A stretch of DNA of 64,000 nt from NCBI GenBank assembly GCA_030688025.1, contig JAUYJL010000009.1, positions 1,503 to 65,502 of the forward strand. The letters run 5' to 3'. This document shows, piece after piece, positions 1 through 64,000 of the stretch. A model generated the notes under the pieces. The model had not been told where the DNA came from and did no database searches. It saw only the letters and a program-made list of their open reading frames with translations. The translations under genes and the position numbers were made by a program. The stretch comes from Candidatus Peregrinibacteria bacterium (lineage in GTDB: Bacteria; Patescibacteriota; Gracilibacteria; UBA1369; LOWO2-01-FULL-3). Within the stretch, counting starts at the first letter, position 1; each line of letters begins with the position of its first letter.

Positions 1-1
1 T

Positions 2-3000
2 TCGCAAGTTCCGGCAAAAGAAAAAAGAGCAACTGCGCTAAGACTGCAGGGCTACATACAGCTATTAAATCAATATGCATCTATGCAGGGAAGGCTTCTT
101 TCGATAGCCGCGACATACGATTTGATGGGGACAAGGCCGGAAAAGAAACCGGAAGACACAGAGAAAAGATCATGGGAAACCGTAGTGGCAGAGGTAAGGC
201 AGGAGGCTGAAAACTCAAACAATGAAGCGAAGATAGTGGCCTCATTTCTAGATATAAAAGGCTACGAAGGGCAGGATATAAATCAGGCATCTTTGTCACG
301 CCTAACGCTCACATTAATTCAAAAAGAAAACGCAGGTTTGGAAGCAAAATATAAGGGAGTCATGGATAATGTTTCAAATGATTACGGGACTTTGGGAAAC
401 ATAATGGATCAATTTGAAAAAGCTCAAGCTGATCCGGATTGGGCGGAAGAACATGGGACAAAACTTGTAAGAATATTCAATCAGGGATCAGAAGCTTATG
501 CAAAAATGATACCTTCGATAGAGGTCGCCAGAGGAAGATTTAAAGAGATGAAATCAGATTTATCTTTAGCTCTTTTTAGCATTCAACATGGGGACAGTCC
601 GCTATTAAAACTGCATCCACAATTAAGAGATGTATACGCGATGGTATTGGAAAATGCGATAAAAAGTGTGGATCAAGTTTTGGATAATCCAAATTCTCCA
701 ATTTCAACACAACAACTCGAAAAATTAAAATTAGCTCAAAGAAATTTCGAAAAAGCAAAAGAAGATTTCTTGAATGGAGTATTAAAAAACATAGCCGTAT
801 TCACGATAATCATGGCGACATCAATAATGGGTGGAATTGCAGGATCATATTTAATTACAGGAGTGCTCAGGACATCATCGATTTTCCTAGTGCCAATAGG
901 GACATCAGCAGGAGGAGTTATCGGATCAAGAATTGGAATGTCGTTAACAAATGCGACGGGGCTTAGTAATTTCGAAAATATTTGGGATCCAAAACAGATG
1001 GGTAAAGATTTCGTTTACGGATATGGCCTTTCTCTAGGAGCTTTAATGACGGCAAAAGGAGCGATAGGCGCGCTGAAGGTTGCCAGCCATTCCAGAAATG
1101 CAAGAGTCGCAACTGGGGCAGCAAGAATGTTAAATACAATCCAGAAAGCAAAAGCATTAACATCACCATTTGAACTTCATAATGTAAGAACATCATTGGC
1201 AAAATTTGGAGCCAAAGTTGGAGAAGAATTTGCGGAAGAAACAATAGAGGAAGGGGTGGGACAAATTGGGCAAAGAATAAATAATCCTTATTTGGAATTC
1301 TTTGTCAGCGTTATAAATTCATCGGACGGAATGAATGTAAAACTAAATATGGCAGGAGTGAATACCAAGAAAGTTGGACTATCCACTGAGGGAAATAAGC
1401 TTACATATACAACAAAAACCCCACTGGAATTTATCGCAAATCTAAAAGCTCAATTCGCAGGAAAAAAAGGATCCTCTTTTGACGCAAAAATTAATCCCGA
1501 TGGAACAATCGGAATTTCAATTTACGGAAAAACTTTACACCAAAGTATTGCGACACTAACCATCCATCCATCGACAAAAGTCGCAACAGACAGCAAAGCG
1601 GTCGAAGCTAAGTCTAGCCGTAAACAAGGCCGAGCGAGGAATCTTGCCGGAAAAATCAGCAATTCAGAAATAGGAGAAACAGCGATGGAAATTATCGATG
1701 AACTTTTTGGAGAAACTGTGAAAAAATCAAAAACTGCATTCTTGAAAACAGTCGCGAAATTCAAGACAATCGGAGTTTATTTAAAAACTAATGCCAAAGA
1801 ATTAGCAACAATTTTTGATGCGAAATTTAAGGAGCAAGGAGTAGCTTTCGGAATGTCCGGAACTCAGGTTTTGCAGATACTTTATGAAACAGTCGCGAAA
1901 TTTACAAAGAAAAAAGGCACGGTATCTTTATACACAGAAGTAGCAAAGCTTAATGACGGTGCAGAACTGGTCCATATTATTGACGATATTCGGTCTTTGT
2001 ATGGAAAAGATGTAAAAGCTTTTAACAGATTTTCTTCTTTGGTTGCGGGGATTAATCCGAAGTATTTGGGCTTTGTGTTATCCTTTATTGAATCGGGACG
2101 TCCGATATATGAAAATAATATTCCTATGCTTGAGGCGTATGTTCAATTTCTTGCAGGACGTACGGCTGTTGATTCTGGAGATTACGAAAATCGTTCAAGG
2201 ATAAATATTACTGCTGAAGATATTCGCTATCTTATTTCAGCCAAGGAAGTTTATGGTGATAATTTGGAAATGTTTAAGGTTTTTTTGGAGGTTTCCAGTA
2301 AGTACGGAGGCATTAAAGAGCTTTATATAGTGAGAGTTGCATATAAAGAAAATACAGAAATGTTTCTTTCGTTCGCCAAAATAATTAAAAACCATGGTGT
2401 TAATGTGGCTAGGAAACTTGCTTCTGATGGAATGCTTGTTTTCGGAAACGATATAGAAATATTCCGCGAATATGTAAGGATTATTTCCATGAGTGGTCAG
2501 AGCATAGAGAATGCTTATCGCAATATAGGTGTTCTTTCTCTAGCACTTAAGCTTCATTCGAGCCTTAATAATGTTCCTTTCTCTCTAAATTACGACCATG
2601 CTCTTTTTGACATATTGCATTCCGGATATAAGTTAATTGGTGATGAACATGCTTTTATTGAGGAATATCTTGTTTTTCGTGAAAAGCATAAAGGGGAACA
2701 GAGGGAGGAGGCAATTTTGAAAAGCTATCTTAAGACAAGAGTCTTTTCTGACAGGGGCTGGGATTTGGGGAAGATTTATTCTGATCTCAAAAAGCTTTTT
2801 CCAGAATATGATCTTTCTGGCGGCATTACCGAGGATAATTGGCAGTTTGTTCTTGTAGCTTACTGTCATGTGGACGAGATGAATGAGGCATCGGAATTCG
2901 ATAATCAAGTTCAGGCACTCATGGATTCCTCGAAAAATTTGATTCTTGAGCGTTTAATTGGGTTGAGGGATCGGGTGCTCGCCAAAGGTTGGGAGGGATT

Positions 3001-6000
3001 GACTCCTCTGGAAGCGAACTTGCTTACTTTTTTGCATGGTGTTCCAAATTATAAGATGATTGACTCTACGGTCAAATTTATCTCGAATCTTAATCCTTCT
3101 GAAGCGGGACATGCGGATTCGTTTAAGACTATCAGGGAAAAATCACAATCTCTTCTTCGTAAATTTGCCCAGAGGGACAGGACTAATCAGGGGAAAAATA
3201 TTAATTATACTCATGCTGACATTGCTTCATTTTACGAAAAGTTTGGGGTAATAAGATGCGACACGAACTTGCTTCTATCCACTATGAGTACATTTGATGC
3301 CCTTCAGGTAGACAGGGAAAATTACGCATTAATGCAGTCTGGAATTATACAGGGAATAACGTCGCTTATTGCGATTGCTTCCGGCAATGTTCAAACTCAT
3401 ATGCCTCGTATTCAATCAATGATGGATAACCTTGCGGTTAAAATTTCGGGGACAGATGATGTTGCGCAACAAAGGGCTATTCTTCAGGAATGTAATACTC
3501 AAATTACGCAGATGCTAAGCAGTTTCTTCGAACAAGAAATGGGATTAAGAAACCTTCCTCCTGTTACGGCGGAAATGATGGAAAAGATTACTCCGTTTAT
3601 AACTTATCTTACAAATATCGCTAAGGTAAGTCAGGAAAAGCGACTAATCCTTTCGTTTTTCATTTCTCTTCAAATTTTTGGGAAGTGGGACGCATTTAAA
3701 CAAGGAGAGGAGATAGATTTATCTACTCATTTTTCAGATGATAATGTGGCTCAACTACAGGCTTATCTGTCAAAAAGAACGGCATATGATATTTTTGCCG
3801 GGTTTGATCAGTCATTTTTTGCGAAGCTTAATGAATCAACTGAAGCTGTCATGGTTGGGGAGAGTGGAGGTATTGTTGGCACACTTGGAGAGATAGATCG
3901 TCATTCGGCTGACTTAAAAGATCCTGATAATTTTAGCGAAACAGAGCGTCATTTATTTGCTGTCGTTCAGAGGTTTGGACCTAAAAAGGTTGGGAAAGCT
4001 CTTTCTATGCGCTTTAAAGATGCCAGTTATTCTGATGAAGTTATAGAGGCTCTTGGGCATATTGATAATGAAAAAGAGACTTTGCCAACATTACAAAAAG
4101 TTGCTCGTATTTTTGGATCTCTTTTGAAATTTCAGGAGACTATTGAGGCGGCAGATATTGATGGGCATGTTCGTCGGCTTGAAAATGCACTTACTCCATC
4201 TTCTCAGGTTATTGCTGTTTTTCAGAAAATAGATGTAGAGATGAGTGGTAATTCCGGGGCTAAACCGATTAGTGATGATATTGAATATCTTGAATCTATT
4301 CTCAATAAAAAGCGGAGTGAGATTACGGAGGAAGAATATAATACTGCAAAGGGGTATTTGGATGGAGTGAGGAAAACTACGATGGAGCTTTATGTTGTTA
4401 AGGATACAATAACAAAGGAGTTTTCATTGCTTGACGAAGCGAGTAAAAAAACAAGTGAATTGAGTGATATATTTAAGTCGAGGCTGAGTACTTTCCGTAA
4501 GATTCTTGTAGTTGAGGCTGGTGATAAGGCTATAACTTTACGTAGCACTATGACCGGCAACCTTAATGATGTTATTGCCCATATTCGCCAGTGCTTGGGA
4601 TGTAAGGAAAAGGAGGTAAATAATGACACTAATCTTACTTTTGGTGATAGAAATCGATTTTTTATTGTTACTCGTGAGTTCAGTATGAATCCATCTCAAA
4701 GTTTATCTGATGAACTTGTTACCGTACTAGAGACAAAAGAAGAGAATGGCGAAAAAAAACTTTCTTTTGTCATGGATAATGTTTACGGAGCTCGTTCCCC
4801 TGATATTCTTGTAACGAATGTTTTGGCTGTTTTGAGAAAATTGAAGTCAATTAGAAATGTGGCAGGTTCAAGATCAATAGATATATTTGTTACAGATGCA
4901 GCTCTTAATAGTTGCGGATTGACTCTTCAACATTTGCAGGAAAAAATTCAAAAAGAATTTGGAAAAGCTTTGTTAAGTGAGACAATAAAGGCTGTCACAG
5001 TTGCTCCATCGGCAAGCGGGGATGGTCACTATGAGATTGGTGGTGTATTTAATGGAAGAGTATCGGCAGTTACTGGTTTTGACGGAAAAGCTGAGGGGGT
5101 CACCGGTAATATTAGAGGAATTGCTATTTCCTTACCGACAGAGGGGAAGGTGGAACCGACGACTAATGTAGAGGGTGGGGAGGTGGTTTCGAAAGCTGAA
5201 ATTCCTGTTGATGTGTCTGATCAATTTTTAGATCTTGATCTTCTAAGAAAAGATTATGCTAGATATTTTTCAGGTGATTTTGAGGCTGAAGTCGCGGTGC
5301 CTTATCGTGCAAAAATGGCTCAGCTTATTGAAATAAAAAATAAGGCAAAAAATTTATCTCCTGTATTTCGAGACAAGGTTAATGCTTATGTTGATGGGAA
5401 AATCAAATCTTTAAATGATGAATTACAGCGTGGCATTTCAAAAGGTGATAGAAGAAGAATTGATGTGGCATTAAAGAAAGTTGATTCTTACAAGGAAGTC
5501 GATCGATTGTTCACTTCGCATGAATCTTCTTCAGGTATTCGGTCGGAAATAAATAAATTACCTGAGCCTGCTAAAAGATATTTAGAAAAACACTTGGCGG
5601 AATCTGAAAGGAAATCTAGCATTCATCCTAGTTCGATAAGTCTTTCTATAACTGAAAGCTTGGTTCAATATGCGACACAGGATCCCGTTTTCTTTGCGTA
5701 TGCTATTGATAAAATTGGACATTTGGAAATGTATCCTGCTCTTTTGGATTCATTAAAAGATTACAAACAAAAAGCTGAAGAATTGGATTCTGTTCTTCGA
5801 GATGCAGTTGAGAAAAAGAAAATTCTAGAAAAATATCCTAGTTTCGATCAGGAAAGCAATTTTTTTAGTGCTCTTAAAGATTTTCAGGAAATTCCTGCGA
5901 AACTTAAAGAAACCAAAACTTATTCAGAAGCTGAGGAATTATTTAGATCAAACTCTTTACCATTGGTGAAGACGGATGCTTATGGTTCAGGGCATTATAT

Positions 6001-7225
6001 GGATGCTTACAATAGTAGGATCTCTCTCAAGCTTGAAAATATATCTAGATTTGATTCTGAAATCTCTGCCAGGGTGAGTGCCCGTGATTTGCCTGAAGTA
6101 TTAAGTATTTTTAATAAACTTGTTGTTCAAGAACAGCGTCGTTATAGTTATAGAAAAGAACCTATTTCTTTCGATGAATTTAAAAATCGTTTTTCAAATT
6201 ACGAAGCATCTGTTAAGAAATTCAGTTCTTTAGATGTTTTTAAAGTTGAGGGAGGCAGGGAGGTGTTTGCGAAAAATAGTCGTGAATCATTAGAGAATTT
6301 CTTGATACAGGAAATTTTGGAAGAAGGTTTTGATCCTAAAGAGGTTGAATCTTCGGTTTTGGCGGAATATGAAAAAGTAAAAAGTTCTGCTTCTGTAACA
6401 ATTAATGTTCATTCAGATGCACTTATTAAAATTTACGAAGAAGGGGAATACAAAGTTTATGAGGAGCTTACGGATAGACATAGAGATGATAAAAACGAGG
6501 TATATTTGAAGGCGCGAAAAGAGGCTGATAAAAAAATTAGCCACGAACGACGTTTTGTGGTTGGAGCCTTGGCAAGCAAAAATGGATACGATGAAGTTAT
6601 TGGTCCTGCTCCTTTTTATGGACATGGCGTGATTACCTTAAAGGCGGATCCTATAAAGGGACGTGTTTCTTTTTTTGAAGGTGATTCGATGTCTACAAGC
6701 ACTGATACCAGAGGAGCTGAGGTTATGCCCAGATGGTTTTTTAGAAAATTGGCAAATGTTGAATCACGTAGGCTTGATTTCGATTCCGCTGTGTTCTCTA
6801 AGGCTTTGATGGAAAGTTATCTTCATCGTAGGAATTTGACTCATATTCATACGTTGTACATTGAAGCGCATGTGCTTGCACCTGTATTGGCAAAAGATTT
6901 TGAATCTGTTACTTATGGGATTTCTGAGACTGCGCCATCTCAGAAATATGAGCAGTTGAGAGTTTTAGCTGAACAAGAGGGGGTTGTTGAGCCAGGAGGT
7001 GAACTTGAACCTGCAAGGATGGAGGCTTTGGCGAAAAAGCATCAAATTGTTTTGGCAGAGAGGCGTGTTCAGCTAGAGGATTCTGCGAGAAAGATGAAGG
7101 AGTCTAGACCTGATGCACCTGCTCTTCAAATTTTGCAATTTACTGGGGATATCAGGACGGTTGATCTTTCTGGTATGGCTGCCGGATCTGCAAAAGAATC
7201 ATTAGAAGGATATAGACGGTTTTAG
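2..7225 (+). CDS. Giant (>2,400 aa) membrane-anchored protein of unknown function; 5' end truncated by the window edge
   Basis: The reading frame is open from nt 2 with no stop before the first listed ATG at 83, so the gene probably starts upstream. Hydrophobic Gly/Ile-rich segments at about aa 235-340 look like transmembrane helices. The rest is a long, mostly helical, Lys/Glu-rich sequence with no catalytic motif I recognise. Confidence 0.75.
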   Translation, partial: SQVPAKEKRATALRLQGYIQLLNQYASMQGRLLSIAATYDLMGTRPEKKPEDTEKRSWETVVAEVRQEAENSNNEAKIVASFLDIKGYEGQDINQASLSRLTLTLIQKENAGLEAKYKGVMDNVSNDYGTLGNIMDQFEKAQADPDWAEEHGTKLVRIFNQGSEAYAKMIPSIEVARGRFKEMKSDLSLALFSIQHGDSPLLKLHPQLRDVYAMVLENAIKSVDQVLDNPNSPISTQQLEKLKLAQRNFEKAKEDFLNGVLKNIAVFTIIMATSIMGGIAGSYLITGVLRTSSIFLVPIGTSAGGVIGSRIGMSLTNATGLSNFENIWDPKQMGKDFVYGYGLSLGALMTAKGAIGALKVASHSRNARVATGAARMLNTIQKAKALTSPFELHNVRTSLAKFGAKVGEEFAEETIEEGVGQIGQRINNPYLEFFVSVINSSDGMNVKLNMAGVNTKKVGLSTEGNKLTYTTKTPLEFIANLKAQFAGKKGSSFDAKINPDGTIGISIYGKTLHQSIATLTIHPSTKVATDSKAVEAKSSRKQGRARNLAGKISNSEIGETAMEIIDELFGETVKKSKTAFLKTVAKFKTIGVYLKTNAKELATIFDAKFKEQGVAFGMSGTQVLQILYETVAKFTKKKGTVSLYTEVAKLNDGAELVHIIDDIRSLYGKDVKAFNRFSSLVAGINPKYLGFVLSFIESGRPIYENNIPMLEAYVQFLAGRTAVDSGDYENRSRINITAEDIRYLISAKEVYGDNLEMFKVFLEVSSKYGGIKELYIVRVAYKENTEMFLSFAKIIKNHGVNVARKLASDGMLVFGNDIEIFREYVRIISMSGQSIENAYRNIGVLSLALKLHSSLNNVPFSLNYDHALFDILHSGYKLIGDEHAFIEEYLVFREKHKGEQREEAILKSYLKTRVFSDRGWDLGKIYSDLKKLFPEYDLSGGITEDNWQFVLVAYCHVDEMNEASEFDNQVQALMDSSKNLILERLIGLRDRVLAKGWEGLTPLEANLLTFLHGVPNYKMIDSTVKFISNLNPSEAGHADSFKTIREKSQSLLRKFAQRDRTNQGKNINYTHADIASFYEKFGVIRCDTNLLLSTMSTFDALQVDRENYALMQSGIIQGITSLIAIASGNVQTHMPRIQSMMDNLAVKISGTDDVAQQRAILQECNTQITQMLSSFFEQEMGLRNLPPVTAEMMEKITPFITYLTNIAKVSQEKRLILSFFISLQIFGKWDAFKQGEEIDLSTHFSDDNVAQLQAYLSKRTAYDIFAGFDQSFFAKLNESTEAVMVGESGGIVGTLGEIDRHSADLKDPDNFSETERHLFAVVQRFGPKKVGKALSMRFKDASYSDEVIEALGHIDNEKETLPTLQKVARIFGSLLKFQETIEAADIDGHVRRLENALTPSSQVIAVFQKIDVEMSGNSGAKPISDDIEYLESILNKKRSEITEEEYNTAKGYLDGVRKTTMELYVVKDTITKEFSLLDEASKKTSELSDIFKSRLSTFRKILVVEAGDKAITLRSTMTGNLNDVIAHIRQCLGCKEKEVNNDTNLTFGDRNRFFIVTREFSMNPSQSLSDELVTVLETKEENGEKKLSFVMDNVYGARSPDILVTNVLAVLRKLKSIRNVAGSRSIDIFVTDAALNSCGLTLQHLQEKIQKEFGKALLSETIKAVTVAPSASGDGHYEIGGVFNGRVSAVTGFDGKAEGVTGNIRGIAISLPTEGKVEPTTNVEGGEVVSKAEIPVDVSDQFLDLDLLRKDYARYFSGDFEAEVAVPYRAKMAQLIEIKNKAKNLSPVFRDKVNAYVDGKIKSLNDELQRGISKGDRRRIDVALKKVDSYKEVDRLFTSHESSSGIRSEINKLPEPAKRYLEKHLAESERKSSIHPSSISLSITESLVQYATQDPVFFAYAIDKIGHLEMYPALLDSLKDYKQKAEELDSVLRDAVEKKKILEKYPSFDQESNFFSALKDFQEIPAKLKETKTYSEAEELFRSNSLPLVKTDAYGSGHYMDAYNSRISLKLENISRFDSEISARVSARDLPEVLSIFNKLVVQEQRRYSYRKEPISFDEFKNRFSNYEASVKKFSSLDVFKVEGGREVFAKNSRESLENFLIQEILEEGFDPKEVESSVLAEYEKVKSSASVTINVHSDALIKIYEEGEYKVYEELTDRHRDDKNEVYLKARKEADKKISHERRFVVGALASKNGYDEVIGPAPFYGHGVITLKADPIKGRVSFFEGDSMSTSTDTRGAEVMPRWFFRKLANVESRRLDFDSAVFSKALMESYLHRRNLTHIHTLYIEAHVLAPVLAKDFESVTYGISETAPSQKYEQLRVLAEQEGVVEPGGELEPARMEALAKKHQIVLAERRVQLEDSARKMKESRPDAPALQILQFTGDIRTVDLSGMAAGSAKESLEGYRRF

Positions 7226-7315
7226 AGAATGAAGAAGTCAAAAGTGAATATTTTCGCTTCCAAAGTCGGAGACATTCTCACGGAAAATGGAAAGAGGTAT
7301 TCGGTTAAATAAACC

Positions 7316-9157
7316 CTAAACCCCAACCACTGCCTTTATTCTCCTTATCCCACCTGAGGAACTTTCTTCTTTTAGAATCTTGAAACTTTTTAATTCGGAT
7401 GTGTTGTTTACATGAGGACCTCCACAAATTTCACGGCTGAAAACTGTGCCTTTTTCGTCCTCTCCCATTGTGTAAACTTTCACTTTTTCACCATATTTCG
7501 ATTCAAAAAGTCCCATCGCACCTTTCGTTTTTGCCTCATCTACAGTCATTTCTTCGTAGTTCACAGGCAAAGCATTTTTTATTTGTTCATTCACAATTTC
7601 TTCAACTTGTTTGATCTGTTCCGGTGTCATTTTCTCTCCATGGCTGAAATCAAATCGAAGTCTTTCTGCCGTGATATTCGAACCTCTCTGCTCGACATGA
7701 GTCCCCAAAACTGTACGCAAAGCTTTATGTAAAAGATGAGTTGCGGTATGCAGTTTTGTGACTTCCTCGCTATGATCCGCAAGCCCTCCGGCAAATTTTT
7801 TGTCAGCTCCGGCACGTGAAAGGTCTTGGTGTTCTTTGAAAAATTTCTCAAAATTTTCAGTAACAAAATCTTTATCTTTTTTATCTTTTATCCATCCGGA
7901 ATTTTGAAGTTCCTCAACTATCATCTCGATAGGAAAGCCATAAGTAGCGAACATTTCAAAAAAGAAATTTTCTGCGAAAACCTTTAATCCTTCGGATTTT
8001 TGACCATCAAATTTTATCATTTCTTTTTTCAAAACAGCAATTCCATTGTTCAAAGTTTTTCCAAATCTTTCTTCTTCCATCGCCATTTCACTAAAAATTC
8101 TTTCCTGATTCTCAAGAAGTTCTGTGTAAAAATCACAATATTTTTTTACAAAAATACCAGCAAGTTTTCTACAAAAATCAACTTCTATTCCGACCTTCCT
8201 TCCATGTCGAATCGCCCTTCTAATAAGCCTTCGTAGCACATACCCCTGATCAACATTTGAAGGAGTAACGGCAAAGCGATCTCCTAAAATAAAAGTACCT
8301 GCTCTCAAATGATCCGAAATAATTCTCTCAGATTTTTGTATTTCTTCATTTGCCTCAGAATAATTCCCAAGAAGCCTTATCTCTTTTATTACCTCATCAA
8401 AAAGCTCAGTTTCAAACGGAGACGCTACCCCGTTCATAACGGTCAAAACACGCTCAAGCCCCATTCCCGTATCGACATTTTGTTGTTTAAGAGGCTCATA
8501 AGTCCCTTCCGTAGTTTTATTGTATTGCATGAAAACATCGTTCCAAATTTCGACCCATTTTACATCATCAGGATCAAACTTCTTTGGGGCTTCTCCTTCT
8601 CCAGTCCAGAAAAACATTTCTGTATCCGGTCCGCATGGTCCGGTAAGTCCGGCAGGCCCCCACCAATTATTCTTTTTCGGCAAAAACGCAATTCTGTCAT
8701 CAGAAACTCCAAGTCCTCTCCATACATTTGCAGATTCTTCATCTTTTGGTGCATCACTATCTCCGGCAAAACAAGAAAAAGCCAAATTTTTCAAAGAAAG
8801 CCCAAGCTCTTTAGTCAAAAATTCAAAACTCATTTTTATGGCTTCTTCCTTGAAATAATCACCGAGAGACCAATTCCCCAACATTTCAAAAAATGTAAGA
8901 TGGCACATATCTCCAACCTCATCAATGTCATCAGTTCTTATACATTTTTGCACATCTGTGAGCCTTTTCCCTTCTGCGTGAGGCGCTCCCATAAGAAAAG
9001 GAACCAGAGGATGCATTCCGGCCGTTGTAAAAAGAACGGTAGGGTCATTCTCAGGGATAAGAGAAGCTCCTTTTATCTCTCTGTGGCCATGTTTCTCGGC
9101 AAAAAAATTAATATAACGATTTCTTAAGTCCTGAGCTGTCAATTTTTGATTATTCAT
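7316..9157 (-). CDS. alaS: Alanine--tRNA ligase, short form lacking the C-terminal C-Ala/DHHA1 domain
   Basis: N-terminus LRNRYINFFAEKHGHREIKGASLIP...TTAGMHPLVPFLMG is canonical class II AlaRS. Editing-domain motifs HTATHLLH (HxxxH) and CGGPH (CxxxH) are present. The protein ends about 25 aa after CGGPH, at 613 aa. Confidence 0.93.
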   Translation of the reverse strand: MNNQKLTAQDLRNRYINFFAEKHGHREIKGASLIPENDPTVLFTTAGMHPLVPFLMGAPHAEGKRLTDVQKCIRTDDIDEVGDMCHLTFFEMLGNWSLGDYFKEEAIKMSFEFLTKELGLSLKNLAFSCFAGDSDAPKDEESANVWRGLGVSDDRIAFLPKKNNWWGPAGLTGPCGPDTEMFFWTGEGEAPKKFDPDDVKWVEIWNDVFMQYNKTTEGTYEPLKQQNVDTGMGLERVLTVMNGVASPFETELFDEVIKEIRLLGNYSEANEEIQKSERIISDHLRAGTFILGDRFAVTPSNVDQGYVLRRLIRRAIRHGRKVGIEVDFCRKLAGIFVKKYCDFYTELLENQERIFSEMAMEEERFGKTLNNGIAVLKKEMIKFDGQKSEGLKVFAENFFFEMFATYGFPIEMIVEELQNSGWIKDKKDKDFVTENFEKFFKEHQDLSRAGADKKFAGGLADHSEEVTKLHTATHLLHKALRTVLGTHVEQRGSNITAERLRFDFSHGEKMTPEQIKQVEEIVNEQIKNALPVNYEEMTVDEAKTKGAMGLFESKYGEKVKVYTMGEDEKGTVFSREICGGPHVNNTSELKSFKILKEESSSGGIRRIKAVVGV

Positions 9158-9234
9158 ATGTTTTAGTGGGTTTTGCTCGCTTATTCTACGAAAAATTACT
9201 TTAACTTACAAGTAAACTGTGACATATTATTCAC

Positions 9235-11085
9235 ATGGGCAAAAAAGCAAATATCAAAAAAATAGTTAGGGAATTAATCAAAGAAAAAGAAGGAAGAGAC
9301 AAGAAAGATAAGCGCAAGATGAAAAAGGAGCTTGTTAAAGGAATACGAAAAGAGGAACAAGCGAAGGAAAATGAAAAAAATACACACGAGAAAAAACGTA
9401 AAACAAAAGAAAAAGAACAAGCAGAAACAATCCATAAGGAAAAAAAAACAAGAATCAGATTATCTTTCAATAGCAAGAAAATATTTGGAGGAGCTCTTGT
9501 AATCATAATGCTTTCAATACTCGTTGCGACCGGATATTTACTGTTTGAAAAGGTCTTTAAATCCATTCCTATAGCCAAATATTTGCCATCGGACAGAACG
9601 ATAGCTTTCCTCGAAATAAACAGTAATTTTAATCACAATCAACTCACGAAAAGTTTTGAATTATTGAAAGATTATCCGGAATATTCAAAACAAAAAGTAC
9701 AAGAATTATTGGAAAAAAAATTATTGGGAAATTATGACAATGATATCAATCCATGGCTTGGCAGAGGGATGGGAGTAGTTTTTCTAAAAGGAAAATCCGA
9801 TGAAAAATCTTTGGATATTATCTATTTTGCAGAAGCAATAAATCAAAATAACGCAAAAAGATTTATAGAGAGCAAAAATACATACATAAAGATGGAGTAT
9901 GTCGGATATGAAGTTTACTCATCTCAAAGCGGTGAAAACATAGCTTTCGTAGACAGTTATTTAGTCTACACTCAAAACAAAAAAGCGATGGAAGATTTAT
10001 TGAATTTCGAAAAATCCAATGAAAAATCTGTATTTTTATCCGATAAGTATTCAAGGATATCAAACAACATGCCTATCAATAAAATGGCTTTCTTGTACGT
10101 AAATTTCAACCAAATCTCGGAAGAGTTTTTGAAAAACATCCCATTGTTAAAAGATTTTGATATAAATTTTAAGCAATTATTGCCTCTAATAAAACTCATG
10201 GATTCCGACGGCATGGTTCTTGTTGCGATGAATGACAAATTTGCGATTCAAAGCTTTTTAAATTTGACCATAGATAAAGTAAAAGAAGAAAAATATATAA
10301 AAATGAATGAAAAATATTCTGCAAACATTGCGCAGTATGTGGGAGAAAACGCATTGGCATTTTATGGCGGACAAAATGTTGAAAGCCAAATCAAACGTAT
10401 CATAGAGGTATTATCAAGTGGTAAACAAGAAGTGGTGGAAAATTTCGATAAAGTCTTACAAAATTACACTCAAAAATATTTTGGTTCGGAAGTGCTATTC
10501 AATTTGGACATAATGCCTTTACTGAAAAATGAATACGCTCTTGCGATAGAGAATGAAGGAGGAAAGCCAATCTACAAATTTTTTCTTGAACTTTCTGATA
10601 AAGAAAAAGACATGGAAAGGCTGGAAAAAATAGCTGATAATTTTGCAAAGATAGGAGGAGTTTTTAGACAAGAAATAGTCGAACATATTTTACCGGACGG
10701 TACTCCATCAAGAGAGATTATTGCTATTCCTGAAGCCATAAATAAAGAGTCCGAAGATTACAAAGGCATAAAAATTACGGCACTTCACGTAGGAGCAGAA
10801 TCAAAAGGATTCTTTTACGCAACAATAGAAAATGTTGCTGTAATTTCTGATAGCTTAGCCGGAATCAAAAACAGCACAGATTTAAAAGAGAATAAAAATA
10901 ATCTAAAAATTTCTGAAACATTTAAAAAATTAATTGAGCCGGTCTTAAAGAATTCAGACGAAATTTCATACTTTAATCTTGCAAAATTATTACCAAATCT
11001 GCCGTTGCCGGTCTCGGAAATCAGTGGCGGTAATAATTATTTTGATGACGGAATTGTCTCAATCAATTACTTGCATGTTAAATAA
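9235..11085 (+). CDS. Membrane-anchored hypothetical protein with a Lys/Glu-rich N-terminus
   Basis: 616-aa ORF. A highly charged K/E-rich first ~75 aa is followed by one hydrophobic helix (GGALVIIMLSILVATGYLLF) and a large extracytoplasmic-looking domain. Family not recognised with confidence. Confidence 0.6.
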   Translation: MGKKANIKKIVRELIKEKEGRDKKDKRKMKKELVKGIRKEEQAKENEKNTHEKKRKTKEKEQAETIHKEKKTRIRLSFNSKKIFGGALVIIMLSILVATGYLLFEKVFKSIPIAKYLPSDRTIAFLEINSNFNHNQLTKSFELLKDYPEYSKQKVQELLEKKLLGNYDNDINPWLGRGMGVVFLKGKSDEKSLDIIYFAEAINQNNAKRFIESKNTYIKMEYVGYEVYSSQSGENIAFVDSYLVYTQNKKAMEDLLNFEKSNEKSVFLSDKYSRISNNMPINKMAFLYVNFNQISEEFLKNIPLLKDFDINFKQLLPLIKLMDSDGMVLVAMNDKFAIQSFLNLTIDKVKEEKYIKMNEKYSANIAQYVGENALAFYGGQNVESQIKRIIEVLSSGKQEVVENFDKVLQNYTQKYFGSEVLFNLDIMPLLKNEYALAIENEGGKPIYKFFLELSDKEKDMERLEKIADNFAKIGGVFRQEIVEHILPDGTPSREIIAIPEAINKESEDYKGIKITALHVGAESKGFFYATIENVAVISDSLAGIKNSTDLKENKNNLKISETFKKLIEPVLKNSDEISYFNLAKLLPNLPLPVSEISGGNNYFDDGIVSINYLHVK

Positions 11086-11091
11086 CTGTGC

Positions 11092-13227
11092 ATGAAAAAC
11101 TTGCGAGACATACAGGAGGGGACATCAAAAGAAAAAATAGACTTGAGAAAGCCTAAAGATTTAGAGTTGCGAAAAAAAGCTGAAACTTTAAAGAAAAGCA
11201 AAAACATCTTATACAAAAAAACGCCTACGGTAAAAGAAGTAAAGGATTTGTCCGGTAACGATAATCCTTCGTATTCATACATCAAAGGAAAGTCTTATAA
11301 GGCTCCAAAATTCATTGGAAACATTTTGAAAATTGGAATTTTTGGATTTATCATAGTATTCGTATTGAACTCCGTTTCCATTTATTTTCAGGGAAAATCT
11401 TTAAAGAAAGAAATCTCAAATATTGCATACGAAGGGATAAGCTATCTTGTAGATGCAGGAAAAAGTGCGACAAAAATTCAGTTTGAAAATGCATTGGAAA
11501 CTTTCGACAAAGCCTTGAAAAATTTTTCTACAGCGGAAAACGACTTATGGTTTATCAGCAAAGACAAGACCTTTTACGCATCTGACAATAACGCAGGGAA
11601 TGCAGTGGAATCTTTACTCCAAAGTGGTAAACATTTCGCAATAGCCGGAAAATATTTTACGGAAGCACTCGATGAATTTAATAAAATCCCAGTCTTTTTT
11701 GTGTCAAAGAATAATCCTGAAACAACGCAAAAAGTATCAATAACGGAACTGCTGAAAAAAGGCCTTGATAAGACCGAAATAGCATTAAAAGAAATTGCGT
11801 CTGCTACGGAAAAAATAAAAAATATAGATGAAAAATCATTGCCGACGGAAATAGGATCAAGGATAACTTTAGCAAAACAAAAAATAAACGAAGTGTCAGG
11901 CATTTTAAAAACGATATCGGAATCATTCCCTTCGTTGCTAAAACTTTTGGGAGATGAAAAGCTCCACAGATATTTAATTCTTCTGCAAAACAACAATGAA
12001 ATTCGCGCTACAGGCGGATTTATAGGGAGTTATGCAATAGTTGAAATACAGGACGGATATATCGAAAAACTTGATGTACACGATGTTTATGACATCGACG
12101 GAAGTTATAAAGGAGTGATAGAGCCTCCCGAAGAATTGAAATTTTTCACAACAAATTGGAGGTTTAGAGATTCAAATTATTCTCCGGATTTCAAGGTTGC
12201 GGCGGCAAAGGCAAAATGGTTTTTGGAGACGGAAGGTGGCCCGGAAATAGACACAGTAATCGCAATAAATCAGGGACTGCTCAAAGATATGCTGGAAATT
12301 TCAGGGCCTGTACAGGTTGGAAATTTTGGAAAATTAAATTCAGAAAATTACAATTTACTTTTGAGTTTCATAATCGAATCAAAATATTGGGGAGCGGAAG
12401 ATCCGAAACACATATTGAAAGTTTTTATTCCGGAATTCAAAAATCAAATAATGAAAGAAGAAAATGTCAGCAAAATGATGAGCAAGTTATACAAGGCAAT
12501 TCAGCAAAAGCACATCATGGCGTATTCATCTGATCCGCAAGTCGAAGCCCTTTTTGAGTCCTTCGGTCTAAATGGAGAAATGAACAAATTGAAAAATGAT
12601 GAAGATTATTTAAGTGTAATAAATACGTCGGTCGGAGGAACAAAGTCGGATCAATTTATAGAAGAAAAAATATATCACAACACGACGATTGATAAATTTG
12701 GAACGGTTATCGATGAAGTAAATATAAAGCGTACGCATCTGTGGACAGATTCAATCTATTACCAATGGAAAAAAACTCTAGGAGCATATGGAATTGACGG
12801 AATGCCGGATCAAATAATAGACATTTTGGGGCGTGGACGAAATAAAGTATCAACAAGAGTTTATGTGCCTGACGGAGCGATTTTATTGAGCTCAACCGGC
12901 GCAGAAATCCAAACAAAATACGACAGGGATCTAAAAAAAACATATTTCATTTTTCAGGTGGAAGTGAAAGCCGGAGAGTCAAAAGAAATAAATATAAAAT
13001 ATCAATTGCCTTTCAGATTGGATTTTTCGCCTATGGCTACGTATAAAATGTACGCCGATAAACAGCCGGGAAGCAGAGGAAGTATTTTGACAAAAGAAAT
13101 ACACGGGAATGAAATCCACAATTTGGAATTCTATCCTGTGGATCAAAAATCATCCACAAACAAAGAAATAAACTACGAAACGAATCTTGTCTATAATCGA
13201 TATTTCTCAAGTATTTGGGAGAAATAA
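11092..13227 (+). CDS. DUF4012 domain-containing membrane protein
   Basis: N-terminal TM helix, then the stretch LLQNNNEIRATGGFIGSYAIVEIQDGYIEKLDVHDVYDIDG. I recognise this stretch as the DUF4012 signature. Confidence 0.75.
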   Translation: MKNLRDIQEGTSKEKIDLRKPKDLELRKKAETLKKSKNILYKKTPTVKEVKDLSGNDNPSYSYIKGKSYKAPKFIGNILKIGIFGFIIVFVLNSVSIYFQGKSLKKEISNIAYEGISYLVDAGKSATKIQFENALETFDKALKNFSTAENDLWFISKDKTFYASDNNAGNAVESLLQSGKHFAIAGKYFTEALDEFNKIPVFFVSKNNPETTQKVSITELLKKGLDKTEIALKEIASATEKIKNIDEKSLPTEIGSRITLAKQKINEVSGILKTISESFPSLLKLLGDEKLHRYLILLQNNNEIRATGGFIGSYAIVEIQDGYIEKLDVHDVYDIDGSYKGVIEPPEELKFFTTNWRFRDSNYSPDFKVAAAKAKWFLETEGGPEIDTVIAINQGLLKDMLEISGPVQVGNFGKLNSENYNLLLSFIIESKYWGAEDPKHILKVFIPEFKNQIMKEENVSKMMSKLYKAIQQKHIMAYSSDPQVEALFESFGLNGEMNKLKNDEDYLSVINTSVGGTKSDQFIEEKIYHNTTIDKFGTVIDEVNIKRTHLWTDSIYYQWKKTLGAYGIDGMPDQIIDILGRGRNKVSTRVYVPDGAILLSSTGAEIQTKYDRDLKKTYFIFQVEVKAGESKEINIKYQLPFRLDFSPMATYKMYADKQPGSRGSILTKEIHGNEIHNLEFYPVDQKSSTNKEINYETNLVYNRYFSSIWEK

Positions 13228-13228
13228 A

Positions 13229-15007
13229 CTATTTCCTTCCAAACATTTTTGAAAGTTCGGATAGCGTAAGCGAAATCATTGTCGGCCTTCCATGTGGGCA
13301 CGTATAAGGCATTTTAAGTTTTTCCATTTGCATAATCAGAGATTGCATTTCGTCGAGACTAAGTTTTTGCCCAAACTTTATTGCGCTTCTGCAAGCCATG
13401 TATGTGATTATGGTTTCAATGTTCCCCTGAAACCTTGAAGGATTTTTTTCATTTTCAATGTCATCTAAAACTCCTTTTATTACTTGTTCGATGTCTTCTC
13501 CTGCAAAGAATGAAGGAACGGAATAAACATTAAAAGTATTGCCTCCGAAATTCTCTATCTCAAATCCAAGATTTTTAAACACATCAATATTGGCTTCAAT
13601 CTGAGCAATTTCGGTGCTTGTGAACTCTATTTGCGAAGGTACAAGAAGAGGCTGAATTTTTTTGTCGGCACTTGAAAACTGCTCCATCAACTCTTCATAA
13701 CGTACTCTTTCATGTGCCGCATGTTGATCTATAAGGACAAGTCCTTCATCATTTTTTGCGACGATGTAAGAATCGGAAATCTGAACGATGGATTTTAAAA
13801 CAGGTTCTTTTTGTATCATTGCAGAGCTGTTTTGTTCGCGCTTCATCAAAATATCTTTTGAGAAATTTATAGAATCTTGCGCAGGAAAATTTTCACGAGA
13901 ACTACCAAAATTTTTCACAAAACCACCTGAAAAATTAGCATTATTGTTTGAAGGAATTTCTTTCGGCAAACTGTCAGACATATATCTTTGGGTTTCGACA
14001 AAAGCTTTTGGAATTAAATCACTTTTCTCTAACGCAGTTTTTGTAGCAGAATAAAGAACTGAATTCAAGGCTTGCTGGTCAGCAAAACGGACTTCTATCT
14101 TTCTCGGATGCACATTCACATCCACCATCGCCGGATTTATTTTTATATTTATAATGAACACCGGTTTCTTATTTTCCATCAACATAGAATGATATGCGGA
14201 CTTGATTGTATGGGCGAAAAGATGATGTTGGATATACCTCCCATTAACGAAAAAATATTGATGTTGAGAAGTACTTCGGGAAAGAAGAGGTTTCCCTATA
14301 AACCCATCAATTTGTAGCTCACTGCCGCCATAAAAGATAGGAAGCATCGCCTCGGCGGTATTTTTACCAAAAATATCAGCTACCCTCGAAATCAAATCAG
14401 TCGATTTCGGAAAATCGGAAATGACTTTTTCATTATGTATAAGCTTTAAGGCAATATGAGGATTTGCAAGCGCGATATTGTCAAACATCGTAGTGATATG
14501 TCCAAGCTCAGTTGTCTCTTTCTTTAAAAATTTTTGTCTCGCAGGAGTATTAAAAAATAAATCATATACCTCAATAATAGTGCCGACAGGAATTCCGATA
14601 TCGTCTCTGGAAACGGTATTCCCGCCTTTTATATTTATTTCTGTGCCGGAAAGATCCTCAGCATTTTTACTTTTAATAATCATGCTTGAAACGGAAGCGA
14701 TACTTGGTAAAGCTTCGCCCCTAAAGCCCATCGTATTTATTTTCCATAAATCAGACTCGGAAGAAATTTTGCTTGTTGCATGCCTTTGAGTACACATCAT
14801 TGCGTCTTCTCTCGACATTCCGCGCCCATTATCAAAAACCTTTATGAAAGTTTTTCCGGCATCTTTCACCTCAACAACAATGCGATCCGCACCTGCATCG
14901 ATACTATTCTCAACGAGTTCTTTTACCACGCTGGCAGGCCTTTCTACGACCTCTCCGGCGGCAATCTGATTTACGAGGTTCTCAGGTAAAAGTTTGATTA
15001 TAGACAT
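13229..15007 (-). CDS. mutL: DNA mismatch repair protein MutL
   Basis: N-terminus IKLLPENLVNQIAAGEVVERPASVVKELVENSIDAGA (GHKL ATPase). Length of 592 aa fits MutL, and mutS is nearby. Confidence 0.95.
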   Translation of the reverse strand: MSIIKLLPENLVNQIAAGEVVERPASVVKELVENSIDAGADRIVVEVKDAGKTFIKVFDNGRGMSREDAMMCTQRHATSKISSESDLWKINTMGFRGEALPSIASVSSMIIKSKNAEDLSGTEINIKGGNTVSRDDIGIPVGTIIEVYDLFFNTPARQKFLKKETTELGHITTMFDNIALANPHIALKLIHNEKVISDFPKSTDLISRVADIFGKNTAEAMLPIFYGGSELQIDGFIGKPLLSRSTSQHQYFFVNGRYIQHHLFAHTIKSAYHSMLMENKKPVFIINIKINPAMVDVNVHPRKIEVRFADQQALNSVLYSATKTALEKSDLIPKAFVETQRYMSDSLPKEIPSNNNANFSGGFVKNFGSSRENFPAQDSINFSKDILMKREQNSSAMIQKEPVLKSIVQISDSYIVAKNDEGLVLIDQHAAHERVRYEELMEQFSSADKKIQPLLVPSQIEFTSTEIAQIEANIDVFKNLGFEIENFGGNTFNVYSVPSFFAGEDIEQVIKGVLDDIENEKNPSRFQGNIETIITYMACRSAIKFGQKLSLDEMQSLIMQMEKLKMPYTCPHGRPTMISLTLSELSKMFGRK

Positions 15008-15008
15008 C

Positions 15009-15581
15009 TTATTTTGTTGAATAATTTACAACTATTTCGGAAGTTTGAGTTTTTCCATCCTTGAAAGTAGCCGTGAATTTAAAAGTATTTTTACCGACTC
15101 CAAGATTTCCTAATGTTTGGCTGGCCTTATATGAAAAATTTGGATTTCCCTCTTTAAAGCTTTTCAAAGTGTATGCGTCCTTCACGGTTTTTCCATTTTT
15201 TGTAAATGTTGACTCAACTGAAACTTTTGTAACATCAGGAGAAACAGTCCCTAGAAAAACAACAGGCTGTGTCGTTATAACTACATCATTTTCAGGACTT
15301 GTGATTTTTATGAAGCTCGTCGAAGCGCTTTCCTCAGGCTTTTTCTCTTCTGCAGGTTTCCCCTCGATTACGACTACAGGTTCAGCTTTTTTAACCTCAG
15401 CGACAGTCTTCACGTCTTCCTGAACAAGCCCAAGTTTTGTTTGAAGATCTTTTACCTCAATCTGTAATTTTTCAACGGCATCTTTTTGCTCTTTCAAATC
15501 ATCAATATAAGGGATTCTGCATCCTGACAAGACACCTGATGATAAAACAACGAGAGAAATAATTAAGATTTTCTTATACAT
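15009..15581 (-). CDS. Lipoprotein, unknown function
   Basis: Signal peptide with a lipobox-like LSGC (MYKKILIISLVVLSSGVLSGC), followed by a beta-rich domain. It sits between mutL and mutS. Confidence 0.65.
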   Translation of the reverse strand: MYKKILIISLVVLSSGVLSGCRIPYIDDLKEQKDAVEKLQIEVKDLQTKLGLVQEDVKTVAEVKKAEPVVVIEGKPAEEKKPEESASTSFIKITSPENDVVITTQPVVFLGTVSPDVTKVSVESTFTKNGKTVKDAYTLKSFKEGNPNFSYKASQTLGNLGVGKNTFKFTATFKDGKTQTSEIVVNYSTK

Positions 15582-15635
15582 ACATTTTGATTAATCAAAT
15601 AGTTCTGCAGGCGCAGATAATAACAAAAATCCACA

Positions 15636-18170
15636 TTAACTTCCACTCCTTTTCTTTATTTCGTCAAGCTTTTGTAATGCCTGCAGGGGAGTCAAAGAAT
15701 CGATATCAAGTGTCCTTAATTCGCTCAGAATTCCATGAGTTCTTTCATTGGCCTCGAAAAGTTTCATTTGAGAAGGATCAGGAGAAGGTTTATTTATTTT
15801 TTTATTTTCAAGATCTACCAAAACTTCTTTTGCTCTCTCAACAATTTCATAAGGAAGTCCTGCAAGTTTTGCGACCTCGATTCCATAACTTCTATCAATT
15901 CCTCCTTCGATTATTTTATACAAAAATACGACTCCATCTCGTTCATTTTCTTTGATGGCGACGCTGAAATTTTTGGCTGAGGTAAGCCCATCAATAAGCC
16001 CTATCAATTCGTGGTAGTGGGTCGCAAAAAGAGTTTTCGCTTTTACGAAATTATGAATATATTCAGTGATTGCCCATGCAATACTTACTCCATCATAAGT
16101 GGATGTTCCTCGCCCGACTTCATCCAAAATGATCAAACTTTTATCAGTCGCATGATTGAGGATATGAGACGCTTCTTGCATCTCAACCATGAAAGTACTT
16201 TCTCCTTGAACCAAATTATCGCTTGCCCCGACACGTGTAAAAATGCGATCAAATACAGGCATTTTCGCATTATCAGCAGGAACATAACTTCCTATTTGTG
16301 CCATCAGAACTATTATTGCGACTTGCCTCAAATAGGTGGATTTTCCTCCCATATTGGGACCGGTGATCAGTAAAAACCTTAAATCATCATTCATGTTTAA
16401 ATCATTCGGAACAAAGTTTGAAGATTCATTTAAGCGCTCTATGACGGGGTGTCTGCCATTTGTAATTTCAAAAGAATAATCATCCTCAAGGATTTCCGGA
16501 CGACAATAATTATTTTTTACAGCATTAAACGCAAAAGTAGAAAACACATCTGTTAGGGCAACAGCTCTGGCACAAGCCTTAATTTCACTCATCTGTTTTA
16601 CAACTTCCATTCTCACTTTATAAAAAATTTCATATTCCAGTTGTCTGATTTTTTCTTCTGCATTCAAAACTTTTTCTTCATATTCTTTTAATTCAGGAGT
16701 TATAAATCTCTCGGCATTTACCAAAGTTTGTTTGCGTATATAATCGCTTGGAACCGCAGACAGATTGGTATTGCTGATTTCGATGTAATAACCGAAAACA
16801 TTGTTGAATTTTATTTTTAAAGATGAGATTCCTGTCCGTTCAACTTCTCTTTCCTGCAAATTTCTTATAAAAGTTTTTCCTTCCGTCCCGATATTTCGTA
16901 ACTCATCCAATTCTTCATTATAAGAATCTTTTATGATCCCGCCTTCCTTTACGGTCAAAGAAGGCGCATCCACAATAGCCTTATCAATCAAATCAGTAAG
17001 TGCAGAAAAATCTCCGAGACCGGAAATCAAATCCTCAAGTCCTGAAAAATTAGAAAGTTTTTTAATCGTTGGCAAAACTTTCAATGAAGATTTTAGCGCA
17101 ACAAGGTCGCGTGCATTGCCTGTACCAAGGCTTAAACGACTAAGTAATCTTTCTATGTCAAAAATTTCATTTAATATATCGCGCAAATTTCTTAACAAAG
17201 TGGAATCGGAAAAAAAGAAAGAAACTTTGCTTAGCCGGTCATCAATTTCGGATTTTTTTAAGAGGGGATGAAGTATGAAACTCCTCATCATACGGCCACC
17301 CATCGGAGTTTTGGTGTTATCCAAAATAGAAATAACACTACCTTCTTTTTTATCGCGTGAAGTATAAAAAATCTCAAGATTTCTAATACATGATTGATCT
17401 AAAATCATAAAATCAGAGACGGCATAAGAAGAAATTTTTTGAATATGTTTGATGTCGGACTTTTGTGTTTCAAGTAAATATTCATAAAGCATGCCGCTTG
17501 CAAAAATCGCAGAAACCTTTTCCTCAAGCCCAAAAACACTAAGGGAATGAATGCCAAAATATTTTTTCAAACTCTCCTCTGGCACTTTTACATAAGAAAA
17601 AGGAAATGCATAAATCTCTTTCAAGCTTTTTAAGAAGTTAACAAAATTTTCTTTAGAATTTGAATCATAAATAATCTCAGCAGGACTAACGCGTAAAATT
17701 TCAGAACCAAGTTCATTTAAGTTTTGAACCTCAGTCGAATGAAAATCTCCCGTAGTGATATCGCAGTAGGCAAAGCCAAAAATGCCTTTATTCTCATACG
17801 CACAAGCAACGTAATTATTTGCTCTGCTATCGATAATGTTTTCATCAAAAGTTGTCCCCGGAGTGACTACACGTATGACTTCTCTTTCAACAATTCCTTT
17901 TCCGTTTGGCTCTGTAACTTGATCACAAATCGCAACTTTTTTCCCTGCGCGAGTAAGTTTTGAAAGATAATTATCAAGTGCATGATACGGTATTCCGCAC
18001 ATCGGAGTGCCATGCCGTGCTGTTAAAGCAATTTGCAAAATTTTTGAAGCATTTTGTGCATCTTCAAAAAACATCTCATAAAAATCTCCGAGTCGAAACA
18101 TCAAAATAGCATCTTTATGAATTTCTTTAATTTTATGATATTGCGCCATCATTGGCGTAACCTTTTCCAT
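15636..18170 (-). CDS. mutS: DNA mismatch repair protein MutS
   Basis: TPMMAQYHKIKEIHKDAILMFRLGDFYEMFFEDA N-terminus. Walker A is GPNMGGKST, and STFMVEMQE and DEVGRGTSTYDG are also present. Confidence 0.96.
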   Translation of the reverse strand: MEKVTPMMAQYHKIKEIHKDAILMFRLGDFYEMFFEDAQNASKILQIALTARHGTPMCGIPYHALDNYLSKLTRAGKKVAICDQVTEPNGKGIVEREVIRVVTPGTTFDENIIDSRANNYVACAYENKGIFGFAYCDITTGDFHSTEVQNLNELGSEILRVSPAEIIYDSNSKENFVNFLKSLKEIYAFPFSYVKVPEESLKKYFGIHSLSVFGLEEKVSAIFASGMLYEYLLETQKSDIKHIQKISSYAVSDFMILDQSCIRNLEIFYTSRDKKEGSVISILDNTKTPMGGRMMRSFILHPLLKKSEIDDRLSKVSFFFSDSTLLRNLRDILNEIFDIERLLSRLSLGTGNARDLVALKSSLKVLPTIKKLSNFSGLEDLISGLGDFSALTDLIDKAIVDAPSLTVKEGGIIKDSYNEELDELRNIGTEGKTFIRNLQEREVERTGISSLKIKFNNVFGYYIEISNTNLSAVPSDYIRKQTLVNAERFITPELKEYEEKVLNAEEKIRQLEYEIFYKVRMEVVKQMSEIKACARAVALTDVFSTFAFNAVKNNYCRPEILEDDYSFEITNGRHPVIERLNESSNFVPNDLNMNDDLRFLLITGPNMGGKSTYLRQVAIIVLMAQIGSYVPADNAKMPVFDRIFTRVGASDNLVQGESTFMVEMQEASHILNHATDKSLIILDEVGRGTSTYDGVSIAWAITEYIHNFVKAKTLFATHYHELIGLIDGLTSAKNFSVAIKENERDGVVFLYKIIEGGIDRSYGIEVAKLAGLPYEIVERAKEVLVDLENKKINKPSPDPSQMKLFEANERTHGILSELRTLDIDSLTPLQALQKLDEIKKRSGS

Positions 18171-18312
18171 AAACCGAATTTAAATTGCCCATGCCCCTCA
18201 GGAAGCAAAGTCTAGCAAAGATTTTAAGAAAATTTAATGAAAATTTAACAAAAATTTAATCTTCTGCCTTTACAATGTATGAAATTTCTTGCTTTACGCT
18301 TTAATGGAACAA

Positions 18313-18633
18313 CTAATTCAAAAGTGGAATAACATCAATCGCCGGCTCTTCATAAGGATGAACAGCTCTAACAGCAGCCAAAACTTCTTGAAGTTTTTCA
18401 AATGGGCAAATTGTCTCAATCCGTTCCTCTTCGACTTCCTCTATGTCACCAACTTTTCCAATATACGGATTGGCGCCTTCTAGAGGCCTAAATCGTCCGA
18501 CACCCTTCACGCTAAAACTACAAGAATCATAATCTCCAATATGCCCAGCACCTGACTGCGAAAGAGCTTCTCTCACTTTATCAGCATGAGAACTCGGCAC
18601 ATACACAACAATTTTTACATTTTTGAATTCCAT
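18313..18633 (-). CDS. Stand-alone NIF3/YqfO-family PII-like domain protein
   Basis: VKIVVYVPSSHADKVREALSQSGAGHIGDYDSCSF...GRFRPLEGANPYIGKVGDIEEVEEERIE...AHPYEEPAIDV matches the insert domain of NIF3/YbgI-type proteins from memory. The start was chosen at MEFKN (18633) rather than the upstream ATG at 18651. Confidence 0.6.
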   Translation of the reverse strand: MEFKNVKIVVYVPSSHADKVREALSQSGAGHIGDYDSCSFSVKGVGRFRPLEGANPYIGKVGDIEEVEEERIETICPFEKLQEVLAAVRAVHPYEEPAIDVIPLLN

Positions 18634-18755
18634 AAGGCAAGACTGACACAATTTGAGAAATATGTAAATTCAAGTTACAGGATTTAATAATAATTTTAAG
18701 ATTCTTTAACGAAAAGTTAATGTCCACCTGTTATGCCATATAAGCATCTTGGGGT

Positions 18756-18825
18756 GGGGGTGGCAGGTTTGCATTGGTTGACAGCGAATCAACCGATACG
18801 GGTTCGATTCCCGACACCTCCACCA
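18756..18825 (+). ncRNA. tRNA-like / tmRNA-TLD-like minihelix: 7-bp acceptor stem with G3:U70, T-arm, A73-CCA, no D-arm
   Basis: GGGGGTG pairs with CACCTCC, placing a G:T at the 3:70 position. The T-arm is ACGGG-TTCGATT-CCCGA, followed by discriminator A and an encoded CCA. There are 11 unpaired nt where the D-arm should be, and a 6-bp hairpin GGTTGA-cagcgaa-TCAACC where the anticodon arm should be. A rho-independent terminator follows immediately. Confidence 0.4.
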
Positions 18826-18839
18826 CCAATTATGCAAAA

Positions 18840-18862
18840 GGCCTCCTTTTGGAGGCCTTTTT
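18840..18862 (+). terminator. Rho-independent terminator after the tRNA-like element
   Basis: GGCCTCC-tttt-GGAGGCC perfect 7-bp stem followed by TTTTT. Confidence 0.75.
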
Positions 18863-18989
18863 GTGACAAGTCACATCGATTGACAGCGAATACGCTAATT
18901 GTATCAACTTTGTGCATTTTTTTCAATTTTTTTTTGCAACAATGTATCTATCAAATCAGCTACCGAGGATTTCTCGGAAACTGCTCATC

Positions 18990-19065
18990 TGGAGCCACTA
19001 CCCGGAATCGAACCGGGGACCTCTGCTTTACGAAAGCATTGCTCTACCAGCTGAGCTATAGTGGC
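18990..19065 (-). tRNA. tRNA-Thr (anticodon CGT), CCA encoded
   Basis: The reverse complement folds as a canonical cloverleaf. The parts are GCCACTA/TAGTGGC acceptor, GCTC-AGCTGGTA-GAGC D-arm, anticodon loop TTCGTAA, variable AGGTC, CCCGG-TTCGATT-CCGGG T-arm, and T-CCA. Total length is 76 nt. Confidence 0.9.
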
Positions 19066-19117
19066 ACAACGCTGATTCTAGGACATTGGCACGCAGTCGT
19101 AAAGGAAAAATAAAAAT

Positions 19118-19900
19118 CTATTTATTTTTCTTGGATTGAGTTTTCTTGAGAAGATTCCATGATAACTGATACATTTTTTTATGGAAGTCTGCGATCTCTT
19201 TTGAGTTGATGATGATCGCCATTTTTTCTTTCCATGATGCGATCAGGACCTTATCATCATAGATATTTATTTCCGGAGAAAATTCATATTGTTCTTTTGG
19301 AATAAGGATCATCTCGCGATTTTCAACTTTATCTTTTTTTTGCCTGTCTTTAGACATTTTATTGTCTGGAGCAATACATTTGATGTGAATATTTTTTTGC
19401 ACAGCACGTCGTTCATAATATTCAGGGAAAAAAATTGGAAGACATTTATGCATTTCCTCAACATTTGCATATGCCAAAATTTCTTCAGATGAAGTCAAAG
19501 TGTCTTCATATGCCTGTCTCATGCCTTTTTCACCTTCAAAAAAAGTTACCTTTGGTTTTGTACTTTCAGGATTTTCCAAAGATATCAATTCTGGCAAAAT
19601 ATCTTTTATGATTTTCTGCTGTTTCTCAAGTTCCTTCACATGTTCAACCTTTTCTCTTTCTATGTAATTGATCAACTCACGCGGATCTAGTGCCTTGAAA
19701 TATGTAACTCCATTTTTTTGAATAGAACTTATTAGGCCTCTTTTCCCAAGTATTTCAATAATGTCATAGATCGTCGTTCTATTGATTTCAGTTTTTGTTG
19801 CCAACATTGAAGCAGACAAAGAACCCATCCTAACAAGTTGAATATATACTAAAGATTCCTTTTCGTTGAACCCTATTTTTTTAAGTACTTCTATTATCAT
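19118..19900 (-). CDS. TrmB-family transcriptional regulator
   Basis: N-terminal winged-HTH LKKIGFNEKESLVYIQLVRMGSLSASMLATKTEINRTTIYDIIEILGKRGLIS is typical of the TrmB family. Length is 260 aa. Confidence 0.75.
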   Translation of the reverse strand: MIIEVLKKIGFNEKESLVYIQLVRMGSLSASMLATKTEINRTTIYDIIEILGKRGLISSIQKNGVTYFKALDPRELINYIEREKVEHVKELEKQQKIIKDILPELISLENPESTKPKVTFFEGEKGMRQAYEDTLTSSEEILAYANVEEMHKCLPIFFPEYYERRAVQKNIHIKCIAPDNKMSKDRQKKDKVENREMILIPKEQYEFSPEINIYDDKVLIASWKEKMAIIINSKEIADFHKKMYQLSWNLLKKTQSKKNK

Positions 19901-20042
19901 TCTGTTGTCGAAAATTTTACGACAACTCTATTATACAGCTTTAAATAAGGCTAATCAATAGAGAAAACTATCCGTTGGTAGACCATCGACAAACTGTCAA
20001 AAACATGATAGAATAACTTCTTTTAAAAATAACAATTATCCT

Positions 20043-21404
20043 ATGGAAACAATAGATTTGGTACAACCAAGACATGACTACGCGCCACCTTTTGAGTCAG
20101 GTGAACAAGGGCATATTTATATGCCGACAAGTATGCAAACTGTTGCGGCCAGACTCGAGCATGTGGGTGTAGAGACAAGAATTTTTGATGAAAATTTCAG
20201 AAAAGCAAGACTTACAAGCAATATCACAGGTATAAATTTAGTTGGAGCACCATATATTCCAGAGGCAATAGAATTACAAAGAAGAATCAGGGGTGAAAGA
20301 GCAGGTGACGGAAAATTCTTGCTTGGAGGAAAAGTAATTTCGGGACTTAAGCCAGATGAATTTACGCAACTATTTGGTACTGATTCATCCAATGGAAACA
20401 TCGACACAATGCTCACAACAAATTTGCGTATTCAAGGAGTTTTACCGCAAAAAGAAGACGTATCGCTTATAGGAATTTATGAAAAAATAGATGATGACGA
20501 TATGCGCGAATATTTATCTCGTGAATTTGGTTTTTATTTGTCGCAGGGTTGTAATCAAGCTTGTAGTTTTTGTGCGGCAGATAAAGAACAAAGAGAAAGA
20601 TATAGAAATATAGACATTGCAATAAAAGATTTAAACTATTTGATACAAAGAGCAAAGAAACTGGGAATAAATAAGTTATCAATGTATTTATCCAATTTGG
20701 ATTTATTCCAATCTCCCGAAATGCTTTATAATTTTTCACAGGAAATAAAAAGATTAAAAGAAGAAAATCCTAGATTTGAAATAGAAACCAGAGGACTATC
20801 AAGAGTGACAAGTTTTTTAAGTGCGGCAAAAAAACATGAGGAGTGGGTGCATGCAATAAGAGCATCAGGCCTTACAACTGTTGGATTTGGAGTAGATGGT
20901 TTTGACGATTTGGTCTTTAGATTGACACGTAAAAATCAGACAATAGATGAATGTGAAAGGGCAGTAAGAACATCAAGACAAGACTTCGGAATAACTCCTG
21001 AAATATTGATGGTATTCGGACATTATGGCGCAGACACGGTGGAAACACTTTCTGCGGCATATAGATTCACGGTAGAAATGATGGAGAAATATGGTGCAAT
21101 TCCTCGTCCACATATTTCAAAAAGTTTTACCCCTGGAAATGAAGGATGGTTAAATCCAGATCAACACCCAAAAAAGGCCATAGATCAATTAATACAAGAT
21201 CCAAAAATGTTTCAAGTACTGGATTTTACAACACTTGCATCAGAACTGACACATCCGGATCAAGTAATAAGGGACACAGTGAATGGATATTATTTGAAAA
21301 TCTGCAAGCTAAGTCCATTGTCAACGCAGTGGACATCGCCCCAGGGAATCGATGAAACTATAGAGGAAAATAAAGCACGGAATATGGGCAAATATGACAG
21401 ATAA
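20043..21404 (+). CDS. Radical SAM protein (B12-binding-like N-terminal domain), unknown substrate
   Basis: CxxxCxxC cluster motif GCNQACSFCAADKE at about aa 170. The preceding Rossmann-like domain resembles class B radical SAM enzymes. Confidence 0.7.
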   Translation: METIDLVQPRHDYAPPFESGEQGHIYMPTSMQTVAARLEHVGVETRIFDENFRKARLTSNITGINLVGAPYIPEAIELQRRIRGERAGDGKFLLGGKVISGLKPDEFTQLFGTDSSNGNIDTMLTTNLRIQGVLPQKEDVSLIGIYEKIDDDDMREYLSREFGFYLSQGCNQACSFCAADKEQRERYRNIDIAIKDLNYLIQRAKKLGINKLSMYLSNLDLFQSPEMLYNFSQEIKRLKEENPRFEIETRGLSRVTSFLSAAKKHEEWVHAIRASGLTTVGFGVDGFDDLVFRLTRKNQTIDECERAVRTSRQDFGITPEILMVFGHYGADTVETLSAAYRFTVEMMEKYGAIPRPHISKSFTPGNEGWLNPDQHPKKAIDQLIQDPKMFQVLDFTTLASELTHPDQVIRDTVNGYYLKICKLSPLSTQWTSPQGIDETIEENKARNMGKYDR

Positions 21405-21668
21405 AATTAAAAAATCTTTAGGTTGGCATAGGTGCCCAATACTGAGGATGCATAAACATGAATATTACAAAAACCACAAAGCAAACCATTCCGCAAACAA
21501 AACCGATTCGTATACTTTTTGGCAGTTTTTTTATCATAAATTAACAATTATATTTGATTGCAATATATGCATACTACGAAATATGCCACTATAACCATAG
21601 ATATCAAAAATAAAAAACTTGAGACAGCAAATCCTGAAAAACAACCAATACAAAAACATATAACATCC

Positions 21669-23009
21669 TTAAGTTTCATGGGTATTTATAATATCTTTAA
21701 TATTAATTTCTATTTCAAAATTCTTTAAAATCGCAATCGCTTCTAAAACATCAGCCATATGTACACCAACCCATACAGGACTTACTTCATAAGATTTAGC
21801 ATCAAAATCGTAAACATCGAACAATTTGAATTTTACATCGTATAGATTTTGCTCTTTTTGAACAGCCTCATACTCAACTTTCTTTATCCCATGCAAGGAA
21901 AATTGCAGGTCGCTACTTTCAAAATTAACATTCAATCCCTTACTTTCATCTCCAAAATAAACTTGGCCGGTTAAGATATTTTGTTTGATTTGATCTTTAA
22001 CAATAGTAAGGATTTTCGCATATGCTTCATCTGCTTTTATCGCAGAAGCTAGAGAGCTATCGTTACCAAAAACTAATTTCTCCATATTATCCGACAATGA
22101 ATGTTTCAAAAAATAACTGGAATATTTATATCCTGCAAGTGAAAAACCATTTACTAATCTCTCCAGCATGAATTTATAAAAATCTAATTTTCTTTTTTCC
22201 AATATATTGCTATTTAGCCAAGAAGTGAGCCCATCAAACAAACTCAAGTTAACCGAAACATTTGGTTCTTCATCATACCAAATATCAACAGAATCCTCTA
22301 AGAATTCAAAATTTTCGGAATCGATATTCAGTGATTCACTTTGTCCGTTATTCAAATCTCCAGAAAAATAAAAGTTTTGATATTTCTTGGAAGTGGGGGA
22401 TTTTTTATTGTGCAATATTTTCCCATTAACAATTACTTTCAGGTTATCACCATCCGTGCCACCTTTTTGCTTTGCACTTTTGCAAACAGAGGAGATTGAA
22501 AATTTTTCAGGCTTCACTCCTAAAAAGACAAAACTTATCCAAGGCACACCTTTCCTATCAATCTTAATATTCTTAGGCGGACGTAAGTCCTTTAATTGAA
22601 AAACTTCTCCTTCTTCCATTCGAAAAACTTGAATTTCTTGCAGCGAAGGAGTGCAATCAGCATAAAATTTTATATGATGTTCTCCACTTTGTAATTCGCA
22701 GAAAAAATAAATCGTTTTTGTCCCCCCCATTAAAGTGGCACCATCCCAAGAGGAAGCCGTGCCAAAGCCTTTCCATGAAGTTTGTTCTTCATGTATCTCG
22801 TACTTCCCAAATTCATAACCATCTAAAACCAATCGCAAATCATCGTCATCAGTAGATCGATTTTGTTTGGCATTCTTGGCCGAAGCGACGATCTGTATAA
22901 CATATTTACCATTATCAGTCACATCGAAAGAAGTATCTACTCCAGACCAGTGATAGATATTGCCATCCGGAGCTACTGGGAAGTTTATTTTAGAGAAAAC
23001 TTCTTTCAT
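21669..23009 (-). CDS. Hypothetical protein with an internally duplicated beta-sandwich-like N-terminal half
   Basis: 446-aa ORF. The two related segments are ...SAKNAKQNRSTDDDDLRLVLDGYEFG... and ...VCKSAKQKGGTDGDNLKVIVNGKILH.... No family recognised. It lies on the same strand as lexA and downstream of it. Confidence 0.6.
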   Translation of the reverse strand: MKEVFSKINFPVAPDGNIYHWSGVDTSFDVTDNGKYVIQIVASAKNAKQNRSTDDDDLRLVLDGYEFGKYEIHEEQTSWKGFGTASSWDGATLMGGTKTIYFFCELQSGEHHIKFYADCTPSLQEIQVFRMEEGEVFQLKDLRPPKNIKIDRKGVPWISFVFLGVKPEKFSISSVCKSAKQKGGTDGDNLKVIVNGKILHNKKSPTSKKYQNFYFSGDLNNGQSESLNIDSENFEFLEDSVDIWYDEEPNVSVNLSLFDGLTSWLNSNILEKRKLDFYKFMLERLVNGFSLAGYKYSSYFLKHSLSDNMEKLVFGNDSSLASAIKADEAYAKILTIVKDQIKQNILTGQVYFGDESKGLNVNFESSDLQFSLHGIKKVEYEAVQKEQNLYDVKFKLFDVYDFDAKSYEVSPVWVGVHMADVLEAIAILKNFEIEINIKDIINTHET

Positions 23010-23073
23010 TCTGATTAATTTTACAAATAAAGTTTCGCATATAGAGGCTATAAAATCAAAAGAAAATAATCAC

Positions 23074-23274
23074 CTACACCAACACTCCCTGTCCACCGAG
23101 TGCATAGTTTCCTCTAACTCGTTTCAAGGAAAACATTTTGTCAAAGAAACCACGTTTTTTGGCATGCAAACCATTCCTCCAGCTACCTCCGGTACCGGGA
23201 ACAAAGATTTTTTTCTGCATTGTAACAGCAGGTTTTTTCACTTTGTGAGTGTCGATTGTTAGTGTGATAAACAT
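23074..23274 (-). CDS. Small basic hypothetical protein (66 aa; start uncertain)
   Basis: ORF only. It lies between lexA and the 446-aa gene on the same strand. No recognisable motif or clear ribosome-binding site. Confidence 0.3.
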   Translation of the reverse strand: MFITLTIDTHKVKKPAVTMQKKIFVPGTGGSWRNGLHAKKRGFFDKMFSLKRVRGNYALGGQGVLV

Positions 23275-23362
23275 AGGTTTTGGGGTTAGAGAAATAACGT
23301 CTCGTTTAAATAACGAGAAATACGTTTTAATTTTTTTATAATTTTCTTAAGTTATCTGCTTT

Positions 23363-23977
23363 CTAATATTGCCTAATCATTCCGGTAACAACTCCTTGAA
23401 TAGTCAGAGACTCTTTTGGATAAATATCTTTATAATCCTTGTTTTCAGCTTTTAGATAATATTTTCCATTAGTCCTGACAAGTCTCTTCAAAGTATTCCC
23501 TTCGTCAATCAATGCAACAACGATATCTTCCGCCTTTGGCTCTTTTTTTGTATTAACCAAGACCAAATCTCCCTCAAAAATGCCTGCGTCTATCATGCTG
23601 ATACCTGTAACTTTCAAGAAAAAATAATCAGTATTGTTTTTTGCTAGCTCTTCTCCAACTTTCATCCATCCCTCAACATATTCGTCAGTAACTACAGGTC
23701 CACCAGCAGGAACAAATCCCAAAATCGGCAAACTGAAAGCCCCTTCATCAAGTTTTTCTTTCACGCTATTTAGAAGTCCGATTCCACGAGGCGTATCATC
23801 CTTTTGGATATACCCTTTTTCTTTAAGAGCAGTCAAATGCTTAAGGATACTATTGTCAGAGCTGACCCCGAAATGTTCTCTCATTTCTTTTAAAGTAGGG
23901 GATTTACCGTAAGCCAATTGATATTCTTCGATAAATTTTAGTACGGCCTCCTGTTTTTCTGTTAATACTTGATCCAT
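23363..23977 (-). CDS. lexA: LexA repressor (S24 peptidase)
   Basis: Winged HTH LTEKQEAVLKFIEEYQLAYGKSPTLKEMREHFG. Ala-Gly cleavage site in FVPAGGP. The catalytic Ser is in VTGISMIDAG and the catalytic Lys in GNTLKRLV. The start is set at MDQVL (23977) because the upstream ATG at 24010 would lie inside the promoter/operator. Confidence 0.92.
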   Translation of the reverse strand: MDQVLTEKQEAVLKFIEEYQLAYGKSPTLKEMREHFGVSSDNSILKHLTALKEKGYIQKDDTPRGIGLLNSVKEKLDEGAFSLPILGFVPAGGPVVTDEYVEGWMKVGEELAKNNTDYFFLKVTGISMIDAGIFEGDLVLVNTKKEPKAEDIVVALIDEGNTLKRLVRTNGKYYLKAENKDYKDIYPKESLTIQGVVTGMIRQY

Positions 23978-23993
23978 ATAGGTTTTTTTATAA

Positions 23994-24039
23994 GGTGAGT
24001 ATACGCTCACAGTATAGGTGAGTGCTTACTCACCGTCAA
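23994..24039 (-). promoter_or_regulatory. lexA promoter with two palindromic operators (candidate LexA boxes)
   Basis: The minus strand reads TTGACG-GTGAGTAAGCACTCACC-TATACT-GTGAGCGTATACTCACC. The -35 and -10 hexamers are separated by exactly 17 nt, and that spacer is the palindrome GGTGAGT-N4-ACTCACC (24017-24034). A second palindrome, GGTGAG-N6-CTCAC (23994-24011), abuts the -10. Confidence 0.7.
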
Positions 24040-24072
24040 TGGTATTTTTACAAATAAGTTGAAAAAATCGGA

Positions 24073-24600
24073 TTATATGTCGAAGATGTTTAAGACGCCA
24101 TATCCAAAAATGCGAGAAATTGGCTTTAAGACAACGAAATCACGATGAGCATTATATATCCTAATAGTCTCATTATATTTCTTCAAATCATTCTTTGCCT
24201 CATCAAAAACGTTAACAATTTCACTTTTTACTTCAAGAAAAACAGTGTCTTTCAAAGCCTCGGGATTTGTTTTTGCAATGTTAAAAATTTTCCCTAAAGT
24301 CCCGGAAATATCGTGTTCATAAACCATCTTGTTCGCACTTGGCACATATTCTTTTGACGCAATGGATCTTTCTGCAATCAATCCCTCTATAAGCACGTCC
24401 TGTCCGCTTACATGAGCCATAAAAGATTCTATGAAAAGAGGAATCAAATCATGTCTTTTTCTTATTTTTGCATCTACTGTGTCCCATTGGTTTTCGGCAG
24501 ACAGTCTCAAATATTTTAAGTGTCTCAATCCCACGATAACCCACAACGCCAACATAAAAATCACCGCGCCAACTATGATGAGAATATTTACAAGATCCAT
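24073..24600 (-). CDS. lemA: LemA family protein
   Basis: N-terminal TM helix followed by RHLKYLRLSAENQWDTVDAKIRKRHDLIPLFIE, which is typical of LemA. Confidence 0.8.
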   Translation of the reverse strand: MDLVNILIIVGAVIFMLALWVIVGLRHLKYLRLSAENQWDTVDAKIRKRHDLIPLFIESFMAHVSGQDVLIEGLIAERSIASKEYVPSANKMVYEHDISGTLGKIFNIAKTNPEALKDTVFLEVKSEIVNVFDEAKNDLKKYNETIRIYNAHRDFVVLKPISRIFGYGVLNIFDI

Positions 24601-25652
24601 TATTTTTTAAATTTATTGATGATATCAACTATACCGCTCGTCCCATTTTCGACTTTCGCACTTTTGTTTATATTGTTATTAAAAGCATACTCGATGGTTT
24701 TCAAAAATTCATCTGCGGAAATATTTCCGGAAAGCATCGACCATCCGAATTTTCTCACAAAAACCTGTGCATTTGCAATCTGTTCGCCACGACTCGCATG
24801 CATAGCAAGTGGAATAATCAAAACCTTCTTTTGCATTAGTGCGAGCTCAAAAAGGCTATTCGCACCGCCGCGAGAAACCACCATTTCACTCATCGCAAAA
24901 ATGTCTTTCAAGGGTTCATCCAAAAATTCATATTGTCTGTATCCGTCCTTATGTACGCCCATATCAAGATTTCCTTTTCCCGCAATATGCACGATTTGAT
25001 ATCTCTTCAAAAGTTCGTTCAAAGATTCACGAACAAAATCATTTATTTGTTTCGCGCCAAGACTTCCGCCCATTATCAAAATCACGGGACGATGCTTGTC
25101 TAAGCCAGTAAATCTATGTCCGCACTCACTGTCTCCAGTAAGAATACTCTCTCTCACAGGATTTCCAGTCACAACAACTTTTTTCAGCAAAGATTTTGAA
25201 ATAAAACTTTTCGTCTCCTCAAAACTCAAACAAATTTGTTTCGAAAATTTGAAAGAAATTTTATTTGCCAAACCCGGACTTACGTCTGATTCATGCGAAA
25301 CAACAGGGATTCTTAAAAGACTCGCCGCGATTACAACCGGCACGGCAACATATCCTCCCTTACTGAAAACTATATCAGGAGAAAATCCTTTCAAGGCTTT
25401 GTACGCTTGAAAAATTCCGGTCGGAACTTTCAAAGCGTCTACGAAATTTTTCCAAGAAAAATATCTTCTAAGTTTTCCACAATGAACGCCTACAAAAGGC
25501 ACGCCCATTTTTTCCATTATGATTTTTTCAGGTCCACTTTTGGATCCTACATAAAGAACCTCAGCTCCTCCGCGCTTCCTAAGCTCTTCGATAACGGCCA
25601 CGTTGGGGATAACGTGTCCTGCGGTTCCCCCACCTGTTAATATTATTCTCAT
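24600..25652 (-). CDS. murG: Undecaprenyldiphospho-muramoylpentapeptide beta-N-acetylglucosaminyltransferase MurG
   Basis: MRIILTGGGTAGHVIPNVAV N-terminus and the C-terminal VSRGGANSLFELA motif. It is adjacent to ftsW. Confidence 0.93.
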   Translation of the reverse strand: MRIILTGGGTAGHVIPNVAVIEELRKRGGAEVLYVGSKSGPEKIIMEKMGVPFVGVHCGKLRRYFSWKNFVDALKVPTGIFQAYKALKGFSPDIVFSKGGYVAVPVVIAASLLRIPVVSHESDVSPGLANKISFKFSKQICLSFEETKSFISKSLLKKVVVTGNPVRESILTGDSECGHRFTGLDKHRPVILIMGGSLGAKQINDFVRESLNELLKRYQIVHIAGKGNLDMGVHKDGYRQYEFLDEPLKDIFAMSEMVVSRGGANSLFELALMQKKVLIIPLAMHASRGEQIANAQVFVRKFGWSMLSGNISADEFLKTIEYAFNNNINKSAKVENGTSGIVDIINKFKK

Positions 25653-26787
25653 GGTAACTTGTGTTTTGTGAAAGATTTAAAAGAATTCCAACCGCGACTA
25701 AACATGATATAAGAGACGACCCTCCATAACTCACAAACGGCAAAGTGATTCCAGTCACCGGCATAAGCCCTGTATTCACCGCAATATTAACAAAAGCCTG
25801 CACGGTAATCCATATAGTAAGCCCTATCGCCAGCAAAGCTTCAAAACTTCCCTGCGACTTACTCGCAATTTCATATCCACGCAGAGCAATCACAAAATAC
25901 GCAAGAATCACAAAAACAATCCTGAAAAATCCAAGCTCCTCCGCACTTGCCGCAAAAATAAAATCATCGGAAGCCTGTGGCAACCAATAAGATTTTTGCA
26001 CTCCCTGAGTCAGCCCTTTTCCAAACGCTCCACCGCTCCCTACAGCGATATTTGCCTGTTGTGATTGCCAACAATAATCTTCTATACATTCTTCATTTAC
26101 ACTTGTGAATCCCTGAAATCTCTCACGTACATGCGGCACCGCAAGCACAATAACCAGTGTCCCGATAAAAGCGACAAGAAAAAGAATTCCGAGATGTTGT
26201 AATTTCGCTCCAGCCATAAAATACATAGCCACGGCAATAATAGAAACGGTCAACGTTCCACCGAAATCATTCTGCAAAATTATCGGTAAAACAATAATGC
26301 TACAAATTATGCAAAAAGGAATAAGTCCATTCTTAAAATCCTCTATATAAGCCTGTTTTTTGCTAAACCAATACGCGAGATAAAGTATGATCGCCAGTTT
26401 CGCGAACTCCGAAGGCTGAAGAGATGTATTGAAAACCACGAGCCAATTTTGCGCGATTGTTCCGAAAGTGCTTCCAAAAATAAGAACAAACAGCAAAAGC
26501 ATAACGATAAGTCCAAAAAACGGAGTGGCAATTTTCCTCCAAAATTTTATAGGCAATTTATAAGAAATATAAAATGCAAAAAGTCCTATGCCAAGGCGTA
26601 TTAAATGCTTTTTGAAAAGCAAATAACAATCTACATTCGCGTCACTGCAGTTTGGATAAAGTATTCCGGGCGCGGAAAGAGCAATCGATTTTGGAACTCC
26701 GATACTCGTAATCATGATAAGCCCTAGTATAAGCAGAAAAACTACGCTTAAAAAAAGAGGAGTATCAAATTTAAAAACATTTTTCAT
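25579..26787 (-). CDS. ftsW: SEDS-family peptidoglycan glycosyltransferase FtsW/RodA
   Basis: About 10 TM helices with the conserved QPSEFAKL and LPFVSYGGSSL motifs. The 3' end overlaps murG by 74 nt. Confidence 0.9.
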   Translation of the reverse strand: MKNVFKFDTPLFLSVVFLLILGLIMITSIGVPKSIALSAPGILYPNCSDANVDCYLLFKKHLIRLGIGLFAFYISYKLPIKFWRKIATPFFGLIVMLLLFVLIFGSTFGTIAQNWLVVFNTSLQPSEFAKLAIILYLAYWFSKKQAYIEDFKNGLIPFCIICSIIVLPIILQNDFGGTLTVSIIAVAMYFMAGAKLQHLGILFLVAFIGTLVIVLAVPHVRERFQGFTSVNEECIEDYCWQSQQANIAVGSGGAFGKGLTQGVQKSYWLPQASDDFIFAASAEELGFFRIVFVILAYFVIALRGYEIASKSQGSFEALLAIGLTIWITVQAFVNIAVNTGLMPVTGITLPFVSYGGSSLISCLVAVGILLNLSQNTSYHENNINRWGNRRTRYPQRGRYRRA

Positions 26788-26845
26788 CGAAAAAAATTAT
26801 GTCCGAGGCGAATATTACTGGTTTTAAACCAAAAGAGCAATTATA

Positions 26846-27268
26846 ATGAATTGCGTGAAAAAGATATTTTGGAAAATTTTCTCTCTCTCAGTTTTAGTCG
26901 CTTTCATAGATCAGGCGACTAAATTTTTTATTGAAAAAAACTTCCCAGAAATAACCAGCCACAACACAGGAATAGCCTTTGGAATAGACATCGGAAACGT
27001 ATGGGCAATAATAATATCAAACGTCATATTGATAGGGATTGTGATATACGCGGCAAAAAAAGAACTTCGAATAAAAAGCATGTTAACTCAAATTTTTCTC
27101 GCAATGATTCTAGGAGGAGGCATCGGAAATCTGATAGACAGAATTTTCAGAGGATCCGTCTTGGATTTCATTTCTATATGGCTCTATCCGTCATTTAATA
27201 TCGCAGATATCTGTATATCTGTCGGAATCCTCGGAATGATAATTTTCTTCAAAAAAGTGAAGAAATAA
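26846..27268 (+). CDS. lspA: Lipoprotein signal peptidase II
   Basis: 140-aa, 4-TM protein with the NTGIAFGI, GNLIDRI and FNIADICISVG motifs. Confidence 0.9.
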   Translation: MNCVKKIFWKIFSLSVLVAFIDQATKFFIEKNFPEITSHNTGIAFGIDIGNVWAIIISNVILIGIVIYAAKKELRIKSMLTQIFLAMILGGGIGNLIDRIFRGSVLDFISIWLYPSFNIADICISVGILGMIIFFKKVKK

Positions 27269-28108
27269 TCACTCCAAATTCTGTTCAAGCGTTTTTCGCA
27301 TCACCTCCACGGGAGCTTTTTTCTCCGTGAAAATTTCAAATTGTTTTACAGCCTGATACAAAAACATTTTATCTCCGGTGATGTATTTTTTGCCTAGTTC
27401 TTGAGCTTTTTTGACAAGAGGGGTAATCAAAGGGTTGTACGCAATTTCCATAAAACATTCGAAATTTTTCAAGTATTCATCGCTAAAATATTTTCCGATT
27501 TCTGAAAAATCAGCTTCTTTGTTTAGTGTCCAAATCGATGAAGTATTTATGAAAACATTCCCACCTTTTTTTACGTCCTCAAGCCCAAGTCCGACAATCT
27601 CAACTCCAAACATTTCTGAAAATTCTTTTGCCAATTTTTCAGCATTTTCTTTTGTACGATTTACGATACAGGAAACTTTTCCACCATTTTTTAATATTCC
27701 ATAAATAACAGCGCGAGCCGCTCCACCAGCGCCAAAAACCACAGCGTTCACATCTTTCAAATCACTGAAAACTTCTTTCAAAGCCTCTGCCGCACCTACG
27801 AAATCAGTGTTATATCCATACAAAAATCCACCTTTATTTACGACAGTATTCACCGCACCGATTTTTTTCGCATCCTCATCAAGAACATCAATATATCTCA
27901 AAATAGCCTCCTTATAAGGCAAAGAAACGGAAAGCCCACTGATAGGTTCATGTCGAACATTTTCAATAAATACAGAAAGTTCCGTGTCGGGAATTTCAAA
28001 AACGCCATATTGCGCATCAATGCCAATCGCTTTAAAAGCGGCATTATGCACAACAGGGGACAACGAATGTCCGGCAGGATACGCCAAAATTCCATAAGTA
28101 TTTATCAT
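27269..28108 (-). CDS. aroE: Shikimate dehydrogenase
   Basis: YGILAYPAGHSLSPVVHNAAF, VSLPYKE, NTD, and the GAGGAARAV NADP-binding loop. The start is set at MINTYG; the longer ORF runs to 28159. Confidence 0.88.
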   Translation of the reverse strand: MINTYGILAYPAGHSLSPVVHNAAFKAIGIDAQYGVFEIPDTELSVFIENVRHEPISGLSVSLPYKEAILRYIDVLDEDAKKIGAVNTVVNKGGFLYGYNTDFVGAAEALKEVFSDLKDVNAVVFGAGGAARAVIYGILKNGGKVSCIVNRTKENAEKLAKEFSEMFGVEIVGLGLEDVKKGGNVFINTSSIWTLNKEADFSEIGKYFSDEYLKNFECFMEIAYNPLITPLVKKAQELGKKYITGDKMFLYQAVKQFEIFTEKKAPVEVMRKTLEQNLE

Positions 28109-28173
28109 ATAAGAAAACATTATCATAAAAAATAAAAAACTGTTAATATCGAAAAGCAATAATCAAATATAAT

Positions 28174-28758
28174 ATGTTTAAAATCGGAGTTTTGGCCTCA
28201 ACAAAAGGAACGGATCTACAAGCCATTATTGACGAGATGAAGGCCGGTAAAATGGAGGGAGTGGAGCTTGCAGTAGTTATAAGCAATAAACAAGATTCAT
28301 ACGCACTTGAAAGAGCAAAATCACAAGGCTACAAAGCAATTTTCGTAGATCCGAAAGATCTGACACGCGAAGAATTCGACGGAAAAATCGCAAACCTACT
28401 TGAAGAAAACAAAGTCGATTTGGTCGTACTTATCGGATATATGAGAATACTCTCCACAGAATTCGTAAAAAAATTCCCACACAAAATCATAAACGTTCAT
28501 CCTGCGCTTATTCCAAAATTCTCGGGCAAAAATTTCTTCGGTTCAAATGTGCACGAAGCGGTACTTGCGGCGGAAGAGAAAGAAACAGGCATGACTATTC
28601 ATTATGTTGACGAAGAAGTTGATGCCGGAGAAATAATCTTACAAAAAAAATGCGAAGTTTTACCTACGGATACACCTGAAACATTAAAAGAAAAGGTGCA
28701 AGCCTTGGAGAAAAAGTGGTATCCTGAAATAATTCGTCAACTTGCAAAAGAAAAATAA
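28174..28758 (+). CDS. purN: Phosphoribosylglycinamide formyltransferase
   Basis: IGVLASTKGTDLQAIID, INVHPALIPKFSG, and HYVDEEVDAGEIILQ with the catalytic Asp region. Confidence 0.9.
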   Translation: MFKIGVLASTKGTDLQAIIDEMKAGKMEGVELAVVISNKQDSYALERAKSQGYKAIFVDPKDLTREEFDGKIANLLEENKVDLVVLIGYMRILSTEFVKKFPHKIINVHPALIPKFSGKNFFGSNVHEAVLAAEEKETGMTIHYVDEEVDAGEIILQKKCEVLPTDTPETLKEKVQALEKKWYPEIIRQLAKEK

Positions 28759-28813
28759 TTTTGATTTTTTAGAATTTTCATATATCTTAGCCGTACGGGC
28801 ATAATTTAAGAAC

Positions 28814-29683
28814 ATGAAATATCCAATTCCTTTCGATGAAAGGGAGTTAAAATTAAAAACGATTCAGATGCGAAAGGATATCCTTTTGGCTACACACTCA
28901 GCTGGAAGCGGACATCCGGGTGGGTCACTTTCTTCTACGGAAATCTTGACGGTCCTTTATAACTGCATTTTGCGACACGAGCCATCAGAGCCGGAAAACG
29001 AAGACCGAGACAGATTTATTCTTTCAAAAGCGCACATAACTCCGGGATATTATTCAATCCTTGCGAGAACGGGATACATTGATCCTGCGGAAATTCCAAC
29101 ATTCAGAAAATTTGGAAGTTTTCTTCAAGGACATCCAAAAAAAGATCTCAAGCATGGGATAGAAATAGGAGGAGGGTCGTTGGGGCAAAATTTCTCAGTA
29201 GCATGCGGAGTTGCCCTCGGGATTAAACAAAAAAATAAAACAGCGATGGTCTATGATCTTTCAAGTGAAGGAGAATTACAAGAAGGATCAATGTGGGAAG
29301 CGATAATGGCGGCTCCACATTTCAAATTGAATAATTTGTGCATGATAGTTGACTACAACAATCTTCAAATAGACGGATGTGCCTCAGATATAATGGAAGT
29401 TGCACCACTAGATAAAAAATTCGAAGCATTCAATTGGAATGTAATAGTTGTAAAAAACGGACACGATCTAAAAGAGGTTTACGACGCATTCAAAAAAGTT
29501 GAAGAATTATCTAAAACAACAGAAAAACCAACCGTAATAATCGCAACAACAATAAAAGGATACGGAGTTTCTTACATGGCAAATGTTTGCGGATGGCACG
29601 GGAAAGCACCAAACAAAGAAGAATATGACAAAGGAATACAAGAACTTGATGATCAAATTAATCAGCTAAATAACCAACAATGA
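28814..29683 (+). CDS. Transketolase, N-terminal (TPP-binding) subunit
   Basis: GSGHPGGSLS, the GSLGQ motif and EGELQEGSMWEA. Length is 289 aa, followed by the C-terminal subunit with a 4-nt overlap. Confidence 0.92.
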   Translation: MKYPIPFDERELKLKTIQMRKDILLATHSAGSGHPGGSLSSTEILTVLYNCILRHEPSEPENEDRDRFILSKAHITPGYYSILARTGYIDPAEIPTFRKFGSFLQGHPKKDLKHGIEIGGGSLGQNFSVACGVALGIKQKNKTAMVYDLSSEGELQEGSMWEAIMAAPHFKLNNLCMIVDYNNLQIDGCASDIMEVAPLDKKFEAFNWNVIVVKNGHDLKEVYDAFKKVEELSKTTEKPTVIIATTIKGYGVSYMANVCGWHGKAPNKEEYDKGIQELDDQINQLNNQQ

Positions 29684-30627
29684 GAAATTGGGAAATGAAA
29701 TTAGTGAGACAAGGCTGGGCTGATGCTCTAGTTGAATTAGGAGAAAAAAATCCTAATGTTGCGGTATTTGACGCGGATCTTTCAAAATCTACACTTACAA
29801 ATTTATTCAAAGATAAATTCCCGACAAGATCTTTCAATGTTGGAATCGCAGAACAAAACATGGTGAATATGGCTGGAGGATTTTCTCTGATGGGATTTGT
29901 TCCGTTTTGCGCTACATACGGAGTTTTTATGTCAGGTCGCGCATGGGAGCAGATAAGAAATACAGTGTGTATGAATAAGTTGAATGTGAAGTTTGGAGGA
30001 GCTCACGGAGGGCTTTCCGTAGGGCCTGATGGCGCGAGTCACCAAGCTCTTGAGGAAATAGCCGTAATGAGATGTTTGCCAAATATGACAGTGATTGTGC
30101 CTGCGGATTATAATGAAGCGAAAAAAGCGACATTAGCGGCGGCGGAAATAGTAGGTCCAGTTTATCTCAGATTTGGTCGTGAAAAATTGCCGGTTATTTC
30201 TGCTGAAAACACGGAATTCATTGTTGGAAAAGCAAAAATAATGCAAGAAGGAACAGATGTAACAATCGTGGCTTGTGGGGCGATGGTTGCGGAAGCTTTG
30301 GAGGCCGCCGATACATTAAAAGAACAAGGAATCTCAGCGGAAGTAATAAATTTACATACAATCAAACCGATAGATAAAGACGCATTAATAGCCAGCGCAA
30401 AGAAAACGGGAGCGGTGGTCACGGCTGAAGAACATCAAATAATGGGGGGACTGGGAAGCGCGGTCTCAGAAGTTCTATCTGCGAATTTTTCCGTACCGAT
30501 GGGATTTGTTGGAGTTGATAATACTTTTGGAGAATCCGGAACGCCTGAAGAGCTAATGAAAAAATACGGATGCAAATCGGCAAACATAGTCGAAAGAGTT
30601 CTCGAAGTTTTAAAACGAAAAAAATAA
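29680..30627 (+). CDS. Transketolase, C-terminal (pyrimidine-binding) subunit
   Basis: FNVGIAEQNMVNMAGG, GPDGASHQALEDIA-like (GPDGASHQALEEIA) and HTIKPIDKD. Confidence 0.92.
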   Translation: MRNWEMKLVRQGWADALVELGEKNPNVAVFDADLSKSTLTNLFKDKFPTRSFNVGIAEQNMVNMAGGFSLMGFVPFCATYGVFMSGRAWEQIRNTVCMNKLNVKFGGAHGGLSVGPDGASHQALEEIAVMRCLPNMTVIVPADYNEAKKATLAAAEIVGPVYLRFGREKLPVISAENTEFIVGKAKIMQEGTDVTIVACGAMVAEALEAADTLKEQGISAEVINLHTIKPIDKDALIASAKKTGAVVTAEEHQIMGGLGSAVSEVLSANFSVPMGFVGVDNTFGESGTPEELMKKYGCKSANIVERVLEVLKRKK

Positions 30628-30666
30628 ATTATTAAATTTTAAAAATTTTTTAACCTCAAAATCACA

Positions 30667-31866
30667 ATGAAATTCTCAAAAAGGCTCGCAAATCTAGGAA
30701 CAGAAGATGCATTCACAATTCTGAATGTGGCAAAGAAATTCGAACAAGAAGAGCTTACTCCTCAAGGAAAGAGCCTTGTCTACATGCAAATTGGAGAACC
30801 TGCATTTGATACTCCGGAAAATATTAAACAAGCTGGAATCAAAGCAATTCAAGAAAATAAAACTCACTACACACCAACATCAGGATTGATGGAGGTAAGA
30901 CAAGCCGTCGCTGATTACTCAACAAAAGGAACAGGAACACAGTATGAAGCAACAGATGTAACAATTCACTCAGGCGCAAAACCTGGAGTTTTTTACACAC
31001 TAAATGCGATTATTGATGAAGGAGATGAAGTAATTATTTTCGATCCAACATGGCCTATTCATTTCTCTCCGGTAAAATATTTTGGAGGAAAACCTGTCTT
31101 CATAGAACTTAAAGAAGAAGCGGATTTTCAGCCTAATTTAGAAGAAGTAAAGAATGCCATCACAGATAAAACTGTTTTAATGATTGTAAACAGCCCATCA
31201 AATCCAACAGGAGGAATCTTCACAAAAGAAACTCTTGAAGCTCTTGCAAAAATTGCAGTCGAACATGATTTATGGGTTATTTCAGACGAAATCTACGATA
31301 AAATTATCCACGAAGGAACACATCTTTCTATCACGGCAATGCCTGGAATGGCCGAGAGAACAATCCTTGCAAACGGAGCATCAAAAACATTTGCAATGAC
31401 AGGATGGAGAATGGGATGGACGGTAACAAAAAATAAAGACATGCGCGCACAGATTGAACAAATTCAATCAAATGACACTTCTTCTTCTCCGACAATGAAC
31501 CAATTGGCTGTTATGGAAGCCGTTTCAGGCCCACAAGATGCAGTTGAAGAAATGAGAAAAGAATACCTGAGAAAAAGAGATATTCTTGTGCAGTTGGTAA
31601 ACGAAATTCCAGGATTCTCAGCTAAAGCACCAAAAGGGGCTTTCTATTTATTTGCCAACGTGAAGCCACTTTGCGAAAAATTCCAAATGAACTGCTCTGA
31701 TCTTCAAAAGAAAATAATGAGAGAAGCTAATGTCCTACTACTTCCGGGAACAGGCTTCGGACCTCATGGAGAAGGCTTTGTTCGCTTCTCATACGTCGGA
31801 ACGGAAGAAACACTAAGAGAAGGATGCAAGAGAATCAAAGAATGGGCAGAAAAGGCAATGGCGTAA
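30667..31866 (+). CDS. Class I/II pyridoxal-phosphate aminotransferase (aspartate aminotransferase-like)
   Basis: NSPSNPTGG, and SKTFAMTGWRMGW containing the PLP lysine. Length is 399 aa. Confidence 0.88.
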   Translation: MKFSKRLANLGTEDAFTILNVAKKFEQEELTPQGKSLVYMQIGEPAFDTPENIKQAGIKAIQENKTHYTPTSGLMEVRQAVADYSTKGTGTQYEATDVTIHSGAKPGVFYTLNAIIDEGDEVIIFDPTWPIHFSPVKYFGGKPVFIELKEEADFQPNLEEVKNAITDKTVLMIVNSPSNPTGGIFTKETLEALAKIAVEHDLWVISDEIYDKIIHEGTHLSITAMPGMAERTILANGASKTFAMTGWRMGWTVTKNKDMRAQIEQIQSNDTSSSPTMNQLAVMEAVSGPQDAVEEMRKEYLRKRDILVQLVNEIPGFSAKAPKGAFYLFANVKPLCEKFQMNCSDLQKKIMREANVLLLPGTGFGPHGEGFVRFSYVGTEETLREGCKRIKEWAEKAMA

Positions 31867-31882
31867 AACACACACTCAAAAG

Positions 31883-31907
31883 GCCCTCACAAAATGGGGG
31901 CTTTTTT
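31883..31907 (+). terminator. Rho-independent terminator
   Basis: GCCCTCA-caaaa-TGGGGGC 7-bp stem (one G:T pair) followed by TTTTTT. Confidence 0.7.
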
Positions 31908-31975
31908 ATTATCTTGTCCTCGTGAAATTGACAGTATAAGAGCAAGTGGTAGAATAACGCGCTATAAAAGGATTT

Positions 31976-32701
31976 ATGGCTGAAACATCATCACGACAAC
32001 CAGACTTCGATTATGAAAATCCAAAAAATTTCATACCACGACCAACACCAAATTCACAGCTTGCAGTAGCCATGGACATAGAATCGATAAGGCTTCCTAC
32101 CAGGCTTTTTGCTAGAAAAGGAAGAAAGGAATTACAGATAATTGCAAATGAGCTTTTTGGGAAAGGACATCTTAAAGAGATAAAAGACATAAATAAATGG
32201 AAGTTAAATGGTGCAATAGTAGTGGCCTCATACATCAATTCGGCATTACTTTCATGCATAGTAGCACTAAAGCCAGATTTAAAAGGAACACCTGAAATAG
32301 TAGAAATGTTAGCACTTGCATATTTAATTCCATCAATAATTATTTGGGTTATAGACTTGGCTATTGCGGTACCACTATTACAATTTGTTCCAGAGATGAT
32401 AAGTAAGATTAAAGCATCTCGACCGTCACAAAAACTAGGCAGTCAAGATGCTAGAGAATTACTTGAAGAAATGGCGAATATCTTAGCTTTAGTGTCAGAG
32501 GTGAAGGATGTAGTGCCTGAAAATGAAAGAAAAGTCCTATTGGAAGCTTTAATCCTTGAAGCAAAAGAATTAGAGAAGAAAATGAGGGCAATTGAATCGC
32601 TACTAGAAGAACAATCTGGTTCTGATCTGAAAATTCAAGAACTTGCAATTTCAGGAGCAATTAATGCGAGGGTTAAGAGAGCTGTTATAAAAAAAGACTA
32701 A
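31976..32701 (+). CDS. Hypothetical membrane protein
   Basis: 241-aa ORF with two or three central hydrophobic helices and a charged coiled C-terminus. No family recognised. Confidence 0.55.
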   Translation: MAETSSRQPDFDYENPKNFIPRPTPNSQLAVAMDIESIRLPTRLFARKGRKELQIIANELFGKGHLKEIKDINKWKLNGAIVVASYINSALLSCIVALKPDLKGTPEIVEMLALAYLIPSIIIWVIDLAIAVPLLQFVPEMISKIKASRPSQKLGSQDARELLEEMANILALVSEVKDVVPENERKVLLEALILEAKELEKKMRAIESLLEEQSGSDLKIQELAISGAINARVKRAVIKKD

Positions 32702-33490
32702 TCACCACTTCAAGAAATATTTGATAGCACTCGCCAAATGGTACCAAGATATTTTGCTGAATAGAAGCTTGAAAAATGAGCCGTCGCTAAGCCTTTTGTG
32801 ATAATGCATCGCTGAAGCTGTAGGATAGTAAACGACTTTATAACCGGCTTTTCTGGTTTTTCTGCAAAGGTCGAAATCCTCCATGAAAAGGAAATATCTT
32901 TCATCAAATCCACCAATCTCGTCAAAAACTTTTTTTGGCATAACCATAAAAGCACCAGTGATCAAATCCACTTCCTGCTCTTTGGTATGGTCAAAATCAA
33001 ACATTATATAATTTTCATATCTCTTTTTAAACGGCCAAATTTTTCGTAAAAAAGTACGTTTTATAAATAGATCAAAAAACTTAAAATCTCTTCTGCATGA
33101 TTGCTGAACTTCACCACTTTGATACATGAGTTTTGGCCCAACCATGCCAACATTCTTATGTCCATCCAGGTAATCTACAAGTTTTCGGAGAGTGTCTTCT
33201 TCAACAGTAATGTCAGTATTTAAAATCAAAATATATTCGCCTTTAGAGGCATTTGATGCGAAATTGTGTCCACTGCCGTAACCAAGATTTTTCCCAGGTT
33301 CGACGAGTACTATTTCTCCATTTGACGCCGCAGTTTTTAGGTATTGCAAACTGTCATCTGTAGAAGCATTATCGCAAAAAATTATTTCAAATTCAAAATT
33401 TGTTTTGCTCTTCTTTAGGGCTTCCACACAAAATTTTGGAAAATATTTTTGATTGAAATTCACAACTGTTATCGAAAGTTTTGGAGCCAT
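32702..33490 (-). CDS. Family 2 glycosyltransferase
   Basis: LSITVVNFNQ...CDNASTDDS...NLGYGSGHN...LNTD...FMEDFDLCRR-like motifs of GT-A/GT2 enzymes. Confidence 0.85.
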   Translation of the reverse strand: MAPKLSITVVNFNQKYFPKFCVEALKKSKTNFEFEIIFCDNASTDDSLQYLKTAASNGEIVLVEPGKNLGYGSGHNFASNASKGEYILILNTDITVEEDTLRKLVDYLDGHKNVGMVGPKLMYQSGEVQQSCRRDFKFFDLFIKRTFLRKIWPFKKRYENYIMFDFDHTKEQEVDLITGAFMVMPKKVFDEIGGFDERYFLFMEDFDLCRKTRKAGYKVVYYPTASAMHYHKRLSDGSFFKLLFSKISWYHLASAIKYFLKW

Positions 33491-33502
33491 TTTCCGTAAA
33501 AA

Positions 33503-34816
33503 TTATTTTATTTTTTTCTTCATTTCCTCTCGACTTATCTTGCTTATATCTACCTTATTTTCAGAAATTTTCAAAGTAATTTCGCCTCGAACAAAACTCT
33601 TTTCAGGAATATTTTCAGCTATCACAAGCCCTGCACCAATAAAACTATCACTTCCAATTTTTGCACCGGGCATAAAGCTATTATTTATTCCGACACGAAT
33701 ATTATCACCGGTAACAATTCCAAATTTATTTTCCCCTATCGGCATTTTTTGAGAGTCTCCAATTACAGAAATTTCGCCTTCATCAAGCCGTAAATTGCCA
33801 GTCACAGTTCCCGCGCCAAAAGAAACATTATTTCCGATCACGCTATCTCCGATGTAATTTGAATGAGTCCAAACATCGTCCCCAAGAAAACTTCTCGCAA
33901 CTTCAGTAGAAAATCCGATTACACAATTTTTACCAATATTGCTTTCGCGAATCAAAGCATTTGTCGCAATCACGCTATCATCGCCGATATACACAGGTCC
34001 GTTTACAACTGCACCTTCAAGAATTTTTACATTTTCTCCGATAATAACATCGCCTTTCACCACAGCATTTTCCGAAATTTGTGCACTTTTTGCTATAGTT
34101 TTTTCCGTATTCTCAAACAAAAATTTGAAAACTTTATTCACATGCCAAGGGAATTTTATTGGCTGCCAGAAGCCTTCATACTTCACAGCTTTCATCTTTA
34201 TTCCATCGCTAATCATATTTGCCAAAGCGACTTCATACAAATCATCACTGTCACTTTTTGCTTTCTCCAAATATGAAACTAATTTTGAAAAATCTTTATG
34301 AACATGAACAACCAAATTCACCAAATTACTAGGCTCTTTGCCTTTTTCAGGCTTCTCAATAATACTTTTTATGCATCCATCATCTGAGATTTCCAAGTAT
34401 CCACCAGGGAAGTATTCATGGACAACTTTGCCTAGTAAATATCCTTCGCCGTCGCCGACTTCAAATGCTTTGATAATGCCCTCAAATGCGGATTTTTCAA
34501 CTACGTCATTACTACTAAAAATCAAAACTGGTTCACGTCCAATCACATCTTTTGCCGCCAAAACAGCGCCACACATACCAGCATCTAAATCTTTTTGCTC
34601 CACCACGGCGACATCAATCCCCAAGTTCTTACCGCACAATGCCAACTTCTCAAGATTGTGCTTTCCTCCAACAATAACCACTTCATCAAGTCCGGCATTT
34701 TTTATAAGTTCAAGTTGCCACTCAATCAAAGGTTTTCCAAGAAAATTCAAAAAATTCTTGTCAGTAATTGGCTTCATCCTTTTGCTCCTACCTGCGCCGA
34801 GAAGTAATACTTTCAT
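33503..34816 (-). CDS. Sugar-phosphate nucleotidyltransferase with C-terminal left-handed beta-helix (GlmU-like architecture)
   Basis: N-terminal LLGAGRSKRMKP nucleotidyltransferase loop. The C-terminal half has hexapeptide repeats (IGENVKI, IGDDSVI, IGKNCVI, IGNNVSF ...). Confidence 0.8.
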   Translation of the reverse strand: MKVLLLGAGRSKRMKPITDKNFLNFLGKPLIEWQLELIKNAGLDEVVIVGGKHNLEKLALCGKNLGIDVAVVEQKDLDAGMCGAVLAAKDVIGREPVLIFSSNDVVEKSAFEGIIKAFEVGDGEGYLLGKVVHEYFPGGYLEISDDGCIKSIIEKPEKGKEPSNLVNLVVHVHKDFSKLVSYLEKAKSDSDDLYEVALANMISDGIKMKAVKYEGFWQPIKFPWHVNKVFKFLFENTEKTIAKSAQISENAVVKGDVIIGENVKILEGAVVNGPVYIGDDSVIATNALIRESNIGKNCVIGFSTEVARSFLGDDVWTHSNYIGDSVIGNNVSFGAGTVTGNLRLDEGEISVIGDSQKMPIGENKFGIVTGDNIRVGINNSFMPGAKIGSDSFIGAGLVIAENIPEKSFVRGEITLKISENKVDISKISREEMKKKIK

Positions 34817-34926
34817 AAGTCTTAGAATACATGTACCGCGATTATACAGCGGAAAGGGGAGTTTTGAAAGGTTTTAAGGCTACTTCTTTGATTTGACTTT
34901 TTATTTTTTTTTGATATATTTGTTAC

Positions 34927-35012
34927 GGCGTTTGGAGGGTTCGCCCTCTCACGGCTTCCAAGCCGTAACCAAGCGTCAACAAAGAACCCGCTTCAAGGCG
35001 GATTTTTTGTTT
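34927..35012 (+). ncRNA. Candidate small RNA (orphan promoter-to-terminator unit)
   Basis: Promoter TTGACT (34893-34898), 16 nt, then TGaTATATT (extended -10, 34912-34920). About 85 nt of GC-rich structured sequence follows, with mutually exclusive pairings (GTTACGGC or CACGGC with GCCGTAAC; the hairpin GAGGG-ttcg-CCCTC). It ends in the terminator CCGCC-ttgaa-GCGGG-like CCCGC-ttcaa-GGCGG + ATTTTTTGTTTTT. There is no plus-strand ORF downstream. Confidence 0.35.
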
Positions 35013-35489
35013 TTAATCTTCTTCCGGCACGCCGTCATGTAACATTCTTTGCATTGTTTCCATATTCATGCCCCAAAAAGGGATAATACTCCAAAAGAAT
35101 TTATGTCCATCATCTATTTGCTTAACAATTACCCGTATTCGATTTCTTTTTATAACCGCAATAAACTCATAATATTTTACCGGCTTAAGTACGGTATCGG
35201 TTCGACTATGCATGCGTATCCGTTCAAACTTTTTGGTCTCCAATATTCCCTGCAAAGTGTGAGATAACTTCAATATTTCCGGGACAAAATGTAAAAGCTT
35301 AAATCTCATATACTGATCCTGCTCCAAACGAGCCTTCTCGCGCTTCTTGAACTTAAGATGTTCAAGCCCGTGTGATCCAAAAGATACTTTCTCCTTTAAA
35401 TAAGGACAATAAACGTCACAGAGCAATCTGTAAAACATTTCACCCCTTTCTTTTACCTCCTTAAACTGTTCATCTGTAAAATTAAGCAT
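35013..35489 (-). CDS. Hypothetical protein (158 aa)
   Basis: ORF with good coding appearance and no recognised family. Its 3' end abuts the terminator of the candidate small RNA. Confidence 0.55.
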   Translation of the reverse strand: MLNFTDEQFKEVKERGEMFYRLLCDVYCPYLKEKVSFGSHGLEHLKFKKREKARLEQDQYMRFKLLHFVPEILKLSHTLQGILETKKFERIRMHSRTDTVLKPVKYYEFIAVIKRNRIRVIVKQIDDGHKFFWSIIPFWGMNMETMQRMLHDGVPEED

Positions 35490-35604
35490 GACAAAAATTA
35501 TTTAATGTCTTTCTTGTAACACATCGACATTAAATTTTTATTAAAAAAAGTTAAATTCTTTACTAGAAAGTAATAATTTAAATAAGTTGGCAATAGAAAA
35601 AGGC

Positions 35605-36795
35605 CTATGTCAAAATCTCCCCCAACCTTCCTTGTTTCACCGCTTCTTTCACCTCCATTCCAATTCTTTCTCCAAAACTTACACTCTCGCCGTAAAGATA
35701 GGTTGTGCAAGGCGTAAACCTAGTCCCTGGTGATCCCGGAATTCTCATTGAAACATCAAAAACTACAAATTCCTCTTTTCCCTCATACGCTGCGATGGCT
35801 CCTTGTAGAGCAAAAGCACCGATGATTCCGGGAGCGACTTCATTCTTTAAAGTTGCCACAAATTTTTCTCCAGCCTCAAAAGCTTTTTCAAGAATTGATT
35901 CTTTTGTAGTACAAGCCACGTGTCCGGTTTCAATCATCGAAGGCGCGTATCCGGCATTCAAAAGTTCCATCTGTGTATCTGCATTTAATCTCAAAAATCC
36001 ATCCAAAGAAGTCTGTCTTCGTAAGTCTGTTCCCATTATTTCAAGTTCACCATTAAGAGGGGAGTAGAAAAAATTGAAATTTATTTGCGCACCGATAATA
36101 AATTCTTCGATCACAGAATTATCCAAATCTTTCTGATTTATTTTGCCTTCGTTTATCATTTTTTCGCTGACAGTAAAATAAGAATCAGTATTTGTAATAA
36201 CGAAAAAAGCCCTTTCATATCCCCTTATCGCCTCATTCACTTTTACGATCAATGGTCCACCTTTGTCAGTTACAAAATGTGTGTCCAATATTTTTTTAGT
36301 ATCTTCGTAACCCAATTTTTCACCACCTTGTCTGACAATTTTCGGCATTCTTATTCCGGCTTTTTCAAGAAGATAATATTGGTTTTTTGGTTGATCTCTC
36401 TCTTCGAGTTTTACTCCTTCTCTAAGCCCAAAAACCGGCACTTTAAATTGGTCTTCAAAGTCTTTAAAATCTTTGAAATAAACCCAGAAATATCGATTAT
36501 GAATGAAAATCGTATTCATCGCACGAAGCTTTTCTTGAACATCTTCATTGATAATATCTGAAAATTTATCTACCAAAATGATTTCATCAATACATCCACG
36601 TCCATCTTCACGGGTTTTATAATATTTAGAATATGTCTTGTCTCTGCCGTTTTGGCAAACTGCGACAGTTTTAAATCCATGTTTTTTTGCGCCACTGCAA
36701 ACATCGAGTGCGCTGTGTCCGCCAAGAACACCAATCGTAATATTTTTTAAATCGTAAGTCTTCAAAATCTCCAAAATATCTTTTTGTCCGATCAT
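35605..36795 (-). CDS. purP: Archaeal-type FAICAR synthetase PurP paralog (ATP-grasp, formate-dependent)
   Basis: ITIGVLGGHSALDVCSGAKKHGFKTVAVC N-terminus and the ATP-grasp C-terminal half. It is paralogous to the neighbouring gene. Confidence 0.75.
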   Translation of the reverse strand: MIGQKDILEILKTYDLKNITIGVLGGHSALDVCSGAKKHGFKTVAVCQNGRDKTYSKYYKTREDGRGCIDEIILVDKFSDIINEDVQEKLRAMNTIFIHNRYFWVYFKDFKDFEDQFKVPVFGLREGVKLEERDQPKNQYYLLEKAGIRMPKIVRQGGEKLGYEDTKKILDTHFVTDKGGPLIVKVNEAIRGYERAFFVITNTDSYFTVSEKMINEGKINQKDLDNSVIEEFIIGAQINFNFFYSPLNGELEIMGTDLRRQTSLDGFLRLNADTQMELLNAGYAPSMIETGHVACTTKESILEKAFEAGEKFVATLKNEVAPGIIGAFALQGAIAAYEGKEEFVVFDVSMRIPGSPGTRFTPCTTYLYGESVSFGERIGMEVKEAVKQGRLGEILT

Positions 36796-36828
36796 TGCTG
36801 TAAAAATTAAAATATAATTTTGGCTTTC

Positions 36829-37854
36829 TTATCCAAGAACCTCCGAAAGCCTATCCTGCTCTATCGCCATTTTAATATCTCTTGCCAGTCTGCGTCCAGT
36901 GCTCATTGGTTCGTTGTATTTTAGCCAAGTGTAAGGAGAACCGTTTATGTACGGATTTGTCCCGGCCACAATCCTTGCTGAAATTTCAAAAACTGAATAA
37001 TTAAGTTCAGGATCGATGATGCCTTCAAGACAGAAAGGCCCAAAAAGTCCTCCTGTAACCAACTTTTTCGAAGCATCAACTACGCGTTGTCCCATCTCAA
37101 AAATCTCCGGTAAAAGTGATTCTCTGACCACCAAAGGTACATTCCCTGTGATTGTATAAGTCGTACGAATATCTACATCAACCTGATCTTTAGCCGCAAT
37201 TCGTCCGATAGAATCGGCATTTGACTCGTATCTTTTATCAAATCCCATCACCTCAAGTTCGCCGGTAAGTGGGCTGTAAAAATAGTGTGTATAAACAGGA
37301 ACTCCGACTACATATTCCTGAATTGCATATTTTTCGTGCCCTTCTTTTTCTCTATACCCCTCATATCTTTCATAAAATTCTTTTGCGGAATTTGCAATAA
37401 AATATCCTTTTCCGCCGTGCGCTCCATGAAATTTTACGATAACAGCTCTATCTATTTCCTCAGGAGTTTTGAAAATTTTCGGAAGCATGATGTTCGCATC
37501 AAGAAGCCATTGTCTCTCTTTTGTCCTATCTGATTCCCATTCCAAAATCGCCTTTGTTCCATAGTGCATGGCCTTGACCTCCATCATTTTGCTAGGCCCT
37601 ATATAAGCTACAAAAGAACCATGAGGAACGATAATTGCATTCTGTTTTATAAGCTCAGGCTCTATGCTGAAATAATCTTTAAATGAATCTACGGTGATAA
37701 TCTGATCCGCGACCCCGTAAGACAAATAAGGCTTTTCTTTGCCTTTTTCACAGATACATATAGTCTCGAATCCTTCATCCTTTGCCCCTTTTAGAATCTG
37801 AAGAGCAGTGTGGCTTCCAAGTGTCGCTATTTTGTAATCTTTGATGTTTCCCAT
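36829..37854 (-). CDS. purP: Archaeal-type FAICAR synthetase PurP (ATP-grasp, formate-dependent)
   Basis: KIATLGSHTALQILKGAKDEGFETICIC..., IVPHGSF, and FCLEGI...FEISARIVAGTN match the PurP (DUF1246/DUF1297) family as I remember it. Confidence 0.8.
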   Translation of the reverse strand: MGNIKDYKIATLGSHTALQILKGAKDEGFETICICEKGKEKPYLSYGVADQIITVDSFKDYFSIEPELIKQNAIIVPHGSFVAYIGPSKMMEVKAMHYGTKAILEWESDRTKERQWLLDANIMLPKIFKTPEEIDRAVIVKFHGAHGGKGYFIANSAKEFYERYEGYREKEGHEKYAIQEYVVGVPVYTHYFYSPLTGELEVMGFDKRYESNADSIGRIAAKDQVDVDIRTTYTITGNVPLVVRESLLPEIFEMGQRVVDASKKLVTGGLFGPFCLEGIIDPELNYSVFEISARIVAGTNPYINGSPYTWLKYNEPMSTGRRLARDIKMAIEQDRLSEVLG

Positions 37855-37957
37855 ATACTAAAAATTTTAGGTCTTTTGGCCATCGTACAAGAAATTGGAG
37901 GACTTGTCCACGAAATAAAATTCCCCCCAGATTCTAAAAGACCAATTTTCCCAAAAT

Positions 37958-37987
37958 TTGCATAGTTTTTTGTTTATTTGCTATAAT
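37958..37987 (+). promoter_or_regulatory. Promoter for the MNT/HEPN operon (apparently leaderless mRNA)
   Basis: TTGCAT (37958-37963), 18 nt, TATAAT (37982-37987). The MNT ATG at 37994 is only 6 nt downstream of the -10. Confidence 0.5.
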
Positions 37988-37993
37988 AAAAAC

Positions 37994-38287
37994 ATGACAG
38001 TTCAAGCATTAAAAAAACAGATCATTCCCACGTTGCAACGCCGAGGAGCAATAAAAATAGCAATTTTTGGGTCATTTGCTACAAGAAAAGAAAAAAAAAC
38101 AAGCGACGTTGATATTTTAGTAAAATTCAAAAATGAAGTTACTCTGCTTCAATTGTCAAATATGAAGCTGGAATTAGAAGATAAACTGGAAAGAAAAGTA
38201 GATCTCCTGACATATGGAGGCATAAATCCACGCCTAAAAAAGATCATTCTACAGGAACAAAAAATTATATATGAAAAAAGATCCTAA
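37994..38287 (+). CDS. Nucleotidyltransferase-domain antitoxin (MNT) of a HEPN/MNT module
   Basis: IAIFGSFATRKEKKTSDVDILVKF matches the GSxxRG...DxD minimal nucleotidyltransferase motif. It overlaps the HEPN gene by 17 nt. Confidence 0.85.
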   Translation: MTVQALKKQIIPTLQRRGAIKIAIFGSFATRKEKKTSDVDILVKFKNEVTLLQLSNMKLELEDKLERKVDLLTYGGINPRLKKIILQEQKIIYEKRS

Positions 38288-38663
38288 GATCTTTCTCGAA
38301 CATGTCCTAGAAAGCATCGAAGACATCGAAAAATACACAAAAGGACAGACTAAAGAAAAATTTGCAAAAGCAAAAATGATGCAAGATGCAGTCATTAGAA
38401 AATTTGAAATCATTGGGGAAGCAGTTAAAAATCTTCCACCGCCTTTTAGAAAAAAATACCCAAAAATTGCTTGGAGAGACATTGCGGGAATGAGAGATAT
38501 ACTCATACACGAATATTTTGGCATAAACATAAATGTTGTGTGGAAGACGGTACAAGAAGATCTCCCAAGCTTAAAAAGACAAATCACTGAACTTAATGAA
38601 AGCAGGCTTGAAATATCTGCCGGCAAAGGGAAAGTATTGAATTCATTAAAAGATTTGAGGTAA
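38271..38663 (+). CDS. HEPN (DUF86) toxin of a HEPN/MNT module
   Basis: RDILIHEY is the Rx4H HEPN motif. Size (130 aa) and pairing with MNT fit. Confidence 0.85.
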   Translation: MKKDPKIFLEHVLESIEDIEKYTKGQTKEKFAKAKMMQDAVIRKFEIIGEAVKNLPPPFRKKYPKIAWRDIAGMRDILIHEYFGININVVWKTVQEDLPSLKRQITELNESRLEISAGKGKVLNSLKDLR

Positions 38664-38675
38664 TATCGATCTCCT

Positions 38676-38819
38676 ATGGAGATAATTTACAGCTCAAAAT
38701 TTGCTCGAGAATACAAAAAACTGCCCAATAATATCAAATACAGAATAATCTTTGATATTTCAAAAGACAAAAATACGGTACATTTTCATGCGGTTGGAGA
38801 CCACGATATCTATCAATAA
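38676..38819 (+). pseudogene. Internally deleted RelE/ParE-like toxin remnant (47 codons)
   Basis: MEIIYSSKFAREYKKLPNNIKYRIIFDISKDKNTVHFHAVGDHDIYQ. The N-terminal F.reykkLp..ik and C-terminal yRiif.i......v.....vg.h.diY halves of a RelE/ParE fold are present but the middle is missing. There is no antitoxin partner. Confidence 0.4.
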
Positions 38820-38824
38820 TTTTT

Positions 38825-39649
38825 TCAAAGCGGACTTTTAATATTTCGAATACTCGACGCGGAAACCTGAGTATATCTTTGCGTGGTGCGGAGATTTTGA
38901 TGTCCCAAAAGAGTTTGTATGTAACGGATATCGGTGCCATTTTCGAGCAAATGAGTGGCAAAACTATGGCGAAGGCTGTGAAAAGTCGCGTCAGCAAAAA
39001 CGCCAGACTTTAAAAGTGCATTGCTAAAGATTTTTTGCGCAGTACGAGTGGTAAGTCGTCCACCTCGTTCACTTTCAAAAAGGAAATCATTTTTATCTCT
39101 TCCTGCAACAAAATCTATCAAAGGAGAAATCAACTTTTCCGGCAAAATGGTAATTCTGTCTTTATTGCCTTTTGCCTGTATTACGTAAATGATTTTCTCA
39201 GAAATATTCAAATCTTTAACTTTGATTTTTACAACTTCACTAACCCGAAGCCCAGCTCCATAAGCCAAAGAAATCATAAGTCGGTGTTTTAAGTTTGTTA
39301 TGGAATCAATAACTTTCAAAATGTCGTTTTTCGCCAAAACAACAGGAAGTTTCAGGGGTCGACGTGCAAATTTTATATCAATTTTGCAAAAGCATTTCAT
39401 GACATCTCTATAAAAAAACTTAATGGCATTGAGATAAAGATTCACAGTCTCAGGCGCATAATTTTTCAAATGTTTTTGTTTCAAAAAATCTTTAATAATT
39501 TCAACATCGGGAGAAGAAATATCTCTACCGACGAAGTTGAAAAACTCCCTCAAACAAGCCAAATAAGACTTCCTAGTCTGCGGGCTGTAATTTCTGATGA
39601 TGATTTCTCTTTCGGTCTGATTTATGTAAAAAGAATGTTCCATATACAC
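38825..39649 (-). CDS. Integron-integrase-like tyrosine recombinase lacking the IntI-specific additional domain
   Basis: RRPLKLPVVLAKNDI, LAYGAGLRVSEVVKIKVKDL, AKGNKDRITILPEKL, HSLRHSFATHLLENGTDIRYIQTLLGHQNLRTTQRYTQV and a C-terminal IKSPL. It is divergent from the cassette array with the attI-like site about 110 bp upstream. Confidence 0.9.
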   Translation of the reverse strand: MYMEHSFYINQTEREIIIRNYSPQTRKSYLACLREFFNFVGRDISSPDVEIIKDFLKQKHLKNYAPETVNLYLNAIKFFYRDVMKCFCKIDIKFARRPLKLPVVLAKNDILKVIDSITNLKHRLMISLAYGAGLRVSEVVKIKVKDLNISEKIIYVIQAKGNKDRITILPEKLISPLIDFVAGRDKNDFLFESERGGRLTTRTAQKIFSNALLKSGVFADATFHSLRHSFATHLLENGTDIRYIQTLLGHQNLRTTQRYTQVSASSIRNIKSPL

Positions 39650-39716
39650 ACTTATACATCCCCGACTTAAAATATTCTTAAATTTTTCCTGAAATTTTGC
39701 TAAACTCTAAAACCTG

Positions 39717-39746
39717 ATGACAAAACCAACATTGTTCGTATATACT
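39717..39746 (+). promoter_or_regulatory. Candidate cassette promoter (Pc-like) reading into attI
   Basis: ATGACA (39717-39722), 18 nt, TATACT (39741-39746). This is the same -10 hexamer as the lexA promoter, oriented toward the array. Confidence 0.3.
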
Positions 39747-39756
39747 CCCCTCAGAA

Positions 39757-39796
39757 GTTTCTATACGAAAACACTTCGCATAGAAACGAGTTAGCC
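39757..39796 (+). other. attI-like site
   Basis: Imperfect inverted repeat GTTTCTATACGAA-aacac-TTCGCATAGAAAC, followed by GA-GTTAGCC-GAAAT. The GTTAGCC at 39790-39796 supplies the TTAGCC that matches R'' (GGCTAAC) of the first attC. Confidence 0.7.
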
Positions 39797-39846
39797 GAAA
39801 TATCCTTTTATTAAACTCATTATTTAAAATCCTTAACTAAAATGTT

Positions 39847-40362
39847 ATGCACATCAAAAAACGTCCGTTGGTAATTTTTTTATCAATAGTAGCCATCTCT
39901 TTTATTGCTGGGTTGCTATATATGAACAAAGGGGTAGATCCAAACTATTCAATTTCAATTAATGGAAAAAACATAGTTGTTTCTCAGGATAAATGGAAAT
40001 TCGTTGAACCCTTTGAACCAAGTTTATATAGCAAAAATTATAGTGCTATAAATAAAAGAGATGGCCACGAATTTGAGCAGATGATAACAGTCTTTCTACA
40101 AAAAATGACTGACGATAGAAAAATTGGAGAAAAAATTACCAACTCAGAGTATATCGAAGCTTTTGTTGTGCATCCAAATTCAGTTACCGTACAAATCAGA
40201 ATTGATAAAGGTGATTATTGGGTCATGAGTAGAGAAACCTTTGAATCAAAAAATAATTACCCAGATCAAACAGATGTATCTTATTCTGATTTGTTACTGA
40301 ATTTTGAGGATATGCAGAACAGAATCGATAATACAAAATACATTTTAAATAATGAGTTTTAA
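39847..40362 (+). CDS. Cassette 1: membrane-anchored hypothetical protein (171 aa)
   Basis: Single ORF in cassette 39791-40494, with an N-terminal TM helix (LVIFLSIVAISFIAGLLYM). Confidence 0.6.
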   Translation: MHIKKRPLVIFLSIVAISFIAGLLYMNKGVDPNYSISINGKNIVVSQDKWKFVEPFEPSLYSKNYSAINKRDGHEFEQMITVFLQKMTDDRKIGEKITNSEYIEAFVVHPNSVTVQIRIDKGDYWVMSRETFESKNNYPDQTDVSYSDLLLNFEDMQNRIDNTKYILNNEF

Positions 40363-40383
40363 AAAACAATAAAAGGATACATC

Positions 40384-40500
40384 GGCTAACACAGAATATG
40401 CGGTTTCGCTCCCGTTGGTCGCTACACCCATATTTGCCAGCGGTCGCCCTTCGGGCATATTATACCGCTGTCAAACATCGCATATTCTGGGACGTTGTGC
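40384..40500 (+). other. attC 1 (R'' GGCTAAC ... R' GTTGTGC)
   Basis: L'' CAGAATATGCG pairs with L' CGCATATTCTG, and inner TTTGCCAGCGGT pairs with ACCGCTGTCAAA. Spacers are 1 nt after R'' and 4 nt (GGAC) before R'. Confidence 0.85.
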
Positions 40501-40578
40501 GAAATTCTCTTTTGTGAAAAACTGAAAACAAGGATAATTTTGGCACTTTTTAACTCATTAACTCTTAATTTAAAAACT

Positions 40579-41421
40579 ATGAGCGAGCAAACAACATCGA
40601 AACCTTGGTATAAAAAATGGTGGGGAATCATTTTAACAATCGCATTTTTCCCTCTTGTTGTACCATATTTAGTATGGACAAAAACAACTTGGAATAAATG
40701 GGTCAAAATCGCCATAACGGCAGTTTGTGCAATTATTGTTATTTCCAGCATGGTTGATTCCAGTCAAAGAAAGCAGGAATCCTTGGATCTCGTAAATCAA
40801 GCAGAAGTCTTTATCAGTGAAAATAAAATTAGCGATGCTTTGACTGCTTTGAATAAATCTCAAGAACTTAATACTATAAAAAGTGAAAATTCTGCTTTTG
40901 AATTAGAGGAGAAAATAACAAAATTGCAATCAGCAGAGTTTTTGAAAAAGACTTTAGCAGATATGTCAGATAGCGATTTTGACCTTCTACAGAAAGGCGA
41001 GCTAAAAACATCTTTTATCAATCACGATGGACTAAATAAACTTTTCCTTGCAAAGCTACGAGAGAACGCTGATCAGAGAGCCGTATATATTGCTGAAGTT
41101 GAGGAGTTAAGAAAAAAAGAACAAGAAGAAGCTGAGAAGAAAAAACTAGAAGCTGAAGCCAACGCTAGAACAGAAACGATTGAAAAGCAGTTTAGTGCTT
41201 GGGACGGCTCTCACATTAAACTTACAAGATTGATAAAAAATTCCATGAATGACCCAGATAGCTATGAACATGTTGAAACTAAATATTGGGACATGAAAGA
41301 TCATCTTATTGTAAATACAACATTTAGAGGGAAAAATGCTTTCGGCGGAACTGTAAAAAATACAGTAAAAGCCAAGGTTTCTCTTGACGGTGAGAATGTC
41401 GAAATTCTTGAACAATATTAA
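40579..41421 (+). CDS. Cassette 2: two-TM, coiled-coil hypothetical protein (280 aa)
   Basis: The start is set at MSEQTTSKPWYKKWW; the listed ORF start at 40495 is the cassette junction itself. The central region is Glu/Lys-rich and coiled. The C-terminal FSAWDGSH...KNAFGG domain has unknown function. Confidence 0.6.
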   Translation: MSEQTTSKPWYKKWWGIILTIAFFPLVVPYLVWTKTTWNKWVKIAITAVCAIIVISSMVDSSQRKQESLDLVNQAEVFISENKISDALTALNKSQELNTIKSENSAFELEEKITKLQSAEFLKKTLADMSDSDFDLLQKGELKTSFINHDGLNKLFLAKLRENADQRAVYIAEVEELRKKEQEEAEKKKLEAEANARTETIEKQFSAWDGSHIKLTRLIKNSMNDPDSYEHVETKYWDMKDHLIVNTTFRGKNAFGGTVKNTVKAKVSLDGENVEILEQY

Positions 41422-41475
41422 AGCGGATAAAAAGTGCCAAAATTGAATTAGATTTTTTTCACAAAAGAGAACATC

Positions 41476-41552
41476 GCACAACAGCGTGTATGCGGTTCCG
41501 CTACGCTCCACCCATATTGCTTCGCAACATCGCATACACGCAAACGTTAGCC
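41476..41552 (+). other. attC 2 (R'' GCACAAC ... R' GTTAGCC)
   Basis: L'' GCGTGTATGCG pairs with L' CGCATACACGC. There is 1 nt on the R'' side and AAAC on the R' side. Length is 77 bp. Confidence 0.85.
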
Positions 41553-41645
41553 GAAATTCAAAAAATATTTTCCTATAATTAAAGAGTTTTGATAGGCTCT
41601 TAGAAAATAACAAGCTTTATATAATCCACTAACAACATAAAAAAT

Positions 41646-42041
41646 ATGAAAGTACTTATCATCAAAAACGCACTAATACATTTCCTCCTGATTCCATTCT
41701 ATATTTTCACAGCAAAAGAAGTTGCACTCATGCCAGCAGATAGATGGGATACACTTCTTTTATTTATTGGTCTGATTGTCATAGCGCCAATTACCAGCAA
41801 CTTTATCTACAATTACAAAAATGCTGAAACTCAAAAAGCGATAAACTGGGGGCATGTAACGACATTTTTCTCAATGCTGGTAATTGGCATGCTGTTCATA
41901 GCTTTAGATGTTCTTCTCGTTTTAATGGTCGGAAATGTATTAGTTTTTAGATTAGTGCTTGCTCTTTTCTGGCTAGCCGTAGTTACATTTGATTTTGCAG
42001 ATTTTCTGACAAATACAAAGAGCCTATCAAAACAAAAATAA
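41646..42041 (+). CDS. Cassette 3: small 4-TM membrane protein (131 aa)
   Basis: Four hydrophobic helices; no family recognised. Confidence 0.55.
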   Translation: MKVLIIKNALIHFLLIPFYIFTAKEVALMPADRWDTLLLFIGLIVIAPITSNFIYNYKNAETQKAINWGHVTTFFSMLVIGMLFIALDVLLVLMVGNVLVFRLVLALFWLAVVTFDFADFLTNTKSLSKQK

Positions 42042-42113
42042 GGGAAAATATTTTTTGAACTCGCTCCTTTCAGTCGCGCCCCGCTGCGCTCTCCTCCCTT
42101 TGGTCGTCGGGTC

Positions 42114-42226
42114 GGCTAACACTGCATAACAGGTTCGGCTCTTGCAGAGCCTCACCCAAATTGCGCAGGTGTGAGCCTTCGGCTATTATACACCTGCGCA
42201 ACTTCTGTTATGCAGGAACGTTATAT
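42114..42226 (+). other. attC 3 (R'' GGCTAAC ... R' GTTATAT)
   Basis: L'' CTGCATAACAGG pairs with L' TCTGTTATGCAG, and inner TTGCGCAGGTGT pairs with ACACCTGCGCAA. The R'-side spacer is GAAC. Confidence 0.85.
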
Positions 42227-42267
42227 GAAATGCTTTTGGGGCTAACTTTATTTGATACAATCAAAAC

Positions 42268-43182
42268 ATGAAATTTCAATTAACGGAACCGAACAAACAA
42301 TATTCAAATGCTGAACTCATAGAAGATATTCAAAGAGTTGCAGGTGAGCTCGGCAAAAATTCTGTATCCCAACGAGAATATGATCGATTGGGCAATTTTT
42401 CGTATCAGACATTCAAAAAGAGGTTCGGTTCCTGGAAAAGTGCATTAAAAGAAGCTGGGCTTGAACAAAGCAAGCGTCCTTGGGGTGGTGATTTAACAGA
42501 AACACGCATACCCAAAGAACAGCTTATTGCAGATATGAAAAGAGTTGCAGGCGAACTGGAAAAACAAGCTATCACAATTGCTGATTATGATAAGCATGGA
42601 AAGTTTGGCTCTTCGGCAATCTGTAAAAGATTTGGTGGCTGGAACAAGGCAAAAGAAGCAGCAAATCTGAAAATCGGAAGAGTTTATAATTCAACAGACG
42701 AAGACTATTTTGAAAACATAGCTGATGTTTGGGAACATCTTGGTCGCCAACCACGATATCAAGAAATGACAGCACCACTTTCAAAATTAAATATATCATC
42801 ATACGAGCGAAAATTTGGAACATGGCGAAATGCTCTCGAAAAATTTGTTGAATATATAAACTCTAAAGACGACGCCGAAGAGCCGCAAGAAGCAATCGAG
42901 CCAAAGAAATCAGCAATTGTTCCTAAAAAAGAAGAGAAACCAATAAAAAAGCAGGTGGTTAAAAAAAGAACCAACCGCATTGCAAATCTACGACAGAGAT
43001 TTAGAGTAATGAAAAGAGATGGTTTCAAATGTGTATTGTGTGGAAGTTCGCCAGCAACTCAAGTAGGCTGTGAATTGCATATAGATCACATCATACCTTG
43101 GAGTAAAGGTGGTGAAACTGTAGAGGAAAATTTAAGGACGCTTTGTTCAAGCTGTAATTTAGGAAGATCAAATAAAGAATAA
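42268..43182 (+). CDS. Cassette 4: HNH endonuclease with three N-terminal ~55-aa repeats
   Basis: C-terminal CVLCGS...HIDHIIPWSKGGETVEENLRTLCSSCN is an HNH motif. The N-terminus has three copies of ...(Q/D)YD(R/K)...(F/Y)...KRFGSWK(S/N)AL.EAGL-type repeats (homing-endonuclease-associated repeat). Confidence 0.85.
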   Translation: MKFQLTEPNKQYSNAELIEDIQRVAGELGKNSVSQREYDRLGNFSYQTFKKRFGSWKSALKEAGLEQSKRPWGGDLTETRIPKEQLIADMKRVAGELEKQAITIADYDKHGKFGSSAICKRFGGWNKAKEAANLKIGRVYNSTDEDYFENIADVWEHLGRQPRYQEMTAPLSKLNISSYERKFGTWRNALEKFVEYINSKDDAEEPQEAIEPKKSAIVPKKEEKPIKKQVVKKRTNRIANLRQRFRVMKRDGFKCVLCGSSPATQVGCELHIDHIIPWSKGGETVEENLRTLCSSCNLGRSNKE

Positions 43183-43204
43183 TGAACCGCCCCAAAAGCA
43201 CATC

Positions 43205-43282
43205 ATATAACAAGGCATATACGGCTACGCTACGCTTCGCCCATATTGCTATCGCAACATCGTATATGCCGAAACGTTAGCC
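43205..43282 (+). other. attC 4 (R'' ATATAAC ... R' GTTAGCC)
   Basis: L'' GGCATATACGG pairs with L' CGTATATGCC. The R'-side spacer is GAAAC. Length is 78 bp. Confidence 0.85.
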
Positions 43283-43326
43283 GAAATTGAAAGTAATTTT
43301 TTTATTCCTTTAACCAAAATCAAAAC

Positions 43327-43605
43327 ATGGAAAAGTATTTCATTTTAGCAATAACATTTGCATATAGCATCGGCGGTTTAGTCACATTCGCAGGATTTTT
43401 TCCAACAATGAAGGATTTATGGAAAGGAAAACCAAGTGCAAATGTGCACACCTACATAATTTGGTCGATAACAACCTTCCTTACATCTTTATATGCAATA
43501 TTTGTTGTCAAAGACTTGGTTTTCAGTTTGGTTATCAACCTACAATTAGCGGCATGTTTAATAGTTTTGATTTTGAGATTAAGGCTAAAATTAAAAAGAA
43601 CATAA
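43327..43605 (+). CDS. Cassette 5: small 3-TM membrane protein (92 aa; SemiSWEET/PQ-loop-like topology)
   Basis: Three hydrophobic helices in 92 aa. The family assignment is only a guess from topology. Confidence 0.45.
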   Translation: MEKYFILAITFAYSIGGLVTFAGFFPTMKDLWKGKPSANVHTYIIWSITTFLTSLYAIFVVKDLVFSLVINLQLAACLIVLILRLRLKLKRT

Positions 43606-43665
43606 AAAAATTACTTTCAACTCAAGGGGACGCTGCGCTTTCGCTCCCTTCAGTCGCTCACCCTC

Positions 43666-43783
43666 GGCTAACACTGAATGTGCGGTTCGCGGCTTGCAGC
43701 CGCTCTCCCATATTCACTGGCGGTGAATCGCTTTGCGATATATTATACCGCCAGTGAACATCGCACATTCAGAAACGTTAGGC
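43666..43783 (+). other. attC 5 (R'' GGCTAAC ... R' GTTAGGC)
   Basis: L'' CTGAATGTGCG pairs with L' CGCACATTCAG, and inner TTCACTGGCGGT pairs with ACCGCCAGTGAA. The R'-side spacer is AAAC. Confidence 0.85.
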
Positions 43784-43873
43784 GAAAGAAGAAAAAGCAT
43801 TTGTATTTTACAGTCGACTTGACAAGTCGCCAAAAAAAAGTATAAAGTAGAAAACTATTAACACATACTATTT

Positions 43874-44101
43874 ATGGAAAAAATACAATGTCCTGGTTAT
43901 TACTATAAAAATCGTGAAATGCAGCCAGCCTTTCCTGATGATAAAGTTGATGCATTAGTCCAAGAAGTAGATGGCGAACTCATAGTAGCATGCCCATTTT
44001 TAAGACAACCTACTGAGGCCAGCCCATTGTTATGCGGAAGAATACTTCAGATAACGCATACTGACGAAGTAGCGGCTGGCTGCCCCTATTCAACAAAGTA
44101 A
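43874..44101 (+). CDS. Cassette 6: small Cys-containing hypothetical protein (75 aa)
   Basis: Single ORF in cassette 43778-44239; no family recognised. Confidence 0.45.
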   Translation: MEKIQCPGYYYKNREMQPAFPDDKVDALVQEVDGELIVACPFLRQPTEASPLLCGRILQITHTDEVAAGCPYSTK

Positions 44102-44119
44102 ACCGCTTTTTCTTCCATC

Positions 44120-44245
44120 GCCTAACAATGAATAACTGGTTCACTCCTTCACTCCGTTCAGTCGTTCTCCCAAATTTGGCGGCGGTATGTCGCTCCGCTC
44201 CAAATTTTACCGCCACCACACTTCAGTTATTCATGGACGTTAGCT
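44120..44245 (+). other. attC 6 (R'' GCCTAAC ... R' GTTAGCT)
   Basis: L'' ATGAATAACTGG pairs with L' CAGTTATTCAT, and inner TTTGGCGGCGGT pairs with ACCGCCACCACA (imperfect). The R'-side spacer is GGAC. Confidence 0.85.
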
Positions 44246-44474
44246 GAAATATTCCTTTTCTTTTCTGGGCTATCGCCCAATTGTTTTAAAAAATTTTCAA
44301 ATTTCTTTTTCTTTTTTATAAGGGGAAATATGGAGTTTTCTCCGCTCTGCTACGAAAACACTTGTTTTGTAGAGGGGAATAGCGGTGTTTCCTCCGCTTC
44401 GCTCCAGAAACTCTTTATATATTAAGGGAAAAATACTATACTACCATTAACCCGCCTTTGAACATAAAAACCCT

Positions 44475-46535
44475 ATGGAAATTAATTTCAAAAGTAAATT
44501 ATTTGAACTACTAAAAAGAGACCATCGTCTTTGGAATGAAGAGACCAAGGAATTCAATGAAACTCTTTTAAAAGATTTAGTGGATAAGCTGGATGAAAAT
44601 ATCCTCGAGCTACTTTTTAATAACGCGGAAACAAAAGAACGATTTTTCATAAAAATAAAGGATGTTTATGTATTAAAGCAAAACGAGTTAAAATTTTTCA
44701 TTGATGAAAATAAATTAGACAATTCATTTACCCAGCTTGCCAATAAAATTGGCCTCACCATAGATGACAAAAAAGACGAAAGGGTTGTTTTGAACTGGCC
44801 ATTTAAGGATTGTGTATTAGAGGGCGGCATGACAAAAGAAGACGCTGTTGATGTTTATTATAAATTTGATAAAAAGACCGGCGAATGGAAAGAGGAGGCC
44901 GCAAAGAGAAAAGAAATTTTCTTTAATGAAGTTTTAGCTCGCGATGAAATAGACCGGCTTGAAGATCCAAAAACTCTTTATAAGTGGCGAAGATTTACTG
45001 CTGAAAATTCTGAAAATGGAGAAGAGTTAAAAGAAATAAAGAGAGACGAAAAAGGGATTATAAAGGAAAATTTTGTAATCAAAGGCAATAATCTACTTTC
45101 ATTACATAGCTTAAAATCTCAATTTGAAGGGAAAATAAAACTTATCTACATAGATCCCCCATTTAACACTGGTAAGGATGAATTCAAGTATAATGACAAC
45201 TTTAATCATTCTGCATGGCTAACTTTCATGAAAAACAGGCTAGCGGTAGCAAAAGAATTATTAAGAGATGACGGCGTAATTTTTGTACACATTGGCAATG
45301 AGGAAGCGGCATATATGCAAGTTTTATTAGATGAAATTTTTAACAGGGAAAATTATTTGAATCATATTACAATGAGTACTAATGCGGCATCTGGATTTAA
45401 AGCTACCAGTGCTAAAATATTTTCAACAGCAAACCATATTTTTGTTTATGCCAAAAAAGCAGATAAGGGGTATTTGAATAAGTTATATACAAGAAAAGAA
45501 TATGATGATAGTTACGGATATTATTTACTAAATCCAAGCGAACCATATTCAAGATGGAAGTACAAAAAAATTATTGAAATACTCGCCGAAGAAAATGGAT
45601 TTAAAGATGTGAAATCTTTTCAGAAAAGTTTCGCCAAAGAAATTATACTGGAAAAAATAAAAAAATTTGCACATCTAAATAAGGAAAGAGTATTCCGGAC
45701 TGCAGCATTAGGCGGAGGCGCACTTACGAAAAGAAAAGTCACTGTAGAAAAATCCAAAAAAGAAAAAGGGGTTGTTCTCCAACATCCAAATGAAGACGTG
45801 AAAGGTTTTTATATTTTAAATGGAGAACAGATCGTTTTTTGGTCAAATACCTATAAAGAAATTGATGGAGATATTGTGCCAGCAACATCCCTCACAGATG
45901 TATGGACTGACATCGGTTTTACTGGAATCGCAAATGAGGGTGGTATAACCTTAAAAAATGGCAAAAAACCTGAACCTCTCCTTAAAAGGATAATTGAATT
46001 AGGATCAAGCGAAAATGATATAGTACTTGATTTCTTCGCTGGCAGTGGAACCACTTGCGCGGTGGCCCATAAAATGGGACGACAGTGGATTGCCATCGAA
46101 CAACTTGATTATTCTGATAATAACCCTGAGGAAAGAATGAAAGGGGTCATTGCTGGCGATCCTACTGGAATTTCCAAAACAATAAATTGGAAGGGTGGAG
46201 GTGACTTTATTTACACGCAACTGGCAAAATGGAATGAAGAGGCAAAAGAAAAAATTTCTGAAGCAAAATCTTATGATGAGTTAGTGAAGCTATTTTCATT
46301 GCTCTATGAAAAATATTTCCTAAATTATAATGTGCGAGCAAAAGATTTTAAAGAAAGCATAATAGAAAACAATGAATTCAAAAAACTTTCACTCGAAAGA
46401 CAAAAGGAAATATTTGGAAAAATGCTCGATCTAAACCAGATGTACATAAATTTCAGTGAAAGGAATGATAAAAAATATGAGCTAACATCAAGAGATATAG
46501 AACTCAGTGAAAAATTTTATAATGTGAAAAATTAA
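44475..46535 (+). CDS. mod: Cassette 7: Type III restriction-modification methyltransferase (Mod)
   Basis: LIYIDPPFNTGKDEF (motif IV, DPPF) precedes DFFAGSGTTCAVAHKMGRQWIAIE (motif I), a beta-class order typical of Type III Mod. The res gene follows immediately. Confidence 0.88.
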   Translation: MEINFKSKLFELLKRDHRLWNEETKEFNETLLKDLVDKLDENILELLFNNAETKERFFIKIKDVYVLKQNELKFFIDENKLDNSFTQLANKIGLTIDDKKDERVVLNWPFKDCVLEGGMTKEDAVDVYYKFDKKTGEWKEEAAKRKEIFFNEVLARDEIDRLEDPKTLYKWRRFTAENSENGEELKEIKRDEKGIIKENFVIKGNNLLSLHSLKSQFEGKIKLIYIDPPFNTGKDEFKYNDNFNHSAWLTFMKNRLAVAKELLRDDGVIFVHIGNEEAAYMQVLLDEIFNRENYLNHITMSTNAASGFKATSAKIFSTANHIFVYAKKADKGYLNKLYTRKEYDDSYGYYLLNPSEPYSRWKYKKIIEILAEENGFKDVKSFQKSFAKEIILEKIKKFAHLNKERVFRTAALGGGALTKRKVTVEKSKKEKGVVLQHPNEDVKGFYILNGEQIVFWSNTYKEIDGDIVPATSLTDVWTDIGFTGIANEGGITLKNGKKPEPLLKRIIELGSSENDIVLDFFAGSGTTCAVAHKMGRQWIAIEQLDYSDNNPEERMKGVIAGDPTGISKTINWKGGGDFIYTQLAKWNEEAKEKISEAKSYDELVKLFSLLYEKYFLNYNVRAKDFKESIIENNEFKKLSLERQKEIFGKMLDLNQMYINFSERNDKKYELTSRDIELSEKFYNVKN

Positions 46536-46537
46536 GT

Positions 46538-49321
46538 ATGAATGAGCAAAATTTACAACAGCTCATTGAATCAGAAATAGGTCGAAAGACCATTTCGAAA
46601 ATAGATTTGCCTGAATACATCACTACTAATTTAAGGCACGATTTTTGGTATTGGCAAAAAGAAGCATTGCAATATTTTTTTGCATTTGATGATCCTGTAT
46701 ACGAATTTGAGAAAATAGTGAATGAGCCAACTCACTTGATGTTTAACATGGCGACCGGCACAGGCAAAACCATGCTCATGGGAGCACTGATTTTATATTA
46801 CTACACAAAGGGTTATAAACACTTCATTTTCTTTGTAAACCAAAATAACATTGTAGATAAAACGGAAAATAATTTTATCAATAAAAGCCACACTAAATAT
46901 ATTTTCAGGCAGAGGACAGTAATAGATGACAAGACAATCAATATCCGCAAAGTTGAAACTTTTGACGAAACTGATGACATTCAAATTAAATTTGTTTCAA
47001 TTCATAAGCTTCACAACGATGTCTATTTAGCAAAAGAAAATTCCTTAACACTTCAGGAATTACAGACAAGAGATTTAGTCATGATCGGAGACGAAGCACA
47101 TCATTTTAACGCTTCCACAATAAAGAATGGCCAAACAGAAATTGAATTACCAACAGAACTAAAAGAGAATGCCAGTGATAAAGATATTGAGAAAAGCTGG
47201 GAAGATACGGTTTTAAATAAGATTTTGAGAAAAGGAAAAAGTAAACAAGATGTCGAGAATAAAAATGTTTTACTGGAATTTACTGCAACCATTCCTAAAA
47301 ATACAGATGTTATTGAAAAATACCACACAAAGATTATATATAAATTTGAACTCGTTGATTTTTTAAAGGCGGGATATACAAAGGAAATAAACTTAGTATC
47401 CACATCACTGAAAAAGAAAGAGAAAATTTTATTATCCTTGCTTTTTAATTGGTACCGTCATCAGATTGCACTAAAAAATAACATACCAAATTTTAAGCCA
47501 GTCATTCTTTTCAGAAGTAAACTTATTGAAGAATCAGAAAAAGATTATCAGGAATTTTGTTCAATTATTTCAAAACTAAATCCCTCAGATTTTGATTTCT
47601 TAAAAACTGTTGAGGATAGTATAAAACAAGATCAGGACAGTCTATTTAAAGTTTATGAACAAGGAAAAAGTCGCGTAAAGCAGCTTTTGCAGTTTATTAA
47701 GGACGAAAAAATCAACATTCGCCAGATACTGGATTACTTACAATCAGAATTTTCTGAAAAAAATTGCATTATTACGAACTCAAAAGATAACAATGCAACT
47801 ACTAAAGAAAAAACCTCAGAAGAGCAGGAGCAACTACTAAACAGCTTAGAAGATAAAAATAATCATACCCGTGCAATTTTTACGGTAAAACGACTTACTG
47901 AGGGCTGGGATGTATTAAATCTCTTTGATATAGTTAGACTCTATGAAGGAAGAGATGAGGGGCATAAAAACGGTAAAAGAATTGCCGGTCAAGCAACGAC
48001 TCAAGAAATACAACTAATCGGGCGTGGAGTCCGTTATTTCCCCTTTTCTTACAATGAGCATGAAAAAAACAAAAGAAAATTTGACAATGATTTAGAAAAT
48101 CCCCTCAGAGTTTTGGAAGAGTTTTATTATCACAGTGGAGGCGGTGATTTAGAAAAAGAACGCAGATATATTGATGAATTAAAACGAGAACTTAAAAATA
48201 AAGGATATATTCAAGAGAATAGATCACCAAAGAAATTTAGTTTGAAAGAAGAGTTTAAACAAACAGCTTTTTTTAGAGAGATAAAAGTGTGGAAGAATGA
48301 AAGAATAGAGAATCCGGAAAGGCGCCGACATACACTAACGGAATTGCAAAAGAATTTTATTTTTGAGTACAAAACAAAAGATTTGTCGTTAAGTGAGCAA
48401 CGTGTTGTTTTCGATAATGAGGTCGACGAAATGCTTGCTGAAAGTAAAAGTACAGAGAGAAAAACCTTAAACGTAAAAATTTCAGAGTTTGAAAAACATA
48501 TTGTATGGAAAGCTATAAACAGAAAAGCAAAAAAAGATTTATCGATTTTGCGCTTTGATAATTTGAAAGATGAATTGGATATTAAAAGTATTGATGAAAT
48601 TTTCTCCGATAATCTTCTTGGGGAATTTAAGGTAAATATTATTGTTTCAAAAACTAAAAATGGGTTCTCCGAAATAGATAACAAGGAAAAATTAGAAATA
48701 CTACTTTCCTTTTTTGATGAATTTACCAAGAAGCTAAAAGAAATTGCTAATCCATTCAAAGGAACAATGGATTTTATGCCGTTTTCATTTGGTCAACTTT
48801 TTGGCGAGGAAAAAAAGAAAAATGTGCTTATCGACGAAGAGAGTAAGGCTCTTGAGGTAGAGTTACTCCAACACAAATGGTATGTTTTAGACGGGTTTAA
48901 TGGAACAAGTGAGGAAAGAGATTTAATTGAATTTTTCAAAAACAAATTTGGCAATCTTGAAGAAAAATATGACGAAATTTATCTGCTCAGAAACGAGGAG
49001 GTATATAAACTCTATGATTTTGAACAGGGACGTGGATTTGAGCCAGATTTTTTACTTTTCCTGAAAGGTAAGGAAGGAAATTTATATTTCCAAGTATTTA
49101 TTGAGCCAAAAGGTAGTCAATTTACAGATAAAGAAGGTGGTTTCAAGGAAAGCAAAGAAGGATGGAAGGAAGAATTTTTACAACAAATTACAGATAAATA
49201 TGGCACTGGCAACTTATTAAAAGTAGAAAGTAAAAACTACAAATTGATCGGATTACCTTTATTCAACAAGCAAGAAGAACATTCCTTTGATACAGAATTT
49301 AGTAATCTGCTATTAAAATAG
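46538..49321 (+). CDS. res: Cassette 7: Type III restriction enzyme Res subunit (SF2 helicase-nuclease)
   Basis: Walker A is MATGTGKT and the DEAH box is MIGDEAHHF. Helicase motif VI-like QLIGRGVR is present, as is a C-terminal nuclease-like EPDFLLF...IEPKG (PD-ExK). Confidence 0.88.
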   Translation: MNEQNLQQLIESEIGRKTISKIDLPEYITTNLRHDFWYWQKEALQYFFAFDDPVYEFEKIVNEPTHLMFNMATGTGKTMLMGALILYYYTKGYKHFIFFVNQNNIVDKTENNFINKSHTKYIFRQRTVIDDKTINIRKVETFDETDDIQIKFVSIHKLHNDVYLAKENSLTLQELQTRDLVMIGDEAHHFNASTIKNGQTEIELPTELKENASDKDIEKSWEDTVLNKILRKGKSKQDVENKNVLLEFTATIPKNTDVIEKYHTKIIYKFELVDFLKAGYTKEINLVSTSLKKKEKILLSLLFNWYRHQIALKNNIPNFKPVILFRSKLIEESEKDYQEFCSIISKLNPSDFDFLKTVEDSIKQDQDSLFKVYEQGKSRVKQLLQFIKDEKINIRQILDYLQSEFSEKNCIITNSKDNNATTKEKTSEEQEQLLNSLEDKNNHTRAIFTVKRLTEGWDVLNLFDIVRLYEGRDEGHKNGKRIAGQATTQEIQLIGRGVRYFPFSYNEHEKNKRKFDNDLENPLRVLEEFYYHSGGGDLEKERRYIDELKRELKNKGYIQENRSPKKFSLKEEFKQTAFFREIKVWKNERIENPERRRHTLTELQKNFIFEYKTKDLSLSEQRVVFDNEVDEMLAESKSTERKTLNVKISEFEKHIVWKAINRKAKKDLSILRFDNLKDELDIKSIDEIFSDNLLGEFKVNIIVSKTKNGFSEIDNKEKLEILLSFFDEFTKKLKEIANPFKGTMDFMPFSFGQLFGEEKKKNVLIDEESKALEVELLQHKWYVLDGFNGTSEERDLIEFFKNKFGNLEEKYDEIYLLRNEEVYKLYDFEQGRGFEPDFLLFLKGKEGNLYFQVFIEPKGSQFTDKEGGFKESKEGWKEEFLQQITDKYGTGNLLKVESKNYKLIGLPLFNKQEEHSFDTEFSNLLLK

Positions 49322-49324
49322 GAA

Positions 49325-49379
49325 GTTTTCGGTCGGGGCAATTCACCCCTTTAGTTCCCCTCTTGCCCCTCCCTCAAAC
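49325..49379. repeat. Conserved-loop hairpin H1 (degenerate copy)
   Basis: GTTTTCGGTCGGGGCAA - TTCACCCCTTTAGTTCCCCTC - TTGCCCCTCCCTCAAAC, with 13/17 stem pairs. Confidence 0.6.
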
Positions 49380-49390
49380 AAGAAATAGGT

Positions 49391-49445
49391 GTTTTGGGTG
49401 GCGGGCATTCACCCCTTTAATTCCCCTCTGCCCACCACCCAAAAC
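49391..49445. repeat. Conserved-loop hairpin H2
   Basis: GTTTTGGGTGGCGGGCA - TTCACCCCTTTAATTCCCCTC - TGCCCACCACCCAAAAC, with 16/17 stem pairs. Confidence 0.75.
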
Positions 49446-49509
49446 GGAAAAAGAAATTTGAAAATTTTTAAAACAACCGACTATCGACGGAAAAGAAAAG
49501 GAATACATC

Positions 49510-49636
49510 AGCTAACACTGCGTATGCGGTTACGGCTTGCTCCGTACCTCCGCAAGCCTCCACCCATATTTGCCAGTGGTAAGCACTTCGTGCAATTATA
49601 CCACTGGCAAACATCGCATACGCAGGGACGTTATGT
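49510..49636 (+). other. attC 7 (R'' AGCTAAC ... R' GTTATGT)
   Basis: L'' TGCGTATGCG pairs with L' CGCATACGCA, and inner TTTGCCAGTGGT pairs perfectly with ACCACTGGCAAA. The R'-side spacer is GGGAC. Confidence 0.88.
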
Positions 49637-49666
49637 GAAATAGACTTTACTACCTAAGTGCAAAAT

Positions 49667-50437
49667 ATGACAAACGATCAAACTAAAAAATTCTACGATG
49701 AACTATCGGCTGATTATCATTTGATTTTCGGTAATTGGGATAATGCAATAAAAAGACAATCAAAAATTTTAGATAACATTATCCAAAAATATTCAAAAAA
49801 CGAATCAAAAACGTTATTGGATTGTTCTTGCGGGATAGGAACACAAGCCATTGGATTAGCGAATCTTGGATATAAAGTTCATGCAACAGATTTAAGTCCA
49901 AAAGCAATTGTGAGAGCCAGATTAGAAGCAAACAAAAGGGGTGTTTCAATATCTTTCGATGTTGCCGATTTCAAGAAATTAGAAGATCAAGTTGAAGGAA
50001 CTTTTGATATTGTCATTTCTTGTGATAATTCATTACCACATTTATTAACAGACGAAGAATTGCTTTTGGCTGCAAAAAATATTCTTTCTAAAATGAAATC
50101 CAATAGCTTGTTTATCGCAAGCATCAGAGATTATGACCAACTTTTGGAAGACAAACCAATTAGCACTCAACCAAACGTAAAAGATTTTACAAAGGAAAGA
50201 ACAATTTCTTTTCAAGTGTGGGATTGGGATGAAAATAATGTTTATACTGTTAATCATTTTACTCTGAAAGGAATTAATGAAAAATTTGATACGTTTTTGA
50301 GAACAACTAAATATAGAGCATATAAACGCGATGAAATGTCTAAAATTTTTAAAGAAGCAGGATTTATCGAAATCAAATGGTTAATGCCGAATGAATCAGA
50401 ATACTATCAGCCGATAATAATTGCGTTGAAACCGTAA
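49667..50437 (+). CDS. Cassette 8: class I SAM-dependent methyltransferase (small-molecule type)
   Basis: LLDCSCGIGTQAIGLANLGYKVHATDLS (motif I and the post-I acidic residue). The start is set at ATG 49667 (MTNDQ) rather than GTG 49658. Confidence 0.8.
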   Translation: MTNDQTKKFYDELSADYHLIFGNWDNAIKRQSKILDNIIQKYSKNESKTLLDCSCGIGTQAIGLANLGYKVHATDLSPKAIVRARLEANKRGVSISFDVADFKKLEDQVEGTFDIVISCDNSLPHLLTDEELLLAAKNILSKMKSNSLFIASIRDYDQLLEDKPISTQPNVKDFTKERTISFQVWDWDENNVYTVNHFTLKGINEKFDTFLRTTKYRAYKRDEMSKIFKEAGFIEIKWLMPNESEYYQPIIIALKP

Positions 50438-50449
50438 AGTCTACATCAC

Positions 50450-50591
50450 ATAACACGGTATATGGGGTTCAGAAAATTTCACTCAAAAGATTTAAAAGGA
50501 ATGTGAAATTTTCTTCTCCCAAATTTGCCTCACACTATTGATAAAAATTAAGGAGTTCGGCAAACTTCCCATATACCGAAACGTTGTGCGA
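50450..50591 (+). other. attC 8 (R'' ACATAAC ... R' GTTGTGC)
   Basis: L'' CGGTATATGGG pairs with L' CCCATATACCG. An inner hairpin is GAAAATTTCAC...GTGAAATTTTC. The R'-side spacer is AAAC. Length is 142 bp. Confidence 0.85.
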
Positions 50592-50761
50592 AATATTTTT
50601 CAATATTTTTTCTTTAATAAGGAATTTTTGTTGAAGAATTTAAAAAAGGATGGAATTTTTATTTTAATGAGGGGGATATAATGTATTTTTTGCTCCGTTC
50701 CTCCGCAAAAAATGGATTTAATATTTAATGGAAAATCAGTATAATACCACTGTAAAACACT

Positions 50762-51598
50762 ATGGCTAAAAAAACTCAATCAAAAAGATTAACGAATCAG
50801 CATAAAAAATCTCAAGGTGTAGTCGGTATATTCTGTAACGAAGCAAAGTTACATGATAAAACGGTTTGTAAAATTTCATACCTTGTAATTGAACAACTTA
50901 AAAAGGAACTTCCTCAGTTATCTTTTAGATATAGAACGTGTATAAAAAAGGAAGAAATAAACAAAGCGTTAAAGAAAATTGATCCAGAATTGGGGCAAAC
51001 CCTTTTTGTGCCAAATTCAAGTATTATTCCAGATGGTGGTATAATTGAAGTAAAAGATGATAGTGGTAATTGGAGAGTAGTACTTGTAACAGAAGCTAAA
51101 CATCAAGGAAAAGACATTGAAAATATACAAATAGGAAATCTAGTTGGTAAAAATAACAATCAAGACTTAATGGCTGCTGGCAATGCCATAGAAAGATCGC
51201 ATAAAAACATATCAGAAATTGCCAACTTTATGCTATATGAATCCCATTTCCCCTATATCTTATTCCTGGAAGGATCAAATTTTCTTACTAAAACTATTTC
51301 AATTAAAAGACCTGACGGAAGAGTGGTTACTCTTAATTATAACTCAGGCATGTTAAATAGATTGGATAGATTAACTTGTGCAAATTATGGAATGCCAATT
51401 AACACTAATTTATGTAAAAATAAATTTGTTAAACATAAAGATAAAACGATTATGCTTCAAGCAGCTTCAATTTTTACACAAGGAAATGGAGGAAAGTGGG
51501 ATGTAAAAGAAATGTTTGATATTATGATTGAAATTTCAAAAACCTCTCTTCAAGTATTAGGAAGTGAAATATTTAAACAAATAACCAAGCGAAAATAA
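50762..51598 (+). CDS. Cassette 9: EcoRI-family Type II restriction endonuclease
   Basis: Near-colinear similarity, from memory, to R.EcoRI. This includes PQLSFRYR, IIPDGGIIEVKDD, WRVVLVTEAKHQGKDI (catalytic D...E-A-K), QDLMAAGNAIERSHKNISEIANFM, FLEGSNFLT, YGMPIN and IMLQAASI. Length is 278 aa versus 277 aa for EcoRI. Confidence 0.88.
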   Translation: MAKKTQSKRLTNQHKKSQGVVGIFCNEAKLHDKTVCKISYLVIEQLKKELPQLSFRYRTCIKKEEINKALKKIDPELGQTLFVPNSSIIPDGGIIEVKDDSGNWRVVLVTEAKHQGKDIENIQIGNLVGKNNNQDLMAAGNAIERSHKNISEIANFMLYESHFPYILFLEGSNFLTKTISIKRPDGRVVTLNYNSGMLNRLDRLTCANYGMPINTNLCKNKFVKHKDKTIMLQAASIFTQGNGGKWDVKEMFDIMIEISKTSLQVLGSEIFKQITKRK

Positions 51599-51627
51599 GA
51601 GATTTATTCATTTAACATAATCTGATA

Positions 51628-52683
51628 ATGGCAAGAAATGCAACAAACAAATTATTGCAAAAAGCTAAGGAATCAAAGAGTGATGAGTTTTACACTCAAC
51701 TTTCAGATATAGAAAGTGAATTGCAACACTACAAAGGTCATTTTAAGGACAAAGTGGTTTTTTGTAATTGCGATGACCCTAAAATTAGCAACTTCTTTAA
51801 CTATTTTGCTTCAAACTTCAAAGAGTTGGGATTAAAAAAAATAATAGCTTCTTGTCATAGAAAACAAGAAAGAAATTTATTTAATACTAAAGAATTTGAA
51901 AGTGGTTATTTTTATGAATATTCAGGTGCTCCGGGAGAAAAAATAAACCCAAGTTCAAATGACATGATTCATTTTAAAGGAGATGGCGATTTTCGCAGCA
52001 CTGAAAGCATTGAACTATTAAAACAATCCGATATTATTGTTACTAATCCACCATTTTCGTTATTCAGGGATTTCGTAGGTCAATTGGTAAAATATGATAA
52101 AAAATTTTTGATAATAGGCAACGTTAATGCTATTACCTATAAAGAAATTTTTAAATTAATTAAGAAAAACAAGGCGTGGCTAGGAATAAATCTAGGTAGA
52201 GGTATTTCAGGTTTTATTGTACCAGAACATTACGAGCTTTACGGAACGGAAGCTCGTATCGATAGTCTTGGAAATAGAATAATCTCCCCAAATAACTGTT
52301 TATGGCTAACTAATTTAGACACATCCAAAAGGCACGAAGACATTATTCTTACAAAGAGATATTTTGGAAACGAAATTGATTATCCCCGTTACGATAACTA
52401 TGATGGAATTAATATAGATAAAACAAAAGATATTCCTTTAGATTATGCAGGCGTTATGGGAGTACCAATAACCTTTTTACATAAATACAATTCAGAGCAG
52501 TTTGAAATCATTAAATTTAGAAAAGGAAATGATGAGAAAGATTTGTCAGTAAACGGGAAATGTCCTTATTTTAGAATCTTAATCAGAAATAAACGCATAC
52601 AGAAGACTGGCAGTTGTCATGCAAGAATTGCAACAGATCAATGTCAGGAATATAAAATGATACCAATACAAACTTTATTATGA
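51628..52683 (+). CDS. Cassette 9: EcoRI-family N6-adenine DNA methyltransferase
   Basis: MARNATNKLL..SKSDEFYTQ, CNCDDP, GDGDFRS, IIVTNPPFSLF (motif IV NPPF), YDKKFLIIGNVN, GFIVPEHYELYGTEARID, NNCLWLTNLD, GVMGVPITFLHK and CPYFRILI all follow M.EcoRI as I remember it. There is an extra ~25-aa tail. Confidence 0.88.
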   Translation: MARNATNKLLQKAKESKSDEFYTQLSDIESELQHYKGHFKDKVVFCNCDDPKISNFFNYFASNFKELGLKKIIASCHRKQERNLFNTKEFESGYFYEYSGAPGEKINPSSNDMIHFKGDGDFRSTESIELLKQSDIIVTNPPFSLFRDFVGQLVKYDKKFLIIGNVNAITYKEIFKLIKKNKAWLGINLGRGISGFIVPEHYELYGTEARIDSLGNRIISPNNCLWLTNLDTSKRHEDIILTKRYFGNEIDYPRYDNYDGINIDKTKDIPLDYAGVMGVPITFLHKYNSEQFEIIKFRKGNDEKDLSVNGKCPYFRILIRNKRIQKTGSCHARIATDQCQEYKMIPIQTLL

Positions 52684-54176
52684 TAAAGACAATAACCATC
52701 CAAAATTTTAGAGGTATAAGGGAACTAAAAGATTTTGAACTCAAAAATCTTTCATTGCTTGTTGGTGAAAATGGAACAAGTAAAACCTCTATTTTAGAAG
52801 CGATAAATTTTTGTCTTTCTCCTTATTTTATATCTGGAAGAATTAAACATACAGATTTTTACAAAGGTGAAGATATTGAGATAAAAATTATTTTGGAATT
52901 TGATGAAAATTTCAAAGTCTTTTTGCCTGATGGCTATACCAAACAAGAGGTTGAGTGCAATAAGGTTTGTTTAGAAATAAAAAAAAGAGATAGGGCGACT
53001 CCCAAAAAGGCATTTTCGGACATTGTTGTTGTTTCTCATTATGTTTTACCAAGCAAAGAAAAAGATAATGAAAATGGTTGGGAGATAACACGAGGAACGG
53101 GATCAAAATTTAAATTTGATGAAAGACGGTTGTCTTTTCCTTTGGAGTCAGAAGGGCTACCAAAAAGTTTTTATTTTCCAAAAAACCGAGAAAAACAATT
53201 GCAGAGAGGCTTTAATTCTTCTATTTCTTCAGTTTTTGATGACTTTAATTGGAGATTCAATAAAGAAGTAAGAAAAATTGAAACAGAAGAAAATTTTAGT
53301 GGAGAAAAATTTACATCTCAAAAAAATAATTTTGAATCAAGTATTTTAGAAAAAATTGATGAACAATCACAACAAAAGACATTCCAGACACTAAACGAAA
53401 AACTGGAAAAAGTAGGTTTACCAAAAGCTGATCTTTCACTAATTGATTGCAATGCGCCTTTTGACAATGCTTTTCTTTCTCAAAAATTAGAATGTTTAGA
53501 CTTGCCTATATCTCAACTTGGGTCAGGTGTTGAAATGGTTGTTTCTTTATTGTTTTTAGAAACAATGGCAGAAATTTCAAAAGAAAATATCTTGATTTTA
53601 ATTGATGAACCAGAGCTACACCTACACCCAGATTTACAAAATAATTTTATTGATCACATAGTATCAATTTCTGAAAAAAATCAATTTCTATTTTCTACTC
53701 ACTCCCCACTTTTCGTTAAACAAACATTAAATAATGAAAATGGAAAAATTCAAATTCATTGTTTGGAAAAAGAAAATGGAGAAGTAAAAATTTTAGAATT
53801 AGAAAAAAGAGTTTTGCCGTATGTTTCAGCTAACGAAGTAAATTTTATTGCTTTTGGGTTAGCAACAGAAGAATATCACAATGAACTTTATAATGAGATT
53901 GAAATAAATTTTTGGAATGATCCAGATAATGATTTTAAAACATTGAAACAAAACGGAAGTTATGACAATAATGACTGTCGTCAAATTATTTTTGATAACG
54001 AATTTTTCTCAAAATTTAAACAAGAACAAATAGATAGTCCTTTTAGGACTACTCAAAATAAAGTAACAATCCACACCTACATTAGAAATAGAATTCATCA
54101 CTCTAAAGAAAATGGAGAAAGTCCAACAACACAAGAATTAAAACAATCCATAGAGAAAATGCGAGGATTTCTTTAA
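52680..54176 (+). CDS. Cassette 9: ABC/OLD-like (AAA_15/21-type) ATPase with a non-TOPRIM C-terminal domain
   Basis: Walker A GENGTSKTS, Walker B ILILIDEPELHLHP and H-loop FSTHSP. The ~115-aa C-terminus has no DxD/TOPRIM motif but contains RNRIHH (an Rx4H pattern). The start codon overlaps the methyltransferase stop (ATGA). Confidence 0.75.
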   Translation: MIKTITIQNFRGIRELKDFELKNLSLLVGENGTSKTSILEAINFCLSPYFISGRIKHTDFYKGEDIEIKIILEFDENFKVFLPDGYTKQEVECNKVCLEIKKRDRATPKKAFSDIVVVSHYVLPSKEKDNENGWEITRGTGSKFKFDERRLSFPLESEGLPKSFYFPKNREKQLQRGFNSSISSVFDDFNWRFNKEVRKIETEENFSGEKFTSQKNNFESSILEKIDEQSQQKTFQTLNEKLEKVGLPKADLSLIDCNAPFDNAFLSQKLECLDLPISQLGSGVEMVVSLLFLETMAEISKENILILIDEPELHLHPDLQNNFIDHIVSISEKNQFLFSTHSPLFVKQTLNNENGKIQIHCLEKENGEVKILELEKRVLPYVSANEVNFIAFGLATEEYHNELYNEIEINFWNDPDNDFKTLKQNGSYDNNDCRQIIFDNEFFSKFKQEQIDSPFRTTQNKVTIHTYIRNRIHHSKENGESPTTQELKQSIEKMRGFL

Positions 54177-54182
54177 TAAGGT

Positions 54183-54231
54183 GTTTTTCTTTTTCCAATT
54201 CACCCCTAACCCCTCTTGGAAAAAGAAAAAC
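54183..54231. repeat. Conserved-loop hairpin H3
   Basis: GTTTTTCTTTTTCCAA - TTCACCCCTAACCCCTC - TTGGAAAAAGAAAAAC, a perfect 16-bp stem. Confidence 0.75.
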
Positions 54232-54308
54232 GAAAAATAAAAATTCCAAATAGAAATAAAATTCTTCAACAAAAGAATAAGGAATGAAAAAATATTGAAA
54301 AATACATC

Positions 54309-54435
54309 GCACAACAACTCATATCTGGCTCAAGAAATTGACACATTAATATTTCAAAGGAAAGTCAATTTCTTTCGACCCAAATTTTTGCTTCACTACG
54401 TTTTGCAAAAACTTCAGATATGAGTAACGTTAGCC
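54309..54435 (+). other. attC 9 (R'' GCACAAC ... R' GTTAGCC)
   Basis: L'' CTCATATCTGG pairs with L' CAGATATGAG. An inner hairpin is GAAATTGAC...GTCAATTTC. The R'-side spacer is TAAC. Confidence 0.85.
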
Positions 54436-54662
54436 GAAATACATTTTTACTATTCCCTTTTTGTCGCTCCGCTTTTCGGACTTTTAATAAGGAGGGGCGA
54501 ATTGATTCTTTATTTTTAGAGGGGGGGGCTGTCTGCCTTTGGCAGCCAGTAAGGTATTTTCTTGCTCCCTTCGGTCGCTACGAAAAATTTAGAATTATTT
54601 TAGAAATATTTAATAATTGCATGATATAATCACTACGAAATTTTAAATAAATCAGAATAAAT

Positions 54663-56255
54663 ATGAACACAACAGAACAAAACGAATTATTAAGTATTCA
54701 AGAAGCAAGCACATGGGCTAGCTCATTTTTGAAGCGCGTCGTTACAGAAAGCAACATTTCATATCTAATTCAGTATGGCAGAGTTAGAAAAATTGGAGAA
54801 AATGGCACAACTCAAATAATAAAAGCAGATTTACTTAGATATTACGAAAAAAGTCGCCCTAGTCGTGAAATATCATGGAAAAAAACGCTTGGAGATGACT
54901 TAAACTGGTCTTTATCTTTTGAACAATATAGAGAATCTGAAACCACAAAGCATGTTCATCGGTTACATCCATACAAAGGAAAATACATTCCTCAACTTGT
55001 TGAGTATTTTTTAGACGATCACACGGATAATTTTAAGAAACAAACTTATTTTAAAAAGGGTGACATCATTCTTGATCCATTTTGTGGAAGTGGAACAACG
55101 CTTGTGCAAGCAAATGAATTGGGTATGCACTCAATCGGGATAGATATTTCCGCCTTCAATTCCTTAATTTCAAACATTAAAATTGGAAAACATGACTTTG
55201 AAGAACTCACCCTGGTAATTAAGCAAATTACTAACAACTTGGAAAAAATTTTAAAGGACGCACACGCAATAGATTTTGAATCAGAACTATTAAAAGAGCT
55301 AAATCAATTCAATTCAAAAAATTTCCCCTCTCCGGAATTTAAGTACAAAATACGCCAAGGACAGGTTGATGAAAGAAAATTTGGAAGCGAAAAAGAAAAA
55401 GAATTTCTGAAAATTTACGATACATTGGTCAAAAAGTATGGAATTAAATTAAAACAACAAAAAAATGAAACATTCTTAGATAAATGGTATCTACAAGCAA
55501 TCAGAGATGAAATAAATTTCATGTTTGAGCAAATTAAGCAAATCAAAAATCCAGACATCAAAAAAGTAATAAGTGTTATTTTAAGCCGTACTATCAGATC
55601 TTGCCGTGCAACAACCCATTCAGATTTAGCAACGCTCAAGGAGCCACAAATAACAACTTATTATTGCAAAAAGCACGGGAAAATGTGCAAACCTCTTTTT
55701 TCAATTTTGAGCTGGTGGAAGCGATATGCTCAAGACACAATGTATAGGTTTAAACAATTCGAAAAATTACGAACTGATACAAAACAAATTTGCTTAACAG
55801 GTGATTCAAGAGAAATAGATATTTTTGGAGAACTAGATAACCGTTATCCCGATTTTGCTAAAATCGTAAAAACTCAAAAGATTAAAGGTATTTTTTCTTC
55901 ACCTCCTTATGTTGGATTGATTGATTATCACGAACAACATGCCTACGCCTATGATCTCTTCGGATTTAAGCGCAAAGACGAATCTGAAATAGGCCCGCTT
56001 TTTCGAGGACAAGGATTAGAAGCAAGAAAAAGCTATATTGAAGGGATTTCATCTGTACTGCTAAATTGCAAAAAATTTCTAGCAGATGATTTCTCCATAT
56101 TTTTAGTAGCCAATGATAAATGGGGTATGTATCCTGAAATTGCTAAAAAAGCAGGACTAAAAATTGTTGAAGAATTTAAAAGACCCGTTTTAAACCGTAC
56201 CGAAAAAGACAAAGGAGCGTATTCAGAGATAATTTTTCACTTAAAAAATAATTAA
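54663..56255 (+). CDS. Cassette 10: DNA methyltransferase (N4-C/N6-A amino-methyltransferase, SPPY motif, alpha-like order)
   Basis: ILDPFCGSGTTLVQANELGMHSIGIDIS (motif I) lies about 270 aa before IFSSPPYVGLIDY (motif IV). The N-terminal segment LSIQEASTWAS... looks like a small HTH. Confidence 0.82.
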   Translation: MNTTEQNELLSIQEASTWASSFLKRVVTESNISYLIQYGRVRKIGENGTTQIIKADLLRYYEKSRPSREISWKKTLGDDLNWSLSFEQYRESETTKHVHRLHPYKGKYIPQLVEYFLDDHTDNFKKQTYFKKGDIILDPFCGSGTTLVQANELGMHSIGIDISAFNSLISNIKIGKHDFEELTLVIKQITNNLEKILKDAHAIDFESELLKELNQFNSKNFPSPEFKYKIRQGQVDERKFGSEKEKEFLKIYDTLVKKYGIKLKQQKNETFLDKWYLQAIRDEINFMFEQIKQIKNPDIKKVISVILSRTIRSCRATTHSDLATLKEPQITTYYCKKHGKMCKPLFSILSWWKRYAQDTMYRFKQFEKLRTDTKQICLTGDSREIDIFGELDNRYPDFAKIVKTQKIKGIFSSPPYVGLIDYHEQHAYAYDLFGFKRKDESEIGPLFRGQGLEARKSYIEGISSVLLNCKKFLADDFSIFLVANDKWGMYPEIAKKAGLKIVEEFKRPVLNRTEKDKGAYSEIIFHLKNN

Positions 56256-56256
56256 T

Positions 56257-57054
56257 ATGGCACTATCAAAAGATTTACAACAGAAGGTTTATGAATTTCT
56301 AAAGGGGAAAATCCTTAAAAAAATTGATGAATACAACTTGAGCGATGAAGACTCATCAAAACCTTTTCAATATGCTCTTTTTACAAAAAAGGGTTACTTG
56401 GCTAAAGGATTTATTCATGGATGTGAAACAGCACTTGGAAATTGGCACGAAACCATAGCGAAAATTATTGCCACTGAAAATTTTGCAACTGCAAATAAAT
56501 TACAAGGACAAAACAAATTAAAAGGTAAAATCACAAGAGAGGCACAAAGAACATCTGAAAATATTTTAAGTGATCTTGATAGCGTTAAGAGAGAACCAAA
56601 TCACAAGTCAGAGTCAGAAGAAATTTTTAATGCTAGCCAAAACCTCGAACAAACAGAGGACAGAATACAAACTGTTGATCTCTACCTAGAAACAAAAGAC
56701 GGTGAAGAAATTTATTTTGAAATAAAGGGACCTAAGCCAAATAAAAACGAAATGAGAGCAGCAAAAAGAGATTTGCTAGAAATATATGCAATGAGATCAG
56801 CGGAAGGCAAGAAAGTAAAAATTTATTTAGGCATGTACTACAACCCATATTATCCCGAAGAGTACCAAAGATGGACATGTATAAAATTCTTTGATAAAGG
56901 TAATGACTTTCTTATTGGCAAAGACTTTTGGGACTTTTTAGGCGGAAACGGAGCTTATGAGGAATTAATTGATATTTATGAAAAAGTCGGAGAAAAAATA
57001 AGACCAGTGCTAGATCAAAAGTTCAAGGACATTGCAAAAAATCAAGAAGAATAA
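56257..57054 (+). CDS. Cassette 10: PD-(D/E)xK Type II restriction endonuclease (family uncertain, possibly TdeIII-like)
   Basis: VDLYLETKDGEEIYFEIKGPKPN fits D-Xn-E-X-K. The gene starts 2 nt after the methyltransferase stop. The family name is only a recollection. Confidence 0.6.
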   Translation: MALSKDLQQKVYEFLKGKILKKIDEYNLSDEDSSKPFQYALFTKKGYLAKGFIHGCETALGNWHETIAKIIATENFATANKLQGQNKLKGKITREAQRTSENILSDLDSVKREPNHKSESEEIFNASQNLEQTEDRIQTVDLYLETKDGEEIYFEIKGPKPNKNEMRAAKRDLLEIYAMRSAEGKKVKIYLGMYYNPYYPEEYQRWTCIKFFDKGNDFLIGKDFWDFLGGNGAYEELIDIYEKVGEKIRPVLDQKFKDIAKNQEE

Positions 57055-57057
57055 AGT

Positions 57058-57106
57058 GTTTTGGCTCGGGCAATTCACCCCCGGCCCCTCTTGCCCTCGC
57101 CAAAAC
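57058..57106. repeat. Conserved-loop hairpin H4
   Basis: GTTTTGGCTCGGGCAA - TTCACCCCCGGCCCCTC - TTGCCCTCGCCAAAAC, with 14/16 stem pairs. Confidence 0.7.
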
Positions 57107-57238
57107 AGAATCAATTCGCCCCTTATAAATAAGTGAAAAGCGGTCGTGACATCGGGAATAGTAAAAATGTACTTCGTTCGGTCGCTACGCTCCCTCCGAC
57201 CACGCTGCGCTCTCGCTCCACTGCGTTACGCTCGGGTC

Positions 57239-57371
57239 GGCTAACACAGCATAACAGGTTCGGGGCTCGGCTCGCCCCTCACCCAAATTGCTTGTTCGCT
57301 TAGGCGGTGCACTCCGTGCTATTATACCGCCACGCTCACTTCGCAACTTCTGTTATGCTGGAACGTTAGCT
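57239..57371 (+). other. attC 10 (R'' GGCTAAC ... R' GTTAGCT)
   Basis: L'' CAGCATAACAGG pairs with L' TCTGTTATGCTG. The R'-side spacer is GAAC. It is closely related to attC 3. Confidence 0.85.
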
Positions 57372-57532
57372 GAAATTTGACTTATTTTTTCAGAACTACT
57401 AACATTAAGACACAATCACATTTTTAGGAAGAGCAAAAACATTCCGGAAAAGATGAAAATCTTAATTTGGGCACACCCCCGACCACCGTATCCGTTAAAA
57501 AGGAATGAATATTATAACATAACACTTAAACC

Positions 57533-57853
57533 ATGAGACTCGGAATTGTAATCTACTCAAACGACGCTGAAACAGTCTGGAACGCACTCAGATTTGCGAA
57601 TTTTTCGCTTAAAGAAGGGGATAGCGTAAAAATATTTTTGCTTGCGAAAGGAGTTGAATATCAAAAACTGGACAGTGAAAAATTTAACATTCAGGAACAA
57701 ACAAAATCTTTTTTAGAAAAAACCGGCGAAATTTTTGCATGTGGAACATGTCTAAAAAGTCGTGAATCGGAAGGGTCGGAAGTATGCCCTATGTCTACGA
57801 TGAAAGATTTATACGAATTGGTGAAAGAAAGTGACAAAGTCCTTTCATTCTAA
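57533..57853 (+). CDS. DsrE/DsrF-like family protein (possible terminal cassette without attC)
   Basis: 106 aa. IVIYSNDAETVWNALRFANFSL...IFLLAKGV...IFACGTCLKSR resembles the DsrE-like fold family. Confidence 0.6.
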   Translation: MRLGIVIYSNDAETVWNALRFANFSLKEGDSVKIFLLAKGVEYQKLDSEKFNIQEQTKSFLEKTGEIFACGTCLKSRESEGSEVCPMSTMKDLYELVKESDKVLSF

Positions 57854-57928
57854 GATGCTGCCTCTTTCATTTCAGACCTTGACATCCTATATCCTAAAAG
57901 CGGATTATCTTTCCCTATAACAACAAAT

Positions 57929-58225
57929 ATGGTTGAGAAACACGTAGGGAATATAGATAAACATGCAAAGGTAAAAGTAGATGGTGTCCCCTATGCTTTT
58001 GTTCAAACGAATAGAAGTACATCACCTCATCATATGGGATCTTCAAGAGGAGACACTCCTCTGCAGATTTTTAGAAGAGTTAACGAAACCGGCGCATATG
58101 TTTATTTTGGCGAAGCAGGTCCACAGCATGCGATCGACATACTGCCAGTAGATCAAAGAAGAGAACGTCTAAAAACAAGAGTATTAGAACTATTATCAAC
58201 CCTACCTGCACAAGAATCTAAATAA
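57929..58225 (+). CDS. Hypothetical protein (98 aa)
   Basis: ORF only; it lies between the array and purH. Confidence 0.4.
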   Translation: MVEKHVGNIDKHAKVKVDGVPYAFVQTNRSTSPHHMGSSRGDTPLQIFRRVNETGAYVYFGEAGPQHAIDILPVDQRRERLKTRVLELLSTLPAQESK

Positions 58226-58231
58226 GTGGTG

Positions 58232-59770
58232 CTAGTGCTTAAAATACCTTCTTCCTGAGAACACCATCGCAATCCCAAGCTCATCGGCTTTTTTAATGAC
58301 TTCCTCGTCGCTCACAGACCCTCCCGGTTGAATAATAGCTGAAATCCCAAGATCATGGGCCATCTCAACGCTATCCACGAATGGGAAGAATGCATCTGAA
58401 GACATCACAGAGCCTTTTACACGGTCGCCACCCTTGAAACCGGCAATCTTTATGCTATCCACTCTAGACATCTGTCCAGCCCCAATTCCGGTGACTACAG
58501 TGCCTTTTGAGAAGATAATTGCATTGGATCTGACGTGTTTTACGACTTTCGTAGCAAAAAGCATACTCGCCATCTCTTCCGAAGTCGGTTTTGCCTTTGT
58601 AACTACCTTCAAATCGTCCAAAGTAAGATCATAAGAGTCCTTTGTTTGTATCAAAATTCCACCGGCAACCTTCTTGATATCGGTCTGGAACATATCTTTT
58701 TTAAGTTCACCAGTCTCAAGAATTCGTAGATTTTTCCTGGTCATAAGTCTTTTTAGGGCGGAAGGCGCATAAGAAGGCGCAATAATCAATTCCACGAACA
58801 TATTTTCAGCCTTCATCTGATCCAAAATTCCATCAGTCACTTCTCTGTTTAACGCGATAATACAGCCAAAAGCTGACATAGGGTCAACTCTATAAGCCTG
58901 AATAAATGCATCTTCGATATTTTCAGACGATGCAACTCCACAAGGATTATTGTGCTTAACAAAGACCACAGTTGGCTCTTTGAACTCCTTCACAAGCTCA
59001 AGCGCGCTATCCGCATCCACGATATTATTGAAAGATAATTCTTTTCCATGTAAAACTTTTGAATTCGTCACATTCGCATCATGATTATCAGGATGTCTGA
59101 AAAATGCGGCTTTCTGTTGAGGATTTTCACCATATCTCAAACTGCAAACTTTCTCATAATGAAGATCCAAAAGCTCAGCTTCACCAAGCACGCCTCTGAA
59201 ATAATTATCAATCATTTCATCGTACTTGTAAGTCAAAGTGAAAGCCTTTCTGGCCAATTTTTTGCGTGTTTCTAGGCTTGTTTCTGCGTTTTCCTTGATC
59301 TCGGCAAGTACATTCTCGTAATCCCTAGGATCAGTCAAAACAGTCACAAATTTAAAGTTTTTTGCGGCACTTCTTACCATGCTAGGCCCACCAATATCAA
59401 TATTTTCAATAGCTTCTTCCTCTGTCACTCCGGCTTTTTCGATAGTCGCTTTAAATGGATAAAGATTTATAACAACAAGGTCAATAAACTGAATTCCATG
59501 TTTTTCCGCCGTTTCTACATGTTCTTTGTTATCTCTCAAAGCCAAAATTCCACCATGAACAAGAGGATGAAGAGTTTTTACCCTACCTCCCATCATTTCC
59601 GGAAAACCCGTATAGTCAGACACATCTTTTACGCTTACATTAGCCTCTTTTAAGGCCTTTGCCGTCCCTCCGGTAGAAAGAATCTCAACTCCGTTTTTCT
59701 CAAGCTCTCGCGCAAATTCAACAATCCCGGTCTTGTCAGAAACGCTAACTAAAGCTGTTTTTACCGGCAT
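58232..59770 (-). CDS. purH: Bifunctional AICAR formyltransferase / IMP cyclohydrolase
   Basis: ALVSVSDKTGIVEFAREL, GGTAKAL, VKTLHPLVHGGIL, DLVVINLYPF and a C-terminal QPGGSVSD...FSGRRYFKH. Confidence 0.95.
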   Translation of the reverse strand: MPVKTALVSVSDKTGIVEFARELEKNGVEILSTGGTAKALKEANVSVKDVSDYTGFPEMMGGRVKTLHPLVHGGILALRDNKEHVETAEKHGIQFIDLVVINLYPFKATIEKAGVTEEEAIENIDIGGPSMVRSAAKNFKFVTVLTDPRDYENVLAEIKENAETSLETRKKLARKAFTLTYKYDEMIDNYFRGVLGEAELLDLHYEKVCSLRYGENPQQKAAFFRHPDNHDANVTNSKVLHGKELSFNNIVDADSALELVKEFKEPTVVFVKHNNPCGVASSENIEDAFIQAYRVDPMSAFGCIIALNREVTDGILDQMKAENMFVELIIAPSYAPSALKRLMTRKNLRILETGELKKDMFQTDIKKVAGGILIQTKDSYDLTLDDLKVVTKAKPTSEEMASMLFATKVVKHVRSNAIIFSKGTVVTGIGAGQMSRVDSIKIAGFKGGDRVKGSVMSSDAFFPFVDSVEMAHDLGISAIIQPGGSVSDEEVIKKADELGIAMVFSGRRYFKH

Positions 59771-60121
59771 ATTATTTGTCTTATGATTTACTTACACCCG
59801 AGGCAGAAGTTTACTCATCAAGAGCACAAAAATCAAGAGCTTATGAAAGATTCGAATCAACAAACGCATATCCGCGGGCGGTCTTATGGTTTGATTTGAC
59901 AATTTTCCTCGGGGAAAAACATCTCACCGCACGTACCACGATCTTTTTTCAATAATTGTTAAACTCACTAAAACATTTCTGTACGTATTGGATGGGAAAA
60001 ATTCGACTTGACGGATTTTGGGTTGGAAAAATATTTCGCTTATTTTTCTTTCCTGTAAATTTTTTCAAAATTTCTGAAATTTCACATAACTTTTCCCGGA
60101 AAATATGCGGCAGACACACTG

Positions 60122-60139
60122 GGTGAGCGTACGCTCACC
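60122..60139. promoter_or_regulatory. Third copy of the lexA-type operator (perfect palindrome GGTGAGC-GTAC-GCTCACC)
   Basis: Perfect 18-bp palindrome matching GGTGAG-N6-CTCACC, 130 nt upstream of the HNH gene ATG at 60269. Confidence 0.6.
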
Positions 60140-60268
60140 GCCATATCGCCACACCATGATCGCTCCCCGCGAAAATGTGTTAAAATGGCTTATCCCTGCG
60201 GTTTTCTCGTTGATTTTTGCAATATTTTTTGGTATCTTTTTGTCAGATATTTAATAACTTTTAACATC

Positions 60269-61084
60269 ATGGACAAATCAGAATTACACAAAAAATTTGT
60301 AAAATTAGGACAAGAAAAATCCCACATTTCTCATCAATTATTGGCACTTTTGCCGGAAATTTTTGAAAAATCCGTTTTTCTTGATTATGGCTGTGGCTCG
60401 ATTTATGAATATGCGGCGCGTTTTGGAGACGGCTTGAGCGCGGGCGTTGTCGACAAAGTTTTAAAATTGAAAGAAAATTTGTCCGAATGTCCTTCTTTGT
60501 TCGAAACTGTGGCAACCCAAGGAGTGCATAAGGTAGCCATAATCGCGAGTTTGGCGAATAGCAAAACTGAAAAAGAGTTGGTTGAGGTGGTGAAAAATAT
60601 GAGCAAAGACGCGGTTCAAGAATATTCGAAAGTAAAACGCGGGAAAAAGGTGAGAATTATGACAAAAATTGAAATGGACGAAGAAATGGAGTTTTTGTTT
60701 TTGAAGCTAAAGAAAAAACTAAAAACCGTCTCCAACAAGGAAACGATGAAACGGCTTTTACAAGCCATGGATAGACAACTTTTCCCCGAGGAAAAAGTGA
60801 GTGGTGACGGCGGAGTTGTCAAAAAAATCACCAGATATATTCCGAAAGCCAAAAAACGTGAATTGTATCAGGAAACTTTGGGGCGATGTGCTTATGATGG
60901 CTGTAATAGGCCAATCGACACCTTGCACCATACTGATGGCTACAGCAAAACAAAAAATCACAACAATGTCGTCGGACTTTGCGAAATTCATCATCAGTTT
61001 GCTCATAACGGCATAGATAGGCCACTTGTGAAAATGGATTTGCTTTACAGAAGGTACAGGCAAAGGGCACTCGTGGCGGGGTAG
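60269..61084 (+). CDS. HNH endonuclease (DUF222-like architecture), putatively LexA-controlled
   Basis: C-terminal CAYDGCNRPIDTLHHTDGYSKTKNHNNVVGLCEIHHQFAH is an HNH motif. The start is set at MDKSELHKK; the listed ORF runs from 60185. Confidence 0.75.
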   Translation: MDKSELHKKFVKLGQEKSHISHQLLALLPEIFEKSVFLDYGCGSIYEYAARFGDGLSAGVVDKVLKLKENLSECPSLFETVATQGVHKVAIIASLANSKTEKELVEVVKNMSKDAVQEYSKVKRGKKVRIMTKIEMDEEMEFLFLKLKKKLKTVSNKETMKRLLQAMDRQLFPEEKVSGDGGVVKKITRYIPKAKKRELYQETLGRCAYDGCNRPIDTLHHTDGYSKTKNHNNVVGLCEIHHQFAHNGIDRPLVKMDLLYRRYRQRALVAG

Positions 61085-61271
61085 CTTGCGGTGGCGGGGG
61101 TAGTTGAGGCAAACGCGACCACAGGAAAATGACAAACTGTGCTCGCGATGATATAGTTTGTGGTGAAGAAGCTGAGAGACAATTAGCGGAGGAGCCAAGG
61201 TCGTCCTAAACCTTCCGCTAACCCCATCCTTTACTATGCAGGTTATTCCAGCCCATATTCAATTCCATCTT

Positions 61272-61432
61272 CCACGGATTACGCCTCATCCTCTCCACCC
61301 TTGCTCCACGGATTACGCCTCATCCACTCCACCCTTGCTCCACGGATTACGCCTCGTCCACTCCACCCTTGCTCCACGGATTACACCTCATCCACTCCAC
61401 CTTTACTCCAAGGATTACATCTTAGAATTCTC
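61272..61432. repeat. 34-bp tandem repeat (about 4.7 units) derived from the 3' end of yidD
   Basis: Units lie at 61272, 61306, 61340 and 61374, with a degenerate unit at 61408. The consensus is CCACGGATTACGCCTCATCCACTCCACCCTTGCT. The reverse complement encodes ...NPWSKGGVDE(A/V)*, the YidD C-terminus plus stop. Confidence 0.9.
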
Positions 61433-61644
61433 CAAACAGTTTTCAAGCTTCCCAAAACCAGCCCATGCTTTTTCAAGGCAACACGAGAATATTCCGAACA
61501 ACTCGGCTTAAACTTACAATACCCCTGCGGGAAAAACACCTTAAGTAAGCCATGATCAGGCGACAACGTCTTTTGATAAAGACCAACGAAAAAAGCCGCC
61601 GTATTTCTCGGCAGCTTCCATATATATAGTAAAACCTTCTTCAT
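61381..61644 (-). CDS. yidD: Membrane protein insertion efficiency factor YidD
   Basis: CKFKPSCSEYSRVALKKHG...RILRCNPWSKGGVD is the YidD signature. Length is 87 aa. Confidence 0.9.
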   Translation of the reverse strand: MKKVLLYIWKLPRNTAAFFVGLYQKTLSPDHGLLKVFFPQGYCKFKPSCSEYSRVALKKHGLVLGSLKTVWRILRCNPWSKGGVDEV

Positions 61645-61645
61645 C

Positions 61646-62818
61646 CTAGTAATAATTGATAGGGTTTTTCTTCACACCATTTATCGTTACTTCCCAATGT
61701 AAATGGATTCCTGTAATACCGTAAACACGTCCTGTATTTCCCATAATACCAATTACTTCACCTTGGTTTACATGTTGTCCAACAGATACGTTTACGCTAT
61801 CCATGTGAGCATAAAGAGTCTGAACCCCATCTCCATTATCTATGATGACATGATTTCCATATCCACCTCCCCAAGTTCCAGAAGAAGCCTTTATGACTGT
61901 ACCACTAGCCGCAGACCAAATAGGTGGTTTGCCTCTGTCCGCAATATCTATAGCGTAATGTCCTGAGTGATATCCTTGAGTAATTTTACCTCTGGTAGGG
62001 AATATAAATATCTTTCCAACAGCAGGCGCCGCATCCGATGGAGACGCTGAAATCGCACGAATGTCTCTTGTTACAGACGATACCCTATATGTGCTTCCGG
62101 CGATCAAATCACCGCTAATAGGTTTTGCGTTTGGAAGAAAGACCGATTGTCCTTTTGAAAGTGTCTCAGTGCTAAGCCCATTTTGAGCGACGATAACATC
62201 CTGTGAAATAGAATATTTTTTTGCGATTTTGCCTAGAGTGTCACCTGATTTGACTGTATAACTTACTCCGTCAACCGGTGGAACTCGAAGAGATTGGCCT
62301 ATTCTAAGAGAATTCACATTAGCTAAATGATTTTCCCACATAATAGTTTCCATTTTTAGGCCATATCTAGAGGCAATCACCGATAAAGATTCTCCGGATT
62401 CAACTACATGAACCGCATAATCGCTAAGACCTGCCCTTGAAGAAGAATCCGTGACGGGATTCATTTTTACAATATATCCGTTTTCATCTGAAACAAGCAC
62501 ATCTCCGGGAGTAATATATGATTCCATATAGCTTTCCTGATACATCATTGAAGCCGCGGTAAAATTCCCTCCGGCCGTGATAGAAGTCATAGCCAAGGCC
62601 ACAATCGAAACAACGCTGGCTTGGAACAGAAGCCTTTTCTGAGGAGCAACAGGGATAACACTACTAATATAATTCTTAATCCCCTCCAAAAAAGAAAAAG
62701 CCTTCTTGGAAGCAGGATTCTTCAAAAGATAAGTAACGGGGGAGATTGTAAACTTAAGGAAATCAACCACATACATCTTTACAAGATATCCCTTTGAGAA
62801 TATTCGCAGATGGCGCAT
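61646..62818 (-). CDS. M23 family metallopeptidase with two LysM domains
   Basis: The LysM domains are HVVESGESLSVIASRYGL and YTVKSGDTLGKIAKKYSI. The M23 motifs are HYAIDIA, NHVIIDNG...LYAHM and GIHLHWEV. An N-terminal TM helix is present. Confidence 0.9.
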   Translation of the reverse strand: MRHLRIFSKGYLVKMYVVDFLKFTISPVTYLLKNPASKKAFSFLEGIKNYISSVIPVAPQKRLLFQASVVSIVALAMTSITAGGNFTAASMMYQESYMESYITPGDVLVSDENGYIVKMNPVTDSSSRAGLSDYAVHVVESGESLSVIASRYGLKMETIMWENHLANVNSLRIGQSLRVPPVDGVSYTVKSGDTLGKIAKKYSISQDVIVAQNGLSTETLSKGQSVFLPNAKPISGDLIAGSTYRVSSVTRDIRAISASPSDAAPAVGKIFIFPTRGKITQGYHSGHYAIDIADRGKPPIWSAASGTVIKASSGTWGGGYGNHVIIDNGDGVQTLYAHMDSVNVSVGQHVNQGEVIGIMGNTGRVYGITGIHLHWEVTINGVKKNPINYY

Positions 62819-63269
62819 TCTTCTCGCAAACTTGTTTACCTGTAATGTCGTTTCTAATGTTTCTATGATGACTTTGGTTAATGTTTTTTAAGCCACGGAC
62901 TATAACACTATGCGCTTAAAATGTCAACTCCATCAAGATATTACTTTTCCCTATTATGACTGATTTCACCCCCCTAAGACAACACCCCCTAGTTGACTTT
63001 CATAGTGAAACATGGCGAACAGATTATCTTGAAGATTTTTAACACACAGAAAACCTCTCCTGTAAGCCATAATCTAAGTCAAGTGGATTATCGAAGTATA
63101 ACTACTCGGAAAAATAAATACTTGACTTTTTTAGACAATCATTGTCCTTTTCTCTTGCAAAAAAAATGCCATTTTGGTAACTTCCGTCTGCTTTTATATT
63201 TCTGTTCTATCGTTACGCGGCCCAAAGGGCTGCCTAGCCAACACGATAGGGCTATAATCCAAAGAATAT

Positions 63270-63935
63270 ATGGATAAAAGAATCGCAAAATATGAGCTTA
63301 TGCTGATTCTGATGCCGGACATGGGTGAGTCCAAAACGGCTGAAGAATTACAGGAAGTTCGTGAACAAATCACCTCCGTAGGTGGAGAGATCCTAGAAGA
63401 GGATCTTTGGGGTGTCCGCAAACTTGCTTACCAAATCAAAAAGCAAGAAAACGGCTACTATGTAGTGCTCAATCTTACATTGGGAACGGATGAAGTGCAT
63501 GAACTTGAAAAATCACTCATCCTAAATCCGCAGGTGATAAGACATCTTGCAATGAGAGTTTCAGATTCGTACACTCTAAAAAAACTCGCAGACTACGAAG
63601 CGGAGTGGGAAAAAGATGATATTGAAAGCAAGAAAAAAGAAGATGAAGAGCAGGAAAGAAAAGATGGATTGAAAAAAACCGTAAAGAAAGTTAAAGAAGT
63701 GGAAGAAGTTAAAGAAGCTGTAAAAGTTAAGGAGGAGGAGGTAGTGGAGAAAAAGGAAGAAGAAAAACCTAAAAAGGAGGTAAAAGAAGAAAAGGAAGAG
63801 GAAGTTTCTGAGGAAGAAAAACCAAAGAAAGAGGTAAAGAAAAAGAAAGAAGAAGAACCGGATTCAAGATCAAAACTTGATGAATTTGACGAAAAATTAC
63901 GAAGTCTTATAAATGATCCGGATATAACTCTATAA
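63270..63935 (+). CDS. rpsF: 30S ribosomal protein S6 with a ~120-aa Lys/Glu-rich C-terminal extension
   Basis: YELMLILMPDMGE...WGVRKLAYQIKKQENGYYVVLNL is S6. The tail consists of KKEEEKPKKEVKEE-type repeats. Confidence 0.9.
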   Translation: MDKRIAKYELMLILMPDMGESKTAEELQEVREQITSVGGEILEEDLWGVRKLAYQIKKQENGYYVVLNLTLGTDEVHELEKSLILNPQVIRHLAMRVSDSYTLKKLADYEAEWEKDDIESKKKEDEEQERKDGLKKTVKKVKEVEEVKEAVKVKEEEVVEKKEEEKPKKEVKEEKEEEVSEEEKPKKEVKKKKEEEPDSRSKLDEFDEKLRSLINDPDITL

Positions 63936-63953
63936 TCTTTTACCGCTAAAACC

Positions 63954-64000
63954 ATGAGATCAATAAACAAAGTCATTCTTGTAGGAAACCTCACGAGAGA
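63954..64000 (+). CDS. ssb: Single-stranded DNA-binding protein, 5' fragment (runs off the window)
   Basis: MRSINKVILVGNLTR is the canonical SSB N-terminus, and the gene follows rpsF as in many bacteria. Confidence 0.7.
   Translation, partial: MRSINKVILVGNLTR

Follow-up and report, generated by a model that had tools for sequence, protein, structure and literature searches.

How does a complete restriction-modification (R-M) system of the EcoRI family come to sit in the chromosome of a CPR-like bacterium, in what vehicle, and from what source? EcoRI was the tool on which recombinant DNA work was founded, and its natural history is, to our knowledge, poorly known. The locus considered here lies in a 64,000-nucleotide stretch of the genome of a Candidatus Peregrinibacteria bacterium ("the window" throughout). 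A preliminary description of the window had proposed that a close homologue of the EcoRI R-M system is carried there as an integron-type cassette, and that it had recently been transferred between an enterobacterial plasmid and the chromosome. Our analysis upholds the first proposal and not the second. We estimate a probability of roughly 85% that a complete EcoRI-family R-M system, together with a coupled ATPase, constitutes the ninth of ten cassettes in a chromosomal integron-like array and that the cassette originated in a CPR pool. The features on which this reading is based are collected in Table 1.

Table 1. Positions of the array, the cassette and its genes in the window
Feature	Position	Strand	Remarks
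Xer-like tyrosine recombinase of the array	38825..39649	-	273 aa; divergent from cassettes
Array of ten cassettes bounded by attC sites	39790..57371	+	Ten attC sites, junction complementarity
attI crossover box GTTAGCC, array start	39790..39796	+	Read from sequence
attC of cassette 8	50448..50589	+	Fold z = -4.7; covariance model R1 96.6 bits
Cassette 9: leader, R, M, ATPase, hairpin, own attC	50584..54429	+	3846 bp; borders at G/TT of two R' boxes
Promoter-like TTAATA-16-TATAAT in cassette leader	50718..50745	+	10/12 consensus; ends 16 nt before R start codon
R gene: EcoRI-family type IIP restriction endonuclease	50762..51598	+	278 aa; homology, Pfam
M gene: EcoRI-family N6-adenine DNA methyltransferase	51628..52683	+	351 aa; Pfam, alignment A2
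Third gene: OLD/PtuA/GajA-like ABC ATPase (AAA_15)	52680..54176	+	498 aa; start overlaps M stop codon
Hairpin with C-rich loop	54180..54232	+	Directly after ATPase stop codon; read from sequence
attC of cassette 9	54309..54435	+	R'' GCACAAC, R' GTTAGCC; fold z = -5.4; R1 72 bits

Results

The R-M pair was found where the preliminary description had placed it, as two forward-strand open reading frames spanning 50762-52683, and is close to and colinear with EcoRI. The nuclease matched the EcoRI chains in the PDB (1ckq/1eri; phmmer, E = 6.5e-131) and covered the whole of PF02963 (positions 1-257 of 257; 486.8 bits, cut-off 22), and it shares 74% amino acid identity with an E. coli plasmid protein annotated as "type-2 restriction enzyme EcoRI." The methylase gave a full-length match to PF13651 (433.7 bits, cut-off 26.4) and is 72% identical in amino acid sequence to an M.EcoRI-family protein of an E. 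coli plasmid; a sequence search of the PDB found no relative of it. All six blocks that had been quoted as shared (QDLMAAGNAIERSHKNISEIANFM, WRVVLVTEAKHQGKDI, MARNATNKLL, VTNPPFSLF, GFIVPEHYELYGTEARID, and GVMGVPITFLHK) are identical to the E. coli sequences (alignments A1 and A2), and the catalytic NPPF motif of the methylase lies inside VTNPPFSLF, invariant in A2. The two lengths had been described as almost identical to those of EcoRI, which is true of the nuclease (278 versus 277 amino acids) but not of the methylase (351 versus 326). Its additional 25 residues are C-terminal and reach the ATG of the next gene in an ATGA overlap at 52680-52683, and the 351-residue form is also present, at 95% identity, in a Kaiserbacteria contig (L006).

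The residues that matter for function are preserved. D91, E111, and K113 of the PD...(D/E)XK motif are invariant in the nuclease (A1), as are M137-A142 of the extended chain, E144, R145, R200, and R203, which we take to be the GAATTC-contacting elements of the EcoRI-DNA structure, and the recognition segment (residues 134-157) is identical to that of EcoRI. Judged by its sequence, the system is complete and intact-looking. We predict that the nuclease cuts GAATTC when the site is unmethylated and that the methylase, through N6-adenine methylation, protects the 534 GAATTC sites of the host.

That the host is CPR-like and that its genome is not purged of GAATTC had both been suggested earlier, and the whole genome agrees. 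It measures 1.18 Mb and encodes a short-form AlaRS that is closer to those of named CPR genomes (45 to 60% identical) than to long-form enzymes elsewhere (36 to 42%); AlaRS was used to place the genome, MutS being absent from most named CPR genomes. The two GAATTC sites cited as examples, at 1295-1300 and 18625-18630, are present among the 26 in the window. Genome wide, the 534 sites amount to 453 per Mb, compared to 396 to 476 per Mb among five congeners that have no such system, and the Markov observed/expected ratio of 0.83 ranks 14th of 64 palindromes. Given this ratio and a density like that of the congeners, there is no R-M-specific depletion, and we rejected the idea that GAATTC avoidance marks a long residence.

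The same numbers, by offering no footprint of selection, would suit a system that does not work on GAATTC at all, with a nuclease that is silent, inactive, or shifted in specificity and a host independent of the methylase. A related copy in another genome (L065) appears to have decayed, with a shortened R open reading frame and a split ATPase gene. In the window, however, both open reading frames are full length, every catalytic and base-contacting residue is identical to that of EcoRI, and all three genes (R, M, and the ATPase) are 90 to 95% conserved with the Kaiserbacteria copy; moreover, an unchanged density of sites is equally expected after recent acquisition with efficient methylation. 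We therefore regard a nonworking system as quite unlikely.

The third gene is translationally coupled to the methylase gene, with its start inside the overlap with the methylase stop codon. Its product has an ABC-ATPase fold matching 6p74, 8ee4, and 8x5i, which it has in common with OLD, Septu PtuA, and Gabija GajA. It differs from these in having neither a Toprim domain nor an HNH partner, and we rejected its assignment as an OLD-family nuclease on the grounds that Pfam gave no Toprim match and the C-terminal domain is helical without a fold match. That domain comprises 120 amino acids (AF2 model pLDDT, 83.9). Foldseek returned no significant PDB match for it (best E = 2), with weak matches to Csx1-Crn2 at E = 6-9, and Pfam returned none even at E <= 10; no HEPN or other named fold was assigned to it. 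Within the domain, an RNxIHH motif (R469-N-x-x-H-H474) is invariant across 30 homologues. PrrC and RloC, which combine an ATPase with a nuclease and are embedded in R-M loci, offer a partial parallel. Like prrC, homologues of the third gene are usually immediate neighbors of R-M genes, which adjoin them on the upstream side in 8 of 10 sampled loci, and the RNxIHH motif resembles the HEPN Rx4-6H motif, but the third gene matches AAA_15 rather than AAA_13.

The reading of these genes as an integron-type cassette is strongly supported by attC sites on both sides, by the recombination footprint of the array, and by homology to other genomes that is confined to the cassette. At all ten junctions of the array (nine between attC sites, plus attI with the first attC), the R'' box complements all 7 nt of the R' box before it, with agreement at 40 of 40 variable positions and the G/TT crossover footprint at 10 of 10. 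The series begins with the R'' box of the first attC (GGCTAAC, 40384), which is the exact complement of the attI box. The bottom strands of the long attC sites fold (z, -4.7 to -7.6), and 17 of the 27 consensus pairs of the L stem show compensatory changes. According to the energy model alone, the R and L stems of the fold are separated by a bulge of 3 nt on one side, and the L stem is fully paired. The ten cassettes are all co-oriented and divergent from the recombinase gene, and the region is full of defense genes.

At its 5' end, the EcoRI cassette is joined within the R' box of the eighth attC (GTTGTGC, 50583-50589), which matches the R'' box of the cassette's own attC (GCACAAC). The GC content of the cassette is 0.295, compared to 0.373 outside the array. 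Its promoter-like leader, conserved together with the TATAAT in L006 and a Parcubacteria locus (L007), may be the cassette's own promoter. Promoter-like matches in the cassette as a whole were not above those in shuffled sequences (26 versus 20.1 +/- 4.6), and on this basis we rejected promoters for M inside R, as known in E. coli. A length of 3.85 kb, a content of three genes, and a promoter-like leader of its own make the cassette atypical for integrons. The hairpin that follows the ATPase gene belongs to a repeat that also occurs after cassettes 7 and 10.

An integron platform has a recombinase gene divergent from the array and an attI site adjoining it, and both are present here. The recombinase matched PF00589 (143 bits) but scored below the cut-off of the integron integrase profile TIGR02249 (188 versus 265 bits) and approached that of a XerA-type profile (213 versus 220 bits). 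Aligned with IntI1, it shows a gap of about 45 amino acids that includes ALERKYP (alignment A4), and the IntI-specific additional domain is thus missing. Integron integrases carry this domain around patch III, at least as Messier & Roy 2001 is cited in PMC9668308. Because the recombinase is without it, the array is not a canonical integron. The position of the recombinase next to the array suggests that it acts on the attC sites. Short Xer-like recombinases also lie directly upstream of the EcoRI-family R gene in the Parcubacteria locus L007 and in Proteiniphilum (L039).

These features of the recombinase, which scores best as XerA type, could instead describe an ordinary defense island in which the palindromes are REP-like or terminator repeats and the recombinase is an unrelated housekeeping Xer, and the wealth of defense genes and the presence of a second hairpin family are in keeping with such an island. 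Yet the chained complementarity of R'' and R' at 10 of 10 junctions is a specific footprint of G/TT recombination that REP elements and terminators do not predict, homology between genomes ends at the junctions, and the cassettes share one orientation, divergent from the recombinase. In addition, the array's recombinase is one of two tyrosine recombinases in the whole genome, and the second (C6), encoded elsewhere, can serve as the housekeeping Xer. An ordinary defense island is therefore very unlikely.

Given an integron-type cassette, the distribution of its relatives bears on where it came from. Cassette 9 aligns with the Kaiserbacteria contig at 92.6% nucleotide identity over 3862 nt (window 50582-54440; blastn), and blastn homology to two further loci starts at 50583 (L008) and at 50589 (L007). 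In all three comparisons homology is confined to the cassette, and the neighboring cassettes differ from those of the window, as expected of a mobile unit. A near-identical attC follows the cassette in L006, and the R'' box GCACAAC is the same in L006, L008, and L065. Copies of the cassette at about 85 to 93% nucleotide identity occur in one MAG each from Kaiserbacteria, the Parcubacteria group, and the Patescibacteria group and in a 1-Mb MAG labeled Gammaproteobacteria. Among 41 related genomes, by comparison, the attC family is present in 29 and the R gene in 1, being absent from the other 40.

Packaging between attC sites extends to at least eight loci in two phyla. In four Bacteroidota loci (L042, L064, L068, and L080) attC sites flank the R-M genes on both sides, with perfect R'/R'' complementarity. 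Searches with model R1 (filters off, E <= 5) found no convincing attC in five close CPR loci (L004, L005, L009, L010, and L049) and no attC remnant beside the E. coli, Klebsiella, and Leuconostoc loci. That attC sites of this kind went undetected near several close CPR copies implies that the EcoRI family also lives outside cassettes.

In total, at least 309 representative genomes encode EcoRI-family relatives, of which the best 80 are 80 to 92% identical to the window protein and span CPR, Bacteroidota, Cyanobacteria, and DPANN-labeled contigs. In the tree, the window copy falls in a CPR clade (support, 99) as sister to L006, and the E. coli and Klebsiella EcoRI copies fall outside all 63 environmental copies. 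The R-M pair has a GC content of about 0.31 everywhere and of 0.325 within an E. coli plasmid of 0.50 GC, which suggests that E. coli received the system rather than donated it. From the presence of the same cassette in other CPR-type bacteria, we infer that the system moves in cassette form and that E. coli plasmids were not its recent source; as far as sequence comparison can tell, it is CPR lineages that have exchanged it recently. A transfer both recent and direct between this genome and an enterobacterial plasmid (pMB1/ColE1 type), which the preliminary description had drawn from the long identical blocks and which the amino acid identities and the EcoRI-like gene order and spacing might also suggest, is extremely unlikely, since the E. 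coli, Klebsiella, and Raoultella plasmid copies are only 70 to 72% identical to the window in nucleotide sequence, 80 representative genomes hold closer relatives, and the tree, the lack of attC remnants beside the plasmid copies, and the uniform GC content all speak against it.

Discussion

Our results suggest the following course of events. The nuclease, the methylase, and the OLD/PtuA-like ATPase would form a single 3.85-kb unit with a promoter-like leader, ending in its own attC. This unit would have arrived from a pool common to CPR bacteria, and not from enterobacterial plasmids, likely through site-specific recombination at the G/TT of R' boxes by the array's Xer-like recombinase. Once in place, the nuclease would cut unmethylated GAATTC, and the methylase would protect the host's own sites.

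The system can be compared with three known ones. With the EcoRI system of E. coli plasmids (R.EcoRI, PDB 1ERI/1CKQ; M.EcoRI) it shares the families PF02963 and PF13651, the order of R then M with some 30 nt between the genes, low GC content, and identical catalytic and recognition residues. It differs in that the E. coli system sits on a small mobilizable plasmid, whereas the window copy is chromosomal, in an attC-bounded cassette; in its methylase, longer by 25 amino acids and overlapping the ATPase gene; and in belonging to a separate CPR clade at only 71% nucleotide identity. R-M systems have been described as integron cassettes, such as the XbaI system in Xanthomonas, and R-M and other defense genes are enriched in cassettes (PMC10661359; bioRxiv 10.1101/2024.07.02.601686). 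Like these, the present locus packs a whole R-M system into a single cassette that has its attC at the 3' end, within a chromosomal array rich in defense genes, but its host is a CPR bacterium, its recombinase lacks the additional domain of IntI, and the cassette is large and carries its own promoter-like leader. Canonical integrons, from IntI1 and VchIntIA to the sedentary chromosomal ones, likewise have a divergent tyrosine recombinase, an attI site, co-oriented cassettes, and attC sites with R''-L''...L'-R' symmetry, a GTT crossover, and folded bottom strands. Unlike theirs, the recombinase of this array has no IntI-specific domain and falls below the TIGR02249 cut-off, and the attC sites have an asymmetric spacer (3 nt versus 0 to 1 nt) and an L stem without obvious extrahelical bases in the predicted fold. 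Our survey of the literature, incomplete in its coverage, found no paper on CPR integrons or on a connection between EcoRI-family systems and attC cassettes, which is weak evidence of novelty.

More tentatively, we speculate that the EcoRI family might spread across phyla largely as an integron-type cassette and that the CPR ATPase might be a PrrC-like backup. If so, CPR copies would move via arrays served by short Xer-like recombinases without the IntI domain, Bacteroidota copies would move via arrays whose attC sites measure about 130 nt, and the textbook E. coli plasmid EcoRI would be an outlying offshoot of an environmental pool. One CPR lineage's cassette would have recruited an R-M-associated ATPase, whose RNxIHH domain would act when the R-M system is inhibited.

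For the natural history of EcoRI, these observations describe a family that is very widespread and unusually conserved, that keeps its own low GC content wherever it has landed, and that has the E. coli enzyme as an outlier. The cassette offers a tangible means by which a type II R-M system can spread horizontally and, at 93% nucleotide identity, is among the clearest cases of a single cassette common to CPR lineages. It also provides a further example of defense cargo, here on an integron-like platform served by a recombinase without the IntI hallmark. EcoRI is a classic post-segregational killer, so that, by analogy, loss of the cassette should harm the host. The EcoRI cassette could thus act as an addiction module that stabilizes the array in which it sits, as toxin-antitoxin cassettes stabilize arrays in Vibrio.

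The EcoRI-family gene pair

Two open reading frames were confirmed where the preliminary description had placed an EcoRI-type nuclease (R) and methylase (M). The R product aligned end to end with PDB chains of EcoRI endonuclease (E = 6.5e-131) and matched Pfam PF02963 at 486.8 bits, and the M product matched PF13651 (EcoRI methylase family) at 433.7 bits; no sequence-related solved structure was found for M in the PDB. Compared with plasmid copies from E. coli (annotated "type-2 restriction enzyme EcoRI"), Klebsiella, and Leuconostoc, R shares 74%, 76%, and 65% amino acid identity and M shares 72%, 71%, and 66%, respectively. All of the sequence blocks quoted previously were found and are identical to their E. 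coli counterparts. The claim of near-equal lengths fails for M, which exceeds M.EcoRI by 25 amino acids and runs into a third gene, its stop codon and that gene's ATG sharing the sequence ATGA at 52680-52683. In the alignment, D91, E111, and K113 of R, the catalytic residues in EcoRI-DNA structures, are unchanged relative to the plasmid copies, as are the recognition elements, namely segment 134-157, R200, and R203. Given this conservation of catalytic and recognition residues, GAATTC specificity is a sensible prediction for R.

The host genome holds 534 GAATTC sites, bearing out the suggestion that the site has not been purged. This count lies above the 393 expected from base composition and below the 647 expected from a maximal-order Markov model (observed/expected, 0.83; rank 14 of 64 hexamer palindromes). 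The density, 453 per Mb, falls within the range of five congeners that lack the system (396 to 476 per Mb), and the slight shortfall belongs to the lineage and does not reflect the EcoRI-type system. Activity of R, a predicted nuclease, would make the host dependent on M, which fits a recent acquisition.

An integron-like cassette array

All genes from 39847 to 57054 of the window lie on the plus strand, and reading of the intergenic DNA revealed ten attC sites of 77 to 142 nt, whose coordinates were then assigned by script. An NNNYAAC box (R'') opens each site, and ACGTTRNNN-GAAAT (R') closes it. At 10 of 10 junctions, R'' is complementary over all 7 nt to the preceding R' and not to that of its own site; the partner of the first R'' is a GTTAGCC box at 39790, adjoining the recombinase gene. 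This pattern is the footprint expected if every cassette had been inserted by crossover between G and TT. Bottom-strand folding of the long sites is far better than that of shuffled sequences (z from -4.7 to -7.6), folding of the two short sites is less distinctive (z about -2.5), and in the consensus structure pairing is kept through two-sided changes in 17 of 27 pairs. A covariance model built from the window's ten sites (R1) matched five further sites in the host genome outside the window (contigs C17, C18, and C21), and 29 of 41 related genomes also gave clustered matches. Contig C17 is 3.7 kb long with one attC site close to either end, which suggests an assembly break within cassette repeats.

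Features of the cassette array and of related loci (positions without a prefix are those of the window)
Feature	Position	Strand	Note
Tyrosine recombinase	38825-39649	-	PF00589
attC 1	40384-40500
attC 2	41476-41552
attC 3	42114-42226
attC 4	43205-43282
attC 5	43666-43783
attC 6	44120-44245
attC 7	49510-49636
attC 8	50448-50589
attC 9	54309-54435
attC 10	57239-57371
EcoRI cassette	50584-54429	+	3846 bp, borders by G|TT rule
R	50762-51598	+	278-aa product, EcoRI-family restriction endonuclease
M	51628-52683	+	351-aa product, EcoRI methylase family
Further attC, same family	C17:61-149 and 3418-3554		R1
Further attC, same family	C18:38713-38849 and 39333-39461		R1
Further attC, same family	C21:3068-3207		R1
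Short tyrosine recombinase	L007 6798-7667	-	289 aa, IntI insertion not visible
Short tyrosine recombinase	L039 269-1111	-	280 aa, IntI insertion not visible

The long attC sites have common internal boxes (e.g., within 40425-40475, 49560-49612, and 42160-42205), CCCA(T/A)ATT and ATTATACC, and the top strands of several read TTGCCA/TTGCGC-17/19 nt-TATTAT, candidate promoters reading outward into the following cassette. A second repeat family, the hairpin GTGTTTTGG...CAATTCACCCC...CCAAAACA with a C-rich loop (49322-49450, 54180-54232, and 57056-57110), lies directly 3' of the last gene's stop codon in cassettes 7 (two copies), 9, and 10; because it has no T-run, it was ruled out as a classic terminator. 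Beyond the last attC (57372-58231), two small plus-strand ORFs, one at about 57534-57854, are followed by purH on the minus strand with no closing attC, and the array may end here in degenerate form.

Cassettes 7, 8, and 10 also hold defence cargo: a type III R-M system with Mod and Res (44475-49321), a SAM methyltransferase with a weak mad2-like match (49658-50437), and an N6_N4 methylase with a TdeIII-family nuclease (54663-57054), respectively. The product of cassette 4 (42268-43182) is an HNH endonuclease bearing three "homing endonuclease associated repeat" units (PF18780).

The R-M pair is classed as sitting in an integron-type cassette. The window recombinase has the catalytic R-H-R-Y residues. 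Alignment with IntI1 and a Pseudoalteromonas IntI showed that it lacks a ~45-aa segment containing ALERKYP and, with it, the IntI additional domain, and its TIGR02249 score was below the cut-off (188 versus 265 bits); on both grounds the platform was not counted among the IntI integrons. Archaeal integrons have been reported with an IntI bearing this additional domain (PMC9668308). The host genome encodes a single other tyrosine recombinase, on contig C6.

Transfer of the cassette as a unit

The EcoRI cassette, ninth of ten, comprises a 170-nt leader, R, M, a 498-aa ATPase gene, a short hairpin, and its own attC, with a GC content of 0.295 compared to 0.373 in the window outside the array. The leader contains a promoter-like TTAATA-16-TATAAT ending 16 nt upstream of the R start, which could serve as the promoter of R.

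We compared window positions 50300-54700 with related loci by blastn. A Kaiserbacteria contig (L006) matched at 92.6% identity over 3862 nt, between 50582 and 54440, from one junction to the other, with amino acid identities of 90% for R, 95% for an equally extended M, and 92% for the ATPase. Homology to a Patescibacteria contig (L008) begins at 50583 and that to a Parcubacteria contig (L007) at 50589. In L006 the cassette is followed by an attC almost identical to attC 9, the same R'' (GCACAAC) also lies 3' of the cassette in L008 and L065, and none of the window's neighbouring cassettes is present in the L006 locus. AlaRS proteins of these cassette-sharing genomes are only about 50% identical, so the shared cassette reflects transfer and not descent. 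R was found in none of 40 related genomes searched, of which 5 belong to the host's genus, a further 19 to its family, and 16 to its order. The integron-type cassette reading of the preliminary description is supported and extended by the attC sites, the junction footprint, and the cassette-confined homology, and on these comparisons the cassette is the unit of horizontal transfer.

In L008 (Patescibacteria KA31), the third cassette slot (2365-3381) holds an unrelated 338-aa ORF and no ATPase, so the accessory gene is exchangeable. The three-gene copy in L065 (8001-11533) looks decayed: its R reading frame reaches at most 143 aa, and two ORFs (223 and 218 aa) stand in place of an intact ATPase gene.

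The third gene encodes an OLD/PtuA/GajA-type ATPase, as seen from a profile match to 6p74, Foldseek matches to 6p74, 8eea, and 8x5i, and an AF2 model (pLDDT 71.9); a Toprim domain is absent. Its 120-aa C-terminal domain gave a good stand-alone model (pLDDT 83.9) with no significant fold match, and E398, E402-L-Y404, and R469-N-x-x-H-H474 are invariant among 30 homologues, the most distant of them 37% identical. Of 50 metagenome loci that encode an ATPase homologue, EcoRI genes lie upstream solely in the Kaiserbacteria population. At 8 of 10 other sampled loci, a different R-M component is the neighbour on the upstream side (HsdM, HsdS, M-S fusions, N6_N4 methylases, R.HinP1I, or RhuM), and the ATPase is therefore an R-M-associated module, for which a PrrC/RloC-like guard role might be hypothesized.

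Relation to enterobacterial EcoRI

The preliminary description read the similarity to an enterobacterial plasmid system as a sign of recent horizontal transfer. At the DNA level, the window pair is 70 to 72% identical to enterobacterial plasmids. In a concatenated R+M tree (65 rows, quick search, SH-aLRT), E. coli EcoRI falls outside all 63 environmental copies; the window copy pairs with L006 (support 98) inside a clade of ten (support 99) made up of CPR-labelled genomes and two 1-Mb MAGs labelled Gammaproteobacteria. GC content of the pair is low everywhere (median 0.306 over 62 loci with flanks of 0.30 to 0.61), including 0.325 in an E. coli plasmid of 0.50 GC. Identity, tree position, and constant low GC therefore leave both the direction and the recency of that transfer unsupported. 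Recent exchange has taken place within the CPR.

Two MAGs labelled "uncultured Gammaproteobacteria" (L065 and L011) have ~1.0-Mb genomes, short-form AlaRS, and CPR-clade EcoRI genes, and L065 additionally has CPR-type attC arrays; both are probably mislabelled CPR genomes.

The EcoRI family beyond the CPR

Screening one genome from each species turned up at least 309 loci that encode a relative. The best 80 of these are 80 to 92% identical to the window R; their sources include CPR groups, Woesearchaeota-labelled contigs, Bacteroidota, and Microcystis and other cyanobacteria, and in nearly all of them M follows R. A simple attC detector, which recovered all ten window sites and gave about 3 to 4 matches per 38 kb of non-array sequence, found correctly placed and oriented attC-like sites upstream of R at 15 of 72 loci, versus 5 in a reversed control, and downstream of M at 9 of 60, versus 2. 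Sites flanked the pair on both sides at four loci (Patiriisocius marinus, L042; Flavobacterium covae, L064; a Saprospiraceae MAG; and a Bacteroidota MAG), with perfectly complementary R'/R'' boxes in all. These Bacteroidota chromosomes (L064, 2016-9980; L042, 3914-9988; L068; and L080) carry multi-site arrays with attC-like sites of ~130 nt, in which the EcoRI-type system is one two-gene cassette; no recombinase was seen within the examined flanks. Short divergent tyrosine recombinases lie directly upstream of R in Parcubacteria L007 and Proteiniphilum L039. Copies at which the window attC family was not found include those of Microcystis, several from CPR, and all three on plasmids. Eleven predicted viral contigs in IMG/VR (L138-L148) encode R homologues (57 to 86% identity), five with an adjacent M (75 to 81% identity).

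Integron cassettes are already known to carry R-M systems such as XbaI and to be enriched in defence functions (PMC10661359), and sedentary integrons have been described as biobanks of defence functions, their cassettes being usually small and without promoters (bioRxiv 10.1101/2024.07.02.601686). We found no report of EcoRI-family cassettes or CPR integrons, which is weak evidence given incomplete literature coverage. The R-M system itself adds one member to a familiar family and is carried by a vehicle of a known type; what makes it interesting is the clean transfer at cassette level, the cassette context across phyla, and the unusual platform.

Follow-up and report, generated by a model that had tools for sequence, protein, structure and literature searches.

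What is an ATPase gene doing at the end of an EcoRI-like restriction-modification (R-M) operon, and what might its protein do? The question is raised by a cassette in a genome of Candidatus Peregrinibacteria (GenBank assembly GCA_030688025.1, contig JAUYJL010000009.1), of which we analysed a stretch of 64,000 nucleotides (hereafter the window, whose positions are used throughout). A preliminary description of this DNA, made before any database search, had suggested that the three genes might form a composite or two-layer defence module unlike the systems known to its author, and that the ATPase carries an unrecognised C-terminal domain.

Three genes in one integron cassette

The restriction gene product matches the Pfam EcoRI model over its full length (1.4e-146) as well as PADLOC REase_II, and aligns over its full length with EcoRI in the PDB (1ckq; E = 6.5e-131, about 70% identity), the catalytic PD...EAK region being retained in this alignment. 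Its companion matches Pfam EcoRI_methylase over residues 10-321 (7.2e-130) and PADLOC MTase_II (6.8e-150), while its last ~30 aa lie outside the Pfam match and extend into an overlap with the third gene. Judging from this full-length homology, the two genes encode an EcoRI-family type II R-M system. We asked whether GAATTC is avoided in the window, which would point to active EcoRI-type restriction, and saw no avoidance (26 sites versus 21-28 expected). The third gene starts within the methyltransferase stop codon, as previously proposed: its ATG (52680-52682) overlaps the TGA (52681-52683) as ATGA. As this reading frame has more than 1000 full-length homologues, we consider it a real gene.

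The trio lies between two attC-like sites (Table 1) and thus constitutes a single integron cassette of ~3.85 kb, in agreement with the preliminary description. The upstream site shares repeats of families D2, D7 and D8 with 8-9 other attC-like sites, and the R-M-ATPase cassette begins at its R' core (GTTGTGC, 50583-50589). In the downstream site, the R'' core GCACAAC is found near 54308 and the R' core GTTAGCC at 54429-54435. Fold predictions for the bottom strands give -24.5 kcal/mol (z = -4.9) and -24.6 kcal/mol (z = -5.5), respectively. More generally, GTTRRRY-like cores are found in repeat families at ~10 sites of the window, with fold z-scores of -4.9 to -5.8. The window also encodes a tyrosine recombinase (38825-39649, minus strand), which scores below cut-off on both the 'XerA_Arch/integron integrase' model (213 bits, cut-off 220) and TIGR02249 (188 bits, cut-off 265).

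Table 1. Location of the genes, domains, motifs and recombination sites of the R-M-ATPase cassette (positions in the window).
Feature	Position	Strand	Evidence
attC-like site, end of preceding cassette	50443-50591		Repeat families D2, D7, D8; fold
R.EcoRI-like type II restriction endonuclease, 278 aa	50762-51598	+	Pfam EcoRI, PADLOC REase_II, PDB alignment
M.EcoRI-like N6-adenine methyltransferase, 351 aa	51628-52683	+	Pfam EcoRI_methylase, PADLOC MTase_II
ABC ATPase with putative HEPN domain, 498 aa	52680-54176	+	ORF, ATGA overlap, homologues, AlphaFold2 model
OLD-type ABC ATPase domain, residues 1-346	52680-53717	+	AAA_15, AAA_21, PDB, Foldseek, motifs
C-terminal domain, putative HEPN RNase, residues 375-498	53802-54173	+	AlphaFold2, conservation
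R469-N-R-I-H-H474, Rx4H motif, end of helix 3	54084-54101	+	Invariance
Short conserved motif GTGTTTT..CAATTCACCCC..CCCCTCTTG	54175-54218	+	Repeat families D14, D19; alignment
attC-like site of the R-M-ATPase cassette	54300-54438		Repeat family D8; fold

A scan of the cassette for sigma-70 promoters and terminators gave a null result (26 sites versus 20.1 +/- 4.6 in shuffled sequences), and such promoters may be unused by this host. Directly after the ATPase stop codon lies a short conserved motif (Table 1), which also occurs 3' of the last gene in two neighbouring R-M cassettes.

An OLD-type ATPase fused to a putative HEPN domain

The N-terminal part of the protein matches Pfam AAA_15 (6.5e-31) and AAA_21 (3.2e-14). 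Its Walker A motif (G29-ENGTSKT-36, nt 52764-52787), LGSG signature (residues 281-283, near nt 53514-53537), Walker B motif (ILLIDE310, nt 53586-53615) and H-loop (T-H341-SP, nt 53697-53708) are invariant or nearly so among 85 homologues, which bears out the AAA_15/AAA_21-type ATPase recognised in the preliminary description. The best PDB sequence match is the Thermus OLD protein (6p74, 1.9e-14), which also ranks first in Foldseek (1.7e-15), followed by PtuA, Rad50 and GajA. TOPRIM and DUF4435 domains, the former already noted as missing, had no match in Pfam, in NCBIfam or among the best 25 of 154 PADLOC matches. The protein is thus best described as an OLD/ABC-type ATPase without TOPRIM. Members of the family form more than 1000 clusters at 50% identity, from many bacterial phyla and one archaeal metagenome-assembled genome (MAG).

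The remaining ~125 residues are without match when the full protein is searched against Pfam, NCBIfam and PADLOC 2.0, all of which match the ATPase part only; the domain was therefore rightly called unrecognised. As no model of these three libraries covers the domain, annotation stops at 'AAA family ATPase' or 'OLD-family endonuclease', and homologues are labelled 'ATP-dependent endonuclease of OLD family' or 'ATP-dependent nuclease' at the source. In the full-length AlphaFold2 model (pLDDT 82.5), the domain is predicted confidently (pLDDT about 85-95). Combined with conservation, the model places helix 1 at residues 384-392 (with S383, E386 and N388) and helix 2 at 397-412 (with E398, H400, N401, E402 and Y404), followed by a variable insert with a beta-hairpin, helix 3 (464-473) and helix 4 (484-497). 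Among 257 distinct domains, only two residues are 100% invariant, namely R469 and H474, which delimit the RNRIHH motif singled out in the preliminary description. H473 is conserved in 98.8% of these domains, and the position following R469 is N (82%) or H (14%), hence N or H in 96% of cases. In 1060 cluster representatives, the domain occurs solely in fusion, C-terminal to an AAA_15 ATPase.

HEPN domains are recognised by a conserved Rx4-6H motif in which the arginine is followed by a polar residue, R-polar-x3-H being the signature of metal-independent HEPN RNases, and some HEPN domains are non-catalytic (PMC3710099). The sequence R469-N-x-I-H-H474, with both R and H invariant and a polar residue after R, conforms to this definition. 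In the predicted structure, the motif closes the penultimate helix and precedes the loop that leads to helix 4, and E398 and E402 are located in helix 2. As a whole, the predicted arrangement (four core helices, motif position, helix-2 acidic residues, insert separating helices 2 and 3) corresponds to that given for HEPN domains in PMC3710099.

Searches with the domain yielded sub-threshold similarities that fall consistently, and with enrichment, in HEPN families. In Pfam these are HEPN_RiboL-PSP (0.009), HEPN_Apea (0.05) and HEPN_Swt1 (0.09), out of 22 families matched overall; in PADLOC they are Cas13a (two models, 5 member hits) and CARF_HEPN_Csx20 (1.7e-4), out of six. Similarly, the first two Foldseek matches of the C-terminal model, at a non-significant E of 3-4, are Csx1 and Las1, which we take to be HEPN RNases. 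None of the comparisons (Pfam, PADLOC, Foldseek, PDB profile, hhalign) returned a significant sequence or structure match to a known HEPN protein: Foldseek against PDB and BFVD gave E = 3.3 or worse, and a profile search of the PDB, started from the domain alignment, retrieved nothing relevant (a single spurious PRMT3 match). Foldseek and PADLOC, which the preliminary description had put forward as a means of identification, thus matched the ATPase part but left the C-terminal domain without significant assignment. We also aligned the domain profile with a profile of the RloC C-terminus, built from 15 sequences (an RloC-like gene that neighbours a family member, and its homologues). The alignment, which sets IRNxIHHPEN over LDEYSHEEN, has P = 0.063 and a probability of 0.9%. 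We also considered reading the hairpin-helix element as His-Me/HNH, and rejected this because conserved His or Asn residues are missing from the hairpin.

The earlier guess of a HEPN domain, which relied on one motif match, is now strengthened by the invariance of R469 and H474, the position of the motif in its helix and the sub-threshold matches to HEPN families. Given the predicted structure, the C-terminal domain is very probably a HEPN-type RNase.

Genomic context and kinship with known defence systems

We examined the surroundings of the family gene in 55 genome loci, drawn from a limited seed set. R-M genes lie at most three genes away in 28 of them, and the density of R-M genes drops from 21% directly next to the gene to ~1% at a distance of eight genes or more. 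The family gene is found within R-M operons or at their end. For example, it often sits between hsdS and hsdR in type I loci, while other partners include type III, FokI and AlwI systems and EcoRI-like methylases. The upstream neighbour is on the same strand in 46 of the 55 loci and within 25 nt in 29, and start/stop overlaps with adjoining R-M genes are common. Near-identical ATPases (79-85%) occur in type I loci and beside EcoRI-family methylases. In addition, ATPases that are 85% identical are located beside methylases that are merely 40% identical, indicating that the gene has entered R-M loci repeatedly. RhuM (at several loci) and Fic genes are also found among the neighbours, HNH_5 endonuclease genes flank the ATPase in ~5 loci, and no partner gene is conserved across the family. 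At one locus (L016), a separate RloC-like AAA_13 gene lies directly upstream of the family member.

About half of the loci have no R-M gene nearby. Stand-alone copies are common: one is a single gene between IS elements in a Klebsiella plasmid, and another lies beside a prophage integrase in E. coli. The gene thus shares an operon with R-M genes here and at about half of the related loci, but this linkage is not obligatory, as plasmid and prophage copies stand alone. Consequently, a role as a second layer of R-M may not be general.

The closest parallels are with ABC-HEPN proteins. PrrC, as outlined in PMC2610378, PMC3458546 and PMC3710099, is kept silent by the type I R-M enzyme to which it is linked, and a phage anti-restriction factor activates it. 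Like PrrC and RloC, the present family combines an N-terminal Rad50/SMC-like ABC ATPase with a small C-terminal domain carrying the HEPN motif, is embedded in R-M operons (where, in type I loci, it lies between hsdS and hsdR as prrC does), and has RhuM and Fic/Doc neighbours. Its ATPase differs in being of the OLD/AAA_15 type (AAA_13 is not among the Pfam families matched at E <= 1), whereas that of PrrC/RloC is AAA_13 (PF13166). The family also differs in having many R-M partner types and common stand-alone copies, whereas prrC is always R-M-linked according to PMC3458546. Anantharaman et al. (2013, PMC3710099) catalogued additional ABC-HEPN families with links to R-M, RhuM and Doc genes. Two of them, typified by APECO1_4465 and ERFG_01251 and compared here by description only, likewise join an ABC ATPase to a C-terminal HEPN domain. 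Members of the APECO1_4465 family are common in E. coli prophage islands and R-M operons (PMC3710099), which recalls the E. coli member of our family adjoining a prophage integrase. To test identity with that family, we searched a 50-kb stretch of the APEC O1 genome, chosen by guess, which proved not to contain the gene.

Other systems share the ATPase and differ in the effector. OLD, GajA and AriA belong to the same ATPase clade (PADLOC AriA 5.5e-37, Old 1.9e-25), but the effector of our family is a fused HEPN-like domain, in contrast to OLD, Gabija and PARIS. The C-terminal TOPRIM (Glu, DxD) of OLD nucleases is replaced by 125 residues predicted to be helical with one hairpin. PARIS, which acts abortively, has an anti-restriction protein as its trigger (PMC9122126), and AriB, its TOPRIM partner, is reported in a preprint (bioRxiv 10.1101/2024.01.02.573894) to degrade tRNA. 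The cassette has no DUF4435/TOPRIM AriB, the AriA model covers the ATPase part only and E. coli AriA in the PDB matches the ATPase at 2e-4 only. As for Septu, PtuA models match at 1e-20 over partial stretches and the cassette has no HNH (PtuB) gene; as for Gabija, GajA models match the ATPase part only, and both a TOPRIM and a GajB helicase are missing from the cassette. Finally, ABC-ATPase defences embedded inside other defence systems have been described (Payne et al. 2024, bioRxiv 10.1101/2024.01.29.577857). HEC-01 to HEC-04 resemble our case as ABC-ATPase genes nested in multi-gene immune operons, but the HEC ATPases tested are paired with TOPRIM, NERD or PIN and have no fused HEPN.

Our literature search found neither a named system of this architecture nor a biochemical or phage-challenge report on family members. 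Nevertheless, the ABC-HEPN-in-R-M theme was described in 2013, so that the suggestion of a system unlike known ones fails in view of the PrrC paradigm, the 2013 catalogue and the embedding reported in 2024.

Putative function of the ATPase-HEPN protein

The domain architecture, the motif invariance, the obligate fusion, the operon embedding and the cassette boundaries are demonstrated. On balance, we think it probable that the protein is an ATP-regulated HEPN RNase, a self-contained sensor-effector carried in R-M loci as an abortive-infection backup. The OLD-type ABC ATPase would be the sensor or switch, with two inserts, roughly residues 50-160 and 180-250, as its likely trigger-binding parts. 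The C-terminal 125 residues would be the effector, a metal-independent HEPN-type RNase with R469 and H474 in its active site, aided by acidic residues of helices 1 (E386) and 2 (E398, E402). If PrrC/RloC and ABC ATPases in general are a guide, nucleotide-dependent dimerisation of the heads, or a trigger-induced change, would pair two HEPN domains. The active RNase would then cleave tRNA or other RNA, thereby stopping translation and aborting the infection. The gene would be co-expressed with the R-M operon (here through putative translational coupling to the M.EcoRI-like gene), would act as a second layer upon restriction failure and would travel together with R-M genes. RNase activity, substrate, trigger and abortive outcome are what we infer as the best explanation.

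PrrC offers a precedent for a stricter arrangement (PMC2610378, PMC3458546, PMC3710099), in which the protein would bind the co-encoded R-M enzyme, here the M.EcoRI-like or the R.EcoRI-like one, and its nuclease would stay silent until a phage anti-restriction protein disables that enzyme and so frees it. The shared hsdS-hsdR position in type I operons and the common start/stop overlaps with R-M genes would fit such a guard. We find it improbable, as near-identical ATPases accompany both type I systems and unrelated methylases of the EcoRI family, while more distant relatives lie behind type III, FokI and AlwI genes (a single docking surface for all of these being unlikely), and the plasmid and prophage copies imply that an R-M partner is not required. 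Diverse partners and stand-alone copies make autonomous action likelier, in our opinion, than silencing by one R-M enzyme, and we think that the protein is autonomous rather than kept silent by contact with one particular R-M enzyme. Whether the C-terminal domain is an effector at all is a separate matter. It might be a regulatory, oligomerisation or target-binding module, serving a separate effector or modulating R-M: it has no significant homology to any enzyme, the related AriA and PtuA employ separate effectors, HNH_5 and RhuM genes are found at some loci, and non-catalytic HEPN domains exist (PMC3710099). Yet the family has no conserved partner gene and the plasmid copy is a lone gene between IS elements. 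Moreover, an invariant Arg and His together with conserved acidic and polar residues on three helices look like an active site rather than an interface, which makes such a module unlikely.

Very unlikely, finally, is an OLD-like DNA nuclease with TOPRIM exchanged for a new, small DNase domain that attacks phage or host DNA. The annotation of homologues as OLD-family endonucleases or ATP-dependent nucleases, the position of OLD as closest ATPase relative and the beta-hairpin ahead of the helix bearing the His-His pair all point that way; however, no TOPRIM, PD-(D/E)xK or HNH model is among the matches listed, the hairpin has no invariant His/Asp, there is no DxD-type metal site, and the invariant R-polar-x3-H is the signature of metal-independent HEPN RNases (PMC3710099). 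A broader proposal, which we regard as doubtful, is that of a general 'R-M guardian' sensing a failure cue shared by type I, II, IIS and III R-M and firing an unclassified HEPN subfamily or a new nuclease fold; candidate cues would be anti-restriction proteins that mimic DNA, or a build-up of unmodified or broken DNA. If true, it would make the family a widespread defence gene family whose C-terminal domain lies outside the libraries searched.

Under the favoured model of an ATP-regulated HEPN RNase, the family is likely to be a second phage-defence layer of the known PrrC/RloC kind, with a putative RNase as its weapon. Should the C-terminal domain be an active RNase, the family would constitute a large ABC-HEPN defence family. 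Its repeated insertion into unrelated R-M types would also offer a clean case for distinguishing backup of the surrounding system from hitch-hiking. The combination of restriction enzyme, methylase and putative RNase in one cassette further suggests that integrons can move multi-layer defence modules, and not just single small genes. Compact defence systems are known to be carried as integron cassettes, type II R-M being the commoner kind (Darracq et al. 2024); compared with these, the R-M-ATPase cassette is unusually large, with three genes in ~3.85 kb.

The ATPase and its C-terminal domain

As the preliminary description had stated, the ATG of the ATPase gene overlaps the TGA of the EcoRI-like methyltransferase gene (ATGA, 52680-52683), and the encoded protein is a Walker A/B ATPase with an H-loop. 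Residues 1-346 match Pfam AAA_15 (6.5e-31) and AAA_21, and across 85 homologues there is no or almost no variation in Walker A (G29..K35-T36), the LGSG signature, Walker B (D309-E310) or the H-loop (H341). Among solved structures, its nearest relatives are Thermus OLD, retron and Septu PtuA, GajA, and Rad50. The reported lack of a TOPRIM domain was also borne out, as neither TOPRIM nor DUF4435 was detected with Pfam, NCBIfam or among the PADLOC matches listed. More than 1000 homologues (length ~488 aa), from many bacterial phyla and at least one archaeal MAG, align with the protein from end to end.

The C-terminal domain has no model in Pfam, NCBIfam or PADLOC. A profile search with the last 125 aa against 1.84 billion proteins retrieved 1060 cluster representatives; the short matches seem to be fragments. 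The domain goes obligately with this ATPase, since it is C-terminal within the match in the best 150 of these 1060, and AAA_15 or AAA_21 was found in all seven domain-bearing proteins scanned with Pfam. The RNRIHH motif noted earlier is indeed present (residues 469-474). Only R469 and H474 are 100% invariant across the 257 distinct sequences of the domain; conservation is 98.8% at H473 and 95-97% at E386, E398 and E402, and the residue following R469 is N (82%) or H (14%). AlphaFold2 modelled the domain confidently, the full-length protein having a pLDDT of 82.5 overall and ~88-96 in the C-terminal domain (85 for the domain alone). Predicted helices span residues 384-392, 397-412, 464-473 and 484-497: the second is followed by a variable insert with a beta-hairpin, and R469-N-x-I-H-H474 ends the third, which a loop separates from the last. 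This predicted layout fits each HEPN feature given in PMC3710099, where the core consists of four helices, helix 2 carries a conserved acidic residue and insertions often separate helices 2 and 3.

No search (Pfam, NCBIfam, PADLOC, Foldseek) yielded a significant similarity for this domain. Sub-threshold matches are strikingly one-sided, pointing to HEPN: three HEPN families are among the 22 Pfam families matched by individual members, Cas13a and CARF-HEPN Csx20 models among the six PADLOC families, and the top two Foldseek matches are Csx1 and Las1, both HEPN RNases. Comparison with an RloC nuclease-domain profile gave P = 0.063, with the His of IHHPEN aligned with that of YSHEEN. We regard it as very probably a HEPN domain that has diverged; this earlier suggestion gains from the invariant R469/H474 pair and the predicted layout, although similarity to HEPN families stays below threshold.

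The R-I-H codons (AGA ATT CAT) of the conserved motif include a GAATTC site (54091-54096), presumably the sequence cut by the EcoRI-like enzyme that the same cassette encodes; the window shows no GAATTC avoidance (26 sites observed versus 21-28 expected).

Genomic context of homologues

Of 55 genome loci encoding a full-length homologue, 28 have R-M genes (recognised with a limited seed set) within three genes of the ATPase. Their share of genes falls from 21% beside the ATPase to ~1% at least eight genes away, a gradient that doubles as an internal control. The upstream neighbour is co-directional in 46 of the 55 loci and at most 25 nt away in 29. Further partners identified by Pfam scan are FokI, AlwI, Eco57I-type, C5-methylase and GmrSD/HNH. 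At type I loci, the ATPase gene is typically located between hsdS and hsdR, or hsdM and hsdS; in the EcoprrI locus, the former position is that of prrC. Family members are repeatedly accompanied by RhuM and Fic genes, as likewise reported for ABC-HEPN proteins (PMC3710099).

All five closest relatives looked up (79-85% identical) reside inside R-M operons, four of type I and one after an EcoRI-family methylase. In the latter, the ATPase is 85% identical to that of the window, versus 40% for the methylase; it follows that the ATPase gene travels from one R-M locus to another by itself. In addition, we identified two solo copies, both with the C-terminal motifs kept: one on a Klebsiella IncFIB plasmid, with IS elements on either side, and one, annotated 'ATP-dependent nuclease', adjoining an E. 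coli prophage integrase.

One type IIG R-M locus (L016, 5500-9452) carries two different ABC-ATPase-nuclease genes side by side, as a 759-aa RloC-like protein (AAA_13; homologues named 'wobble nucleotide-excising tRNase') is encoded directly upstream of the family member. At two other homologue loci (L086, 4884-9835; L023, 5872-9401), EcoRI-family methylases lie beside GmrSD_N and HNH proteins and the ATPase, with RhuM also present in L086. No EcoRI-type endonuclease was found near either methylase, and these loci may represent an R-M variant in which a DUF262/HNH nuclease partners an M.EcoRI-like enzyme.

Possible role and known systems

Most likely, the protein is an ATP-driven sensor with a latent HEPN RNase and an abortive role. 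The ATPase domain would serve as ATP-driven switch and sensor, and the putative HEPN domain as latent RNase effector; activated upon infection, the latter would cut RNA (tRNA or another kind), with abortive infection as the outcome. By residing in an R-M operon, this second layer would be expressed and transferred together with the R-M genes. Direct silencing of the ATPase protein by the R-M enzyme, as in PrrC, ranks second, because the range of partner systems is too wide and some copies stand alone. It is less likely that the C-terminal module is non-catalytic and acts with other effectors, or that it is a new DNase.

Architecture and context match the PrrC/RloC theme, but the family ATPase has no AAA_13 match among the Pfam families listed at E <= 1 and the family is thus not PrrC/RloC. 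Nor is it OLD, Gabija or PARIS, whose TOPRIM it lacks, or Septu, as it has no obligate HNH partner. The same architecture and context are found in ABC-HEPN families listed in 2013 (PMC3710099), and our family may be identical with the 'APECO1_4465' family. Embedding of defence genes in other systems has also been published (bioRxiv 10.1101/2024.01.29.577857). Given these precedents and the PrrC/RloC theme, the proposal of a composite system unlike known ones was not upheld. We found no experimental work on the present family in the literature, and it is a good candidate for such testing.

The integron cassette

Features of the window
Feature	Position	Strand	Basis
ABC ATPase with putative HEPN domain, 498 aa	52680-54176	+	ORF
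EcoRI-family endonuclease	50762-51598		Pfam EcoRI 1.4e-146
EcoRI-family methyltransferase	51628-52683		Pfam EcoRI_methylase 7e-130
Tyrosine recombinase	38825-39649	-	slightly below NCBIfam cut-offs for 'XerA/integron integrase'
Larger cassettes, mostly DNA-modification/restriction	44475-49321, 49658-50437, 54663-57054, 42268-43182		

About ten attC-like sites follow the recombinase; they have an inner repeat in common, as well as an R' core resembling GTTRRRY. Two of them (50443-50591 and 54300-54438) flank the endonuclease, methylase and ATPase genes, and their bottom strands fold much more stably than shuffled sequences (z = -4.9 and -5.5, respectively). The three genes are therefore one ~3.85-kb cassette (~50584-54430), as previously proposed. 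The endonuclease aligns over its full length with EcoRI in the PDB (~70% identity, catalytic region retained). In the M.EcoRI-like protein, the Pfam match stops at residue 321 of 351, leaving ~30 aa extra; this non-homologous tail (52590-52683) runs into the ATGA overlap and looks like a recombination junction joining the ATPase gene to the methylase gene.

The recombinase (region 36829-39649 and backbone) scores best with the archaeal XerA/'integron integrase' model, slightly below cut-off, and lacks two stretches of the classical IntI model. The adjoining backbone gene carries DUF1246/DUF1297, a domain of the PurP type that is characteristic of archaea. The host may be an archaeon, or an unusual lineage whose integron is of a non-classical kind.

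Neighbouring cassettes encode a type III Mod/Res pair (in a cassette of ~5.4 kb), a SAM methyltransferase (alone in its cassette), an HNH protein containing homing-endonuclease repeats, and a TdeIII-type endonuclease together with an N6/N4 methylase. The array functions as a bank of R-M genes; there is precedent for integron arrays in which compact defence genes abound (bioRxiv 10.1101/2024.07.02.601686), and the present case indicates that a cassette can carry a putative two-layer defence unit.

A motif GTGTTTT ... CAATTCACCCC ... CCCCTCTTG is common to 49322-49445, 54175-54218 and 57050-57093. In three different R-M cassettes it starts at or directly past the stop codon that ends the last gene, upstream of each attC, with two copies after the type III res gene; possible readings are a terminator-like element, one associated with cassettes, or a remnant of shared ancestry. 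Finally, a 34-nt unit (TCCACGGATTACGCCTCATCCACTCCACCCTTGC) is present in five tandem copies at 61237-61440, within or beside a small ORF (61236-61511).

Follow-up and report, generated by a model that had tools for sequence, protein, structure and literature searches.

The perfect 18-bp palindrome GGTGAGCGTACGCTCACC lies at 60122-60139 of the window, the 64-kb stretch of DNA analyzed here, upstream of a gene for a 271-aa HNH protein. The best explanation, and in our judgment a fairly probable one, is that the palindrome works as a LexA operator and forms a built-in module of the ~330-bp leader of a mobile, multi-copy family of Peregrinibacteria HNH-nuclease genes. Because a genuine LexA operator belongs to the leader that travels with the gene, a link between the HNH nuclease and the SOS response is probable. 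Against this explanation stand the atypical geometry of the box, its patchy distribution on the protein tree and the fact that the paralogues in the host genome are boxless. The coordinates of the features discussed below are collected in Table 1.

Table 1. Positions of the HNH locus features and of the lexA reference operators in the window.
Feature	Position	Strand	Basis
Lineage-specific segment between purH and yidD: leader, HNH gene, GC-rich tail	59848..61380	.	Same-genus comparison
Palindrome TTTCCTCGGGGAAA, HNH-element-specific repeat, in leader	59904..59917	.	Sequence
Conserved 5' leader accompanying the HNH gene	59990..60268	+	10 leaders aligned across differing contexts
Distal promoter-like element: cTTGACg (60008-60013), weak -10-like AATATT (60030-60035)	60008..60035	+	Predicted
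LexA box (predicted SOS operator), HNH-leader type without -35/-10 hexamers	60122..60139	.	Motif match, conserved offset, arm identity
Extended -10-like TGtTAAAAT (putative middle promoter)	60178..60186	+	Inferred; hand-counted distances
Leader motif GGCTTATCCCTGCGG (GGCTT-N5-TGC), nearly invariant	60187..60201	+	76-89% pairwise identity
Proximal promoter-like element: TTGATT (60210-60215), 17 nt, TGgTATCTT (60230-60238)	60210..60238	+	Inferred
HNH ORF, 271 aa: helical N-terminal part, hypervariable linker, predicted C-terminal zinc-finger HNH (beta-beta-alpha-metal)	60269..61084	+	Alignment, model
Same palindrome inside the ORF, TTTCCCCGAGGAAA	60781..60794	.	Encodes conserved FPEEK
lexA reference operators	23994-24011 and 24017-24034		lexA promoter; the second is the spacer of TTGAC/TATACT

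The palindrome is symmetric at 18/18 positions and reads GGTGAG-CGTACG-CTCACC. The pattern GTGAG-N6-CTCAC occurs three times in the window, twice upstream of lexA and once at 60122-60139, in agreement with the first-pass annotation, which had described a perfect 18-bp palindrome that is the only copy besides the lexA sites. That annotation had also placed it in a GC-rich patch about 130 nt before the ATG of the 271-aa ORF, and our measurements match: positions 60100-60180 are 56% GC with 28-30% GC on both sides, and the ATG at 60269 follows the end of the box by 129 nt and its start by 147 nt. All 12 arm bases (12/12) agree with the operator in the lexA promoter. The CGTACG spacer is also found in boxes at radA (genomes G001 and G012), recA (G012) and one gene of G005. 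The G005 gene was read as RhuM-like from its sequence. The host LexA is intact, with DNA-binding and S24 domains (Pfam LexA_DNA_bind and Peptidase_S24; lexA occupies 23366-23977 on the minus strand), and the host recA carries a box of its own.

The host genome of the window (1.18 Mb, 98% complete, 37.8% GC) contains seven perfect GGTGAG-N6-CTCACC sites and one site with a single mismatch, compared to about 0.018 perfect sites expected from base composition. The remaining genomic boxes are those of lexA (two), recA, radA and three paralogous Bro-N genes. From sequence, the three Bro-N genes were read as DinD-like, and a PIF1-like helicase follows one of them. The motif was present in 37 of 41 related genomes, while the reversed pattern, used as a control, gave zero matches in almost all of the 41. 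In G020 the operator has drifted to GGTGAT..ATCACC. The first-pass annotation had proposed that the palindrome fits the lexA-promoter motif and had named two results that would speak against it, occurrence at many random positions in the genome and absence upstream of orthologues. The number of perfect sites is not what random scatter would give, and the proposed fit is borne out by the genes at which the other sites lie, all of them classical SOS genes. GGTGAG-N6-CTCACC is the predicted LexA box of this Peregrinibacteria clade and GGTGAGCGTACGCTCACC a genuine copy of it.

As for absence upstream of orthologues, the opposite was found in the closest homologues, where the box sits at the same offset in differing contexts. 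These five genes (P0003, P0004, P0005, P0008 and P0009, from public data; 68-75% amino acid identity) all share a homologous leader, whose box precedes the ATG by 145-154 nt (147 nt here). Their neighbors are unrelated genes, among them a sugar epimerase, a sigma factor and an ABC ATPase. The box is therefore a built-in module of the leader that travels with the mobile HNH gene and not an orphan. When the leaders were aligned, the arms of the box were 93% identical in pairwise comparison but the 40 bp on each side only 46-47%, a difference that points to purifying selection on the box.

The association extends to more distant relatives. A search of the genome contigs with a single protein found no related loci; these were recovered with an alignment as the query. 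Among 35 family members collected by protein similarity alone, 10 had an upstream box with no more than two mismatches. Boxed members include proteins that are only 35-42% identical, namely those of L090 (box 145 nt upstream), L092 (130 nt), L113 (146 nt) and L114 (184 nt), and further HNH-linked boxes were present in G006, G017, G018 (two copies) and G026. In the protein tree, a clade with support of 99/96 unites the six closest genes, all of them boxed. Elsewhere on the tree boxed genes are scattered, a distribution that takes at least 6-8 gains or losses to explain. The sister leaders P0010, L105 and L107/L108 lack the box and retain all other leader modules, suggesting that the box is dispensable for expression and behaves as a regulatory add-on. 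Between two near-identical leaders the inner 16 bp of the box is inverted.

Homology between the leaders of the closest HNH homologues extends over ~330 bp. The CTTGAC of the distal promoter-like element is invariant in 10/10 aligned leaders, while its -10 is poor and unconserved, and an AT-rich stretch lies between this element and the GC-rich box patch. Downstream, the box is separated by 41 nt from the extended -10-like element and by 70 nt from the proximal -35. In five leaders the extended -10-like element begins 40-41 nt past the box; across the leaders the spacing from the box to the next -10-like element takes values of 40-41, 46-47, 50 and 57 nt. The proximal -10 has a TGCTA core and TT columns that are invariant in the other leaders. 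Relative to the predicted starts, the center of the box would be at about +88 for the distal, -62 for the middle (start at ~60193) and -114 for the proximal promoter. A second, weak box at 59911-59928 has two mismatches and is unconserved in other leaders.

Other sequences recur in the leaders as well. The motif GGCTTATCCCTGCGG was also found in other HNH subfamilies of the host genome. Homologous leaders carry one to three copies of the TTTCCTCGGGGAAA palindrome adjoining TTGAC, and the FPEEK-encoding copy TTTCCCCGAGGAAA sits at the edge of the hypervariable linker of the protein. A structured RNA in the leader was rejected on the Rfam and RNAalifold results: the Rfam search of the leader had no match that reached the gathering threshold and nothing above noise at E≤5, and RNAalifold on the leaders recovered the box palindrome and one 2-bp pair with no wider conserved fold. 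An intrinsic terminator at the palindrome was rejected because a T-tract is absent and a terminator scan found none there, and a conserved upstream small ORF was rejected because length and frame vary between leaders.

The canonical SOS promoters of the clade (lexA, recA, radA and Bro-N) have the same 18-bp operator as the HNH leader but place it differently. Canonical boxes fill the -35/-10 spacer and lie 30-60 nt from the ATG, whereas the HNH box has no hexamers and lies 129 nt from it. Among 68 distinct boxes in the 41 related genomes, about 51 are the spacer of a TTGAC-box-TAnnnT promoter, as at recA and radA. Nine are tandem second boxes like that at lexA and three show the canonical design shifted by one base. 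Otherwise, the boxes outside a spacer at these 68 sites were the HNH-associated ones only, plus one copy of a repeat family in G040 (L017). The 60122 box is flanked by cactg and gccata, with neither a -35 nor a -10 hexamer in either orientation, and no conserved promoter overlaps the box among the aligned HNH leaders. A decayed canonical SOS promoter, in either orientation, was rejected because the flanks fit TTGAC/TATAnT at only 0-3 positions and are unconserved among leaders. Also rejected were a leftward promoter through the box, since the minus-strand TTAACA-16-GATCAT is absent as a conserved feature in other leaders, and control of the divergent purH, since sister species conserve only the first 77 bp upstream of that gene and the box lies outside them.

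The C-terminal domain of the 271-aa protein is supported as a member of the HNH (beta-beta-alpha-metal) nuclease superfamily, making the protein a predicted nuclease. Its C-terminus shows the pattern C207-x4-C212 ... H220 H221 ... N ... C238-x2-H241 H242 ... H246, in which C207, C212, H220, H221, C238, H241, H242 and H246 are invariant in 48-50 homologues; D257 is likewise invariant (48 homologues). An alignment-based AlphaFold2 model (mean pLDDT 93) predicts a helical part at residues 3-171, a disordered linker at about 172-192 and a beta-beta-alpha unit at 218-246, the last made up of strands 218-221 and 234-237 and a helix at 239-246. In a PDB profile search the HNH domain of IscB was matched at E=1.5e-3; P1 Ref, at E=0.97, was not significant. 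A Foldseek comparison of the whole model with the PDB gave no significant match, and BFVD yielded weak HNH and DUF3102 matches. The HNH assignment of the first-pass annotation thus agrees with the invariant residues, the high-confidence beta-beta-alpha model and the weak profile matches to IscB HNH and Ref. A longer ORF of 299 aa, which would start in frame at 60185, 45 nt past the box, was rejected because the extension is unconserved and is out of frame or stopped in homologues.

Pfam models describe this family poorly. RecA_dep_nuc was matched by 13 of 14 close members, all below the cut-off (E 2e-4; best E 8.8e-5), and the HNH model PF01844 by 1 of 50 diverse relatives. The resemblance of the N-terminal part to DUF222 suggested in the first-pass annotation did not hold up: the DUF222 model (PF02720) matched neither this protein nor 14 close relatives at E≤1, was not detected at E≤0.01 among 50 diverse relatives and had no match when the host genome was searched in six frames. 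A profile of the HNH family itself retrieved 7,413 clusters (50% identity) at E≤1e-3 from a library of 1.84 billion proteins. The family is among the commonest unexplained repeats of these genomes and is not captured by Pfam.

The HNH gene is multi-copy and apparently mobile and selfish. The genes purH and yidD are neighbors in same-genus genomes, as here. In G001, G003 and G004 the gap between them is 560-700 bp and is occupied by an unrelated ORF of 170-218 aa, with the HNH gene absent; the same site in G002 has a degraded HNH gene of a different subfamily. Upstream of purH, only the first 77 bp align with the same-genus genomes. Since sister gaps are without the gene and no more than these 77 bp align, the segment 59848-61380 is specific to this lineage. 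The left border of the element is bracketed to 59848-59990; a conserved 3' end was not found, and the 3' flanks are unconserved. Candidate target sites are the palindromes TTTCCYCGRGGAAA. The host genome contains at least 12 diverged HNH paralogues, many of them at contig ends, and no boxes were found at these other paralogues (≥12). For the function of the gene, the first-pass annotation had offered a mobile or selfish element, a bacteriocin-like function or a repair factor. The multi-copy state and the site polymorphism fit the first of these best, and there is no indication of a bacteriocin or of a dedicated repair factor.

If the palindrome is a functional operator, LexA in an undamaged cell would occupy this site, a perfectly symmetric one of high affinity, and so reduce transcription of the HNH gene. 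Upon DNA damage, RecA-stimulated self-cleavage of LexA would free the site and the HNH nuclease would be made, alongside the products of recA, radA and the Bro-N genes. Because the box lies outside a promoter spacer, repression would need one of two other routes: LexA might collide with the upstream footprint of RNA polymerase at the middle (extended -10) promoter, or it might stop transcripts coming from the distal TTGAC element. We infer LexA binding at the 60122 box, repression by that binding and the possible routes of repression from the sequence. By analogy with the other boxes of the clade, repression relieved by LexA cleavage would be the simplest direction of control. The geometry would also allow activation, because a center near -62 is a classical activator position.

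The last point leads to a reading that we consider unlikely, in which LexA binds the box but is not a simple repressor of the HNH gene: it would activate from about -62, or else serve as a host factor or as a sensor of damage when the DNA of the element is cut, recombined or copied. We know of no established non-transcriptional role for LexA in HNH elements. By hand counts, the center of the box is at about -62 (about -72 in L090) with respect to the extended -10-like element, as would suit a class-I activator; the box overlaps no conserved promoter, and LexA has been reported to act positively in M. tuberculosis (PMC3381160). The spacings listed above, however, fall into no single helical phase, and the other boxes of the clade are all placed as repressor sites. 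A bolder proposal, to which we likewise give little credence, would treat the HNH genes as self-contained selfish units, each comprising leader, LexA box, palindromes and nuclease, that rely on the host LexA to sense damage and so time cutting and copying. The box would then act from its unusual upstream position, possibly without simple promoter occlusion and even positively at about -62, and TTTCCYCGRGGAAA would be the recognition or recombination site of the nuclease itself, so that SOS induction might also drive linker diversification and spread.

It is quite improbable, in our estimate, that the box is a nonfunctional passenger, inherited after an ancestral leader acquired or recombined with an SOS operator. 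The missing promoter hexamers, the boxless sister leaders and host-genome paralogues and the patchy distribution on the tree would suit such a history, but the arms have kept their identity while the flanks have diverged, perfect or one-mismatch boxes persist beside proteins that share only 35-42% of their residues and the 60122 copy is still symmetric throughout. We see very little probability that the palindrome serves something other than LexA, either as a hairpin in leader DNA or RNA or as the site of another protein, for example the N-terminal DNA-binding domain of the element. Such a role would be consistent with a perfect palindrome in a GC-rich patch, with the other palindromes that the element has of its own (TTTCCYCGRGGAAA) and with the inversion of the inner 16 bp between two near-identical leaders. 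Against it, the arms are exactly those of LexA boxes and show no compensatory stem variation, and a T-tract, an Rfam match and a conserved wider fold are all lacking. A chance match is effectively refuted: it has the atypical position in its favor and nothing else, and with about 0.018 perfect sites expected per genome it does not account for a box that recurs at the same offset at independent loci. The functional operator within a mobile leader remains the explanation that we prefer.

The closest parallel to this LexA-boxed HNH gene is the REP13E12 family of M. tuberculosis. Davis et al. are said to have placed its DUF222/HNH genes under LexA in 2002. As in Peregrinibacteria, these genes are multi-copy and insertion-element-like, and their proteins combine a helical N-terminal part with an HNH domain at the C-terminus; in both cases the SOS boxes are in accompanying repeated DNA, and the genes join the core SOS genes in the LexA regulon. 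Most REP13E12 genes are under LexA control through direct binding, and their boxes lie in repeated DNA (Smollett et al. 2012, PMC3381160). The differences are the phylum, the LexA motif, the missing DUF222 match in the present family and the position of the box, which in the HNH gene described here, unlike in REP13E12, is ~145 nt upstream and outside a recognizable promoter. Binding and induction are experimental findings in M. tuberculosis, whereas here they are deduced from DNA comparisons. The present HNH family may work like REP13E12, but its protein shows no DUF222 match that would make it a member of DUF222/REP13E12.

Two other systems bear comparison. The nuclease Ref of phage P1 is an HNH enzyme that cuts DNA within RecA filaments (Pfam RecA_dep_nuc, PF16786). 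Among Pfam models its family matches the HNH core best, in an alignment that spans ~40 residues and with all scores below the cut-off; a RecA link like that of Ref would suit an SOS-timed nuclease. Integron integrases, among other functions of mobile elements, are SOS-controlled (Cambray et al. 2011, PMC3108266). The likeness is that of a mobile element carrying a LexA box, with a DNA-cutting or recombining enzyme made upon damage to host DNA. The enzyme of integrons, however, is a tyrosine recombinase whose box covers the intI promoter, while here it is an HNH nuclease. The integron-like recombinase in the 64-kb window had no box in the genome-wide motif search.

SOS control of mobile-element enzymes is already known, and the Peregrinibacteria gene would be a further case, a LexA-linked selfish HNH gene. 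With it, the SOS regulon of an uncultured CPR lineage with small genomes, itself very small, would gain a mobile nuclease gene as an accessory member. The parallel with REP13E12 suggests that selfish HNH genes have repeatedly become hooked to the damage signal of the host, in distant phyla and through unrelated operators. An operator fixed at an upstream position outside a promoter is a natural test of LexA action at a distance, and the conserved leader may provide probes with which to define the LexA regulon in these as yet uncultivable bacteria.

The canonical SOS regulon detectable with the LexA-box motif in the genome carrying the window (G000) consists of lexA, recA and radA together with three paralogous Bro-N-domain genes (Table). 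One of the three is followed by a gene for a PIF1-like helicase. In relatives without perfect motif matches (G021, G020, G031 and G036), lexA is still present; its promoters keep the TTGAC-box-TAnnnT design with drifted box arms, such as GGTGAT..ATCACC and ATGAG..CTCAT. These drifted arms are useful for testing co-variation with the boxes in the leaders of the HNH nuclease genes.

About 12 copies of GGTGAG-GTTTTA/CAAAAC-CTCACC lie outside canonical promoters on several contigs of the related genome G040 (locus L017). They are a distinct repeat family with the same arms as the LexA box, which cautions against tallying motif matches without checking their context. In two near-identical leaders of one assembly (L083:2847 and L084:2847), the inner 16 bp of the box are inverted relative to each other, giving the spacer CGTATA in one and TATACG in the other with the same outer bases. 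Within the window, a weak box-like site with two mismatches, GGGGAAAAACATCTCACC (59911-59928), precedes the main box by 211 bp. It overlaps a palindrome in the leader and showed no conservation in other leaders.

Features located in the window, in its genome and in related genomes
Feature	Location	Remarks
Bro-N-domain genes (three, ~278 aa each)	G000 C4:1804, C22:20878, C15:166713	Outside window; downstream of canonical LexA-box promoter
lexA promoters with drifted box arms	L125, L126, L129, L132	G021, G020, G031, G036, respectively
TCCYCGRGGA palindrome	window 59904-59917	Leader of HNH gene
TCCYCGRGGA palindrome	window 60781-60794	Within HNH ORF
TCCYCGRGGA palindrome, further sites	G000 contigs C1, C11, C14, C32, C33	
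34-bp tandem repeat	window 61271-61418	4.4 copies, 93% match; right border of lineage-specific segment

Judged by sequence comparison with loci L065-L068, the gap between purH and yidD (window 59771-61380) is a variable hot spot inside the genus. It is occupied by the HNH gene in G000, by a degraded HNH gene of a different subfamily in G002, and by an unrelated ORF of 170-218 aa in G001, G003 and G004. Every unit of the 34-bp array at the right border duplicates the 3' end of yidD (NPWSKGGVDE-stop), and the array looks like a target or junction sequence that was duplicated repeatedly.

The G000 genome contains 23 copies of the palindrome core TCCYCGRGGA, where 1.3 would be expected, and most of them lie within or adjoining HNH paralogues. 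The element in the window carries one copy in its leader and one in its ORF, the latter coding for the conserved FPEEK that borders a hypervariable linker. In another HNH subfamily the palindrome takes the variant form ATCCTCGAGGAT, and at locus L086 the linker repeat is found again both upstream and downstream of the ORF. The palindrome may be a recognition or recombination site of the HNH nuclease itself.
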